Source: Pengzhenrongella frigida
GTDB taxonomy: Bacteria > Actinomycetota > Actinomycetes > Actinomycetales > Cellulomonadaceae
Reading direction: 5' to 3'
Assembly (NCBI RefSeq): GCF_004168625.1
Contig: NZ_SDWW01000001.1
Span: 101,501 to 133,500 of the forward strand
Length of the DNA stretch: 32,000 nucleotides
Shown here: positions 1 through 32,000 of the stretch, piece after piece
How positions within the stretch are numbered: the first letter of the stretch is position 1
How the letters are laid out: every line of letters begins with the position of its first letter
Position numbers and translations under genes: made by a program
Notes under the pieces: generated by a model
Seen by the model: the letters and a program-made list of their open reading frames with translations, nothing else
The model's database searches: none
Told to the model about the DNA's origin: nothing

Positions 1-340
1 GGAGGTGCCTGTCCCGGTCCCGCAATGCGTGCGCCAGCTTGTGCTTGACGATCCCGTACACCCACCCGCGCCGCCGGGACGGATCCGCGGGCGCGTCGTC
101 CCACCGCCGCCACACCACCACGAACGCCTCCGCGACGACGTCGTCGACGATCTCCGGTCCACCCCGGCGCAGGACGAAGTGTCGAAGCTCCGGGTGCATC
201 GCCCGGAACAGCGCGCTGAAGTCCGCCGTGCGCTGCTCGCTCGCCGTTGCACGGTCGCTCAGCAGGCCGTCGTGGTCAGCACCTTCACCGAGAAGCTCGC
301 CAGCGCCACCTGAGACTTCTGGGTCCCGGGGGCGAAACAC
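1..340 (-). CDS. ECF-type sigma-70 family factor, N-terminal part only (gene runs off the left edge)
   Basis: The minus-strand frame is open to the window edge. It reads ...FSALFRAMHPELRHFVLRRGGPEIVDDVVAEAFVVVWRRWDDAPADPSRRRGWVYGIVKHKLAHALRDRDRHL, which has a sigma-70 region 2 pattern (DDVVxEAF...WRRW). It is absent from the ORF track because it is truncated. The start is uncertain: the only in-frame GTG upstream of region 2 is at 340, which overlaps the upstream gene by 82 nt. Confidence 0.5.
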   Translation of the reverse strand, partial: MFRPRDPEVSGGAGELLGEGADHDGLLSDRATASEQRTADFSALFRAMHPELRHFVLRRGGPEIVDDVVAEAFVVVWRRWDDAPADPSRRRGWVYGIVKHKLAHALRDRDRHL

Positions 341-660
341 GATGACGACCCGCCCCCTCCGGCAGCCGAATACACCCGCACCGCGAAGCCGGTGCGGTTC
401 CACAAGGATCTTGCCCCAGTCACGCCGCCGACGTTGACCAACGACTGGCTGGATGTGCTCCAGAAGGAGCCGGCGTACAGGGCCGAGCTCCACAGGCAGA
501 ACGTGCCCGACGCGCACTGGGACGAGCTCATGGGGCCCACGAGGTCGACGCCCACGGCGGTGGCCGAGGGCGAGGGCGCGACGAGGGACAACCCTGGCAG
601 CAGGCTGAGCAGGAGGACCCAGCGGACCGGGTGGCGGCGAGTCTCGGAGGCGGTGTTCAT
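259..660 (-). CDS. Secreted small protein resembling peptidase inhibitor family I36 (SMPI-like, beta/gamma-crystallin-like)
   Basis: This is ORF 259..687, trimmed to the second Met (MNTASETRR...). It has a signal-peptide-like N-terminus (RRHPVRWVLLLSLLPGLSLVAPSPSATA). The mature part has CASGTFCLWSSALYAGSFW...SLWNRTGFAVRVYS...SSCF, typical of I36-like proteins. GC3 is high. Confidence 0.55.
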   Translation of the reverse strand: MNTASETRRHPVRWVLLLSLLPGLSLVAPSPSATAVGVDLVGPMSSSQCASGTFCLWSSALYAGSFWSTSSQSLVNVGGVTGARSLWNRTGFAVRVYSAAGGGGSSSCFAPGTQKSQVALASFSVKVLTTTAC

Positions 661-715
661 GCACCGCTCATCCCCGCCCCGCACCACGTTGTCAGCCGCG
701 GGGACGTGGTGTTGC

Positions 716-2158
716 TCACACCCGCGGCGGGTCGTTGGGGATCAGCACGACGGCGTCGATGACGACCGACCCGCCGGTCGGTGCATCGAGGATGAGGAGG
801 TCGCCGGCCGCACCGGCCCGCGGGTCCGGCACCGCAGCGAAGCGTCGCTGCGCCCGGAGGTACGCCGGGACGAGCACGGCGACGGCGCCGACCCAGGCGA
901 GCGGGTTGCCCCACACCACCCCGTTGAAGCCGAACGCGGCGCCGAGAACGATGGCCGCACCGACCCGCATGACGAGCTCGATGGTGCCGGTGAGCGTCGG
1001 GACGAAGGTGTAGCCGAGGCCCTGCAGAGCCCCGCGGATCACGAAGAGGACGCCGAGCAGGACGTAGCAGGCACCGTTGACGTAGAGCAGGTACGACGCC
1101 ATCGAGACGACCCGCTCCTCCCCCGGCCCGACGAACAGCTCGATGAGCGCGCTGCCGGCCGCGATCAGCACGGCGCCCAGCAGCATCCCGCCGAGCACGG
1201 ACATCCACACGCTCTGCACGAGGCCCTGCCGGATCCGGTCGGGCCGCCCCGCACCGTGGTTCTGGGCGACGAAGGTCGAGACCGCAAGTCCGAGCGACTG
1301 GAGCAGGGCGACGGCGAGCCCGTCGACGCGGGCGGCGGTCGTGTACGCGGCGACGGCGTCGGCACCGAGGCTGTTGAGCCGCACCTGCACCGCGAGCGCA
1401 CCGATCGCGATGATCGACATCTGGAACCCCATCGGCAGGCCGAGTCGCAGGTGGCGCGCGAGGTCGCCGCGGGTCACCCGCCAGTCCTCGCGCTGCGGGT
1501 GGAGCACCGGGACGCTGCGCCACACGTACACCAGGCACAGGGCGACGGAGGTGGCCTGCGAGACGACCGACGCGAGCGCCGCGCCACCGACCCCGAAGCC
1601 GAGCCCGCCGACAAGTGCGATGACGAGCCCGATGTTCAGCACGCAGCTGAGGGTGAGGAACACCAGCGGGGTGCGGGAGTCCCCGATCGCCCGGATGATC
1701 GCCGCGAGGTAGTTGAAGGCCATCATCGTGCTCGCGCCGAGGAAGCTGACGACCGCGAACGTCGTCGCCTGCGGGATGAGCGCTTCCGGGGTGCGCAGCA
1801 GGCGGAGCGCCGGCGCGGCGAGCAGCGGGGCGAGCACGGTCAGGAGAACGCTCGCCACCGCGGTGAGCAGGGTGCCGGTCGCCACGGAGCGGCGCACCGC
1901 TGCACCGTCGCCCGCGCCGAACGCCTGCGCCGTCGGGATCGCGAACCCCGACGTCATGCCCCAGGCGAAGCCGAGGAGCAGGAACAGCAGGCTCCCCGTC
2001 GCGCCGACCGCGGCGAGGGCGTCGACCCCGAGCACCCGCCCGACGACGATCGCGTCGACCACCTGGTAGAGCTGCTGGACGACGTTGCCCACGAGGAGCG
2101 GCACTGCGAACGAGAGGATGACGCGCCACGGAGGTCCGGCGGTCAGAATCTTGGCCAT
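716..2158 (-). CDS. MATE family efflux transporter
   Basis: This is ORF 716..2266, trimmed to MAKILTAGPPWRVILSFAVPLLVGNVVQQLYQVVDAIVVGR, the canonical MATE N-terminus. It has about 12 hydrophobic segments. The ATG is verified at 2158. Confidence 0.88.
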   Translation of the reverse strand: MAKILTAGPPWRVILSFAVPLLVGNVVQQLYQVVDAIVVGRVLGVDALAAVGATGSLLFLLLGFAWGMTSGFAIPTAQAFGAGDGAAVRRSVATGTLLTAVASVLLTVLAPLLAAPALRLLRTPEALIPQATTFAVVSFLGASTMMAFNYLAAIIRAIGDSRTPLVFLTLSCVLNIGLVIALVGGLGFGVGGAALASVVSQATSVALCLVYVWRSVPVLHPQREDWRVTRGDLARHLRLGLPMGFQMSIIAIGALAVQVRLNSLGADAVAAYTTAARVDGLAVALLQSLGLAVSTFVAQNHGAGRPDRIRQGLVQSVWMSVLGGMLLGAVLIAAGSALIELFVGPGEERVVSMASYLLYVNGACYVLLGVLFVIRGALQGLGYTFVPTLTGTIELVMRVGAAIVLGAAFGFNGVVWGNPLAWVGAVAVLVPAYLRAQRRFAAVPDPRAGAAGDLLILDAPTGGSVVIDAVVLIPNDPPRV

Positions 2159-2329
2159 GGTGGTGCGGGTCCTCGGGAAGCGATGGGTGGCGGGCGGCGT
2201 GGGGCTCGTCGAGCGGGACCGGCGCGACTGAATCGTATCGTTACGACTCGCCTCGGCGCGAAGCAATTCCCTGGTCCCTCACGCGCCGGGATCCACCGCG
2301 GCCGTCACCCGCCGCCACCGTCCTCGGAC

Positions 2330-2806
2330 TCAGGTGCCGGGGGGCACGGGCACGACCCGAAAGACCGGGAAGTCGGCCGCGATCGCCTCGAACGCCGCGA
2401 CGGGTTGGTGCCGGTCGACCGGGATGTGCGGCCGGCCGCCGGGGACCTTCTGGACGTAGCGCCTGATCACCGCCGCACGCTCCGCCACCGGCACCTCGAC
2501 GAGGGTGACTCGCCGCGCCCGCCCGCGTCGCAGGGTTGCGGCGCCCGCCGCGGCGCGCACGTTGGCCACCCAGTGGCACTCACCGAGCATCGACACGAGG
2601 TACCACTGGCCACCGACGTCCGCCATGCCCAGGGGGAACCGGGTCATCCGACCGGTGCGTCGCCCCGGGACCTCGAGAGTGACCCAGCGCCTGGGCAGCA
2701 GTCCGAGCTGGTGGACCACGGCCCAGAACCGTGCGAACCGGCGGGCCGTCCCGTTGCCGTGCCGTCCGAGATACATCGCGCGCAGCCGGTCGTCCTGACG
2801 CCCCAT
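2330..2806 (-). CDS. Nitroreductase-family deazaflavin (F420H2)-dependent oxidoreductase (Ddn/DUF385-like)
   Basis: This is ORF 2330..2968, trimmed to MGRQDDRLRAMYLGRHGNGTARRFARFWAVVHQLGLLPRRWVTLEVPGRRTGR...WYLVSMLGECHWVANVRAAAG.ATLRRGR, the characteristic pattern of this family. The product is 158 aa. Confidence 0.75.
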   Translation of the reverse strand: MGRQDDRLRAMYLGRHGNGTARRFARFWAVVHQLGLLPRRWVTLEVPGRRTGRMTRFPLGMADVGGQWYLVSMLGECHWVANVRAAAGAATLRRGRARRVTLVEVPVAERAAVIRRYVQKVPGGRPHIPVDRHQPVAAFEAIAADFPVFRVVPVPPGT

Positions 2807-2961
2807 GGCCACCTCCCAGTGTCGGGCCCATCGTGCCGCACGCAGCGCGCCCACCTCGTCCGGGACCCGCTGACGTCGCGCGCGCACCCGCCTGGTCAGG
2901 ACCTGGGGGCGGCGCGGAAGCCGGGCGAGGCGGTGTCGGCACGGTATGACAGGATCGGCCG

Positions 2962-5900
2962 ATGCCAACCGAGGAGCCGGACGGGTCCGGTGGCGGCGGC
3001 TCGGGCAGCGAGCCGTGGCGCGACGTCCTGCGCGGCCTGGTCGCCCACGGGACCGCGCAGCACGGCCTGCGGGCCCGCGGGTTGGGGTTGGGGCTGCAGT
3101 TCGAGCTGCGCGAGCTCACGCCGCACACCCGTGAGCGGTGGAACGGCCCCACCTCGCGGACGGCCGGGCCGCGAAGCGCCGCGCGACCGCCTGCCGAGGA
3201 GACCGCGGGGAGCAACCGGGCCCCGGTCGGAGGCCGCGGCGAGTACCGGCTCGGCGTGCGCCCCGTCGTGCGCTCCGAGCGGGGCTGGACGCGGAGCAAC
3301 GTCACCTGGTCGAACATCGCCCAGATGCTCGGCCGGCTCGACCTGGACCCGGAGCAGCACCGCTGGTTCTGCCAGTTCGGCGCCCTGCACCGCGCGGCCG
3401 GCCCCGCCCTGCCCGGCGCTGATCTCGCGTGGGTGTACCTCGACGAGTTCGTCAACCCGGTGCTGTGGGACCTGCTCACCCAGGCCCAGGCGATCGGCAT
3501 CGTCTTCGTCGGCTCGGGCTCCGGCGCCACCGTGCGGGTGGCCGACGGCGCACGCCTGGGCCTCGACGCCGCCCGATCGGAGCGGGGCATCCGGGTCAGC
3601 GCCCGGCTCGAGATGGACGGCGCGCCGGTCGAGGTGCGCGACGGCCACGCGATCGGTGCGCACGGGATCTACGTCGTCGACCTCGAGCGGCCCCGTCAGA
3701 TCGTGCTGGCCCCGACCCTCGAGGCGCTCGGCGCGCCCCAGCTCGCCCTCCTCGGTGTGCGGGGCGGTCGCACCGTCGCGGACGCGCTGAGCGAGGGAGT
3801 CCTCGTGCCGGGCGACCGCGCGGAGGAGTTCCTGCACGAGCACCTGCCGGCCCTGCGGGCCGGGTTCGACGTCGGCAGCGTCGACGGCACCGTGTCCCTG
3901 CCCGCTGCCGCGCCGCCGACACTCGTGCTGACCGCGCGGTACTCCCCCGGTCACACGCTCGACCTTGCCTGGCACTGGGACGGGCACGCGCGCTCCGGGC
4001 CCACGCCCGACCCGCGCGCCGTCGTGCCTGACGGCATGCTGCCGGGTGCCTGGTGGCCGGCGCAGGACGGGACCGACCTCCCCCGACCGGTGACGCTGCA
4101 CGACATCGAGGCCGCCGAGTTCGCGGCCACCGACCTGCCCCGCCTCGCGGCCCTGCCCGGGGTGCGGGTGGACACCGTCGGCACCCCGCCGAACTATCGC
4201 GAGCTGCTCGGCACCCCGGTGCTCACGGTCACCGCCCAGCCGACCGAGACGAACGACTGGTTCGATCTCGGTGTGAGCGTCACGGTCGACGGCCGCACCA
4301 TCCCGTTCGTCCCCCTCTTTCGCGCCCTCACGAAGGGTCGCCGCAAGCTGCTGCTCGTCGACGGCAGCTACCTGGCCCTCACCCATCCCGCGCTCGGGCC
4401 GCTGGCCGCACTCATCGCCGAGGCCTCGGAGGTCGCCGAGTGGCACACGGGACCACGGATCAGCCGGCATCAGACCAGCCTGTGGGCGGACCTCGTCGAC
4501 CTCGCCGACGAGGCGATCCCGGCCCCGCAGTGGAGCGAGCTGCTCGCGGAGGCGGGCGACCGCGCACCCCGGTCGACGCCGCTCCCCGCCGGGCTGCACG
4601 CCGAGCTGCGTCCCTATCAGGCCGAGGGGTTCAGCTGGCTCACGTTCCTGTGGCGGCACCAGCTCGGCGGGATCCTCGCGGACGACATGGGGCTCGGCAA
4701 GACGCTGCAGTGCCTCGCGCTCGTCCAGCACGTCGCCGAGCAACGGCCGTCCGGTGAGCCGCGACGCCCCTTCCTCGTGGTCGCCCCCACGTCGGTCGTG
4801 CCGAACTGGGTGTCCGAGGCCGCCCGGTTCACCCCCGGTCTGACCGTGCGGCGGCTGTCGGCCACCGACGCCGCGAGCACGACGTCGGTGGCCGAGGCCG
4901 CCGCGGGCGCTGACATCGTGGTCACCAGCTACGCCCTGCTGCGGCTCGACTTCGACGCCTACCAGGCGCTCGCCCAGGGCAGCGGGTGGGCGGGGCTCAT
5001 CCTCGACGAGGCGCAGAACGTCAAGAACGCCTCCGCCCGCACCCACGAGTGCGCGCGTGACCTGGCGGTGAGCTTCACCCTGGCCGTGACCGGCACACCG
5101 ATGGAGAACTCGCTCACCGAGTTGCACGCCCTGTTCTCGCTCGTGACCCCCGGGCTGCTCTCCTCCGCCCGGAGCTTCGGCGAGCAGTACGTCCGACCGA
5201 TCGAGGGCGTGCGCGCCGGGATCACGACCGGCCCCGGCGCCGGCAGCGCACCCGCCGACGTCGCCCAGCTGCGCACGGTGCGCCTGGATCGGCTCCGAGC
5301 GCGGATCCGGCCGTTCCTGCTGCGCCGCACCAAGGACCTCGTCGCGGCCGATCTGCCGGACAAGCAGGAGCAGACCCTGACCGTCGAGCTGGCCCCGGGG
5401 CACCGCCAGCTCTACGACCTGCACCTGCAACGGGAGCGCCAGAAGGTCCTGGGGCTCCTGGACGACCTCGATCGTCAGCGGTTCATCGTCTACCGGTCCC
5501 TGACCCTGCTGCGGATGCTCGCCCTCGACGCCTCGCTGATCGACCCGGACCACGCCGACCTGCCGTCCAGCAAGCTCGACGCCCTGCTCGACCAGCTCGC
5601 CGACGTCGTCGCGGAGGGACACCGCGCGCTGGTGTTCAGCCAGTTCACGTCGTACCTGAAGCTCGCCGCCGCCCGCCTCACCGCCGCCGGCGTCCCGTTC
5701 ACCTACCTCGACGGGTCGACCGTGCGACGCGCCGACGTGATCGACGACTTCCGCGCCGGCACCGCACCGGTCTTCCTCATCAGCCTCAAGGCTGGCGGCA
5801 CCGGGCTGAACCTCACGGAGGCCGACTACGTCTTCCTGCTCGACCCGTGGTGGAACCCCGCCACCGAGGAGCAGGCCATCGCCCGCACGCACCGCATCGG

Positions 5901-6069
5901 CCAGCACCGCAACGTGATGGTCTACCGCCTGATCGCCGCGGACACCATCGAGGAGAAGGTGGTGGCGCTCAAGGCGCGCAAGGCCGCACTCGTGGACGCC
6001 GTCATCGACGACGGCGACCTGTTCAGCTCCGTGCTGACCGCGGACGAGGTGCTCGAGCTGCTGGCGTGA
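2962..6069 (+). CDS. SNF2-family DEAD/DEAH-box helicase (actinobacterial HelZ-like)
   Basis: The 1035-aa ORF carries motif I LADDMGLGKT, motif II LILDEAQNVKN, and the helicase C region LISLKAGGTGLNLTEADYVFLLDPWWNPATEEQAIARTHRIGQ. It has a long N-terminal domain of unknown function. Confidence 0.9.
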   Translation: MPTEEPDGSGGGGSGSEPWRDVLRGLVAHGTAQHGLRARGLGLGLQFELRELTPHTRERWNGPTSRTAGPRSAARPPAEETAGSNRAPVGGRGEYRLGVRPVVRSERGWTRSNVTWSNIAQMLGRLDLDPEQHRWFCQFGALHRAAGPALPGADLAWVYLDEFVNPVLWDLLTQAQAIGIVFVGSGSGATVRVADGARLGLDAARSERGIRVSARLEMDGAPVEVRDGHAIGAHGIYVVDLERPRQIVLAPTLEALGAPQLALLGVRGGRTVADALSEGVLVPGDRAEEFLHEHLPALRAGFDVGSVDGTVSLPAAAPPTLVLTARYSPGHTLDLAWHWDGHARSGPTPDPRAVVPDGMLPGAWWPAQDGTDLPRPVTLHDIEAAEFAATDLPRLAALPGVRVDTVGTPPNYRELLGTPVLTVTAQPTETNDWFDLGVSVTVDGRTIPFVPLFRALTKGRRKLLLVDGSYLALTHPALGPLAALIAEASEVAEWHTGPRISRHQTSLWADLVDLADEAIPAPQWSELLAEAGDRAPRSTPLPAGLHAELRPYQAEGFSWLTFLWRHQLGGILADDMGLGKTLQCLALVQHVAEQRPSGEPRRPFLVVAPTSVVPNWVSEAARFTPGLTVRRLSATDAASTTSVAEAAAGADIVVTSYALLRLDFDAYQALAQGSGWAGLILDEAQNVKNASARTHECARDLAVSFTLAVTGTPMENSLTELHALFSLVTPGLLSSARSFGEQYVRPIEGVRAGITTGPGAGSAPADVAQLRTVRLDRLRARIRPFLLRRTKDLVAADLPDKQEQTLTVELAPGHRQLYDLHLQRERQKVLGLLDDLDRQRFIVYRSLTLLRMLALDASLIDPDHADLPSSKLDALLDQLADVVAEGHRALVFSQFTSYLKLAAARLTAAGVPFTYLDGSTVRRADVIDDFRAGTAPVFLISLKAGGTGLNLTEADYVFLLDPWWNPATEEQAIARTHRIGQHRNVMVYRLIAADTIEEKVVALKARKAALVDAVIDDGDLFSSVLTADEVLELLA

Positions 6070-6079
6070 GCACGAGCAG

Positions 6080-6640
6080 TCAGGGCATCACGTCAGAGGC
6101 GATCCGGAGCGCGGTCTCGGTGCGCTCGGAGTCCGTGCCGCCGAGGTCATCGGCGCCCTTGTTCGCGACCAGGATCGTCATGATGGCGACCCGGGCCCGG
6201 AGGCGGTCCTCGAGGGTCGCCCCGGGTGGCGTGCAGGCACGCCACAGCTCGTCCTTGTAGCGGTGCACGATCTCCACCGTTCCGGGCAGCGCCCCGAGCG
6301 AGAGCTCGTTCTGCTGGACGCACCGCATCAGGTCACCCACCCCGCCCTGGGTCAGCAAGGCGAGCCGGCGCAGCATCTCCAGGCGACGCTCGCGGGTGGA
6401 CGGCTCGGAGTGCACCCAGCCGACGAGGTCCGTGATCGACTGCCCGACGTCATTGACGAGGCTCTCGAGGATGCTCTCCTTGGTGCGGAAGTGGTAGTAG
6501 AGCGCCGCCTTGGTGACGCCCAGGTCCTCGGCGATCTCCCGCAGCGAGGTCTTGTCGTAACCGTCGTTCGTGAACCGGGACAGCGCCACCCGTTGGATCT
6601 CGGACCGGGTGTCGCCACGGCGCCGCGTCTCCGCCGCCAT
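6080..6640 (-). CDS. TetR/AcrR family transcriptional regulator
   Basis: This is ORF 6080..6757, trimmed to MAAETRRRGDTRSEIQRVALSRFTNDGYDKTSLREIAEDLGVTKAALYYHFRTKE, a TetR HTH. A GAGGAGGAG Shine-Dalgarno sits just upstream of the ATG at 6640. Confidence 0.9.
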   Translation of the reverse strand: MAAETRRRGDTRSEIQRVALSRFTNDGYDKTSLREIAEDLGVTKAALYYHFRTKESILESLVNDVGQSITDLVGWVHSEPSTRERRLEMLRRLALLTQGGVGDLMRCVQQNELSLGALPGTVEIVHRYKDELWRACTPPGATLEDRLRARVAIMTILVANKGADDLGGTDSERTETALRIASDVMP

Positions 6641-6742
6641 GGGGCTTCTCCTCCTCGTGTAGCTGCTGAGCACTCTCGTGAAACTGCCACGCAAACTTAC
6701 TTGACGACCGGCTAGTTCCAGCCGTACGGTTCCAGAATACAA

Positions 6743-6758
6743 CTTGCCGGCTGGCAAG
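6743..6758. promoter_or_regulatory. Candidate TetR operator (inverted repeat CTTGCC-GGCT-GGCAAG)
   Basis: There are perfect 6-bp inverted arms with a 4-bp spacer in the 211-bp divergent TetR/MFS intergenic region. A related CAAGTAAGTT-like half is present near 6694. Confidence 0.35.
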
Positions 6759-6851
6759 CAAGTAGGTCCGCCGCCCCCGGGCGAGAACGCGTGCCCCCGG
6801 TACGCATCGAGCGTCGCCGCTCCCCCATCCTCCCGTCAGGAAGGTCCTCCG

Positions 6852-8375
6852 ATGGACACCACTCTGCCCCAGACCGGGGCGCGCCCCGCCCCCGCCGCCG
6901 ACCCGGCGCGTCCCGATCCCCGCCGTTGGTGGGGACTGGCGGTCATCTCCCTCGCCCAGCTCATGGTCGTGCTCGACATGACGATCGTGAACATCGCCCT
7001 GCCGTCCGCCCAGGCGGACCTGGGCATCTCCGATGCCGACCGGCAGTGGGTGATCACGGCCTACACGCTCGCGTTCGGCGGGCTGCTCCTGCTCGGCGGC
7101 CGCATCGGTGACCTGATCGGTCGCAAGCGCGCGATGATCATCGGCCTCATCGGCTTCGCCGCCGCGTCGGCGATCGGCGGCGTGGCGGCCACCGGCGCGC
7201 TGCTGCTCGGGGCGCGGGCCCTGCAGGGCGTCTTTGCCGCCCTCCTCGCACCCGCGGCGTTGTCGCTGGTGAGCGTCACGTTCACCGAACCGCACGAGCG
7301 CGCCCGCGCCTTCGGCATCTACGGCGCCATCGCCGGTGGTGGCAGCGCGGTGGGGCTCATCCTCGGCGGCCTGCTGACCGAGTACCTGGACTGGCGCTGG
7401 TGCCTGCTCGTGAATGCCCCGATCGCCATCCTCGCCGTGCTCGGCGCCAGCGCGTTCCTGCACGACCAGCGCAAGGAGGCCGAGACCCGTCTTGACGTGC
7501 TCGGCGCGGTGCTGGCCAGCGGCGGCCTCCTGGCCATCGTCTACGGCCTGAGCGAGGCGGAGCAGCACGGCTGGACCTCGGGGTTCGTGCTCTCGCTGCT
7601 CGCGGGCGGGCTGGTCCTGCTCGCCCTGTTCGTCGTGGCCGAGACCCGGGTGGCCCACCCCCTGCTGCCGCTGCGTGTGCTGCGCGACCGCAACCGCGCC
7701 GGCGCGCTGCTCAGCGTCGGCCTCACCACCGTCGGCATGTTCGGCATGTTCCTGTTCCTGACGTACTACCTGCAGGTCACGCTCGGCTACTCGCCCGTGC
7801 GCACCGGGCTCGCCTTCCTGCCGCTCACCGCCGGGATGATGACCGGCGCGGTCGGGATCGCGGCCCGGCTGCTGCCCCGGGTGCCGGCCCGGATGATCAT
7901 GACCCCGGGGCTGCTGGTCGCGGCCACCGCGCTCATCCTGCTCACCCGGATCGAGGTGGACTCGAGCTACGTGACGCACGTCCTGCCGTCGATGGTGCTG
8001 CTCGGGATCGGCATGGGTTCGACCTTCATGCCGGCGATGAGCACGGCGACCTTCGGCGTCGAGCCACGAGACGCCGGCGTGGCCTCGGCCACCGTGAACA
8101 CCGCCCAGCAGGTTGGTGGGTCGATCGGGATCGCGCTGCTCAACACGGTCGCCACCTCGGCCACAGCGCGCTACCTCACCACGCACGGCTCGGATCCGCT
8201 GGCCCAGGCGGCCGGCGTCGTGCACGGGTTCTCCGTCGCGATCTGGTGGGCCGTCGCGTTCCTGCTCACGGCTGCCGTCGCAGCAGCCGTCCTGATCACC
8301 GCGCGTCCGGCTGCGGTGCGGGCCGCCGACGACGGCGCGGCCACCTCGGCCGAGCCCGTCGCGGTCCTCGTGTGA
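6852..8375 (+). CDS. MFS transporter, DHA2 (EmrB/QacA-like, 14-TMS) drug:H+ antiporter
   Basis: This is ORF 6744..8375, trimmed to MDTTLPQ.... It carries WWGLAVISLAQLMVVLDMTIVNIALPSAQADLGISDADRQWVITAYTLAFGGLLLLGGRIGDLIGRK, the DHA2 signature. It is divergent from the TetR gene. Confidence 0.9.
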   Translation: MDTTLPQTGARPAPAADPARPDPRRWWGLAVISLAQLMVVLDMTIVNIALPSAQADLGISDADRQWVITAYTLAFGGLLLLGGRIGDLIGRKRAMIIGLIGFAAASAIGGVAATGALLLGARALQGVFAALLAPAALSLVSVTFTEPHERARAFGIYGAIAGGGSAVGLILGGLLTEYLDWRWCLLVNAPIAILAVLGASAFLHDQRKEAETRLDVLGAVLASGGLLAIVYGLSEAEQHGWTSGFVLSLLAGGLVLLALFVVAETRVAHPLLPLRVLRDRNRAGALLSVGLTTVGMFGMFLFLTYYLQVTLGYSPVRTGLAFLPLTAGMMTGAVGIAARLLPRVPARMIMTPGLLVAATALILLTRIEVDSSYVTHVLPSMVLLGIGMGSTFMPAMSTATFGVEPRDAGVASATVNTAQQVGGSIGIALLNTVATSATARYLTTHGSDPLAQAAGVVHGFSVAIWWAVAFLLTAAVAAAVLITARPAAVRAADDGAATSAEPVAVLV

Positions 8376-8379
8376 GGGC

Positions 8380-8407
8380 GCGGGGTGGGCGTGCGCGCCC
8401 ACCCCGC
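8380..8407 (+). terminator. GC-rich hairpin after the MFS gene (12-bp perfect stem, 4-nt loop)
   Basis: GCGGGGTGGGCG-tgcg-CGCCCACCCCGC starts 5 nt after the stop codon. There is no U-tract, which is common in high-GC actinobacteria. Confidence 0.5.
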
Positions 8408-8416
8408 CCCCGCTGG

Positions 8417-8432
8417 ATACCCATGGGGGTAT
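8417..8432. promoter_or_regulatory. CsoR/RcnR-family-type operator candidate ATACCC-ATGG-GGGTAT
   Basis: An AT-flanked C/G-tract palindrome overlaps a TATAGT -10-like hexamer (8430-8435). It lies 36 nt upstream of the 8468 start. It resembles the ATACCC...GGGGGTAT sites that I recall for CsoR. Confidence 0.45.
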
Positions 8433-8467
8433 AGTTCGGCACCGGTTGACCAACGAGGAGGACAAAC

Positions 8468-8638
8468 GTGTGCCGTGCCGTGAGCTGCAGGACGTGCGGA
8501 AAGACGACGTGGGCGGGCTGTGGTCAGCACGTCGACCAGGTCATGCGCGGGGTCGCCCGAGCCGACCGGTGCCAGGGGCACGAGAACGAGGTGTCGACAC
8601 GGACCGGGTTCTTCTCCCGGCTCTTCGCCCGAAGCTGA
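8468..8638 (+). CDS. Small (56 aa) Cys-rich protein, conserved-hypothetical type: MCRAVSCRTCGKTTWAGCGQHVDQVMRGVARADRCQGHENEVSTRTGFFSRLFARS
   Basis: It is not in the ORF track, being under the apparent 60-aa cutoff. The GTG at 8468 is preceded by GAGGAGGA (8455-8462) with 5-nt spacing. 49 of 56 codons end in G or C, matching the coding bias here. It has 5 Cys and 2 His, including C-x2-C. Confidence 0.7.
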   Translation: MCRAVSCRTCGKTTWAGCGQHVDQVMRGVARADRCQGHENEVSTRTGFFSRLFARS

Positions 8639-8644
8639 CCGCGC

Positions 8645-9976
8645 TCAGGCGTCGGCGGACGCCGCCGTCGCCGTGACGGCGTCGTCGCGCGTCCGGACCG
8701 CAAGGCCCGGGATCGCGCGACCGAAGGCCACGAGCCGGTACACCGTGTAGCCGGCGAGGCCGAGGCTGACGACCGCGAACAGCGCGACGACCACCGGGTT
8801 CGTCACGGGCCACGCGAACCAGATCGTCGCGAACAGGTAGCCGAGCCCGAGCCAGAAGCAGGACCCGATCAGCCGGAATGTCGGCGTCCAGCCCATGATG
8901 TACGCCTTCATGAGCACGTCGGTGAGCCAGCTGCCGCGCACGGGTAGCAGCGACATCGCCTTCGACGTGATCGTCAGGGGCCCGATGGCCTCGGTGGAGC
9001 GCGACGTCCCCGAGAGCGCCTCACCGGCGTAGCTCGGGCGCAGCGACCGGGCGAAGTACACGAACGACAGCGCAGCGAGCGGCCAGGCGGTGAGGGCGAA
9101 CATCCCGACGATCCAGCCGAAGAGCAGCGCGAGCGGCGGGCCGAGCAGGACGACGACCAGGATGAGCTTGAGCGGGTTCGCCTGGAGGTCCACGATGCCG
9201 GCGGCGGCCGAGAGCGGCGTGTCCGCCAGCCCGATCGGATGGCGGTCGGAGAGGGCGATGGGCAGCGCGGCGGCCATCGCCAGGATGATGAGCCAGAGCG
9301 CGACCCAGATCGTGCCCATGGCGAAGTAGCCGAAGGGCCGCAGGATCAGCCGCGACACCGGCAGGCGCTCCCCGGGCTGCAGCGTGCGGGCTGGCCCGCG
9401 CACCGCGCTGATGACCGATCCCCAGCCGACACCCGCCAGGATCGCGCAGACGCCGATGAGGATGCCGTACATCGCGCCGCCGGCGACGGTGTCGTCCACC
9501 TCGTAGTTGCGGTACGCCACCCCGGTCGACCAGAGCACCGCGAGGGTGACGAGCGCGGCCGTGAAGACGGCCCCGGCGAGGCCGAACATGAGCAGGGTGG
9601 AGTGGTGCCGGACGCGGGCACGGAAGGCCGCCCGGCTGGCGCCACCGATCGGCAGGTTGGACAGCAGGCCGATGCCCCCGACGAGGATCGCGAACACGCC
9701 GGCAGCCAGCGGGACCACCGACCCCGCGCTCCACGCCCCCGGACCCGCCAGGACCCAGCCGGCGCGATCGGCCCCGCCGCCGAGTCGACCGGGCATCGGT
9801 GAGCCCTGCGCACCGAGCCAGACCAGATACAGCCCGACGACGACGGCGGCGCCGCGCAACGCGAGCCCGAAGGGCGGCATCGGCCCCTCGTTCGGCGCCT
9901 TCTCCCGCGACCCGCGCGACGCGGTATCGCCCGGCGGGACGTCCTGGTCCGGCCGTGCGCGGTGATCGGTTGCCAT
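8645..9976 (-). CDS. Polytopic integral membrane protein of unknown function (443 aa, about 10 TM)
   Basis: This is ORF 8645..10051, trimmed to MATDHRARPDQD... with an AGGAG upstream of the ATG at 9976. GC3 is high and there are many hydrophobic helices. I recognise no family signature. Confidence 0.7.
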   Translation of the reverse strand: MATDHRARPDQDVPPGDTASRGSREKAPNEGPMPPFGLALRGAAVVVGLYLVWLGAQGSPMPGRLGGGADRAGWVLAGPGAWSAGSVVPLAAGVFAILVGGIGLLSNLPIGGASRAAFRARVRHHSTLLMFGLAGAVFTAALVTLAVLWSTGVAYRNYEVDDTVAGGAMYGILIGVCAILAGVGWGSVISAVRGPARTLQPGERLPVSRLILRPFGYFAMGTIWVALWLIILAMAAALPIALSDRHPIGLADTPLSAAAGIVDLQANPLKLILVVVLLGPPLALLFGWIVGMFALTAWPLAALSFVYFARSLRPSYAGEALSGTSRSTEAIGPLTITSKAMSLLPVRGSWLTDVLMKAYIMGWTPTFRLIGSCFWLGLGYLFATIWFAWPVTNPVVVALFAVVSLGLAGYTVYRLVAFGRAIPGLAVRTRDDAVTATAASADA

Positions 9977-10216
9977 GGTGACTCCTGGTGCGGGAAGGGT
10001 TCGCGACGGCTCGCGCGCAGCGAACACGCACCTCAGACCGCTAGGGCGCACAAAGGTTAACCGACCGATCCGCCAGCGGCGGCCCGTCTGGTTGGCGCGG
10101 CGGACGCGGGAACAGCGGCGTGACGAGCCGGTCTTCGTCGAGCCGGTCCAGCCGCGCGGGTTCCGTCTCGCGATCGCTAGGCTCGCCCCAGGTCCACTCT
10201 CCCAAGGAGGTCCGGC

Positions 10217-10267
10217 ATGCCGCTGACCTGCATGCCGTCGACCTGGCCCCGGCGGAGGACCGCGTGA
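10217..10267 (+). CDS. Candidate 16-codon leader ORF (MPLTCMPSTWPRRRTA) coupled to the CDF gene
   Basis: AAGGAGG (10204-10210) lies 6 nt before the ATG at 10217. Its TGA stop (10265-10267) overlaps the GTG start at 10264 as GTGA. Confidence 0.3.
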   Translation: MPLTCMPSTWPRRRTA

Positions 10268-11214
10268 GCGGCGGTGCGCCCTCCGGTGCGCCCTCTGCGG
10301 CGGGCCCCGCCGTCGGGAACGGACCGCCGGGAGAGCAGCGGGCCCTCATCGAGTCGATCGTCGGCGCGGGCGTCCTCGGCCTCCTCGCGCTCGGCTGGGG
10401 CGTCGTGGCGCAGTCGCGCGTCCTTCTCTTCGACGGCGTGTTCGTCCTGCTCGGCATCGTGCTGTCAGCCCTGTCACTGATGGCGGCACGCGCGGCGGGC
10501 TCCGCTCCCACCGCACGGTTTCCCTTCGGCAAGCGGGCCGTGACACCGCTCGCGATCGCCATCCAGGGCGCAGCGCTGCTCGGCACGCTCGTCTACGCGG
10601 CCGCTGACGCGGTCGCCATCGTGATCGCCGGCGGGTCAGACGTCGCCGCGACCACCGTGGTGATCTACGGGCTGATCTCGATGGTGAGCTCGTACGGGTT
10701 GAGCCGTTGGCTGTCTCGCCGGGCACCGAGATCCGAGCTCGTGACGGCCGAGGTGGTGCAGTGGCGGGCCGGCGCTCTGCTGAGCCTCATGTACGCGGTG
10801 GGCGCGGGACTCGCGCTCGCCCTCGGCCTATGGGTCCCGGAGGAAGCCCTGCGCTACCTCGACCCCGGCCTGGTCCTGCTGGCGAGCGCTCTCCTCGCGC
10901 CGATACCGCTGCGCCTGCTGCGGGCGGCGGGGCTCGAGCTCTTGGAAGCGGCACCCCCGGCCGAGGTGACGGCTGCGCTCGGCGCCGCTATCGCCGCCGT
11001 GAGCGCGGAGTTCGGTCTCGATGCCCCGTTCGTCCGCGCAACGAAGCTCGGCGAACGGCTCTACGTCGAGGTGGACTTCGTCGTGCCCGCGGGGGTGTGG
11101 GACGTCTCCGGAGAGGATCGTGTGCGGCGGGGTCTCATCAGCCGGCTCGAGCCGCTCGGCTACGAGCTGTGGGCCAACGTCGAGCTCACCACCGATCCCG
11201 CGCTGGCCACCTAG
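10264..11214 (+). CDS. Cation diffusion facilitator (CDF)-like transporter
   Basis: This is ORF 10120..11214, trimmed to the GTG at 10264, which has its own GGAGGA (10254-10259). CDF hallmarks are present: six N-terminal TM helices, FPFGKRAVTPLAIAIQGAAL, and a C-terminal alpha/beta domain (ATKLGERLYVEVDFVVP). Confidence 0.75.
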   Translation: MSGGAPSGAPSAAGPAVGNGPPGEQRALIESIVGAGVLGLLALGWGVVAQSRVLLFDGVFVLLGIVLSALSLMAARAAGSAPTARFPFGKRAVTPLAIAIQGAALLGTLVYAAADAVAIVIAGGSDVAATTVVIYGLISMVSSYGLSRWLSRRAPRSELVTAEVVQWRAGALLSLMYAVGAGLALALGLWVPEEALRYLDPGLVLLASALLAPIPLRLLRAAGLELLEAAPPAEVTAALGAAIAAVSAEFGLDAPFVRATKLGERLYVEVDFVVPAGVWDVSGEDRVRRGLISRLEPLGYELWANVELTTDPALAT

Positions 11215-11263
11215 GGCGCTCGCAGGCTCACCGGCCGATCCGGCAGGTGGCACATCGGCAGCC

Positions 11264-11626
11264 CTACGGGTGCGCCGGCTCCGGGGGAACCCGTGCCGGG
11301 TAGTTCGCTACGAGGTCGGTGTCGGCACCGATGACCCCGAAGGCCGCCGCGCCGCCGGGAGCGCCCAGCGGTTCGCTGCGCCCGGGCAGCGGCTCGTCGA
11401 AGAAGAGCGCGTTGTCGGCCAGGAACGGGCCGAACGCGCTCGGCAGGTCGTCCTCGTAGAAGATGGCCTCCACCGGGCAGACGGGTTCGCACGCACCGCA
11501 GTCGATGCACTCCGTCGGGTTGATGTACAGCGATCGTTCGCCCTCATAGATGCAGTCGACCGGGCACTCCTCGACGCAGGCTCGGTCCAGCACGTCGATG
11601 CACGGCGCGCCGATCACGTAGGTCAT
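11264..11626 (-). CDS. fdxA: 7Fe ([3Fe-4S][4Fe-4S]) ferredoxin, FdxA-type
   Basis: [62 protein letters not shown] shows the classic actinobacterial FdxA cysteine pattern. Confidence 0.9.
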
Positions 11627-11748
11627 CGCACTCCTCCAGCTGCCTCCGGTGCGCGACAGGGTGAGGTCCAGCGCCCTTCGCGGGGACGGCGGCGCGCCTC
11701 AACCGAAGAAGGGCAGGGGCCCGTCGAGGCGACGCCGCCGCGATCAGT

Positions 11749-11770
11749 TTATACGACTTTTCTCGTATTA
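11749..11770. promoter_or_regulatory. AT-rich inverted repeat TTATACGA-cttttc-TCGTATTA
   Basis: The arms match at 7 of 8 bp. It lies directly after the nirK stop (11773-11775) and about 125 nt upstream of the fdxA start. Its AT content is conspicuous in this GC-rich DNA. Confidence 0.3.
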
Positions 11771-11772
11771 AC

Positions 11773-14442
11773 TCAGTCGGTCACGGCGAGGATGCCGTGG
11801 GCGCCGCGCTCGGCGTCGACCATGCGGTGCGAGACGAACGGGTAGTGGCCGGCCTCGGGCATCACGAGCTCGACGAACCCGCCCTGCGCGGGCTGCAGCC
11901 CGAGGACCTGCGCCCCGCCGGTCTCTCCTGCCCCGGCGCGCGGGCCGCCGAGCTGGTAGGCACCCTCCAGGAAGACCGTGTCGAACTGACCGCCCACGAC
12001 ATGGAAGGCCGAGGACCGGTTGGGCCCGGCGTCGAGCACCCAGATCCGGACCCGCTCCCCCACCCGCGCGGTCAGGGGCCGGCGGTCGTACTGGTTCGGG
12101 TACCCGTTGAACGCCACCGCGTCCGGCGACTCGGCGGCGATCAGGGCGGGGTCGGCGATGTCACCCTGCGGCCCGAAGTACTGCTCGGACTGCACCAGGA
12201 CGTACTCCCGGTCCACCGCCGGCAGGTCGGGCGGGTCGATGATGACCGCCCCGAACATCCCGTTCGCGATGTGCAGGGACATCGGCATGGTGGCGCAGTG
12301 GTACATCCAGATCCCCGAGCGGGTCGCGGTGAACCGATAGGTCAGCTCCTCCCCCGGTTCGATCGTGCGCATCGGCCCGTCGGGGGCGAGCGCACCGGCG
12401 TGGAAGTCGATCGAGTGCCCGATGCTGCCGTCGTTGACGAGCGTGATCTCGAACATGTCCCCGACCCGTCCGCGCAGCACCGGCCCCGGCGCGGTGCCAC
12501 CGAACGTCCAGATCGTCTGACGGACCCCCGGCGCGACCTCGGTCTCGACCTCCTCGACCACCAACCGCTCGCGGTGCACGGTCGGCTCCGCCGCGGGGGC
12601 GAGCACCGCGTCCCGCAGGGCGGCGTCCGGGCCGGGTTCGGCCTGCAGGTCCAGGTCGTCACCCGCAGAGTCAGCACTCGCCGCATCACCTGCATCACCG
12701 GCGTGGCCCGCATCGTGCTCGCTCGCGGTCGACCCGTCGGCGCTGCCGCCGAGGACCACCACGTCGAAGACCATCCCCATCTGCCGGTGCCCGGCGATGG
12801 AGCACCACCCGGCCAGGTCGCGGCCGACGACGCCGACCTCGACCCGTGTGGTCGCGTGCGGCGCGAGTCGGCCCGAGCCGCCGCCGGAGTCCAGGACGAG
12901 ATCGTGCACGCTGGCGTCGGTGTTGGTCACCACGAGCACAAGCTCGTCGCCGGCCTGGACCTGGACCGAGGACGGGACGAAGCGCATGTCCCGGGCCTCG
13001 ACCGCGATCTCGACCACCGTGCCGGACGGCTGGACCCCGTCGGCCGCTGCGGCCCCCAGACCGACGCTCGCCGGGTCGGCCGCGATCCCCGCCACCACCA
13101 CCAGGGCGAGGGCCGCCCCGGCCGCGATCGACTGGCCCCGACGCCCCCGACGCCGCCCCACCTGTTCGGCGGGCACGGCGGCCGGCCCACCGGGCGGCCC
13201 GACGACGGGCATCGGCCCCGCCGGCCGCGGCCGGCGGGAGACCACGGCCACCCGCACGAGCAGCACCGGGGTCCAGATCAGGGCGCCGAGCACGAGCATG
13301 GACGCCCCGACGCGCAGCAGGCTGGGGCCCGGGAGCAGGCACAGCGCCAGGCCACCGTTGACCAGGACGAGCCGCGCGGGACCGCCCCGGTCGGCGATCG
13401 CATTCGTGGCCCGGACCACCGCGGGGCCGCCGCCCAAGATCATCGGCACGAGATAGCTGAGCGACCCGAGCAGCACCTGCGCCGCAAAGCCGACCGCGAG
13501 CGGAGCGAGCAGCGCCCCGACCCGGACCTCGGCAGCCGGCCAGCTCGCCGCGGTGGCCAGCATGACCGTCCACGAGAGCACGGATCCGCACAGCCACACC
13601 CACGCGGCGGCCACGGACCAGGTCGCGAACGACGACGGCGCGCGGCGCCGGGCCTCGCCGACCAGCGGCGCAGCCGTACGGGCCAGCCCCGACGCATAGA
13701 GGCCCACGCCCGCCGCAGCGAGCCCGAGCATGCCGGTCGCGGCGCCGGTCACGACCACGGCCAGCCCCGATCCCAGGGCGACCAGGCCCTGTCGGGCGGC
13801 CCGCTCGGCACCGGGTTCCACCCGCACGCGGAGCATCGTGGGCCACAGCGTGACGAGGGTGCCCATGACGGTCAGCCCGATCCAGCCGAGCAGCATGGTC
13901 GCCAGGTGCGCGACGTACAGGCGCGCGTGCGCCGAGCCGTCGGATCGGGCAAGGAGGACGCCGAGGGCGATCCCGACCGGCAAGGTCAGCGCGGCCGCCA
14001 CGAAGTACGACGTCGTCCAGCCGAGGGAGGAGGCCAGCGCGCGGCGGCCCTGGTCCCAGAGCACGACGGCGTGCCAGCCCACCACCAGGGCGACCAGCAC
14101 CGACCCGATCACCACCACGGTCGACCTGCCGGTGGACATCCCGACGATCGTCGTCACCGCGCCGACCGTGTGTGCCGCGAGGCGGATGGCCTGATCGCGA
14201 TGGCCACCGCGCAGCGGCCGGCGCCGCACCGCCTCGGCGAAGTGGGCGCTCCAGATGAGGATCGCGGCGCTGACCGCACCCAGGAGCAGCAGGTGAACCA
14301 TGAGCCACCGCGCGTCGGGCACCCCGCGGTGCCCGATCGCGACAGCAGCACCCGCGACCAGCCAGCCGAGCACGATGGCGTTCACCCGGAGGTGCCAGCG
14401 GGATCTCACGCGACCACCTCGGCGCCCGACGGCTCGGTGCAT
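11773..14442 (-). CDS. nirK: Copper-containing nitrite reductase (NirK) fused to an N-terminal polytopic membrane domain and a cupredoxin domain
   Basis: This is a single 889-aa ORF. Residues 1-455 contain about 12 hydrophobic helices. Residues 473-563 are a cupredoxin with H513, C547, H552 and M557. Residues 620-889 are the NirK core: GHSIDFH, YHCATMPMSLHIANGM, AFHVVGG and VSHRM. Confidence 0.9.
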   Translation of the reverse strand: MHRAVGRRGGRVRSRWHLRVNAIVLGWLVAGAAVAIGHRGVPDARWLMVHLLLLGAVSAAILIWSAHFAEAVRRRPLRGGHRDQAIRLAAHTVGAVTTIVGMSTGRSTVVVIGSVLVALVVGWHAVVLWDQGRRALASSLGWTTSYFVAAALTLPVGIALGVLLARSDGSAHARLYVAHLATMLLGWIGLTVMGTLVTLWPTMLRVRVEPGAERAARQGLVALGSGLAVVVTGAATGMLGLAAAGVGLYASGLARTAAPLVGEARRRAPSSFATWSVAAAWVWLCGSVLSWTVMLATAASWPAAEVRVGALLAPLAVGFAAQVLLGSLSYLVPMILGGGPAVVRATNAIADRGGPARLVLVNGGLALCLLPGPSLLRVGASMLVLGALIWTPVLLVRVAVVSRRPRPAGPMPVVGPPGGPAAVPAEQVGRRRGRRGQSIAAGAALALVVVAGIAADPASVGLGAAAADGVQPSGTVVEIAVEARDMRFVPSSVQVQAGDELVLVVTNTDASVHDLVLDSGGGSGRLAPHATTRVEVGVVGRDLAGWCSIAGHRQMGMVFDVVVLGGSADGSTASEHDAGHAGDAGDAASADSAGDDLDLQAEPGPDAALRDAVLAPAAEPTVHRERLVVEEVETEVAPGVRQTIWTFGGTAPGPVLRGRVGDMFEITLVNDGSIGHSIDFHAGALAPDGPMRTIEPGEELTYRFTATRSGIWMYHCATMPMSLHIANGMFGAVIIDPPDLPAVDREYVLVQSEQYFGPQGDIADPALIAAESPDAVAFNGYPNQYDRRPLTARVGERVRIWVLDAGPNRSSAFHVVGGQFDTVFLEGAYQLGGPRAGAGETGGAQVLGLQPAQGGFVELVMPEAGHYPFVSHRMVDAERGAHGILAVTD

Positions 14443-14481
14443 GCCGAGCCGCGCGGGCCCCTGCTGGTCACGTCCGGCGGG

Positions 14482-14844
14482 TCAGGCTGCGGTGCGGCGC
14501 GTGAAGCTGAGCCGCCAGGCCTCCGGGCCGCGCTCGAGGTAGCTGACCGTGAACTCGTCCGGCCAGCGCTGCTCGATCTGCGCGAGGAGCGGGAGCGGGT
14601 CGTGCGGGGCGACCAGGATCAGGCCGGCGCCGGGTGCGATCGAGTCGAGCGCCCCGAAGATGGTGGCGTGCCGGATCGCGTGCGGAACCGTGCGCGCATC
14701 CAGCTCCGGGTACTGCGGGCCGTCCACCTCGCCGCAGGTGCAGCTCCCGCCGCACCCGGCCTCCGCGGTGCCGTCGGCGAGGGCTTCGGCCTCGTTCGCG
14801 GCGATGGCCTCGGCCTCGTTCGAGGCGATGACGACGTCCTTCAT
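14482..14844 (-). CDS. DUF2249 domain protein
   Basis: This is the C-terminal 120 aa of ORF 14482..15699, starting at MKDVVIASNEAEA with a GGAGGA Shine-Dalgarno. It carries LDARTVPHAIRHATIFGALDSIAPGAGLILVAPHDPLPLLAQIEQRWPDEFTVSYLERGPEAWRLSF, the DUF2249 pattern. The N-terminus has CGGSCTC. It ends 39 nt upstream of nirK. Confidence 0.8.
   Translation of the reverse strand: MKDVVIASNEAEAIAANEAEALADGTAEAGCGGSCTCGEVDGPQYPELDARTVPHAIRHATIFGALDSIAPGAGLILVAPHDPLPLLAQIEQRWPDEFTVSYLERGPEAWRLSFTRRTAA
14782..14829 (-). repeat. In-frame 24-bp tandem duplication (22 of 24 identical) in the DUF2249 gene
   Basis: ggcttcggcctcgttcgcggcgat is followed directly by ggcctcggcctcgttcgaggcgat. These encode IASNEAEA and IAANEAEA. 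Confidence 0.85.
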
Positions 14845-14976
14845 GGTGATCCTCCAGCTCAGCGGCGCGACCGGCCACACGGGTGCGGCCGCGGAGACTG
14901 GCGACCTCCACCGGATATTACTACAATCAACTCCGTGGAAAATAACCCGTGGTCGCGAACCCCGGCGAGCACCGGC

Positions 14977-15687
14977 ATGGGGCCTCGCCCGGCGGTCGCC
15001 ATCGCTGCTTCCGGGTCGACCCCGTCGCTGTCGACCTCGCGTCGCGCGCTGCTGGCGACCCTGCGCTCGCAACCCGGACCCGTCACCCTCACCGCCCTGG
15101 GCGCAGCCACCGGGCTGCACGTCAACACCGTGCGCGAGCACCTGGCCGCCCTCACCGACGCGGGTCTGGTGACGCGCGGCCGCGCCGCGCCGCACGGCCG
15201 GGGGCGTCCGGCTGCGACCTACACGGCGTCGACCGACCCGGCGACGGGGTCCGAGCCGGCCCCCGTCAGCGCGGAGTACGCCGGGCTCGCGGCCGCGCTC
15301 GCCTCCACGATCCACCGCACGAGCAGCTCCCCCAGCCACGACGCCACCGTCGCGGGCACCGAGTGGGGCCGGGAGCTCGCCCGCAACCGGCCAGGCCCTC
15401 CCCCCGCCGACGACGTCGATCCGCGCGGCCGGGTCGTGCAGCTCCTCGCCGACCTCGGCTTCGCCCCGCGGCCCGCCGACGGGCCGCCCGCCGTGCTGCT
15501 CACCCGCTGCCCGCTGCTGGAGACCGCGCACGCCTACCCCGACGTGGTCTGCGCCGTGCACCTCGGCATCGTGCGCGGCGCGCTCGGCGAGTTCGGCGCC
15601 GACCCCGCGGGCGCCGAGCTGCACCCGTTCTCGGATCCCGGCGCCTGCCGGCTCGACCTGGCCCGCACCGACCGGGTCCCGCGATGA
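14977..15687 (+). CDS. Winged-HTH (ArsR/SufR-like) transcriptional regulator with a C-terminal Cys3His motif, paralog 1
   Basis: This is the last 236 aa of ORF 11797..15687, from the ATG at 14977. The HTH reads LTALGAATGLHVNTVREHLAALTDAGLV...GRGRPAATY. The C-terminus has C178-x13-C192-x2-H195-x28-C224. It is divergent from the DUF2249-nirK pair. Confidence 0.75.
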   Translation: MGPRPAVAIAASGSTPSLSTSRRALLATLRSQPGPVTLTALGAATGLHVNTVREHLAALTDAGLVTRGRAAPHGRGRPAATYTASTDPATGSEPAPVSAEYAGLAAALASTIHRTSSSPSHDATVAGTEWGRELARNRPGPPPADDVDPRGRVVQLLADLGFAPRPADGPPAVLLTRCPLLETAHAYPDVVCAVHLGIVRGALGEFGADPAGAELHPFSDPGACRLDLARTDRVPR

Positions 15688-16463
15688 CCGCGACCGCACC
15701 GACCCACGGCGGCTCTCAGCGGAGCCGGCCGCCGAGCCCCGCCAAGCGCCGGCTGCGAAAGTACCTCCCGCCGCAGCACGGCGCCTGGGCGATGCTGCTC
15801 GTCCCGTTCCTGGTCGCGCTGGTCACCGCCGGCGTCGACTGGGTGCAGGTCCCGCTGCTCCTCGCCTGGCTCGCCGGGTACCTGCTGTCGTACTACGCGT
15901 TCCTCGCCCTCAAGACCCGACGCCCGGCGCGGGTGCTCCCCCAGCTGCGCCTGTACGCGGCCCTCACGGTGCCCGCCGCCCTGGTGGTGGTCGTCCTGCG
16001 ACCGGCGGTCCTCTGGTTCGCGCCCGCCTACGCCGCCCTGCTCGCGGTGAACGCCTGGTACGCCTGGCACCACCGCGATCGCGCCCTGACCAACGACCTC
16101 GCCTCGGTGGTCCAGGGCTGCCTGATGGTCCCGGTCGCCGCCACCGTGGCGGGGGTGTCACCGGTCGCCGTGCTCGAGCCGTTCGTGGTCGTGCTGCTGT
16201 ACTTCCTCGGCACCGTGCTGTTCGTCAAGACGATGATCCGCGAGCGCGGCGACGAGAGCTTCCTGCGCGGATCGATCGCCTTCCACGTGGTGGCGGCGGT
16301 CCTGGCCGGTCTCCTCGCCTGGCCGTTGGCCATCCTGTTCGTCTGGTTCGCCGTGCGTGCGGCCTGGCTGCCGCGCTACGCGATGACGCCGAAGTCCGTC
16401 GGGTTCGTGGAGATCGGCAACTGCGTGGCGCTCCTCGGAGCGATCGCCCTGCTCGCCGGGTAG
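15684..16463 (+). CDS. YwiC-like family membrane protein
   Basis: This is the C-terminal 259 aa of ORF 14949..16463. It carries KYLPPQHGAWAMLLVPFLVALV plus about 8 TM helices. Its ATG overlaps the regulator's stop as ATGA. Confidence 0.75.
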   Translation: MTATAPTHGGSQRSRPPSPAKRRLRKYLPPQHGAWAMLLVPFLVALVTAGVDWVQVPLLLAWLAGYLLSYYAFLALKTRRPARVLPQLRLYAALTVPAALVVVVLRPAVLWFAPAYAALLAVNAWYAWHHRDRALTNDLASVVQGCLMVPVAATVAGVSPVAVLEPFVVVLLYFLGTVLFVKTMIRERGDESFLRGSIAFHVVAAVLAGLLAWPLAILFVWFAVRAAWLPRYAMTPKSVGFVEIGNCVALLGAIALLAG

Positions 16464-16487
16464 CCGCGGCAGTGCGGGGCAGCCGCG

Positions 16488-18461
16488 TCAGCGCCGGGCG
16501 GGTTCGGTGGCCCGCCTGGCGTTGTTCCGCACGAAGGCCACGGGGGCGCCGGCCGCGGCGGGGGTGTGGCTCTGCGTGCGGCTGCGGAGCAGTCGCATGG
16601 CGTTGAGGATGACGACCAGGACCGACACCTCGTGCACGAGCATCCCGGCCGCCATCGTGACCCCGCCGACCAGGACCCCGAGCAGCAGCAGCGACACGGT
16701 GGCCAGTGCGACGGCGATGTTCTGGTGCATGTTCGCCACCGTCCGGCGCGCGAGCCGGATGGCCTCGGGCAGCTTCAGCAGGTTGTCGGCCATCAGGGCG
16801 ATGTCGGCCGTCTCGAGGGCGACGGCCGATCCGGCCGCGCCCATGGCGACCCCGAGGTCGGCGACCGCCAGCGCGGGGGCGTCGTTGACGCCGTCGCCCA
16901 CCATGGCCACGACGTAGCCCGCGGCCTGCAGCTCACGGACGACATCGAGCTTGTCCTGCGGCAGCAGCCCGGCCCGCACCTCGTCGACGCCGGTGGCCTC
17001 ACCCACGGCGACGGCGACCGGCATGGCGTCCCCCGTGAGCATGACGACCTTGCGCACGCCCGCCCGGCGCAGCTCGCCGACCATCTGCGCGGCGTCGGGG
17101 CGGACCTCGTCGGCGACGGCGACCACGCCGACCACGACGCCGTCGACCGCCACGATCATCGGGGTGCGGCCCGCGACGGCGAGGTCATGGGCCACCTGGC
17201 CGCTCCCCCGGTCGTCAGCCACCCCGAACTGGGTCAGCAGGGCGAGGTTGCCGACGAGCAGGCGATGTCCCCCGCTGGTCGCCGTGATGCCCTTGCCCGG
17301 GATGGACTCGGTGACCTCGGGCAGCCGGTCGGTGGGCAGCCCCTCGGAGCGGGCCGCGTCCAAGACCGGGCGCGCCAGGGGGTGCTCGGAGCCCGCCTCG
17401 GCCAGCGCGGCCCAGCCCAGGACGGCGGCGCGATCCGCGTCCGGGCCGAGCACGACGACGTCGGTCAGCCGCGGGCGACCGCGAGTGAGCGTGCCGGTCT
17501 TGTCGACGGCGACCGCGGTGATCTTCGCCGACTTCTCCAGGTACTCCCCGCCCTTGATCAAGATGCCGTCCTTGGCCGCGCGGCCGATGCCGGCCACGAT
17601 CGAGACCGGGATGGAGATCACCATCGCCCCCGGGCAGCCGATCACGAGCAGGGTCAGCGCCAGGACGACGTCCCCGGTGAGCACCCCCGCCACGACCGCC
17701 AGCACGATGATCGCGGGCGTGTACCAGGCGGAGAACCGGTCCATAAAACGCTGCGTCCGGGCCTTGGCGTCCTGCGCCTCCTCGACGCGATGGATGATCC
17801 GCGCGAGCGTCGTGTCGGCCCCCACCCCGGTCGCCCTCACCTGCAGCAGGCCGCCACGCGAGACCGTGCCGGCGAACACCTGGTCCCCGACCGCCTTATC
17901 CACCGGGATCGACTCCCCGGTGATCGAGGCCTGGTCGACGGCACCGGTCCCGGCGAGGACCTCGCCGTCGACCGGCACCTTCGCGCCGTTCTTGACCAGC
18001 ACCGTCTCGCCCATGGCGACAGCGGCGGCGGCCACCTCGACCTGGCCGCCGTCGCGCAGGACGACGGCGACGTCCGGTGCGACGGCGACCAGCTCAGCCA
18101 GGGCAGACCGGGTCCGGCTCAGCGTCGCCTGCTCCAGGGCGTGGCCGACGGCGAACAGGAACGTCACCGCGGCCGCCTCCCAGTACTGACCGATCACCAC
18201 CGCACCGATGGACGCCACGGCGACGAGCAGGTCGATGCCGATCACCCGCGCCAGCAGCGCGCGGACCGCGTGCAGGGCGATCGGGGTCCCCGCCACGACG
18301 GCGGCCAGGGCCATCACCGTGTCGCCGGCGACCCCGGCCCCGGCCAGGCCGGTGATGGCGGCCGAGCCCGCGATGAGCAGCCCGCTCACCGCGGGGATCC
18401 CCCACCGGCCGTGCAACCCCGCGTGCAGCTCGGTGTGCAACCTGGTGTGCAGCGTTCTCAT
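16488..18461 (-). CDS. Heavy-metal translocating P1B-type ATPase (atypical CPG transmembrane motif, no fused HMA domain)
   Basis: This is ORF 16488..18857, trimmed to MRTLHTRLHT with an AAGGAG Shine-Dalgarno. It carries TGES, DKTGTLT, SEHPLA and GDGVNDAPAL. TM4 reads LLVIGCPGAMVISIP. It has eight predicted TM helices. Confidence 0.9.
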   Translation of the reverse strand: MRTLHTRLHTELHAGLHGRWGIPAVSGLLIAGSAAITGLAGAGVAGDTVMALAAVVAGTPIALHAVRALLARVIGIDLLVAVASIGAVVIGQYWEAAAVTFLFAVGHALEQATLSRTRSALAELVAVAPDVAVVLRDGGQVEVAAAAVAMGETVLVKNGAKVPVDGEVLAGTGAVDQASITGESIPVDKAVGDQVFAGTVSRGGLLQVRATGVGADTTLARIIHRVEEAQDAKARTQRFMDRFSAWYTPAIIVLAVVAGVLTGDVVLALTLLVIGCPGAMVISIPVSIVAGIGRAAKDGILIKGGEYLEKSAKITAVAVDKTGTLTRGRPRLTDVVVLGPDADRAAVLGWAALAEAGSEHPLARPVLDAARSEGLPTDRLPEVTESIPGKGITATSGGHRLLVGNLALLTQFGVADDRGSGQVAHDLAVAGRTPMIVAVDGVVVGVVAVADEVRPDAAQMVGELRRAGVRKVVMLTGDAMPVAVAVGEATGVDEVRAGLLPQDKLDVVRELQAAGYVVAMVGDGVNDAPALAVADLGVAMGAAGSAVALETADIALMADNLLKLPEAIRLARRTVANMHQNIAVALATVSLLLLGVLVGGVTMAAGMLVHEVSVLVVILNAMRLLRSRTQSHTPAAAGAPVAFVRNNARRATEPARR

Positions 18462-18511
18462 GATCGGGCTCTCCTTCGGCAGGTCGACAGGTTCCGGGCT
18501 GGGCCGCGCGG

Positions 18512-18790
18512 TCAGAACGCCGCGGGGGCGGAGGTGTACCCGGCCTTGGCGACCGCGGCCACCAGCGCCTCGACCCCGACGACCTGCGGGTCGTGGTCGA
18601 TCTCGATGCGACCCGAGGCGAAGTGCACCGCGACGGCGTCGACCCCGGCCACGCGGCCGACCTGCTTCTCGATCTTCGCCACGCACGACGGGCACGAGAA
18701 CCCCTCGGCCCGCAGGATCGTGCGGGTGGTCGCTGTGGGGTTGGTGGCGGTGGGGTTGGTGGCGGTGGGGTTGGTGGCGGTGGTGCTCAT
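18512..18790 (-). CDS. Heavy-metal-associated (HMA) domain metallochaperone
   Basis: This is ORF 18512..18895, trimmed to MSTTATNPTATNPTATNPTATTRTILRAEGFSCPSCVAKIEKQVGRVAGVDAVAV.... It has the CxxC HMA fold pattern. It ends 50 nt upstream of the ATPase. Confidence 0.85.
   Translation of the reverse strand: MSTTATNPTATNPTATNPTATTRTILRAEGFSCPSCVAKIEKQVGRVAGVDAVAVHFASGRIEIDHDPQVVGVEALVAAVAKAGYTSAPAAF
18735..18779 (-). repeat. Perfect 15-bp x3 tandem repeat inside the HMA gene (encodes the TNPTA x3 N-terminal tail)
   Basis: gtggggttggtggcg is repeated three times without a mismatch. Confidence 0.95.
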
Positions 18791-18992
18791 GATCGGACCT
18801 CTTTCGATGGTGCGGCTCGCCCCGTTCGAGGCGACTGACCCTGACGTTTCCAGGCACCCGGCGAAGCGAACATGACGTGGGTCAATCAACGGCACATCGG
18901 CGTGGGATCGACGTGCGTCGGCGGGGTCGGGGACCTCGCCGGGGAGCGCGCCGGACCGGGGCGATACGCTCGCGCTGAGCCCAGGAGTCGAT

Positions 18993-19838
18993 GTGAACCC
19001 CCCGCACGCCAGCCCCCAGCCCGACGGCCATCAGCACGACGAGGCCGGACCGACCAGCCCGCCGTCGGCCCGTCGGCGGATCCCGTTGCGGGCGACCTGC
19101 GCCGAACCGCACCAGTGCCCGGCGCCGGTCCGGATGCGCGTGCTGGGCCACGTCTCGCTCTTCGCCGGGCTCTCGACCACCGAGCTCGAGGCCATCGACG
19201 CCCGGATGGTCTCGCTCTCCTGGGCCGCCGGGGACGTGCTGTTCTCCGCCGGAGCGCCTGCGGACCACCTCTACGTCCTGGCCTCGGGCCGCGTGAAGCT
19301 CTCCCGGCCGACCGTCGTCGGGCGGGAGATCGTCGTCGACCTGCTCACCCCCGGCGACCTCTTCGGGACCTTGACGGCCCTCGGGGACCCGACCTATCCG
19401 GAGACGGCGGAGGCTCTCACCACGACGTGCGCCCTGCAGATCGACCCCGCCGCCTTCCGCGCGGTGCTCACCGAGCACCCCCCGGTCGCCTTGCGGGTGC
19501 TCGACGACGTCGCGGCCCGCCTCACCCGGGCCCGCTCCGACCTGGGCCACCACTCCACGGACACCGTGGCGCAACGCGTGGCCGCCACGCTTCTGCGCCT
19601 GGCGGACAAGCTCGGCCAGGAGCGCGCCGGCGACGGCGGCACGCTGCTGCAGATCCCGCTCTCCCGCGCCGACCTCGCTGGGATGACCAGCTCGACTCCC
19701 GAGTCCGTGTCCCGCGCCATGAGCCAGCTGCGCAAGGACCGGATCATCGACTCGGGGCGCCGCTGGACCGCCGTCCTGGACCGACCCCGCCTGGCCGACG
19801 TCGCCGCGGGCGCCGATGGACCGGCAGCCCCGGCCTGA
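18993..19838 (+). CDS. Crp/Fnr family regulator, FNR-like (N-terminal Cys pair, E--SR recognition helix)
   Basis: The GTG at 18993 is preceded by AGGAG. A cNMP-binding-like beta-roll is present (LFAGLSTTELEAIDARM...GDLFG). The HTH reads LSRADLAGMTSSTPESVSRAMSQLRKD. The candidate ligand residues are C36, H40, C42 and C146. Confidence 0.85.
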   Translation: MNPPHASPQPDGHQHDEAGPTSPPSARRRIPLRATCAEPHQCPAPVRMRVLGHVSLFAGLSTTELEAIDARMVSLSWAAGDVLFSAGAPADHLYVLASGRVKLSRPTVVGREIVVDLLTPGDLFGTLTALGDPTYPETAEALTTTCALQIDPAAFRAVLTEHPPVALRVLDDVAARLTRARSDLGHHSTDTVAQRVAATLLRLADKLGQERAGDGGTLLQIPLSRADLAGMTSSTPESVSRAMSQLRKDRIIDSGRRWTAVLDRPRLADVAAGADGPAAPA

Positions 19839-19845
19839 CCTGCTC

Positions 19846-19909
19846 GGCTGCTGCGCTGGCCGGCTGCTGCGCTGGCCGGCTGCTGCGCTGGCTGGCTGCT
19901 GCGCTGGCC
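19846..19909. repeat. 16-bp x4 tandem direct repeat (GGCTGCTGCGCTGGCC) filling the convergent intergenic gap
   Basis: The units are 19846-61, 19862-77, 19878-93 (one mismatch) and 19894-909, followed by a partial fifth unit that runs into the cupin stop codon. Confidence 0.9.
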
Positions 19910-19911
19910 GG

Positions 19912-20259
19912 CTACCGCGCCCGGGCGGGCTCGGCGGTGCGCTCCACGCCCGTGACGGTGGTGAGCAGGAACACCGAGTCCGCCTCCGCCAGCACGGCGT
20001 GACGCAGGTGCGTGAGCAGGGCGACCTCGCCGGCGACCAGGGCGGCGGTCTCCACCCCGGTGACGCGCAGCCGGCCCACCAGGACCTGCAGGCTCGCCGC
20101 GTGGGGGGAGTTGTGCTCGGCGAGCTCGGTGCCGGCCACCAGCGCGATCAGGGTCTGCCGCAAGGGTCCGTCGTGCAGCAGCAGCTCGGCGCTGCGGCCG
20201 TGGTCCGCCGCACGGGCGGCGTCGAGGTGGGACTGGGCGAGAAGGTTGAGATTGGCCAC
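19912..20259 (-). CDS. Small cupin-domain protein (115 aa)
   Basis: The GTG at 20259 is preceded by GGAGGA. It carries HGRSAELLLHDGPLRQTLIALVAGTELAEHNSPHAASLQVLVGRLRV, a single cupin barrel pattern. Confidence 0.65.
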   Translation of the reverse strand: MANLNLLAQSHLDAARAADHGRSAELLLHDGPLRQTLIALVAGTELAEHNSPHAASLQVLVGRLRVTGVETAALVAGEVALLTHLRHAVLAEADSVFLLTTVTGVERTAEPARAR

Positions 20260-20330
20260 AATTCCTCCGGAAGCGGTCTGAGCCTGCGGCCCGCGCCTGC
20301 GGCACGAGCGGAGCGTGGGAAACTTCTCCT

Positions 20331-21032
20331 ATGCCCGCCTCGAGGTCTGGACTCCCCCGTCGGGTCCTGGCAAGTCGCCGCCGAGCCGAGCTCCTGCAGC
20401 TGCTTCGCGAGCATAACGACGCCCTGAGCGTCGCCGAAATCGCGACCGAGATCGGCATGCACGGCAATACCGTGCGAGGACATCTGGACGCACTCGTCGA
20501 GTCAGGGCACGTCGAGCGGACCACCGACGCCCGCGGCACCCCCGGTCGTCCCCGTCAGGTCTACTCGGCCACCGGGGCCCCGTCCGCCGACCGTGACTAC
20601 CGCCTGCTCGCAGACATCCTGACCGACCACCTGGCCGCCGCCAACCCCGATCCGGGCCGCGTCGCCCTGGCCGCCGGCCGGAGCTGGGCACTGGCGAACA
20701 AGCCGCACTCCGCACCGCCACCTCGGCTGGCCCCCACGACCAGCACCGGTGCCCCCGGCGAGCCGCCGGACGCCCTCGAGCCGGTGCTTCGCATGCTCTC
20801 GGCCGCGGGGTTCGCCCCGGAGCTCGCCGAGGATCGGTCCGTCATCCGCTTGCGGCACTGCCCGTTCCGCGAGCTTGCCGCGCGCAACGCGGCGGTGGTG
20901 TGCCAGGTGCACCTCGGGCTGATCCAGGGCTCCCTGGCGTGCCAGGACACGACCGTCGAGGCGACCCAGATCGCCCCCTTCGTCGAGCCCGGGCTCTGCC
21001 TGGTGACCCTGACCAGCGCGTCCGCGATCTGA
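20331..21032 (+). CDS. Winged-HTH (ArsR/SufR-like) transcriptional regulator with a C-terminal Cys3His motif, paralog 2
   Basis: The 233-aa product has the HTH SVAEIATEIGMHGNTVRGHLDALVESGHV...GRPRQVY. Its C-terminus has C177-x13-C191-x2-H194-x28-C223, the same spacing as the 14977 gene. It lies directly upstream of norB. Confidence 0.75.
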   Translation: MPASRSGLPRRVLASRRRAELLQLLREHNDALSVAEIATEIGMHGNTVRGHLDALVESGHVERTTDARGTPGRPRQVYSATGAPSADRDYRLLADILTDHLAAANPDPGRVALAAGRSWALANKPHSAPPPRLAPTTSTGAPGEPPDALEPVLRMLSAAGFAPELAEDRSVIRLRHCPFRELAARNAAVVCQVHLGLIQGSLACQDTTVEATQIAPFVEPGLCLVTLTSASAI

Positions 21033-21119
21033 CCGGCGCGGGCGCTCTGCCCGCCCGGCAAGCGAATCCCACAGGCATGTCAAAGGAACCTCTTCAGCGG
21101 TGCTAGGTTCGCCCTGCGC

Positions 21120-21147
21120 AGTTGTTCACAATTCCACTGTGAAAACT
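21120..21147. promoter_or_regulatory. Inverted repeat AGTTGTTCACA-attccac-TGTGAAAACT upstream of norB
   Basis: The core is TTCACA-N7-TGTGAA (perfect 6-bp arms). It extends to 10-11 bp with a one-base bulge. It is AT-rich and lies about 150 nt upstream of the norB GTG. Confidence 0.4.
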
Positions 21148-21252
21148 TCGTGAGGTGGGCTTGGCCGCTCGTGAGCGGTTCAGCCTGGGCGGGGGCCCCT
21201 GCGCGGACGCAGCTGTCCGTCGCAATCCGGCGGGTCGGATTCTTCGGCTGGT

Positions 21253-21270
21253 CATGAACGACTTTTCATG
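21253..21270. promoter_or_regulatory. Inverted repeat CATGAA-cgactt-TTCATG proximal to the norB start
   Basis: There are perfect 6-bp arms, 24 nt upstream of the norB GTG and just before its AGGAG Shine-Dalgarno. Confidence 0.3.
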
Positions 21271-21293
21271 GTCAATCCGACAGGAGCAACGAC

Positions 21294-23690
21294 GTGGCAC
21301 GGACGACGCCTGAAACGGGACAGCTGGGCAAGCGCTCGGAGCTGCTGGTCTCGAAGGGGTGGATCCAGGGCGTCGCCCTGGTGATGCTCTTCGGATTCTT
21401 CATCATGGGTCTGCTGGCCCTGCGCACGTACACCGACTCCATGCCCCAGCCCACGCAGGTGGTCGACTCCCAGGGCGAGGTCGTGTTCTCCGGTGCGGAC
21501 ATCACCGCCGGTCAGCAGATCTTCCTGCGCCGAGGCCTGCAGCAGTACGGCTCGATCGTGGGCCACGGCGGGTACCTCGGCCCGGACTACACCACCGACT
21601 ACCTGCGCCGCTCGTCGCTGTTCATCCTCGACGAGCTCACCGCCTCCGGCATCCAGGACCCTCGCGGCGAGCTGGTCAAGGTCATGCGGACCAACCGGTA
21701 CGACGCGGACACCGGGACCCTGGTGCTGACCGATCTGCAGGTGCGGGCGTTCGAGGACGTCAAGGGTCACTACGCGGACTTCTTCGGCTCGCCGACCACG
21801 CAGTACGGGTTGCTCCCGAACGTGATCACCAACCCCGCTGACATCAACCAGCTGACGGCGTTCTTCGCCTGGACCGCCTGGGGCGCCGCCGCCGAGCGCC
21901 CGGGGCACGACTACTCGTACACGAACAACTGGCCCCCCGAGAAGCTCGTCGACAACACCCCCACCGCCGACCTGCTCGTGTGGAGCGCGCTGTCCCTGGC
22001 CGCGCTGCTCCTGGGCACCGGGGTGCTGTTCGCCCTGTACGGCCGCTGGAGCAAGAGGATCGGCTGGCAGAACGCCGAGGCGCCGCCGTTGTCGTTCAGG
22101 CAGCCGGGCGAGGTCGCGGTGACTCCCGCCCAGCGGGCCACCGCCTGGTTCTTCTTCGTGGTCGCGCTGCTCTTCCTCGGCCAGGCGCTGCTCGGCGCCG
22201 CCGCCGAGCACTACCGCGCCGACCTCACCAGCTTCTTCGGCCTGGACCTCGCGCGGATCCTGCCGTTCAACATGGCCCGCACCTGGCACGTCCAGCTGTC
22301 CCTGTTCTGGACCGCGGCGTCGTTCCTGGCCGCCGGGATCTTCATCGCCCCGTACGTCTCGGGCCGCGAACCCAAACGACAGCACTGGTTGGCGTACGGC
22401 CTGCTCGGTGCCATCGCGCTGGTCGTCGTCGGCTCCATGACCGGCGAGGCGCTGAGCATCTTCGGCGTCGAGTGGGCCAAGGGTTCCCCGCTGTGGGACC
22501 AGCAGTGGGAGTACCTCGACCTGCCCAAGGTCTGGCAGGGCCTGCTGACCGTCGGGATGTTCTTGTGGATCGCGATCATCTACCGCGGGATCCGCGCCCG
22601 GCTGAAGACCGAGAACCGGGCGAACCTGCCCTGGCTCTTCTTCTACTCGGGCCTGGCCATCCCCGGCTTCTACGCCGTCGGCATGCTGGCCGGCACCGAG
22701 ACCCAGCTGACGGTCGCCGAGTTCTGGCGCTTCTGGGTCGTCCACCTGTGGGTGGAGGACTTCCTGGAGCTCTTCACGACCGTGATGGTGGCGTACATCT
22801 TCGTCATGCTCGGCGTGATCCGCCGCCAGATCGCGATGACGATCATCTTCCTCGACGTCATCCTGTACTCCGCCGGTGGCGTCATCGGCACCATGCACCA
22901 CCTGTACTTCTCCGGCACGCCGGTCGAGCACATGGCCCTGGGGTCGGTCTTCTCCGCCCTGGAGATCATCCCGCTGACGTTCCTGACCATCGAGGCGTGG
23001 AGCTTCCTCCAGCTCGGAGCGCGACAGCAGTCGCGCAGCGCAGCTCCTTTCCCGCACCGGTGGGCGGTGATGTTCCTGGTCGCCGTCGGATTCTGGAACT
23101 TCCTCGGCGCCGGGGTGTTCGGGTTCCTGCTCAACCTGCCGATCGTGTCCTACTACGAGATCGGCACGGCGCTGACGGCCAACCACGCCCACGGTTCGAT
23201 GATGGGCGTCTACGGGATGATGGGCGTGGGCCTGTCCCTGTTCGCGCTGCGGTACCTGATCCCCGCACGCCGCTGGCCCGACCGGCTCGCGAAGATCTCG
23301 TTCTGGTCGCTCAACATCGGCCTGGCCTGGATGGTCTTCGCCACCCTGCTGCCGCTCGGCATCATCCAGCTGTGGCACTCCGTCAACGACGGGTACTACG
23401 AGGCCCGCTCGCTGGCGTTCATCAACACCCCGGGGAACGCCGTCCTGGAGTGGCTGCGGATGCCCGGCGACCTCATCTTCATCGGCGGTGGCGTGCTGCC
23501 GTTCCTGTGGATCACCTGGCTCGGGGTGCGGTACCGGATCACGGCGACCACGCACGTCGTGCCGCAGGAGACGCTCTTCGTCGAAGAGGTCCCGGTCGCG
23601 GTGGGAGCCGGCGACCCGCTGACCCCGAAGTACGGGTCGGACGGCCGTACCGACCGCGACGGCGGGCAGGGCCTGGACCGGGAGCCCTGA
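21294..23690 (+). CDS. norB: Quinol-dependent nitric oxide reductase (qNOR, single-subunit NorB/NorZ type)
   Basis: The 798-aa product has the N-terminal qNOR extension (GWIQGVALVMLFGFFIMG...ITAGQQIFLRRGLQQYGSIVGHGGYLGPDYT). This is followed by a heme-copper oxidase subunit I-like 12-TM core with conserved His (HHLYF, HAHGSMMG). Confidence 0.92.
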   Translation: MARTTPETGQLGKRSELLVSKGWIQGVALVMLFGFFIMGLLALRTYTDSMPQPTQVVDSQGEVVFSGADITAGQQIFLRRGLQQYGSIVGHGGYLGPDYTTDYLRRSSLFILDELTASGIQDPRGELVKVMRTNRYDADTGTLVLTDLQVRAFEDVKGHYADFFGSPTTQYGLLPNVITNPADINQLTAFFAWTAWGAAAERPGHDYSYTNNWPPEKLVDNTPTADLLVWSALSLAALLLGTGVLFALYGRWSKRIGWQNAEAPPLSFRQPGEVAVTPAQRATAWFFFVVALLFLGQALLGAAAEHYRADLTSFFGLDLARILPFNMARTWHVQLSLFWTAASFLAAGIFIAPYVSGREPKRQHWLAYGLLGAIALVVVGSMTGEALSIFGVEWAKGSPLWDQQWEYLDLPKVWQGLLTVGMFLWIAIIYRGIRARLKTENRANLPWLFFYSGLAIPGFYAVGMLAGTETQLTVAEFWRFWVVHLWVEDFLELFTTVMVAYIFVMLGVIRRQIAMTIIFLDVILYSAGGVIGTMHHLYFSGTPVEHMALGSVFSALEIIPLTFLTIEAWSFLQLGARQQSRSAAPFPHRWAVMFLVAVGFWNFLGAGVFGFLLNLPIVSYYEIGTALTANHAHGSMMGVYGMMGVGLSLFALRYLIPARRWPDRLAKISFWSLNIGLAWMVFATLLPLGIIQLWHSVNDGYYEARSLAFINTPGNAVLEWLRMPGDLIFIGGGVLPFLWITWLGVRYRITATTHVVPQETLFVEEVPVAVGAGDPLTPKYGSDGRTDRDGGQGLDREP

Positions 23691-24439
23691 TGGGCGACGT
23701 CGAGATCACGGTCTGGCTCGCGTGCGGCTACGCGATCTTCCTGCTCCTGGTCGCCTTCGTGCTGGACCTCAGCGCCCGGCACGCGGCGACCCGGACCCAG
23801 GCCTGGCGATCGGGCACGTTCACCTACCAGGAGGACCACGACGCCTGGGTGTGCGAGGAGGACCAGTGGCTGTGGCCGATGTCCTTCGACCCGGACAGCC
23901 GGGTGATGCGCTACCGGGCCAACCCGAAGGCCTGCAACGCCTGCCCGAACAGCTGCACGACCTCGGAGCTCGGCCGCGAGGTCACCCGCAACGTGGACCC
24001 CTGGCCGAGCTCCGAGGTCGAACGGTTCCACCGGGGCATCGCGTGCGCGGTCGTGGTCCTGGCGGTCATCTGGCCGCTGGCAACCATGATCGGCTCGCGG
24101 ACCCCGGCCGAGCTCGCGGTGCTGGCCGGGGCCGCGCTGGGCGTCTCGGCGGCCAGCTGGCCGCTGTGGTCGCACCTGCACCGCACGCCGGCGCGGTTCC
24201 CGGGGCACATCAAGTCCGAGACGGTGGACCAGGCGATGGACGCCCGGTCCGCCGCGGTCGCCGCCGCGGCCCTGCGTCCGATCGTCTACCGCAGCGACCG
24301 GCGCGCCGCGGGCAGCGGCCCGGTGCCGGTGACGATCGCCGCACGAAGCGCGTTCGCCACCCGATGGGGCGCGTTCGAGAACCCGGCGGCGGGCGACCCC
24401 CCGCTGCCGTCCAGATCGAGCAGGACGGACAACCCATGA
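23690..24439 (+). CDS. Membrane protein with a Cys cluster (C55-x26-C82-x2-C85-x3-C89), unknown function, coupled to norB
   Basis: This is the C-terminal 249 aa of ORF 21980..24439. Its ATG at 23690 shares one base with the norB TGA. It has three TM segments and WVCEEDQWLWP...KACNACPNSC. Confidence 0.65.
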   Translation: MGDVEITVWLACGYAIFLLLVAFVLDLSARHAATRTQAWRSGTFTYQEDHDAWVCEEDQWLWPMSFDPDSRVMRYRANPKACNACPNSCTTSELGREVTRNVDPWPSSEVERFHRGIACAVVVLAVIWPLATMIGSRTPAELAVLAGAALGVSAASWPLWSHLHRTPARFPGHIKSETVDQAMDARSAAVAAAALRPIVYRSDRRAAGSGPVPVTIAARSAFATRWGAFENPAAGDPPLPSRSSRTDNP

Positions 24440-25296
24440 CTGCGTTGCTGTGGATTCTGGTGGCGATCGGGCTCGTCGGCCTCGTCGTCATGGCGATCTC
24501 GACGAAGGTGATCCAGGAGTACCAGCGCGGTGTGGCCTTTCGGCTGGGTCGGCTGCGAGAGCCGCTCGAGCCCGGGGTGCGGCTGATCTTCCCGGGGATC
24601 GACAAGATGGTGCGGGTCGACCTGCGGGTCGTCACGCTGACGATCCCGCCGCAGGAGGTCATCACCAAGGACAACGTCCCGGCCCGGGTCAACGCCGTCG
24701 TGCTGTTCAAGGTCGTCGATCCGGTCCGCTCCGTGATGGCGGTCGAGAACCACGCCGTCGCCACCTCCCAGATCGCGCAGACCACCCTGCGCTCCGTGGT
24801 CGGACGAGCGGACCTGGACACGCTGCTCGCCCACCGCGCCGACATCAACGAAGACCTCGCCCGCACGATCGACAGCCAGACCGAGCCCTGGGGCGTCCAG
24901 GTCCAGGTGGTGGAGATCAAGGACGTCGAGATCCCGCAGGCGATGCAGCGGGCGATGGCCCGCGAGGCCGAGGCCGAACGCGAGCGACGCGCCAAGATCA
25001 TCAACGCCCGCGGTGAGCTGCAGGCCTCCGAGGAGCTCAGCCAGGCCGCCGAGACCCTCAGCCGCAACCCGGCGTCCCTGCAGCTGCGCTACCTGCAGAC
25101 GCTGCTCGAGCTCGGCGCCGACCACAACTCCACGGTCGTCTTCCCGATCCCGATCGACATCATCGGCCCGTTCCTCGGCAAGCTCCCGCAGATCATCGAC
25201 AAGTTCACCGAGCCCGCGGCGAGCCACGCAGCCCCGGGCCCCACCGAGGCAGCAGCATCCGCCGCCAGCAGCAATGGAAGGACGCAGCATGAGTGA
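24436..25296 (+). CDS. SPFH/Band 7 (stomatin-like, slipin) family protein
   Basis: This is the last 286 aa of ORF 23722..25296. It has an N-terminal TM segment, then VIQEYQRGVAFRLGRL...ITKDNVPARVNAVVLFKVVDP...VEIKDVEIPQAMQRAMAREAEAERERRAKII. It has an ATGA overlap with the upstream gene. Confidence 0.9.
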   Translation: MTALLWILVAIGLVGLVVMAISTKVIQEYQRGVAFRLGRLREPLEPGVRLIFPGIDKMVRVDLRVVTLTIPPQEVITKDNVPARVNAVVLFKVVDPVRSVMAVENHAVATSQIAQTTLRSVVGRADLDTLLAHRADINEDLARTIDSQTEPWGVQVQVVEIKDVEIPQAMQRAMAREAEAERERRAKIINARGELQASEELSQAAETLSRNPASLQLRYLQTLLELGADHNSTVVFPIPIDIIGPFLGKLPQIIDKFTEPAASHAAPGPTEAAASAASSNGRTQHE

Positions 25297-25552
25297 GGAC
25301 CACAGCCCCGCTGCCCATCCGGACCCGAGCCGGGGGGTCAGATCGATCATCCTCGGCTCCTTGCTCGCGGTCCTCGCCCCCCTCGGCGGATTCCTGGGCG
25401 GCAGCATGGCGGGCACGTCGGGCCCCCTGGACGACGTCGACCCGCTGGTCGTCTGGCTCGTCGTCGGCATGGTCATCGGCGGGATCGGGGTAGCCATCGC
25501 CGTGCGGGGCGGGCTGCTGTGGGTGCGCGCGAACTACTCCCGAGCGGGGTGA
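25289..25552 (+). CDS. Small (87 aa) two-TM membrane protein, unknown function
   Basis: This is the last 87 aa of ORF 25013..25552. The ATG at 25289 is preceded by GGAAGGA and overlaps the SPFH gene by 8 nt. Confidence 0.55.
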   Translation: MSEDHSPAAHPDPSRGVRSIILGSLLAVLAPLGGFLGGSMAGTSGPLDDVDPLVVWLVVGMVIGGIGVAIAVRGGLLWVRANYSRAG

Positions 25553-25561
25553 GTCGCGCGC

Positions 25562-26020
25562 TCAGGCGACGGGGATGGCGGGCGAACCGAGCGTGAGTGG
25601 CGTCGACGCGAGCCGCGGCTGATGCGCCAGCGAGGCGACCACGACGTCGTCCAGCTCGGAGTAGAACGCCGACCGGGCCCGGCCCAACGCCCCGCGCAGG
25701 CCGCAGCCGTCGAGCAGCGGGCAGTTGCCGGCGGGCGTCTCGCAGTCGGCGACGTCGGTTCGCCGCTCGAACGTGCGCAGCACCCAGCCCACCGTGACCT
25801 GCCGGCCGGCGGGGCTGATCCGCACCCCGCCGGAGCGGCCGCGGGTGACCTCGATCAGGTCGAGCTCCCGGAGCCGAGCGACGATCTTCGTCACGTGGTG
25901 GTAGGGCGTTCCGACCTGGACGGAGATGGCCTTGGACGTCATGACGTCCGCCCCGCCCGGTGCGGCGGCGAGCAGGATCAGGACCCGCAGGGAGACGTCC
26001 GAGAAAGCGTTGATCCGCAT
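25562..26020 (-). CDS. nsrR: Rrf2 family [Fe-S] regulator, NsrR-like
   Basis: The 152-aa product has the Rrf2 wHTH (MTSKAISVQVGTPYHHVTKIVARLRELDLIEVTRGRSGGVRI). It has three clustered Cys, CETPAGNCPLLDGC. Its context is divergent from narK-narGH and next to the norB operon. Confidence 0.75.
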   Translation of the reverse strand: MRINAFSDVSLRVLILLAAAPGGADVMTSKAISVQVGTPYHHVTKIVARLRELDLIEVTRGRSGGVRISPAGRQVTVGWVLRTFERRTDVADCETPAGNCPLLDGCGLRGALGRARSAFYSELDDVVVASLAHQPRLASTPLTLGSPAIPVA

Positions 26021-26037
26021 GCTCGAAGGATAGGGCC

Positions 26038-26064
26038 AAAACTTGCATTTGAGGTGCTAGTTTT
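26038..26064. promoter_or_regulatory. AT-rich palindrome AAAACTTGCA-tttgagg-TGCTAGTTTT (candidate NsrR operator)
   Basis: The inverted arms match at 9 of 10 bp. It is centred in the 100-bp nsrR/narK divergent region. It can also be read as 11-1-11 (AACTTGCATTT g AGGTGCTAGTT). That reading resembles the AAGATGCATTT half-site I recall for NsrR. Confidence 0.45.
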
Positions 26065-26120
26065 CTCCTGGCGCGCCTCTCACCCTGACGGGGCGACACC
26101 CCGACGAAGTGAGGCTCACG

Positions 26121-27404
26121 ATGGCCGAGGGTCAAGGACGACTCGAGGGGCAGGGCTCGAGCCCGCTCGCAGCAACCACGCCCGGAAGCCCCACGCCGGC
26201 CGGCGACCAGTCGCCGTCGGCCACCCCGGCCCTCGCGAGCCGGATGCTCGTGCTCGCCATGCTCGGCTTCATGGTGAACTTCTGGGCCTGGGCCCTGATC
26301 AGCCCGCTCGGCGCCGCCTATCGCGACCAGCTCGGCCTGACCGTCTTCCAGCAAGCGGTCCTCGTGGCCGTCCCGGTCATCGTCGGGTCGCTCGGCCGGA
26401 TCCCGGTCGGGGCGCTGACGGACCGGGTCGGGGCGCGGATCATGTTCCCCGCCATCAGCATCCTGACCGTCCTGCCGGTGCTCTACGTCGGGCTGGTCGC
26501 CGAGAGCTTCGCGGCGATGCTGGTCGGCGGGTTCTTCCTCGGGCTGGGCGGCACCGCGTTCGCGATCGGGGTCCCGCTGGTCAACTCCTGGTACCCGCCC
26601 GTGCGCCGGGGTACCGCGCTGGGGATCTTCGGGATCGGCATGGGCGGCACGGCGATCTCCGCATTCACCACCGTCCGGCTGACCGACAGCCTCGGCCCCG
26701 AGGCGCCGTTCCTCATCGTGGCCGGCGTGCTGACGGTGTACGCGATCGTCTCGGCGCTGCTGATCCGCGACGCCCCCGGGCGCGTCCGTCCGACCGGCTC
26801 CTTCCTGGCCCGGACCTGGGCGACCGCCAAGATCCCCGCCACGGCCCAGCTGTCGTTCGTGTACGCGGTGGGCTTCGGCGGGTTCGTCGCGTTCAGCGTG
26901 TACCTGCCGACCTACCTGATCAACGCGTTCGACCTGGTGCCGAACGACGCCGCGATGCGCACCGCCGGGTTCGTGGTGCTGGCCGTCGCGGCTCGTCCGG
27001 TCGGCGGCTGGCTCTCCGACCGGTACAACCCGGTGAGCGTGCTCGTCGTGGACTTCACCGCGGCGGCGGTCCTGGCCGGCCTGGCCGCGCTCGAGCTGCC
27101 CCTGGTCCCGGTCGGCACGATCGCGTTCCTCGGCCTCGCCGCGGCGCTGGGCTCGTCCGCCGGGGCGACGTTCGCGCTCGTGGCGATCCTCGCGCCGAAG
27201 ACCAAGGTGGGTGCGGTCACGGGCATCGTCGGCGCCGCCGGTGGGCTCGGCGGCTTCGTGCCGCCGCTGGTGATGGGCGCCGTCTTCAGCGCCGTCGGCG
27301 ACTACTCCATCGGACTCGCCCTGCTCGCCGTAGTCTCGTTGAGCGCGGCGCTGTTCACCCGCGGCCCCCTGCGGCGCTCCGCCCGGGCGGTCGCGACCGT
27401 CTAG
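26121..27404 (+). CDS. narK: MFS nitrate/nitrite transporter (NarK/NasA family)
   Basis: This is ORF 26109..27404, with the start preferred at the ATG at 26121 (GAGG 6 nt upstream). It carries FMVNFWAWALISPLG...GSLGRIPVGALTDRVGAR...GLGGTAFAIGVPLVNSWYPPVRRGTALGIFGIGMGGTA, the NarK signature glycine-rich motifs. Confidence 0.88.
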   Translation: MAEGQGRLEGQGSSPLAATTPGSPTPAGDQSPSATPALASRMLVLAMLGFMVNFWAWALISPLGAAYRDQLGLTVFQQAVLVAVPVIVGSLGRIPVGALTDRVGARIMFPAISILTVLPVLYVGLVAESFAAMLVGGFFLGLGGTAFAIGVPLVNSWYPPVRRGTALGIFGIGMGGTAISAFTTVRLTDSLGPEAPFLIVAGVLTVYAIVSALLIRDAPGRVRPTGSFLARTWATAKIPATAQLSFVYAVGFGGFVAFSVYLPTYLINAFDLVPNDAAMRTAGFVVLAVAARPVGGWLSDRYNPVSVLVVDFTAAAVLAGLAALELPLVPVGTIAFLGLAAALGSSAGATFALVAILAPKTKVGAVTGIVGAAGGLGGFVPPLVMGAVFSAVGDYSIGLALLAVVSLSAALFTRGPLRRSARAVATV

Positions 27405-27453
27405 CTCGACCGGACCGCCAGCTCGACCGGAAAGCCAGCTCGACCGGAACGCT
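27403..27453. repeat. 17-bp x3 tandem direct repeat (AGCTCGACCGGA + 5 variable nt) between narK and narG
   Basis: The units are 27403-19, 27420-36 and 27437-53, each with an invariant 12-nt core. A degenerate extra TCGACCG follows at 27454-60. The array starts inside the narK stop codon and ends 36 nt before the narG GTG. Confidence 0.85.
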
Positions 27454-27488
27454 TCGACCGTCGAACTTCTCGAAAGAGGGACCCGCTC

Positions 27489-30400
27489 GTGACACTGCAG
27501 AACAACCCGCCGAAGCCCGCCTCCCGGATGGACGACGACGTCACCGAGGCCCTGCTCAAGACCCGGCGGTTCTTCCAGAAGAAGGAGGTGTCGCCCGACC
27601 TGCGCACGCTGCACCAGATCGGGGGGCGCGACGCCGACACGTTCTACCGCGACCGGTGGAGCCACGACAAGGTGGTCCGTTCGACGCACGGGGTCAACTG
27701 CACCGGGTCCTGCTCGTGGAAGGTGTACGTCAAGGACGGCATCATCACCTGGGAGACCCAGCAGACCGACTACCCCTCGACCGGCCCGGACCGCCCCGAG
27801 TACGAGCCCCGGGGCTGCCCGCGCGGGGCCGCGTTCTCCTGGTACACCTACTCCCCCACCCGCGTGCGCTACCCCTACGTGCGCGGGGTGCTGCTGGAGA
27901 TGTACCGCGAGGCGCGTGCCCGCCTGGGTGAGCCGGTCGCCGCGTGGGCCGACATCATGGCCGACCCGGTCCGCTCGGCGCGCTACAAGGCGGCCCGCGG
28001 CAAGGGCGGGCTGGTGCGCGCGACCTGGGACGAGGCCACCGAGATGATCGCCGCGGCCCACGTGCACACCATCAAGGAGCACGGCCCGGACCGGATCGCC
28101 GGGTTCTCCCCGATCCCCGCGATGTCGATGGTGTCCCACGGGGTCGGGTCGCGGTTCTACTCGCTGCTCGGCGGCGCGATGCTGTCGTTCTACGACTGGT
28201 ACGCCGACCTGCCGGTCGCCTCCCCGCAGGTGTTCGGCGACCAGACCGACGTGCCGGAGTCCGGCGACTGGTGGGACGCGGGCTACCTGATCATGTGGGG
28301 CTCCAACGTCCCGGTGACCCGCACCCCCGACGCGCACTGGATGGTCGAGGCGCGGTACCGCGGCCAGAAGGTCATCGCCGTCTCCCCCGACTACGCCGAC
28401 AACGTCAAGTTCGCCGACGAGTGGCTCGCCCCCGCCCCCGGCACGGACGGCGCGCTCGCGATGGCCATGGGGCACGTGGTGCTCAAGGAGTTCTTCGTCG
28501 ACCGCACCACGGAGTACTTCGACGGGTACGTGCGCAAGTTCACCGACCTGCCGTTCCTGGTCACCCTCGAGCAGCAGGGCGACCACTACGTCCCGGCCAA
28601 GTTCCTCACCGCGGCCGACCTCGGCGAACGCAGTGAGCACGCCGAGTTCAAGACCGTGCTGCTCGACGACGCGACCGGCGAGGCCGTCGTGCCGAACGGC
28701 TCGCTGGGCTTCCGCTACGGCACCGAGGGCGAGGGCAAGTGGAACCTCGACCTCGGCGACACCGTCCCGCGCCTGAGCGCCGACGGGGCCGGCAGCGGCG
28801 TCGCGGCGATCGACCTGCCGCGGTTCGACGCCGTCGACGGGTCCGCCGCGGTGATCGCCCGCGGCGTGCCGACCCGCGTGGTCGGCGGCCACCTCGTGAC
28901 CACCGTGTTCGACCTGCTCCTGGCCCAGTACGGCGTCGGCCGCCCGGGCCTGCCCGGCACCTGGGCGACCGGGTACGACGACGCCTCCAGCCCGTGCACC
29001 CCGGCGTGGCAGGAGACCATCACCGGTGTCCCGGCAGCGAAGGCCGAACGGATCGGCCGGGAGTTCGCGGCCAACGCCGAGGAGTCCAAGGGTCGCTCGA
29101 TGATCATCATGGGCGCCGGGGTGAACCACTGGTTCCACGCCGACACGATCTACCGCGCCTTCCTCACGCTCACCACGCTGTGCGGCACGCAGGGCGTCAA
29201 CGGCGGCGGCTGGGCGCACTACGTCGGGCAGGAGAAGGTCCGCCCGCTGACCGGCTTCAACCAGTACGCGAACGCGCTCGACTGGTCGCGGCCGCCGCGG
29301 CACATGATCCAGACCGCGTACTGGTACCTGCACTCCGACCAGTACCGCTACGACACGTTCAGCGCGGACGCGCTCGCCTCCGGCAAGGCCAAGGGCATGT
29401 TCTCCGGCATGGCGATGGTCGACGTGCTGGCCAAGTCCGCCCGGCTGGGCTGGATGCCGTCGTACCCGACGTTCGACCGCAGCTCGCTCACCCTGGCCGA
29501 CGACGCCGACGCCGCCGGGGTCCCGGTGGACCAGTACGTCCCCGCGGCGCTCAAGGACGGCTCGCTGAAGTTCGCCGGCGAGGACCCCGACGCGCCGACC
29601 AACTACCCGCGCCTGCTCACGGTCTGGCGCTCGAACCTGCTGGGCAGCTCGGGCAAGGGCAACGAGTACTTCCTCAAGCACCTGCTCGGCACCGACCACG
29701 CCGTGCGCGCGACCGAGGCCGAGGCGGTCAACCGCCCGCGCGACGTCACCTGGCGCGACGACGCCCCGATCGGCAAGCTCGACCTGCTGCTCACCCTCGA
29801 CTTCCGGATGACCAGCACCACGCTGTTCTCCGACATCGTGCTGCCGGCCGCCACCTGGTACGAGAAGTACGACCTGTCCAGCACCGACATGCACCCCTTC
29901 GTGCACTCGTTCAACCCCGCCATCGCCCCGCCGTGGCAGACCCGCACCGACTTCGACGCGTTCCACACGATCGCCAAGGCGTTCTCGGCCATGGCGACCG
30001 AGCACCTCGGCGTCCGCAAGGACGTCGTGGCGATGCCCCTGCTGCACGACACTCCCGACGCGATGGCGACGCCGTCGGGCCGGGTCCTGGACTGGAAGTT
30101 CGGCGAGTGCGAGCCCATCCCGGGCAAGACCATGCCCAAGCTCGTCGTCGTCGAGCGCGACTACGGCGCCGTCGCGGAGAAGCTCGGGGCGCTCGGCCCG
30201 CTGGCCGACACCCTCGGGGCGACCACCAAGGGGATCACCTACGACCTGACCAAGCCGATCGAGTACCTGGGCCACAAGAACGGCCGGATCCGCGGCGGCG
30301 TCGCGGACGGTCGCCCGTCGCTGCAGCGCGACATCCACGTGTGCGAGTCGATCCTGGCGCAGTCGGGCACCACGAACGGTCACCTGGCCACCGCGGGCTT

Positions 30401-31190
30401 CCGGGCCCTGGAGAAGCGCACCGGCCGACCGCTGGTCGATCTGGCGGCCGAGAACGAGGGCAAGCAGGTCACGTTCGCCGACACCCAGGCCGCCCCGATG
30501 CCGGTGCTCACCTCGCCGGAGTGGTCCGGCTCGGAGACCGGCGGGCGGCGGTACTCGCCGTTCACCATCAACGTCGAGCGGCTCAAGCCGTGGCACACCC
30601 TGACCGGGCGGATGCACTTCTTCCTCGACCACGACTGGATCACCGAGCTGGGCGAGCAGCTGCCGATCTTCCGGCCGCCGCTGAGCATGACGGCCCTGTT
30701 CGACGAGCCCGAGCTCGGCGACACCGGCGAGCTCGGCATCACCGTGCGCTACCTGACCCCGCACTCGAAGTGGTCGATCCACTCCGAGTACCAGGACAAC
30801 CTGCTGATGCTCAGCCTGTCGCGCGGCGGGCCGGGGATCTGGATGAGCGAGGTGGACGCGGCGAAGATCGGCGTCAAGGACAACGACTGGATCGAGGCCG
30901 TCAACCGCAACGGCGTGGTCGTGGCCCGGGCGATCGTCTCCTACCGGATGCCCGAGGGCACGGTGTACATGTACCACGCGCAGGACCGCCTGATCGATGT
31001 GCCCAAGACCGAGACCTCCGGCAAACGCGGCGGCATCCACAACTCCCTGACCCGGATCCTGATGAAGCCGAGCCACCTCATCGGCGGCTACGCGCAGCTG
31101 ACCTTCGCGTTCAACTACCTCGGCCCCACCGGCAACCAACGCGACGAGGTGACGGTCATCCGTCGTCGCTCGCAGACTGTGGAGTACTAG
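27489..31190 (+). CDS. narG: Respiratory nitrate reductase alpha subunit
   Basis: The 1233-aa product has a vestigial twin-arginine region ([11 protein letters not shown]). It has the FS0 ligand motif [30 protein letters not shown]. NarG-like sequence continues throughout. Confidence 0.97.
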   Translation: [1233 protein letters not shown]

Positions 31191-31192
31191 AC

Positions 31193-32000
31193 ATGCGCGT
31201 CATGGCCCAGATGTCGATGGTGATGAACCTCGACAAGTGCATCGGCTGCCACACCTGCTCGGTCACCTGCAAGCAGGCGTGGACCAACCGGACCGGAACC
31301 GAGTACGTGTGGTTCAACAACGTCGAGACCCGCCCCGGGCAGGGCTACCCGCGCACCTACGAGGACCAGGAGAAGTGGGAGGGCGGCTGGACGCTGACCA
31401 AGCGCGGACGCCTGCGACTGAAGGCCGGCGGCAGGATCAAGAACCTCGCCACGATCTTCTCCAGCCCCAAGCTGCCCTCGATCGAGGACTACTACGAGCC
31501 GTGGACCTATGACTACGAGACGCTGACGAACGCGCCCCTGCAGGAGCACAGCCCGGTCGCCCGGCCGATGTCGCTGATCACCGGCAAGGACATGAACATC
31601 ACCTGGAGCGCGAACTGGGACGACGACCTCGGCGGCTCCGAGCTGCTGGCGGCCGACCCGATCCTCGCCAAGGTGTCGGACAAGGTGAAGCTCGCCTACG
31701 AGCAGACGTTCATGTTCTACCTGCCGCGCATCTGCGAGCACTGCCTGAACCCGTCCTGCGCCGCGTCGTGCCCGTCGGGGGCGATCTACAAGCGCGCCGA
31801 GGACGGCATCGTGCTGGTCGACCAGGACAAGTGCCGCGGCTGGCGCAAGTGCGTCACCGGGTGCCCGTACAAGAAGATCTACTTCAACCACAAGACCGGC
31901 AAGGCCGAGAAGTGCACGTTCTGCTTCCCGCGCATCGAGGTCGGCCTGCCCACGGTGTGCGCCGAGACGTGCGTCGGCCGGCTGCGGTACATCGGGCTCG
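31193..32000 (+). CDS. narH: Respiratory nitrate reductase beta subunit (5' part, runs off the right edge)
   Basis: The ATG at 31193 lies 2 nt after the narG stop. The frame reads MRVMAQMSMVMNLDKCIGCHTCSVTCKQAWTNRTGTEYVWFNNVETRPG...CEHCLNPSCAASCPSGAIYKR...CRGWRKCVTGCPYKK. It is absent from the ORF track because it is truncated. Confidence 0.95.
   Translation, partial: MRVMAQMSMVMNLDKCIGCHTCSVTCKQAWTNRTGTEYVWFNNVETRPGQGYPRTYEDQEKWEGGWTLTKRGRLRLKAGGRIKNLATIFSSPKLPSIEDYYEPWTYDYETLTNAPLQEHSPVARPMSLITGKDMNITWSANWDDDLGGSELLAADPILAKVSDKVKLAYEQTFMFYLPRICEHCLNPSCAASCPSGAIYKRAEDGIVLVDQDKCRGWRKCVTGCPYKKIYFNHKTGKAEKCTFCFPRIEVGLPTVCAETCVGRLRYIGL

Follow-up and report, generated by a model that had tools for sequence, protein, structure and literature searches.

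A membrane-integral copper nitrite reductase of Pengzhenrongella frigida with an N-terminal domain of predicted HCO subunit I-like fold

The 32,000-nucleotide stretch of Pengzhenrongella frigida DNA analysed here (the window) contains a normal, intact nirK, one of the membrane-integral copper nitrite reductases with three domains that form a class in actinobacteria. The gene (11773..14442, minus strand) encodes a 12-TM domain, predicted to fold like heme-copper oxidase (HCO) subunit I, to which a 13th TM helix joins a unit consisting of a cupredoxin and a two-domain NirK. We tentatively favour the view that the membrane domain is an accessory module of the NnrS kind that handles N-oxides or NO and is fused to an intact NirK, rather than an obligatory route of electron input. 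The membrane-fused architecture is already known, and the Pengzhenrongella copy is an orthologue that differs in nothing essential. The NirK of Propionibacterium (Cutibacterium) acnes was previously found to comprise ∼900 aa, with a cupredoxin and a TM domain of 400 aa to which no function had been assigned (Helen et al. 2016, PMC4770552), and a Corynebacterium NirK of 882 aa with 13 TM helices has been described (Almeida et al. 2017, PMC5338063). There are also actinobacterial NirKs without a TM domain (PMC4770552). Ellis et al. 2007 is among the works cited by Helen et al. 2016 (PMC4770552). Judged by their published descriptions, the P. acnes and Corynebacterium pseudotuberculosis enzymes resemble the protein described here in length (882–900 aa), in an N-domain of ∼400–500 aa with about 13 TM helices, in the CX4HX4M cupredoxin and in the clade II core. 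The preliminary description of this DNA held that a NirK built onto a large membrane domain had not been characterized biochemically; the literature searched yielded no such biochemistry, although the architecture itself had already been reported (PMC4770552, PMC5338063). What is added here is the predicted fold of the TM domain, its two invariant histidines, its occurrence as a stand-alone protein and its genomic association with DUF2249 and ArsR-like genes.

The fusion is a single unbroken reading frame of 889 aa with a uniform GC3 of 0.92–0.93, in agreement with the uninterrupted, high-GC3 ORF of the preliminary description, and the four-part anatomy proposed for it is borne out by Pfam, TIGR02376, PDB alignments and an AlphaFold2 model. 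While the frame and the anatomy were right, the start was probably misplaced. No ribosome-binding site precedes the ATG at 14442. GAGGTGG lies ahead of the GTG at 14409 (residue 12), where the RefSeq annotation begins, giving a protein of 878 aa; the GTG is thus the more likely start. Residues are numbered throughout from ATG 14442 (the 889-aa version). An identical protein from P. frigida has been deposited as RYV53002.1. A scan of 11100–15100 for promoters and terminators called nothing and is uninformative at 72% GC.

The NirK catalytic core spans residues 620–889 (11773..12585, minus strand) and the extra cupredoxin residues 473–563 (12754..13026, minus strand). Pfam detected Cupredoxin_1 at residues 477–536 and Cu-oxidase_3 at 629–738, and the NirK model TIGR02376 aligned to residues 618–887 with a score of 156.6 bits. 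This is below the curated equivalog cut-off of 296.3, a shortfall that may stem from the sequence divergence of clade II (SSFHV-type) enzymes. NirK chains in the PDB match across the entire core (E 1e-44), and the alignments of HdNiR (2dv6; residues 485–887, E 4.5e-46) and of Thermus scotoductus NirK (6tfd; residues 474–887, E 3.3e-42) extend into the cupredoxin. The type-1 Cu (T1Cu) ligands of the latter domain (H513, C547, H552 and M557) are all present and are 100% conserved in the aligned orthologous fusions. In the core, the T1Cu ligands H676, C716, H724 and M729 are present, as are the T2Cu ligands H681, H715 and H872 and the catalytic D679 and H814, which align with their counterparts in HdNiR and Geobacillus NirK. 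The Cu and catalytic residues are retained in 61 orthologous fusions (62 aligned sequences for the T1Cu ligands of the core) with few exceptions, namely M729L in five sequences, one substitution of H814, and one substitution and one gap at H872. All 13 residues named in the preliminary description lie at the positions given there and are conserved in 61 orthologous fusions; that alignment, which might have exposed missing Cu ligands, found them intact and does not refute the fusion. The protein carries, outside the cell, an HdNiR-type unit of cupredoxin plus two-domain NirK with all its Cu ligands. HdNiR and the Thermus enzyme likewise possess an N-terminal cupredoxin, an extra T1Cu site and a full catalytic set. 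Both are soluble, however, while the Pengzhenrongella protein adds 13 TM helices in front and has a longer, acidic, His-containing linker. This Asp/His/Gly/Ala-rich segment (residues 564–619; 12586..12753, minus strand), which joins the cupredoxin to NirK, varies between 34 and 73 aa across orthologues.

The AlphaFold2 model of residues 1–481 (pLDDT 82.8, pTM 0.79) contains 12 TM helices and a 13th at 436–454, consistent with the approximately 12 hydrophobic helices noted before in the N-domain. The 12-TM domain covers residues 12–401 (13240..14409, minus strand). It is followed by an Arg/Pro-rich cytoplasmic linker of low pLDDT with eight arginines (residues 402–435; 13138..13239, minus strand) and by TM13 (residues ∼436–455; 13078..13137, minus strand), which brings the chain to the outside. 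The Arg-rich loops all lie on the same side of the membrane, which makes the N-terminus cytoplasmic and turns the cupredoxin and NirK outwards, the orientation that had been anticipated. Neither Pfam nor NCBIfam, searched with the N-domain alone and with 84 family members, returned a match (the NnrS, CopD, COX1 and cytochrome b families included), so the N-domain matches no unrelated family of established function, an outcome that had been held out as a refutation. A profile search of the N-domain against PDB sequences found nothing at E≤10, and hhalign gave no signal between its profile and the qNOR encoded in the window. By contrast with these sequence searches, each of the top 14 Foldseek matches to the N-domain model is an HCO subunit I or a qNOR. 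The E-values are modest (2e-3 at rank 1, with a TMq of 0.54), but ranks 1–9 have a probability of 1.0 and a TMq of 0.48–0.57, ranks 10–14 have a TMq of 0.36–0.50, and the first unrelated match has a TMq of 0.12. Alignment of the four-helix units with each other by hhalign gave probabilities of 51% (EU1/EU2), 33% (EU1/EU3) and 9% (EU2/EU3). At the level of prediction, then, the 12-TM domain displays the three-times-four-helix fold of HCO subunit I, which is also the fold class of NnrS.

Conservation in the membrane domain was scored over 122 divergent representatives. The invariant residues are H50 (TM2), H179 (TM6), Q322 (TM10), R357, N362, W46, W64 and W283, while H124 (88%) and H67 (79%) are partially conserved. 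With the helices assigned from the model, four of the six canonical HCO histidines are absent, invariance being confined to those of TM2 (H50) and TM6 (H179). No histidine is conserved in TM7 or TM10; the invariant polar residue of TM10 is Q322. The lack of the HH of TM7 and the His of TM10 makes a haem-CuB or haem-FeB binuclear centre impossible. A NOR-like catalytic domain, which would have made the protein a nitrite-to-N2O fusion, was rejected because the ligands of that centre are missing. The internal-repeat alignment pairs H50 with H179, and the two residues are predicted to occupy equivalent positions in repeat units 1 and 2. In the model, H50 is 5 residues away from the outer end of TM2 and H179 is 10 residues away from that of TM6, and we infer that both are ligands of one haem close to the outer face. 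No quinol-site motif was identified in the membrane domain, and the protein sequence contains no Met- or Cys-rich Cu-transport motifs.

HCO/NOR subunit I (PF00115) and qNOR likewise have 12 TM helices in three four-helix units, of which units 1 and 2 each have a histidine in their second helix, but subunit I also has the histidines of the binuclear centre, and the membrane domain has no Pfam COX1 match. NnrS (PF05940) has 12 TM helices and a predicted fold matching cbb3 CcoN/HCO subunit I, and in alpha-proteobacteria its gene adjoins nirK and is linked to DUF2249 genes. It is, however, encoded by a separate gene, and it has five invariant histidines compared with the two that are invariant in the membrane domain. 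NnrS is reported to contain haem and copper. The AlphaFold model of NnrS retrieves the Foldseek targets of the N-domain (cbb3 CcoN, qNOR and ba3), which are the only confident matches for both. Conversely, the Pfam NnrS model did not match any of the 84 family members at E≤10, and hhalign against the NnrS profile gave a probability of 0.2–0.5% even with a more diverse profile (Neff 4.6). The earlier suggestion that the domain is NnrS-like consequently holds for the fold, but not for the sequence. Pei, Li, Kinch and Grishin (2014, Protein Sci 23:1220) reportedly described families of HCO/NOR homologues, NnrS included, that have 12 TM helices in three units, most of them with two conserved histidines proposed to bind one haem. 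These families would share with the membrane domain the three repeats, the two invariant histidines and a denitrification/DUF2249 context. PMC11218638 cites Pei et al. 2014 as connecting DUF2249 with the HCO superfamily.

The in-frame fusion of the membrane domain to NirK occurs in 59 of 82 related loci, complete chromosomes included, in genera such as Cellulomonas, Actinotalea, Demequina, Streptomyces, Mycobacterium, Rhodococcus and Cryobacterium; in a Propionibacteriaceae locus (L068) the three parts are likewise in one frame. Close and distant homologues thus keep the fusion intact, and the possibility raised earlier, that they would encode the parts as split genes, is not what was found. 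The membrane domain itself is encoded in at least 561 species-representative genomes, and about half of the representatives of its family are ≤480 aa. Stand-alone genes without NirK are present at 10 loci. These homologues retain TM13, and they possess neither an extracytoplasmic redox domain nor a gene for one nearby. In some variants the NirK core is gone and the membrane domain and cupredoxin remain; another (L006/P0002) has no cupredoxin. The membrane domain can therefore work without NirK.

Directly upstream of the fusion, on the same strand, is a DUF2249 gene (14482..14844, minus strand), and an ArsR-like HTH regulator (14977..15687, plus strand) is divergently transcribed. Homologues of the two lie within 6 kb in 62 and 60, respectively, of 83 related loci, alongside both fused and stand-alone forms of the membrane domain, and the DUF2249 proteins at these loci are often fused to hemerythrin. 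In Haloferax, denitrifying conditions induce DUF2249 proteins, and in Thermus such proteins function in nitrate signalling. In Rhizobium, nnrS adjoins nirK beside a DUF2249-flanked membrane protein. The family of the latter aligns with the membrane domain with an hhalign probability of 79%; one of its members matches Pfam COX1 at 1.9e-5, and hhalign of this family against qNOR gave nothing. A qNOR is encoded 7 kb from the fusion, and the neighbourhood also includes genes for a heavy-metal P-type ATPase and a CDF transporter.

If the membrane domain is an accessory module for N-oxides or NO, H50 and H179 would hold one haem near the outer face of a domain joined directly to the NO-producing enzyme, and the domain's partners would be the DUF2249 protein and the ArsR-like regulator encoded beside it. 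NirK would turn nitrite into NO outside the membrane, and the qNOR would then consume it. The Foldseek targets shared with NnrS, the stand-alone genes and NirK-less variants, the frequency of the DUF2249 and regulator partners, the parallel arrangement in Rhizobium, the roles of DUF2249 proteins in Haloferax and Thermus, and the TM-less actinobacterial NirKs (PMC4770552) are all consistent with this possibility. The absence of sequence homology to NnrS, the different His pattern, the modest Foldseek E-values and the putative nature of haem binding itself weigh against it. In addition, a bis-His haem would more typically serve electron transfer than bind a ligand, and the order membrane domain–cupredoxin–NirK looks wire-like. 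Indeed, as the biochemical role of NnrS is itself undefined, to work like NnrS is a weak mechanism. That order, with TM13 ahead of the cupredoxin, instead suits a self-contained menaquinol:nitrite oxidoreductase, in which menaquinol would be oxidized, as in qNOR, at a bis-His haem b (H50/H179) near the outer face, and electrons would pass to the T1Cu of the tethered cupredoxin, the T1Cu of NirK and finally T2Cu. A quinol:nitrite reductase, as proposed in the preliminary description, remains pure inference, and we consider it somewhat less likely. It draws on the full conservation of the T1Cu ligands of the extra cupredoxin, on the proximity of H50 and H179 to the outer ends of their helices and on structural neighbours that include quinol-dependent NOR. 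Moreover, to our knowledge, the extra domain is a redox partner in every characterized fused NirK (HdNiR and the cytochrome c-fused forms), and actinobacteria lack soluble periplasmic carriers. Stand-alone copies without an extracytoplasmic redox partner, the natural variant without a cupredoxin and, again, the actinobacterial NirKs that lack TM helices (PMC4770552) argue against it, as does the cytoplasmic nature of the conserved partners, DUF2249 and the regulator. Furthermore, no quinol site is evident, and the haem and its geometry are predictions. The stand-alone copies and the cytoplasmic gene partners suggest that feeding NirK is at least not the only job of the domain.

It is unlikely that the membrane domain is a cofactor-free module for anchoring, assembly or transport, such as copper delivery or a nitrite/NO conduit. 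Extracytoplasmic cuproenzymes of Gram-positive bacteria need both an anchor and a supply of metal, the domain lacks four of the six HCO metal ligands and has no Pfam or NCBIfam annotation, and metal transporters are encoded nearby, all of which would fit such a role. Anchoring, however, would require no more than one TM helix, which TM13 already supplies, or a lipid anchor, while the invariance of the intramembrane polar residues H50, H179, Q322, R357 and N362 in the 122 representatives points to a specific site. Cu-transport motifs are lacking, and the neighbouring P-type ATPase was rejected as a copper supplier on account of its Zn/Cd-type score and its occurrence as a neighbour in four loci only. 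That the fused ORF is an artefact, through a frameshift, mis-assembly or a pseudogene joining two genes, has a negligible chance of being correct. Stand-alone membrane proteins do exist, but this reading is refuted by the same in-frame fusion in independent genomes, and the uniform GC3, the conserved ligands and the identical deposited protein are equally at odds with it.

Denitrifiers of the NirK type among soil actinobacteria (Streptomyces, Mycobacterium, Rhodococcus, Cellulomonas and others) add to the release of NO and N2O, and their NirK is built unlike every biochemically studied enzyme. Were the membrane domain to handle NO in the manner of NnrS, the fusion would be a strong clue to the function of the poorly understood NnrS and HCO-homologue proteins. 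Were it an electron-input module, the protein would represent a respiratory enzyme of a new type: the 878-aa chain (a 39-TM trimer) would constitute a complete, carrier-independent menaquinol:nitrite oxidoreductase and explain how NirK is supplied with electrons in actinobacteria without soluble cytochrome c or azurin. In either case the fusion protein is a good, tractable target for study. On its other flank, 147 nt downstream and on the same strand, the gene is followed by an actinobacterial FdxA ferredoxin (11264..11626, minus strand), which adjoins the fusion in its closest relatives only (five loci).

The fusion gene occupies 11773–14442 on the reverse strand as one uninterrupted open reading frame, as originally described, with the GC3 (0.92–0.93) of a real gene in a window of ∼72% G+C. 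Its product exactly matches RYV53002.1, an 889-amino-acid ‘copper oxidase’ deposited for Pengzhenrongella frigida (ex Cellulomonas sp. HLT2-17); UniProt names the protein copper-containing nitrite reductase, and the RefSeq entry, WP_242511123.1, has 878 amino acids. No ribosome-binding site precedes the ATG at 14442, from which residues are numbered here. GAGGTGG precedes the GTG at 14409 and, as this GTG is also the RefSeq start, the protein is probably 878 amino acids long. On the opposite strand, a 1,296-amino-acid ORF (11797–15687) merely shadows the nirK gene as an effect of high GC; only its final 236 codons, which encode the ArsR-like regulator described below, constitute a real gene.

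Pfam assigned residues 477–536 to a cupredoxin and 629–738 to multicopper-oxidase domains, and the NirK equivalog model aligned to 618–887 with 156.6 bits, under its cut-off of 296.3. Among solved structures the best match was 2dv6, a three-domain NirK from Hyphomicrobium denitrificans (E 4.5e-46 over 485–887), followed by Geobacillus NirKs with similar E-values; the Thermus scotoductus NirK (6tfd) aligned over 474–887 (E 3.3e-42). All 13 copper-ligand and catalytic residues named in the preliminary description were found where it placed them. The same residues recur in 61 orthologous fusions, the exceptions being M729L in five, a single substitution of H814, and one substitution and one gap at H872.

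The AlphaFold2 model of residues 1–481, built from an alignment of 84 homologues (pLDDT 82.8, pTM 0.79), places twelve transmembrane helices (TMs) within residues 16–401, followed by a disordered Arg/Pro-rich stretch and a thirteenth helix at 436–454. The N-terminus, which is rich in Arg, falls on the same side as alternate loops, and the odd number of helices therefore puts the cupredoxin and NirK outside, consistent with the outward orientation expected previously.

When one genome per species was scanned, at least 561 proved to encode the membrane domain. The best 80 of these are all labelled Actinomycetota, except for one metagenome-assembled genome (MAG), and include Cellulomonas, Actinotalea, Sanguibacter, Demequina, Streptomyces, Mycobacterium, Mycolicibacterium, Rhodococcus, Cryobacterium, Georgenia, Kribbella and others. 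A single uninterrupted frame holds the membrane domain, cupredoxin and NirK in 59 of 82 loci, showing that the fusion is not a frameshift or assembly artefact; as it is conserved in frame, the main objection foreseen in the preliminary description, that relatives would encode the two parts separately, falls away. Ten of the 82 loci encode a stand-alone membrane protein of ∼420–460 amino acids that still ends in TM13, and five further N-terminal-only ORFs are broken off by a contig end. The cupredoxin is missing in one locus, and the NirK core is lost or disrupted in two. An exhaustive search returned 820 membrane-domain clusters at 50% identity, a mixture of ∼400–480 and ∼870–950 amino-acid proteins. 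These data show that the membrane module has an evolutionary life of its own, apart from NirK. Among individual variants, L005 (Sanguibacter inulinus, 5986–7830) and P0001 retain the membrane domain and cupredoxin with most of the NirK core deleted, L045 (Demequina sediminis) carries a frameshift within NirK, and L006 and P0002 are fusions without the cupredoxin.

Neither Pfam nor NCBIfam held a model that matched the membrane domain, whether it was searched by itself or with all 84 members of its family, and sequence searches of the PDB gave no match. Its structural model returned from the PDB with Foldseek a top 14 consisting entirely of catalytic subunits of heme-copper oxidases (HCOs) or quinol-dependent NO reductase (qNOR), including cbb3 CcoN, ba3, aa3 and bo3; ranks 1–9 had probability 1.0 and TMq 0.48–0.57 (best E 2e-3), and the first target below the top 14 had a TMq of 0.12. 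The module is thus predicted to belong to the HCO fold class, and the protein is shown to be an HdNiR-type nitrite reductase on the extracytoplasmic side, tethered to this module. Across 122 divergent representatives H50 (TM2), H179 (TM6), Q322 (TM10), R357, N362 and several Trp, Gly and Pro residues are invariant, H124 is conserved in 88% and H67 in 79%. In oxidases and NO reductases a TM7 His pair and TM10 His residues bind CuB and the haems; these are absent from the 122 representatives, which excludes a binuclear catalytic centre. Internal homology between the three four-helix units (EU1–EU3) is weak to moderate (EU1/EU2 51% probability, E 2e-5; EU1/EU3 33%; EU2/EU3 9%) and pairs H50 with H179, each within the outer third of its helix. 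By pseudo-symmetry, H50 and H179 could jointly bind one haem, much as the TM10/TM2 pair does in oxidases.

The proposal that the module is NnrS-like holds for the fold class, as judged from models, but not for the family, as judged from profiles. An NnrS query, the gene adjoining nirK on a Rhizobium plasmid with homologues added, gave only 0.2–0.5% probability against the membrane domain, whereas the NnrS model (pLDDT 84.6) found the same Foldseek targets more strongly (cbb3 CcoN, E 2.5e-6, TMq 0.68). In this model the invariant His residues of NnrS are placed in TM2 (H65 and H67), TM9 (H282) and TM10 (H309), with H331 just past TM10. On that same plasmid, p5 of Rhizobium sp. NLR16a (L083, 7777–12858), a cluster encoding DUF2249, a 450-amino-acid membrane protein, DUF2249 and a DUF59-type factor adjoins nnrS and a divergent nirK. 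This unannotated 450-amino-acid family is distantly related to the actinobacterial domain (hhalign 79% probability, E 1.6e-5, offset by one four-helix unit) and to COX1, which one member matches in Pfam (1.9e-5). Pei et al. in 2014 reportedly described families of 12-TM HCO/NOR homologues, NnrS among them, most of which have two conserved His; the picture here agrees with that account.

The window is a denitrification island encoding a qNOR (21294–23690, +), an SPFH/Band 7 protein (23722–25296, +), an Rrf2/NsrR-like regulator (25562–26020, −), a NarK-type MFS transporter (26109–27404, +) and NarG (27489–31190, +); no nosZ was seen within it. Directly upstream of the fusion on the same strand lies a DUF2249 gene (14482–14844, −), divergent from an ArsR-like HTH regulator with three C-terminal Cys (14977–15687, +), which overlaps by 4 nt a gene for a YwiC-like membrane protein (15684–16463, +). 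No gene accompanies the family more consistently than DUF2249, which lies within 6 kb of the membrane-domain gene in 62 of 83 loci; the regulator does so in 60, and this neighbourhood is alike for fused and stand-alone forms; YwiC is a neighbour in the closest relatives only. In Haloferax, denitrifying conditions induce DUF2249 proteins, and in Thermus such proteins function in nitrate signalling; a passage in PMC11218638 credits to Pei et al. 2014 a link of DUF2249 to the HCO superfamily. The N-terminal Cys cluster of the DUF2249 protein, CGGSCTCGE, which precedes the DUF2249 domain, may be a metal or Fe–S site, and in the stand-alone locus L001 hemerythrin is fused to a DUF2249 domain. The P1B-type ATPase (16488–18857, −), with an N-terminal His-rich repeat (HRHQPH, three times), scores better with Zn/Cd-type than Cu-type models and is therefore probably not NirK's copper supplier.

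We tentatively, and only narrowly, rank first an NnrS-like accessory role for the module in N-oxide/NO handling, because the module can persist where NirK is lacking, NirK likewise occurs in forms that lack the module, the conserved partners of the module are cytoplasmic proteins tied to N-oxide responses, and the proteobacterial nnrS–nirK adjacency mirrors the fusion. The self-contained quinol:nitrite reductase initially envisaged, in which the cupredoxin would relay electrons from the membrane to NirK, is a live if rather doubtful rival: such a wire would fit the order of the domains, the invariant His pair at the outer face and the tethered type-1 copper site, which is perfectly conserved. 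An anchor or transporter lacking any cofactor is unlikely, since invariant polar residues sit inside the membrane. The original observation is confirmed and its interpretation partly supported.

Neither the architecture nor the annotation of the protein is new; the residual interest lies in the uncharacterized membrane module. Helen et al. 2016, who cite Ellis et al. 2007, present as an earlier finding a Propionibacterium acnes NirK of roughly 900 amino acids that combines a cupredoxin with a TM domain of some 400 amino acids; they report the cupredoxin in all actinobacterial NirKs and a transmembrane domain in some only (PMC4770552), and Almeida et al. 2017 described an 882-amino-acid Corynebacterium NirK with ∼13 TM helices (PMC5338063). 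As the preliminary description held, the literature searched contained no biochemical study of such a NirK. In the stand-alone loci L053 (8050–12692), L060, L019 and L035, from Phycicoccus and Actinomycetales/Micrococcales MAGs, a conserved ORF of ∼390 amino acids lies within ∼1–5 kb downstream of the membrane-domain gene; in L053 it is followed by ORFs that resemble, by eye only, [NiFe]-hydrogenase subunits, which may be coincidental.

Follow-up and report, generated by a model that had tools for sequence, protein, structure and literature searches.

ArnR of Corynebacterium glutamicum (Cgl1185/NCgl1138) is a [4Fe-4S]-containing, NO-responsive repressor of narKGHJI and hmp (Nishimura 2008, 2014; Crack et al. 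2025; PMC12343034). Each subunit of the dimeric protein carries one [4Fe-4S] cluster, and the substitution of alanine for each of three cysteines results in the loss of both the cluster and DNA binding (PMC12343034). A conserved histidine has been named as a possible fourth ligand, and the protein has been assigned to the Bet3/TRAPPC fold family, relatives of which (Bet3/V4R-like) bind Zn via similar ligands (PMC12343034). Within the ArnR group, the biochemistry of the cluster and its reaction with NO is that of C. glutamicum ArnR only (PMC12343034), and ArnR has previously been studied in Corynebacterium only, in the control of nar and hmp. For the SufR-like COG2345 family a cryo-EM structure has been reported, in which SufR provides the ligands C179, C192, E195 and C220, and the GRP AT-hook contacts the flanking A/T tracts (bioRxiv 10.64898/2025.12.26.696629).

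Gene neighborhood and family of the two regulators

The stretch of Pengzhenrongella frigida DNA analyzed here (32,000 nucleotides; the window) encodes two regulators, paralogue 1 (reg1) and paralogue 2 (reg2), in an island of N-oxide genes. The genes considered are as follows:

11773-14442, minus strand: multidomain copper nitrite reductase, NirK-like, 889 aa (Pfam Cu-oxidase_3, Cu-oxidase_2, Cupredoxin_1)
14482-14844, minus strand: DUF2249 gene, 120 aa, divergent from reg1 (Pfam DUF2249, E 2.3e-26)
14935-15687, plus strand: reg1, ArnR-like regulator, 250 aa from a predicted, conserved GTG start at 14935 (ArnR homology, E 1e-20)
15684-16463, plus strand: YwiC-like membrane protein gene (Pfam YwiC, E 1.6e-39)
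18993-19838, plus strand: CRP/FNR-family regulator, 281 aa (Pfam cNMP_binding, E 9e-22; HTH_Crp_2, E 4e-18)
19912-20259, minus strand: 115-aa protein without a family match, divergent from reg2
20331-21032, plus strand: reg2, ArnR-like regulator, 233 aa (ArnR homology, E 2e-22, 29% identity)
21294-23690, plus strand: quinol-type nitric oxide reductase (qNor), 798 aa (Pfam NorB_cytochrome_c-like, E 6e-53; COX1, E 7e-51)
25562-26020: NsrR-like Rrf2 regulator, adjoining nar

The DUF2249, nirK and norB neighbors named in a preliminary description of this DNA are borne out by the matches listed and by TIGR02376 (Cu_nitrite_red), which covers residues 618-887, the C-terminal ~270 residues of the NirK-like protein, with an E-value of 9.5e-46, although the match falls short of the curated cut-off of the model. 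A DUF2249-nirK operon probably has the DUF2249 gene as its first member, with nirK located 39 nt further. The ATGA overlap of the reg1 stop with the YwiC-like gene was found at 15684-15687, and this linkage recurs in only 2 of the 80 orthologous loci. The label "cupin" given earlier to the 115-aa protein could not be confirmed, as the protein has no Pfam or NCBIfam match and its only PDB sequence match is 1yhf (E 0.15); a 93% identical protein is located beside reg2 in three other loci (L161, L162, L163). The CRP/FNR regulator, whose best NCBIfam matches are FixK, FtrB and FnrL, is kept beside reg2 in L001, L081 and L161, and may co-regulate the island. Metal-related genes are also found in the neighborhood, namely a heavy-metal P-type ATPase, a CDF transporter and the copper enzyme NirK.

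Both reading frames of the regulators are present as previously described, and their products are full-length paralogues with 32% identity over ~228 aligned residues (E 2e-25). BLASTP comparison with C. glutamicum ArnR gave 26% identity over 217 aa for reg1 (E 1e-20) and 29% over 224 aa for reg2 (E 2e-22). The similarity to SufR is far weaker, with E-values from 1e-6 (reg1) to 0.013, which puts both paralogues ~14 or more orders of magnitude nearer to ArnR. Judged by sequence, the two proteins are clear homologues of ArnR and fall in the ArnR branch of the SufR-like COG2345 family, whose published set includes a protein of Cellulomonas fimi with 37% identity to each of them (bioRxiv 10.64898/2025.12.26.696629). 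The pair does not form an unassigned regulator family: the [4Fe-4S] cluster, the Cys ligands, the NO response and the conserved His of its homologue ArnR are published (PMC12343034). The family is thus already characterized and its sensor type is not new, while nirK and qNor are predicted new targets. ArnR-like proteins are widespread in Actinomycetota, with at least 585 loci among species-representative genomes.

The paralogues share with ArnR a length of ~230 aa, the domain order, the HxNTxRxHL helix, the GRP motif of the wing, the GF-P motif, the block CP...VC.(I/V)H.G...PG.C, and the linkage to genes of N-oxide respiration and detoxification. They differ from it in the low identity, in the last ligand spacer (x28, as compared with x26 in ArnR), and in the occurrence of two or more paralogues per genome. 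The linked genes are also different: ArnR targets narKGHJI and hmp, whereas nirK/DUF2249 and qNor are linked here and the nar genes of the window adjoin the NsrR-like gene.

With SufR and COG2345, the pair has in common the wHTH with a GRP AT-hook, the dimerization helix, the predicted [4Fe-4S] sensory domain with the pattern Cys, Cys-x2-(E/H), Cys, and a palindromic operator core flanked by A/T tracts, which the predicted sites resemble. By contrast, the fourth SufR ligand is Glu where His is found here, the first spacing is C-x12-C instead of C-x13-C, the recognition helix reads GVRRHL instead of NTVRxHL, and the suf operon is not nearby. Assignment to SufR sensu stricto was rejected, with TIGR02702 scores of 17-18 bits against a cut-off of 178.8 and C-x13-C-x2-H in place of C-x12-C-x2-E; no suf genes were found in the window. 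Assignment to ArsR/SmtB was also rejected: NF033788 reached 25.6 and 28.1 bits where its cut-off is 55, and matched only the generic wHTH region.

NsrR and NnrR/DNR have the role that is proposed here for the pair, in that they switch nir, nor, nar and hmp genes in response to NO, and NsrR holds a [4Fe-4S] cluster with three Cys and a non-Cys ligand. Their folds, however, are unrelated, and the window contains separate Rrf2 and CRP/FNR genes. The distinction of the pair from NsrR (Rrf2) and from NnrR/DNR (CRP/FNR), made in the preliminary description, stands: Pfam Rrf2 matches the regulators with an E-value of only 0.23 and in the HTH only, and cNMP_binding is absent.

The sensory domain and its predicted ligands

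The elements of the two proteins are as follows:

15031-15228, plus strand: reg1 wHTH domain with the recognition-helix motif LHVNTVREHL (Pfam HTH_20, HTH_IclR, MarR_2)
15202-15210, plus strand: reg1 GRP AT-hook in the wing (G76-R77-P78), invariant in relatives
15508-15648, plus strand: reg1 ligand block C178, C192, H195, C224 of the sensory domain, aligned with C179, C193, the conserved His and C223 of ArnR
20859-20999, plus strand: reg2 ligand block C177, C191, H194, C223, aligned with the Cys ligands and the conserved His of ArnR

The spacing C-x13-C-x2-H-x28-C is common to both paralogues at the positions reported earlier. The three cysteines fall in the same alignment columns as Cys179, Cys193 and Cys223 of ArnR, and H195 of reg1 and H194 of reg2 align with the His of the ArnR sequence CAIH. 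These residues are kept in 172-174 of 174 distinct relatives: C178 and C192 are found in every one, H195 is replaced in a single sequence, by Asn, and the two sequences that lack C224 are truncated. At the position matching the His, a metal-binding residue occurs in >96% of COG2345 members (bioRxiv 10.64898/2025.12.26.696629). The strong conservation (173/174) supports this His as the probable fourth ligand of the cluster. The motifs described earlier as shared by the pair (H-x-N-T-x-R-x-H-L, GRP, GF(A)P and CP...VVC.VHLG) are nearly invariant across the alignments of relatives as well. GRP is present in all 174 relatives and the HxNT residues in 172-174 of them; H48, N50, T51, H55, G76, R77 and P78 of reg1 are invariant, as are the key residues of reg2, whose GRP motif comprises residues 72-74, across 27 orthologues.

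The AF2 model of reg1 has a mean pLDDT of 87 and displays a wHTH with helices at residues 20-31, 38-45 and 49-61 and strands at residues 65-70 and 79-84. A Foldseek search matched the model to wHTH proteins and, for the C-terminal domain, to the Bet3-like fold of TRAPP TPC6 (2bjn_B) with a modest target-normalized TM-score of 0.62 (E 8e-3), so that a Bet3/TRAPPC-like C-terminal fold is predicted as in ArnR. Profile matches to Pfam V4R (E 0.11) and NCBIfam MsvR (E 0.046) are weak. The V4R/Bet3-TRAPPC domains of MsvR, TRAPPC3 and TRAPPC6 share the topology of this domain, but they have no significant sequence similarity to reg1 or reg2; these proteins hold Zn, palmitate or aromatic ligands or act as thiol switches, with no demonstrated NO-sensing cluster. 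A sequence search of the PDB with the single sequences and a family profile returned generic wHTH proteins only, and no SufR or ArnR structure was present in the set searched.

The pair had been proposed to be an Fe-S, metal or thiol sensor. The wHTH with a C-terminal Cys3-His site agrees with this proposal, and homology makes an NO-sensing Fe-S cluster the most likely occupant of the site, but the copper and thiol alternatives lack positive evidence.

Linked genes and candidate operators

The neighborhoods of 80 reg1-type and 80 reg2-type loci (160 in total) were compared. Of the reg1-type loci, 55/80 have a NirK-like gene at a distance of up to 8 kb from the regulator gene, 59/80 a divergent DUF2249 or hemerythrin-DUF2249 gene, and 19/80 a NarG gene; nirK, nar or hemerythrin/DUF2249 neighbors are found in 71 of the 80 reg1-type loci. 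A qNor gene is located downstream of all reg2 orthologues with >=70% identity whose contig extends far enough, and directly 3' of reg2 in L001, L161 and L162. Among reg2-type relatives below ~60% identity, qNor linkage is rare (2/80) and the neighbors are mixed, the more distant relatives being linked to nar, hcp, nirK and DUF2249. Comparative genomics thus ties reg1 to nirK/DUF2249 and, among close orthologues, reg2 to qNor, in agreement with the adjacency described earlier. Three DNA elements were found at the two regulator genes:

14914-14945, plus strand: reg1 promoter and candidate operator, GATATTACTACAATCAACTCCGTGGAAAATAA, conserved in 78/80 orthologous loci
20303-20323, plus strand: possible degenerate site upstream of reg2, CAC-N9-GTGGGAAAC, with the right half conserved and the left T-rich tract missing
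21121-21147, plus strand: candidate operator between reg2 and norB, GTTGTTCACAATTCCACTGTGAAAACT, TTCACA-N7-TGTGAA with conserved arms

Both the gene callers and the preliminary description had placed the start of reg1 at ATG 14977 (236 aa). The alignments point instead to GTG 14935, 42 nt earlier, as the almost certain start: in 78/78 orthologous loci an in-frame GTG opens a reading frame without stops, although the number of codons between it and the HTH ranges from 45 to 61, and the orthologues share the N-terminal sequence M-E-N-N. Codons 2 and 3 of reg1, GAA and AAT, are uncommon choices in these loci, where they account for only 10% of the Glu and 3.6% of the Asn codons, respectively.

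The element at 14914-14945 is 32 bp long and sits in the divergent region between reg1 and DUF2249-nirK. It comprises two A/T tracts that flank TAC-N10-GTG, with the -10-like TACAAT and the leaderless GTG inside, and is found once per locus wherever it is present. Part of the element could reflect promoter and leaderless-start signals and not an operator, namely the -10 TACAAT, the reverse-strand TAAAAT and the A-rich 5' coding end. A scan for E. coli-type sigma-70 promoters and terminators found none in either intergenic region, so that the reg1 promoter is assigned from the leaderless geometry and the conserved TACAsT. YAC-N10-GTGRAAA has a single match in the window (0.01 expected). With a PWM of the reg1 element, 14914-14945 scores 55.4 and is the sole match above 12 in the window; because no second reg1-PWM site is present, the predicted reg1-type and reg2-type sites are not interchangeable by that measure.

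The arms of the norB-upstream site (TTCACA at 21125-21130 and TGTGAA at 21138-21143) are identical in five loci, the window, L001, L081, L161 and L162, while the 7-nt spacer is variable. The site fits the consensus TTGTTTyTAC-N9/10-GTGAAAAC, which is found directly upstream of reg2-type genes elsewhere, and YAC-N9-GTGRAAA occurs once in the window (0.02 expected). Upstream of reg2 itself, CGTGGGAAACT is kept in the window, L001 and L081, and 20303-20323 could tentatively be taken as a degenerate operator of reg2. The reg1 and norB-upstream sites both resemble the Mtb SufR operator, AATTTTGTCTACACTGATGTTTGTGAAAATCCC. In contrast, the ArnR consensus TAWTTAAWTA differs from the predicted (T/C)AC-N9-10-GTG flanked by A/T tracts, and its absence from the window, with up to 2 mismatches allowed, suggests that operator specificity has diverged from that of ArnR.

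Predicted control of the island and alternative readings

Taken with the homology, ligand conservation, gene linkage and site conservation observed for both proteins, the precedent of ArnR makes it probable that reg1 and reg2 are ArnR-branch [4Fe-4S], NO-sensing repressors, with reg1 directed at its own start and the DUF2249-nirK region and reg2 at qNor. Each would consist of an N-terminal winged HTH with the GRP AT-hook in the wing, a dimerization helix, and a C-terminal sensory domain of Bet3/V4R-like fold, where the cluster would be held by three Cys and probably the invariant His. Following the model of C. glutamicum ArnR, a dimer that carries the cluster is expected to occupy an operator with (T/C)AC-N9-10-GTG between two A/T tracts, and would repress transcription because this operator overlaps the promoter. 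NO would nitrosylate the cluster, the protein would leave the DNA, and the target genes would be de-repressed. The predicted site of reg1 is the single one at 14914-14945, over its own -10 box and leaderless GTG in the region shared with the DUF2249-nirK operon, and reg2 would bind TTCACA-N7-TGTGAA at 21125-21143 and control qNor. The cofactor, signal and targets, along with repression and the pairing of each paralogue with its site, are extrapolated from homology at 26-29% identity to ArnR.

The reading of the pair as SufR orthologues for Fe-S biogenesis, or as generic ArsR/SmtB metalloregulators, draws on weak NCBIfam matches to SufR_cyano (E 0.002-0.005) and HTH_metalloreg (25-28 bits) and on the remote similarity of reg1 to actinobacterial SufR (E 1e-6), but the much closer similarity of both proteins to ArnR effectively refutes it at the sequence level. 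The two proteins could also be ArnR/SufR-like while one or both sense O2 or redox, the cellular Fe-S status, or Cu or Zn at the Cys3-His site, in which case the duplication would reflect different inputs and not only different targets. The metal-rich neighborhood (P-type ATPase, CDF transporter, NirK), the Zn-binding Bet3/V4R-like relatives (PMC12343034), the report of Fe-S status by SufR with the same scaffold, and the identity of only 32% between the paralogues are consistent with such a divergence. We nevertheless consider it unlikely. Both paralogues have the same four candidate ligands as ArnR, the cluster of which responds to NO but tolerates O2, and the 160 loci show N-oxide neighbors (nirK, nar, qNor, hcp, hemerythrin, DUF2249) and not metal-homeostasis genes, the ATPase being linked in only 3/80 and 6/80 loci.

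The DNA elements, for their part, might be mere promoter and leaderless-start signals, with nirK and norB controlled mainly by a CRP/FNR and/or NsrR-like regulator and the ArnR-like pair acting elsewhere or on itself only. The control of nir and nor genes is a classical role of CRP/FNR and NsrR regulators, and A/T-rich 5' coding ends may favor leaderless translation. TACAAT, like the TAAAAT of the reverse strand, agrees with the actinobacterial -10 pattern TANNNT, genes of both regulator types lie in the island, and the nar genes of C. glutamicum are co-controlled by the CRP-type GlxR. This explanation is nonetheless quite improbable in view of the close association of reg1 with adjacent nirK/DUF2249 genes across the phylum, which argues for a functional link, and of the layout of the reg1 and norB-upstream sites, which mirrors that of the experimentally defined SufR operator. 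Scans for FNR and CRP boxes upstream of nirK and norB found nothing beyond chance, and 34% of shuffles would give a match like the sole FNR-like one, that at 18872-18885. Moreover, the norB-upstream half-sites are inverted relative to a CRP site and match the consensus found at reg2-type genes elsewhere. The preliminary description had proposed the pair as the controllers of nirK and norB; the gene linkage agrees with this, but the CRP/FNR (18993-19838) and NsrR-like (25562-26020) genes had been overlooked, and because they lie in the same island the ArnR-like pair are not the sole candidate controllers.

Among the ArnR-like proteins, one clade shows close linkage to genes for copper nitrite reductase and hemerythrin/DUF2249, and a smaller clade is linked to qNor; a search of the literature on ArnR with nirK and on COG2345 found no description of a nirK- or norB-linked ArnR homologue. 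A bolder, tentative extension is that the actinobacterial ArnR scaffold has been duplicated and specialized, so that separate Fe-S sensors gate separate steps (reg1 that of DUF2249-nirK, reg2 that of qNor) through the operator dialects TAC-N10-GTG and CAC-N9-GTG, with the reg1 operator fused to a leaderless start, alongside the NsrR-like regulator next to nar and the CRP/FNR-type regulator. Sensitivities to NO, O2 or metals may then differ between the paralogues and be set by the invariant His ligand. If true, this would be a four-regulator wiring of denitrification, which the literature searched does not describe for any Gram-positive organism. The operator predictions are concrete and testable, and provide a first regulatory hypothesis for the poorly understood denitrification genes of actinobacteria.

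The two paralogues and their family

The window has a G+C content of 72%, and codon-position GC profiles identify the open reading frames of both winged helix-turn-helix (wHTH) regulators as real genes in their assigned frames. The 236-aa protein of paralogue 1 (reg1; 14977–15687) and the 233-aa protein of paralogue 2 (reg2; 20331–21032) align end to end over ~228 residues with 32% identity (E 2e-25). The ligand spacing is identical, as the preliminary description had noted, with C178, C192, H195 and C224 in paralogue 1 and C177, C191, H194 and C223 in paralogue 2. The DUF2249, NirK-like, YwiC-like and quinol-type NorB (qNor) genes claimed as neighbours are all present, and the YwiC-like gene overlaps the reg1 stop codon by ATGA.

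Features around reg1
14482–14844 (−): DUF2249 gene (true coordinates), beside reg1
14914–14945: window copy of the reg1 element
NirK-like protein, 889 aa: neighbour of reg1
Heavy-metal P-type ATPase gene: neighbour in the island

Downstream of nirK is a small 4Fe-4S ferredoxin gene (11264–11626, −), and the CDF cation-efflux gene at 10120–11214 (+) is close by. In 11 of 80 metagenome loci, a ferredoxin homologue is found beside the reg2-type regulator.

Pfam and NCBIfam recognised the N-terminal wHTH alone in both paralogues; the C-terminal halves gave no significant match to these collections and only faint V4R, MsvR and SufR signals. Well over 1,000 relatives of each paralogue were found in the protein collection, all under generic names. 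Alignments of 26, 27 and 42 sequences revealed the invariant residues H48, N50, T51, H55 and G76-R77-P78, together with G161-F162, C178-P179, C192, H195 and C224. The proposed ligands are thus conserved: C178 and C192 occur in all 174 distinct sequences (from 167 loci), H195 in 173 (one Asn) and C224 in 172, the other two sequences being truncated. In the AlphaFold2 model of reg1 (mean pLDDT 87), a wHTH is followed by long central helices and a C-terminal alpha/beta domain. A Foldseek search of the PDB matched its N-terminus to wHTH proteins and its C-terminal domain to the TRAPP subunit TPC6 (2bjn_B; 143 columns, TM 0.62 normalised to the target), which belongs to the same Bet3-like fold family that Crack et al. 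(PMC12343034) reported for ArnR. No SufR or ArnR structure was matched in the PDB by sequence or fold search.

The ArnR sequence of Corynebacterium glutamicum (NP_600411.1), taken from the supplementary data of a SufR cryo-EM preprint (bioRxiv 10.64898/2025.12.26.696629), matches both paralogues over their full length (paralogue 1, E 1e-20; paralogue 2, E 2e-22). The four candidate ligands of both proteins share their alignment columns with ArnR C179, C193, C223 and the 'CAIH' His. A Cellulomonas fimi protein from the preprint's COG2345 set is 37% identical to each paralogue. Similarity to actinobacterial SufR is much lower (E 1e-6 to 0.013), and SufR carries C-x12-C-x2-E, whereas both paralogues have C-x13-C-x2-H; a SufR identity was rejected on these grounds, and an ArsR/SmtB identity by profile comparison.

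In C. glutamicum, narKGHJI and hmp are controlled by ArnR, a dimeric repressor in which each subunit binds one [4Fe-4S] cluster. Changing any one of the three Cys to Ala removes both cluster and DNA binding. The cluster withstands O2, DNA binding is abolished by a single NO per cluster (giving a di-nitrosyl dimer), and the conserved His is a possible fourth ligand (PMC12343034). The preprint assigns ArnR to the SufR-like COG2345 family. It identifies C179, C192, E195 and C220 as the cluster ligands of Mycobacterium tuberculosis (Mtb) SufR, the E195 position being Glu, His, Asn, Asp or Cys in >96% of family members, and describes a GRP AT-hook in the wing that reads A/T tracts on either side of a loosely specified palindrome (bioRxiv 10.64898/2025.12.26.696629). 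Because the literature already covers the family with its cofactor, NO response and conserved His, the 'distinct regulator family' of the preliminary description is ArnR.

Linkage to N-oxide genes

A scan of species-representative genomes gave at least 585 loci, the best 80 of which are without exception of the paralogue-1 type (45–81% identity). Their hosts include Pengzhenrongella, Sanguibacter, Nocardioides, Streptomyces, Kribbella, Pedococcus and Brevibacterium; the whole island is syntenic in Pengzhenrongella phosphoraccumulans (locus L001). Among these best 80 of at least 585 loci, tblastn places a NirK-like gene no more than 8 kb away in 55, which bears out the suggested pairing of reg1 with nirK. 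In the same 80, the divergent neighbour is a DUF2249 or hemerythrin-DUF2249 gene in 59, narG and narK occur in 19 and 14 (by our own gene clustering), and some N-oxide-related neighbour is present in 71.

In most genomes, the gene divergent from the reg1-type regulator encodes a hemerythrin HHE-DUF2249 fusion (for example, 7066–7941 of locus L005); the window contains the DUF2249 part alone, without the HHE domain. The fusion is suggestive of the NO-induced RIC/YtfE/ScdA proteins of iron-centre repair.

The pairing of reg2 with norB stands for close orthologues and is rare among distant relatives. A qNor gene is directly downstream in all orthologues of ≥70% identity whose contig extends far enough (the window, L001 and the homologous loci L161 and L162), and in most close orthologues the divergent 115-aa gene and an upstream CRP/FNR gene are present as well. 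Distant reg2-type relatives (38–61% identity) adjoin nirK, DUF2249, narG/narK, hcp, ferredoxin or molybdenum-cofactor genes, with a qNor neighbour in only 2 of 80 loci. The ArnR-like clade as a whole is therefore tied to N-oxide metabolism, and the norB link is clade-specific.

In Cellulomonas sp. KRMCY2 (L166, 1–16678), one island contains two ArnR-like paralogues. The first adjoins narK-narG; the second, divergent from DUF2249, has the site TTGTTTTTAC-N10-GTGGAAAAT. A NirK-like gene and a complete cluster for molybdenum-cofactor biosynthesis belong to the same island. Denitrification islands with more than one ArnR-like paralogue therefore seem to be common among Cellulomonadaceae-like genomes. 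Two other loci, L093 and L088, have reg2-type relatives beside an Hcp-like hybrid-cluster protein (560 aa, identified by eye) and a 7TM-PAS-GGDEF diguanylate cyclase, assigned by Pfam in L093 and apparent in L088 from the shared homology cluster only. These neighbours hint at additional NO-linked targets for the family.

Predicted operators and the reg1 start codon

The upstream regions of 78 of the 80 paralogue-1 loci share the element ATTTTAyTACAsT-N4-yCCGTGGAAAATAAT, as a rule one site per locus in the divergent region, with 30–150 bp between it and the DUF2249, hemerythrin or narK start. A position weight matrix (PWM) built from the other loci scores the window copy at 55.4 and nothing else in the 32 kb above 12. 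Judged from the sequence, the true start codon of reg1 is the GTG within this element. It is in frame and stop-free in 78/78 loci, 45–61 codons from the HTH, and encodes a conserved M-E-N-N N-terminus. Codon 2 is GAA in 58 of the 78 loci and GAG in none, and codon 3 is AAT in 57, despite the rarity of these codons in reg1-type loci (GAA, 10% of Glu codons; AAT, 3.6% of Asn codons); selection on the A/T tract therefore acts on the nucleotide sequence. The GTG start has no Shine-Dalgarno sequence; 7 nt separate it from the end of TACAsT, and a TGGCGA is located 17 bp upstream. This arrangement suggests a promoter giving a leaderless mRNA. A strict E. coli-type promoter scan of the region gave no match. 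The element could be in part a pure promoter or leaderless-translation signal; its layout is that of the Mtb SufR operator AATTTTGTCTACACTGATGTTTGTGAAAATCCC, which the site upstream of norB shares.

Relatives of the reg2 type display the consensus TTGTTTyTAC-N9/10-G(T/G)GAAAAC 8–10 nt before their own start. The window match, GTTGTTCACAATTCCACTGTGAAAACT (21121–21147), is situated between reg2 and norB, and the norB-upstream sites of the window, L001, L161, L162 and a further homologous locus, L081, have identical arms and a variable 7-nt spacer. Because this site fits the reg2-type consensus better and the reg1 PWM finds nothing else above 12, we assign it to reg2 as a candidate operator. The pattern YAC-N9/10-GTGRAAA, derived partly from the same data, occurs exactly twice in the window, at the reg1 element and the norB site (chance expectation 0.01–0.02 each). 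The literal C. glutamicum ArnR consensus, TAWTTAAWTA, was not found in the window.

The norB ribosome-binding site is closely preceded by an inverted repeat, CATGAA-N6-TTCATG (21253–21270), within a block nearly identical in L001. The repeat, whose spacing fits neither FNR nor CRP, may serve as a second regulator site or form a 5'-UTR hairpin.

Other regulators of the island and a proposed mechanism

Further regulators and nar genes
18993–19838 (+): CRP/FNR-family regulator, 281 aa, cNMP_binding and HTH_Crp_2
25562–26020 (−): Rrf2 regulator, best match NsrR (E 1e-18, below cut-off)
26109–27404 (+): narK, divergent from the Rrf2 gene
27489–31190 (+): narG (TIGR01580, 1627 bits), likewise divergent from the Rrf2 gene

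The CRP/FNR-family gene, absent from the preliminary description, is placed between the P-type ATPase gene and the reg2-norB unit. Its product has FixK, FtrB and FnrL as top NCBIfam matches, carries 'CAEPHQCP' at its N-terminus, and is 85–89% identical in L001, L081 and L161. The convergent gap from its stop codon to that of the 115-aa gene contains a tandem repeat (19845–19913) of the 16-nt unit CGGCTGCTGCGCTGGC (4.3 copies, 96% match). The Rrf2 regulator contains a C-x6-C-x5-C motif, DCETPAGNCPLLDGC, and the Rrf2-narK intergenic region (26021–26108) includes AAAACTTGCATTTGAGGTGCTAGTTTT, by appearance an NsrR-type box; nar of P. frigida thus appears to be paired with NsrR and not with an ArnR-like protein.

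Either of these regulators could contribute to the control of nirK or norB. The nar genes of C. glutamicum are co-regulated by ArnR and the CRP-type GlxR. A scan of the window for FNR/CRP boxes revealed none beyond chance. Less probably, the paralogues may respond to something other than NO: a metal, O2 or Fe-S status, for instance. On the model of ArnR and SufR, the two proteins would each be a dimeric [4Fe-4S] repressor whose AT-hooks and recognition helices bind an A/T-flanked site overlapping the promoter. NO would nitrosylate the cluster, perhaps displace the His, and free the protein from DNA, with consequent induction of nitrite reductase in the case of reg1 and of NO reductase in that of reg2.

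The phylum-wide link of ArnR-like paralogues to nirK, DUF2249-hemerythrin and qNor, the predicted operators of reg1 and reg2, and the predicted leaderless start embedded in the reg1 element appear to be undescribed in the searchable literature, and represent useful, testable extensions of the ArnR family.

Follow-up and report, generated by a model that had tools for sequence, protein, structure and literature searches.

Gene content of the locus

The window analysed here is a stretch of 32,000 nucleotides from Pengzhenrongella frigida, in which genes were called with a log-odds caller. On its minus strand lie a gene for a P1B-type ATPase of 657 amino acids (16488-18461) and, upstream of it, a gene for a stand-alone HMA metallochaperone of 92 amino acids (18512-18790), while a gene for a Crp/Fnr-family regulator (18993-19838, plus strand) is oriented divergently. 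As the initial annotation stated, this regulator, a YwiC-like gene (15684-16463, plus strand) and a membrane-bound NirK are the neighbours of the pair. The latter is a membrane-fused copper nitrite reductase (11773-14442, minus strand) with Cu-oxidase and cupredoxin domains and a match to TIGR02376, and the island also carries qNOR and Nar. A small cupin-like gene (19912-20259, minus strand) gave no match in a Pfam search and belongs to a cluster of genes (cluster 5) that recurs as a neighbour of the module in 13 loci; another downstream gene cluster, which is Cupin_2, is found in 11 loci and is absent from the window.

The ATPase

The ATPase reading frame starts with MRTLHT, with GAAGGAG located 8 nt upstream of the start codon, and its translation contains the catalytic motifs TGES, DKTGT, SEHPL, and GDGVNDAP. 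The protein scores above the cut-off against TIGR01525 (549 bits, cut-off 346) and against the Cd/Zn/Co-type model TIGR01512 (487 bits), and below the cut-off against the Cu model TIGR01511 (373.6, cut-off 397). By its catalytic motifs and family HMM scores, it is a P1B-type (heavy-metal) P-type ATPase. The only Pfam matches are E1-E2_ATPase and Hydrolase, in agreement with the earlier reading that a fused HMA domain is absent.

The motif Cys276-Pro277-Gly278 (CPG) in M4 is read directly from the codons TGC CCG GGG at 17628-17636 on the minus strand, within the sequence VIGCPGAMVISIP. Both this position and the argument that a change from GGG to TGY takes two base changes hold, and the last helix indeed reads GMLVHEVSVLVVILNAMRLL. 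Multiple alignment places the M6 signature G606-M-L-V-H610-E611-V-S613-V at 16620-16646 (minus strand), of which the His, Glu, and Ser are common to HE-type pumps. An AlphaFold model (pLDDT 86) predicts the eight helices MA, MB, and M1-M6 at residues 21-40, 43-70, 76-89, 93-125, 235-262, 265-274/278-297, 563-598, and 603-626, with M4 being interrupted at residues 275-277, i.e. at the CPG motif. Foldseek searches with this model returned P1B structures with TM-scores of up to 0.82, which do not separate the P1B subclasses because they track the conformational state.

The CPG motif is retained in 119/120 close homologues. Since the orthologues keep it, CPG is a family signature and no product of chance, and the strain-specific mutation that the initial annotation had considered is not borne out. 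In a search of 1.84 billion proteins, 35 of the best 150 representatives have CPG. Placement among the P1B subgroups revealed that the CPG pumps form a separate, monophyletic clade (support 0.999), in which CPG is invariant in all 32 representatives and outside of which CSC representatives fall. The signature of this clade consists of GCPGA in M4 and G-M-x-x-H-E/Q-x-S in M6, without a fused metal-binding domain. Its M6 Met, corresponding to Met607, is present in 31/32 clade sequences and is replaced by V, I, A, or L in the other classes tallied. An equivalence of Met607 with the CopA ligand Met717, suggested by a pairwise HMMER alignment, was dropped, as the multiple alignment puts His610 at that column.

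The pump is non-canonical, as had been claimed, and fits none of the CPC, CPH, and SPC types. CPG may, as the initial annotation offered as its alternative, point to a different substrate. A full-text literature search for P-type ATPases with CPG gave nothing relevant, and the current seven-class P1B scheme does not include CPG (PMC13460109). Metal assignment of P1B pumps rests on the transmembrane tripeptide, which makes a motif outside that scheme matter; untested automatic annotations list pumps of this clade as exporters of cadmium or zinc. Streptococcus mutans ZccE was considered as a CPG pump and rejected, its motif being SPC.

The N-terminal His ladder TLHT-RLHT-ELHA-GLHG, an (xLHx)4 arrangement, was found as described at 18408-18455 (minus strand). 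Its DNA is a weak 12-nt tandem repeat, and residues 2-16 are predicted to be helical by AlphaFold. The number of LH units varies from 0 to 7 among homologues, 83 of 120 having none.

The HMA protein and the conserved module

The HMA protein (Pfam HMA, 9.3e-13) carries the metal-binding motif FSCPSC, with SCPSC at 18683-18694 on the minus strand; the family motif is [F/L][S/T]CPxC, and FSCPSC itself occurs in 70/75 sequences. The SCPSC motif and the (TNPTA)3 repeat had both been recognized correctly, but the repeat, previously described as a tail, is located in a Thr-rich N-terminal head at residues 6-20. It is encoded by a 15-nt tandem repeat at 18727-18783 (minus strand; TRF: period 15, 3.8 copies, 95% matches). 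The repeat is missing in the closest relatives (L013-L016), and the Thr-rich head differs in every locus. Judged by sequence comparison, the His ladder of the ATPase and the (TNPTA)3 repeat are strain-level expansions. Among PDB sequences, CopZ scores about 40 bits against the HMA protein, compared with 31-34 bits for ZiaA, ZntA, and CadA, a range which does not discriminate the metal.

Of 79 actinobacterial loci, 72-75 have an HMA gene and 51-53 a Crp/Fnr gene next to the pump gene, so that about one third lack an adjacent regulator gene. In Bacillota genomes, the pump is accompanied by an HMA gene in 7/7 and by a Crp/Fnr gene in 6/7 cases. The complete module was also found in Thermoanaerobacterium, Halanaerobium, Desulfitobacterium, and on Leuconostoc plasmids. 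On the Leuconostoc plasmid pLEUM1, the gene order is pump-HMA-Dps-Crp/Fnr, and the pump has GCPGA and GMLVHEAS. Pump, HMA protein, and Crp/Fnr regulator are a recurrent three-gene module. In a Paracoccus locus, a gene that looks LysR-like by eye takes the place of the Crp/Fnr gene. Paracoccus denitrificans encodes a pump homologue with 53% identity.

Neighbour clusters of the actinobacterial loci revealed no MerR, ArsR, or CsoR sensors in the conserved module. With an FNR-like activator as conserved partner in place of a metal sensor, metal export by this module would be linked to redox or nitrogen-oxide stress.

Distribution and mobility

The CPG clade is large, with members in Actinomycetota, Bacillota, and Proteobacteria. 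Seventeen plasmids from actinobacteria, proteobacteria, and haloarchaea carry the pump gene, and close relatives of a streptococcal CPG pump (54-56% identity) are found on 447 plasmids, mostly from Firmicutes and mainly from Enterococcus, Lactococcus, Leuconostoc, and Listeria; among the latter, only pLEUM1 was checked for CPG. Identical MULTISPECIES pump proteins span Micrococcales genera, and genes for resolvases and Mu-type transposases flank some copies. In the transposon-borne copies, HMA and pump genes are 1.2 kb apart, and this gap had no match in Rfam. At locus L028, the pump gene lies near a gene that, by eye, has the look of an ArsC-type phosphatase. In a sample of the class, only 3 of 301 genomes encode the pump.

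This mobility and rarity would suit an ordinary mobile Zn/Cd/Co/Pb resistance cassette that hitch-hikes in the denitrification island and is functionally unrelated to nitrogen-oxide respiration. Such a cassette is also in line with the TIGR01512 score and with sCoaT and ZntA being the nearest solved relatives (36-38% identity). The pump, however, lacks both the ZntA-type combination of Lys in M5 and DxG in M6 and the SPC...HEGST combination of P1B-4 pumps; a MerR, ArsR, or CsoR sensor is replaced by an FNR-type activator with a site at -41.5, and the enrichment of NirK in pump-bearing genomes (see below) would need a separate explanation. We regard a resistance cassette as rather improbable.

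Operator, promoter and regulator

The divergent hma-pump and crp promoters share the FNR/FLP-type operator TTGACCCACGTCAT at 18872-18885 (minus strand), which is the sole intergenic match in the window when up to one mismatch is allowed. A TTGAC-N4-GTCAA box is located upstream of the HMA gene in 57/75 loci, compared to 0.025 expected from shuffled sequences, and nearly all of the 87 matches in 1.4 Mb of loci lie 5' of an HMA, pump, or crp gene. Firmicutes have the version TTGAT-N4-ATCAA. Position-specific conservation among 52 distinct promoters predicts a -10 hexamer, AAACGT, at 18844-18849 (minus strand). The consensus of the family is TAACGT (conserved TAnCGT) at a distance of 29.5 nt from the box centre; as the window copy has A instead of the first T, it may be poorly expressed. 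Relative to the predicted start site, the box centre is at -41.5. A scan for E. coli-type promoters and terminators gave no match in this DNA of 73% GC. From conservation across loci, the operator and its spacing are established. Neither the FNR-type box nor the FLP connection discussed below had appeared in the initial annotation.

The regulator has the Pfam domains cNMP_binding and HTH_Crp_2, and an alignment of 121 sequences shows each of the residues Cys36, His40, Cys42, and Cys146 conserved in 105-121 of them. It shares 26% identity (E 6e-26) with the FLP-type regulator of pLEUM1, whose central Cys is offset by two residues from Cys146 in the pairwise alignment. The idea of a new metal-sensing Crp protein was set aside once the pLEUM1 arrangement had been confirmed. 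In Georgenia soli, the same regulator family was found away from any pump, and the regulator may therefore be general and not dedicated to the pump. No ATPase is mentioned for the nitrogen-oxide regulons described by Rodionov (2005).

Association with nitrite reductase

A NirK gene lies within 10 kb of the pump gene in 11/79 loci from six genera. In Cryobacterium (L053), a single strand carries nirK, crp, hma, pump, cupin, and ADH genes, the first two of which overlap. Where pump and NirK are unlinked, NirK is nevertheless encoded in 19/25 pump-bearing genomes, as well as in all three pump-bearing genomes of the class sample. The background is 44/301 genomes of this sample, i.e. about 15% vs about 80% of the pump-bearing genomes. 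This approximately fivefold enrichment is based on raw genome counts in which kinship is ignored. Conversely, only 3 of the 44 NirK-encoding genomes of the sample have the pump. The operator box was found upstream of nirK in none of the loci scanned, and within 4-5 kb to either side of the modules of Firmicutes and lactic acid bacterial plasmids, no nirK was found. The tie between pump and NirK in actinobacteria is statistically genuine but indirect.

These data bear on the initial proposal that the pump is a dedicated copper supplier for NirK or the cupredoxin, of which the statistical link stands and the dedicated supply is not supported. In its full form, this explanation describes a slow FixI/CcoI-like Cu(I) exporter that loads the extracytoplasmic NirK and cupredoxin domains, with the CPSC protein acting as CopZ. 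The linkage, the Cryobacterium gene order, and the co-occurrence all favour it, CopZ is the best single-domain PDB match of the HMA protein, and a set of Cys, Met, and His ligands would be chemically fit for Cu(I). It is countered by the small fraction of NirK genomes that have the pump, by the missing operator in front of nirK, and by the commonness of the module in anaerobic Firmicutes and on lactic acid bacterial plasmids, with flanks of 4-5 kb that lack nirK. In addition, the TIGR01511 score is below the cut-off, and the YN and MxxSS motifs of CopA are replaced by T588/V589 and HEVSV. Furthermore, the genome already encodes two CopB-like pumps and two canonical CopA pumps, the latter having CPC and fused HMA domains. 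On balance, copper supply to NirK appears unlikely, although it is the strongest of the alternatives.

Neighbours with roles in stress are found in other genomes. They comprise RIC/ScdA-hemerythrin and rubrerythrin next to the Desulfitobacterium module, Fe-SOD in Thermoanaerobacterium, Dps and VIT1 on pLEUM1, and narHJI in Fredinandcohnia. Together with NirK, qNOR, and Nar in the window, they speak for the export module proposed below. RIC, rubrerythrin, SOD, Dps, and VIT1 would fit a PfeT/CtpD-like exporter of Fe(II) or another hard metal, which clears the iron that NO or peroxide sets free from Fe-S clusters, and so would the HE-x-S helix shared with P1B-4 pumps and sCoaT as the best PDB sequence match. 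A CxxC-type HMA chaperone and the clade-specific Met would be unusual for Fe(II), however, and the P1B-4 pumps form a separate clade, which makes this function quite improbable.

Proposed function

The explanation that we somewhat favour is that the HMA and CPG ATPase genes constitute an actinobacterial FLP-type module for class II-activated metal export in response to a redox, oxygen, or NO signal. What we infer is activation instead of repression, as well as the signal, the transport direction, and the metal. According to this proposal, the two genes would form one operon, and the Crp/Fnr-family regulator with its Cys36-x3-His40-x-Cys42 motif and Cys146 would bind the palindrome centred at -41.5 and switch on hma-pump expression in class II mode. 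Redox state, oxygen, or nitric oxide is the probable signal, which would be sensed at the Cys/His site of the regulator and is probably not read by a classical metal sensor. The FSCPSC chaperone would pass a thiophilic cation to the pump, in which Cys276 (M4) together with Met607, His610, and Glu611 (M6) may form the cation site for ATP-driven export. In an island for nitrate, nitrite, and NO respiration, the module would most likely limit cytoplasmic metal during the production of nitrite and NO.

Transport in the opposite direction has been proposed for Lactococcus FLP, with imported metal (e.g. Zn) shielding thiols under oxidative stress. This is suggested by the title and citation of the study of Scott et al. 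from 2000, in which zinc depletion, i.e. lower cellular zinc, was reportedly observed in the Lactococcus flp double mutant, so that uptake would fit better than export. However, the direction that is well documented for P1B pumps is out of the cytoplasm, and a cytoplasmic chaperone feeding the pump implies export as well; import is very improbable.

As a tentative and rather doubtful extension of the FLP-type export module, CPG pumps could be an eighth, unrecognized P1B subfamily with a distinct ligand geometry (Cys before Pro, and Met plus His in M6) and their own CPxC chaperone. Switched on by an FNR-like redox/NO sensor, they would export Cu(I) or Zn mobilized by nitrosative or oxidative damage, and would let actinobacteria run a membrane copper nitrite reductase safely.

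Comparison with known systems

With the P1B-1 systems CopZ/CopA and FixI/CcoI, the pump shares the separate CxxC chaperone and, in some genomes, the vicinity of a cuproenzyme gene. It differs from them by having CPG, T588/V589, and HEVSV instead of CPC, YN, and MxxSS, and by an FNR-like regulator in place of CsoR, CopY, or CueR. In the alignment, C, Y/N, and M/S occupy these columns in the CopA pumps of this genome. Similarity to ZntA/CadA (P1B-2) is seen in the TIGR01512 score and in ZntA having the best Foldseek E-value at 37-38% identity. In contrast to these pumps, the second Cys in M4 and the fused HMA domain are absent, the M5 Lys is replaced by Val589, and the M6 Asp-x-Gly is missing with His610 at the Asp column; all 46 P1B-2-type representatives have K in M5 and D in M6.

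The P1B-4 pumps (sCoaT 7QBZ, CzcP, PfeT, CtpD) are characterized by SPC in M4 and HEGST in M6. sCoaT has the best PDB sequence match with the window pump (2.7e-99), and common traits are His-Glu-x-Ser in M6, E95 and GxxLE in M2, eight helices, and no fused HMA domain. Unlike in SPC, however, the Cys precedes the Pro in CPG, an extra Met is located one turn ahead of the His, Val or Ile takes the place of the HEGST Thr, and a dedicated CxxC chaperone is present; accordingly, SPC sequences form a clade apart from the CPG clade (0.999). The tripeptides of the P1B-5, -6, and -7 classes (PCP, SCA, and CSC; PMC13460109) do not include CPG.

The closest parallel is formed by the FLP loci, i.e. orfX-orfY-flpA/flpB of Lactococcus lactis and FLP of Lacticaseibacillus casei. 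They are considered here as far as PMC7162690 and PMC5039431 relay them from the original papers (Gostick 1998, 1999; Scott 2000). DNA binding by FLP in its oxidized form is mediated by an intramolecular disulfide, and loss of both flpA and flpB makes Lactococcus hypersensitive to H2O2 (PMC7162690). In these accounts, a redox switch of DNA binding by a disulfide or a labile cluster is described for L. casei FLP and L. lactis FlpA alone (PMC7162690, PMC5039431), and it is still unsettled which genes FLP targets and which metal is involved (PMC7162690). Shared features are a Crp/Fnr-family regulator with N-terminal and central Cys residues (C36/C42 and C146 in the window), an FNR-type box at activator distance (-41.5 from a predicted start site in the window), an HMA protein with CPSC, and an adjoining CPG pump, the last verified on Leuconostoc pLEUM1, the pump of which is 42% identical to the window pump. 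In contrast, the Dps-like orfY, which is present on pLEUM1, is absent from the window and the actinobacterial loci, the window regulator has Cys-x3-His-x-Cys and Cys146 instead of the two-Cys FLP pattern, and the box is the GC-rich TTGAC-N4-GTCAA. Finally, the window module is tied to genes for NirK and NO respiration, and this co-occurrence with a membrane NirK in actinobacteria offers a concrete handle on the role of the long-neglected FLP system.

Gene pair and peptide repeats

The window, which has a GC content of 72%, derives from a Cellulomonas-like actinobacterium, and the nearest locus is found in Pengzhenrongella phosphoraccumulans (93% identity). With a codon-position log-odds caller, the gene pair described in the initial annotation was recovered on the minus strand. 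It comprises the gene for a P1B-type ATPase (16488-18461; 657 aa, ribosome site GAAGGAG), hereafter the pump, and the gene for a separate HMA protein, a putative metallochaperone (18512-18790). The CPG tripeptide in M4 of the pump is encoded by TGC CCG GGG at 17628-17636, the (xLHx)4 His ladder lies at 18408-18455 and the last helix reads GMLVHEVSVLVVILNAMRLL. A fused HMA domain is absent, as had been claimed, and Pfam detects none. The HMA protein carries FSCPSC, including the reported SCPSC, and a perfect (TNPTA)3 encoded by a 15-nt tandem repeat, which lies in the N-terminal head and not in the tail as previously described. Both peptide repeats are local expansions. The LH unit is missing from 83 of 120 pump homologues and occurs in up to seven units in the others, and each HMA homologue has a Thr/Ser-rich head that differs in length and sequence every time.

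The CPG clade of P1B-type ATPases

CPG is retained in 119 of the 120 best pump homologues, which originate from many actinobacterial genera (72-94% identity), so that the motif is conserved in orthologues and not replaced by CPC; the last helix contains HE[VAI]S in nearly all 120. When 1.84 billion representatives were searched exhaustively with HMMER, 35 of the best 150 were CPG sequences, all 593-673 aa long except for a few fragments, and none of these 35 contained an N-terminal CxxC. A FastTree phylogeny (151 sequences) places the 32 full-length CPG proteins among the P1B groups as one separate clade with a support of 0.999. This clade is surrounded by CPC/HE[AG]SA, SPC/HEGST (P1B-4), CSC (P1B-7) and CPC/DxG (P1B-2) proteins, and the pairing with its putative sister group has a support of 0.16.

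According to alignment column tallies, the clade is characterized by GCPGA in M4 and G-M-[LF]-[VI]-H-[EQ]-x-S-[VI] in M6. The M6 Met is shared by 31 of the 32 members, whereas the other classes tallied have V, I, A or L. His610 of the pump aligns with an Asp of ZntA and a Met of CopA, and Val is found where P1B-2 proteins have the M5 Lys. Because the M6 Met is specific for the clade and the second M4 Cys is missing, a sulfur ligand seems to have been relocated from M4 to M6, a shift from which the metal preference could only be inferred. CPG is missing from the motifs listed for M4 in the seven accepted P1B subtypes (CPC, CPC, CPH, SPC, PCP, SCA and CSC; PMC13460109, a 2026 review), and a full-text literature search found no discussion of this motif in P-type ATPases.

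Of the NCBIfam models, TIGR01512 (Cd/Zn/Co) is matched by the pump above its cut-off and TIGR01511 (copper) below its cut-off; among solved structures, the P1B-4 pump sCoaT is the closest in sequence. An AlphaFold model (pLDDT 86) has eight helices with M4 interrupted at CPG; a fold search with this model confirmed the P1B fold and did not separate the subclasses.

The source genome encodes seven P1B pumps plus KdpB. Besides the CPG pump and two CPC-type CopA proteins with fused HMA domains, there are two CopB-like pumps (C79:2029-4587 and C67:33901-36036) whose M4 tripeptide is CPD (ITCPDALGLATP), likewise not one of the usual CPC/CPH/SPC motifs; one of these two pumps begins with a long, His-rich N-terminus. 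In one of the remaining two pumps (C103:2464-4626 and C22:69285-71717), M4 contains AGACGIA and the last helix HVGSES; the other contains TPCP (PCP type).

Operator and promoter

A putative operator, TTGACCCACGTCAT, was found by pattern matching at 18872-18885, 88 nt upstream of the HMA start, and is the only good intergenic match to the FNR/FLP-type box in the window. Of 75 loci, 57 have the pattern TTGA[CT]-N4-[AG]TCA[AT] in front of the HMA gene, compared to 0.025 expected from shuffles. In 1.4 Mb of loci, nearly all of the 87 matches precede an HMA, pump or divergent crp gene, and none precedes nirK. In Firmicute versions of the module, the box is TTGAT-N4-ATCAA. Alignment of 52 distinct promoters on the box revealed a conserved TA-n-CGT hexamer that begins 29.5 nt from the box centre; because of this spacing, a class II FNR promoter is predicted, with the box at -41.5 of the predicted start. 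TA at the first two hexamer positions is strongly conserved in these promoters. As the predicted -10 hexamer in the window, AAACGT (18844-18849), departs from the consensus TAACGT, the local promoter may be weakened and this copy weakly expressed.

A mobile three-gene module

When the genes of 79 related loci were clustered, an HMA gene adjoined the pump gene in 72-75 loci and a Crp/Fnr-family gene in 51-53; cupin and zinc-type alcohol dehydrogenase-like genes recur as additional neighbours. The module is not confined to one phylum. Seven Bacillota genomes were inspected (Desulfitobacterium, Paenibacillus, Thermoanaerobacterium, Halanaerobium, Fredinandcohnia, Selenihalanaerobacter and Proteiniborus); an HMA gene sits beside the pump gene in all of them and a Crp/Fnr gene in six. 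The HMA protein motif is [F/L][S/T]CP[S/T/D]C throughout. The pump is rare, occurring in 3 of 301 sampled genomes of the class. The module is mobile, since identical proteins occur in several genera, some copies are flanked by resolvase and transposase genes, and others reside on plasmids of actinobacteria, proteobacteria and haloarchaea. Relatives of a streptococcal CPG pump are encoded by 447 plasmids; most of these belong to Enterococcus, Lactococcus, Leuconostoc and Listeria, and the motif was checked in one.

In transposon-borne copies from Georgenia, Isoptericola, Cellulomonas denverensis and Oerskovia (L019:8792-9997, L028-L033, L017), the HMA and pump genes are about 1.2 kb apart. In L017, a second HMA-like gene (LFCPSC) lies between them; in the others, no convincing gene was called and Rfam gave no match. 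Two mobile copies encode a fused cytochrome b561/molybdopterin oxidoreductase (MsrQ-MsrP-like) upstream of the regulator (L019:5766-7520, L033:5761-7524) and a 73-aa protein (MISTIYTVAGMTT...) with an apparent HMA fold lacking CxxC. Paracoccus denitrificans, a model denitrifier tractable for pump work, encodes an FSCPSC HMA protein and a CPG pump (53% identity; ACPGALVIS, GMLIHQLSV) on its 1.73-Mb replicon (L100, 5659-8872). The divergent neighbour there is LysR-like by eye, and both a Crp/Fnr gene and an FNR-type box are absent.

Relation to NirK

The initial annotation proposed that the pump may be a dedicated metal supplier of NirK or the cupredoxin; its observations were confirmed, and this interpretation is supported in part. 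An association exists: 11 of 79 loci, belonging to six genera, have a membrane NirK gene no more than 10 kb from the pump, and in Cryobacterium nirK-crp-hma-pump are co-directional. Using the same query and threshold, NirK matches were found in all three pump genomes of the class sample and in 19 of 25 further genomes with a pump but no linked NirK, versus at least 44 of the 301 class genomes, which is a lower bound owing to a stricter first look; these counts are raw, without phylogenetic correction, and related genomes are not independent. Dedicated supply, however, is not supported. The pump is missing from 41 of the 44 NirK genomes, nirK has no box, and the module thrives in Firmicute genomes and plasmids without any nirK in the 4-5 kb read on each side. 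Furthermore, the pump ligands are unlike those of CopA, and the source genome already has its two CopA and two CopB-like pumps.

Across phyla, the module is accompanied by genes for stress responses or anaerobic respiration (RIC, rubrerythrin, SOD, Dps, narHJI), and those in the window concern respiration and NO (NirK, qNOR, Nar, ArnR-type NO sensors). Because of the neighbours across phyla, stress-coupled metal export would suit the module better than cofactor delivery.

In Fredinandcohnia onubensis (L097, 1-6613), the HMA-pump-Crp module is located directly downstream of narH-narJ-narI. This recalls the window, where a YwiC-like gene abuts the pump; such genes are nar-locus neighbours in Bacillus. 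Since narK-like, narG and narH genes (26244-31996) follow the qNOR operon, the window spans an entire nitrate-nitrite-NO respiration island, and the pump lies at its middle. A second NirK-like gene (C38:135849-137168), about 2.3 kb past the right end of the window, encodes cupredoxin and NirK parts without the membrane domain (56% identity to membrane NirK residues 423-874).

Comparison with FLP systems

Among the divergently encoded regulator of the window and 120 homologues, every sequence that includes the N-terminus retains C36, H40 and C42, and C146 does not vary. Some loci encode a second, more distant type with a single Cys immediately before VPIF, and Firmicute regulators combine a central Cys with one or two N-terminal Cys, which are often accompanied by a His. 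The family also occurs remote from any pump, e.g. in Georgenia soli. On the Leuconostoc plasmid pLEUM1, genes for pump, HMA, Dps, Crp/Fnr and VIT1 form a row; this pump has GCPGALVIG and GMLVHEAS (42% identity to the window pump), and the regulator, 26% identical to that of the window, has the two-Cys pattern of FNR-like proteins (FLP), for which loci are known in Lactococcus and Lacticaseibacillus. A flpA flpB double mutant of Lactococcus is reportedly zinc-depleted. PMC7162690 and PMC5039431 describe this mutant as H2O2-hypersensitive, FLP as binding DNA upon intramolecular disulfide formation, and the FLP target genes as still unclear. The HMA-pump pair is a previously unknown actinobacterial variant of this known but poorly understood system, and new in this variant are the distinct regulator motif and the association with membrane NirK.
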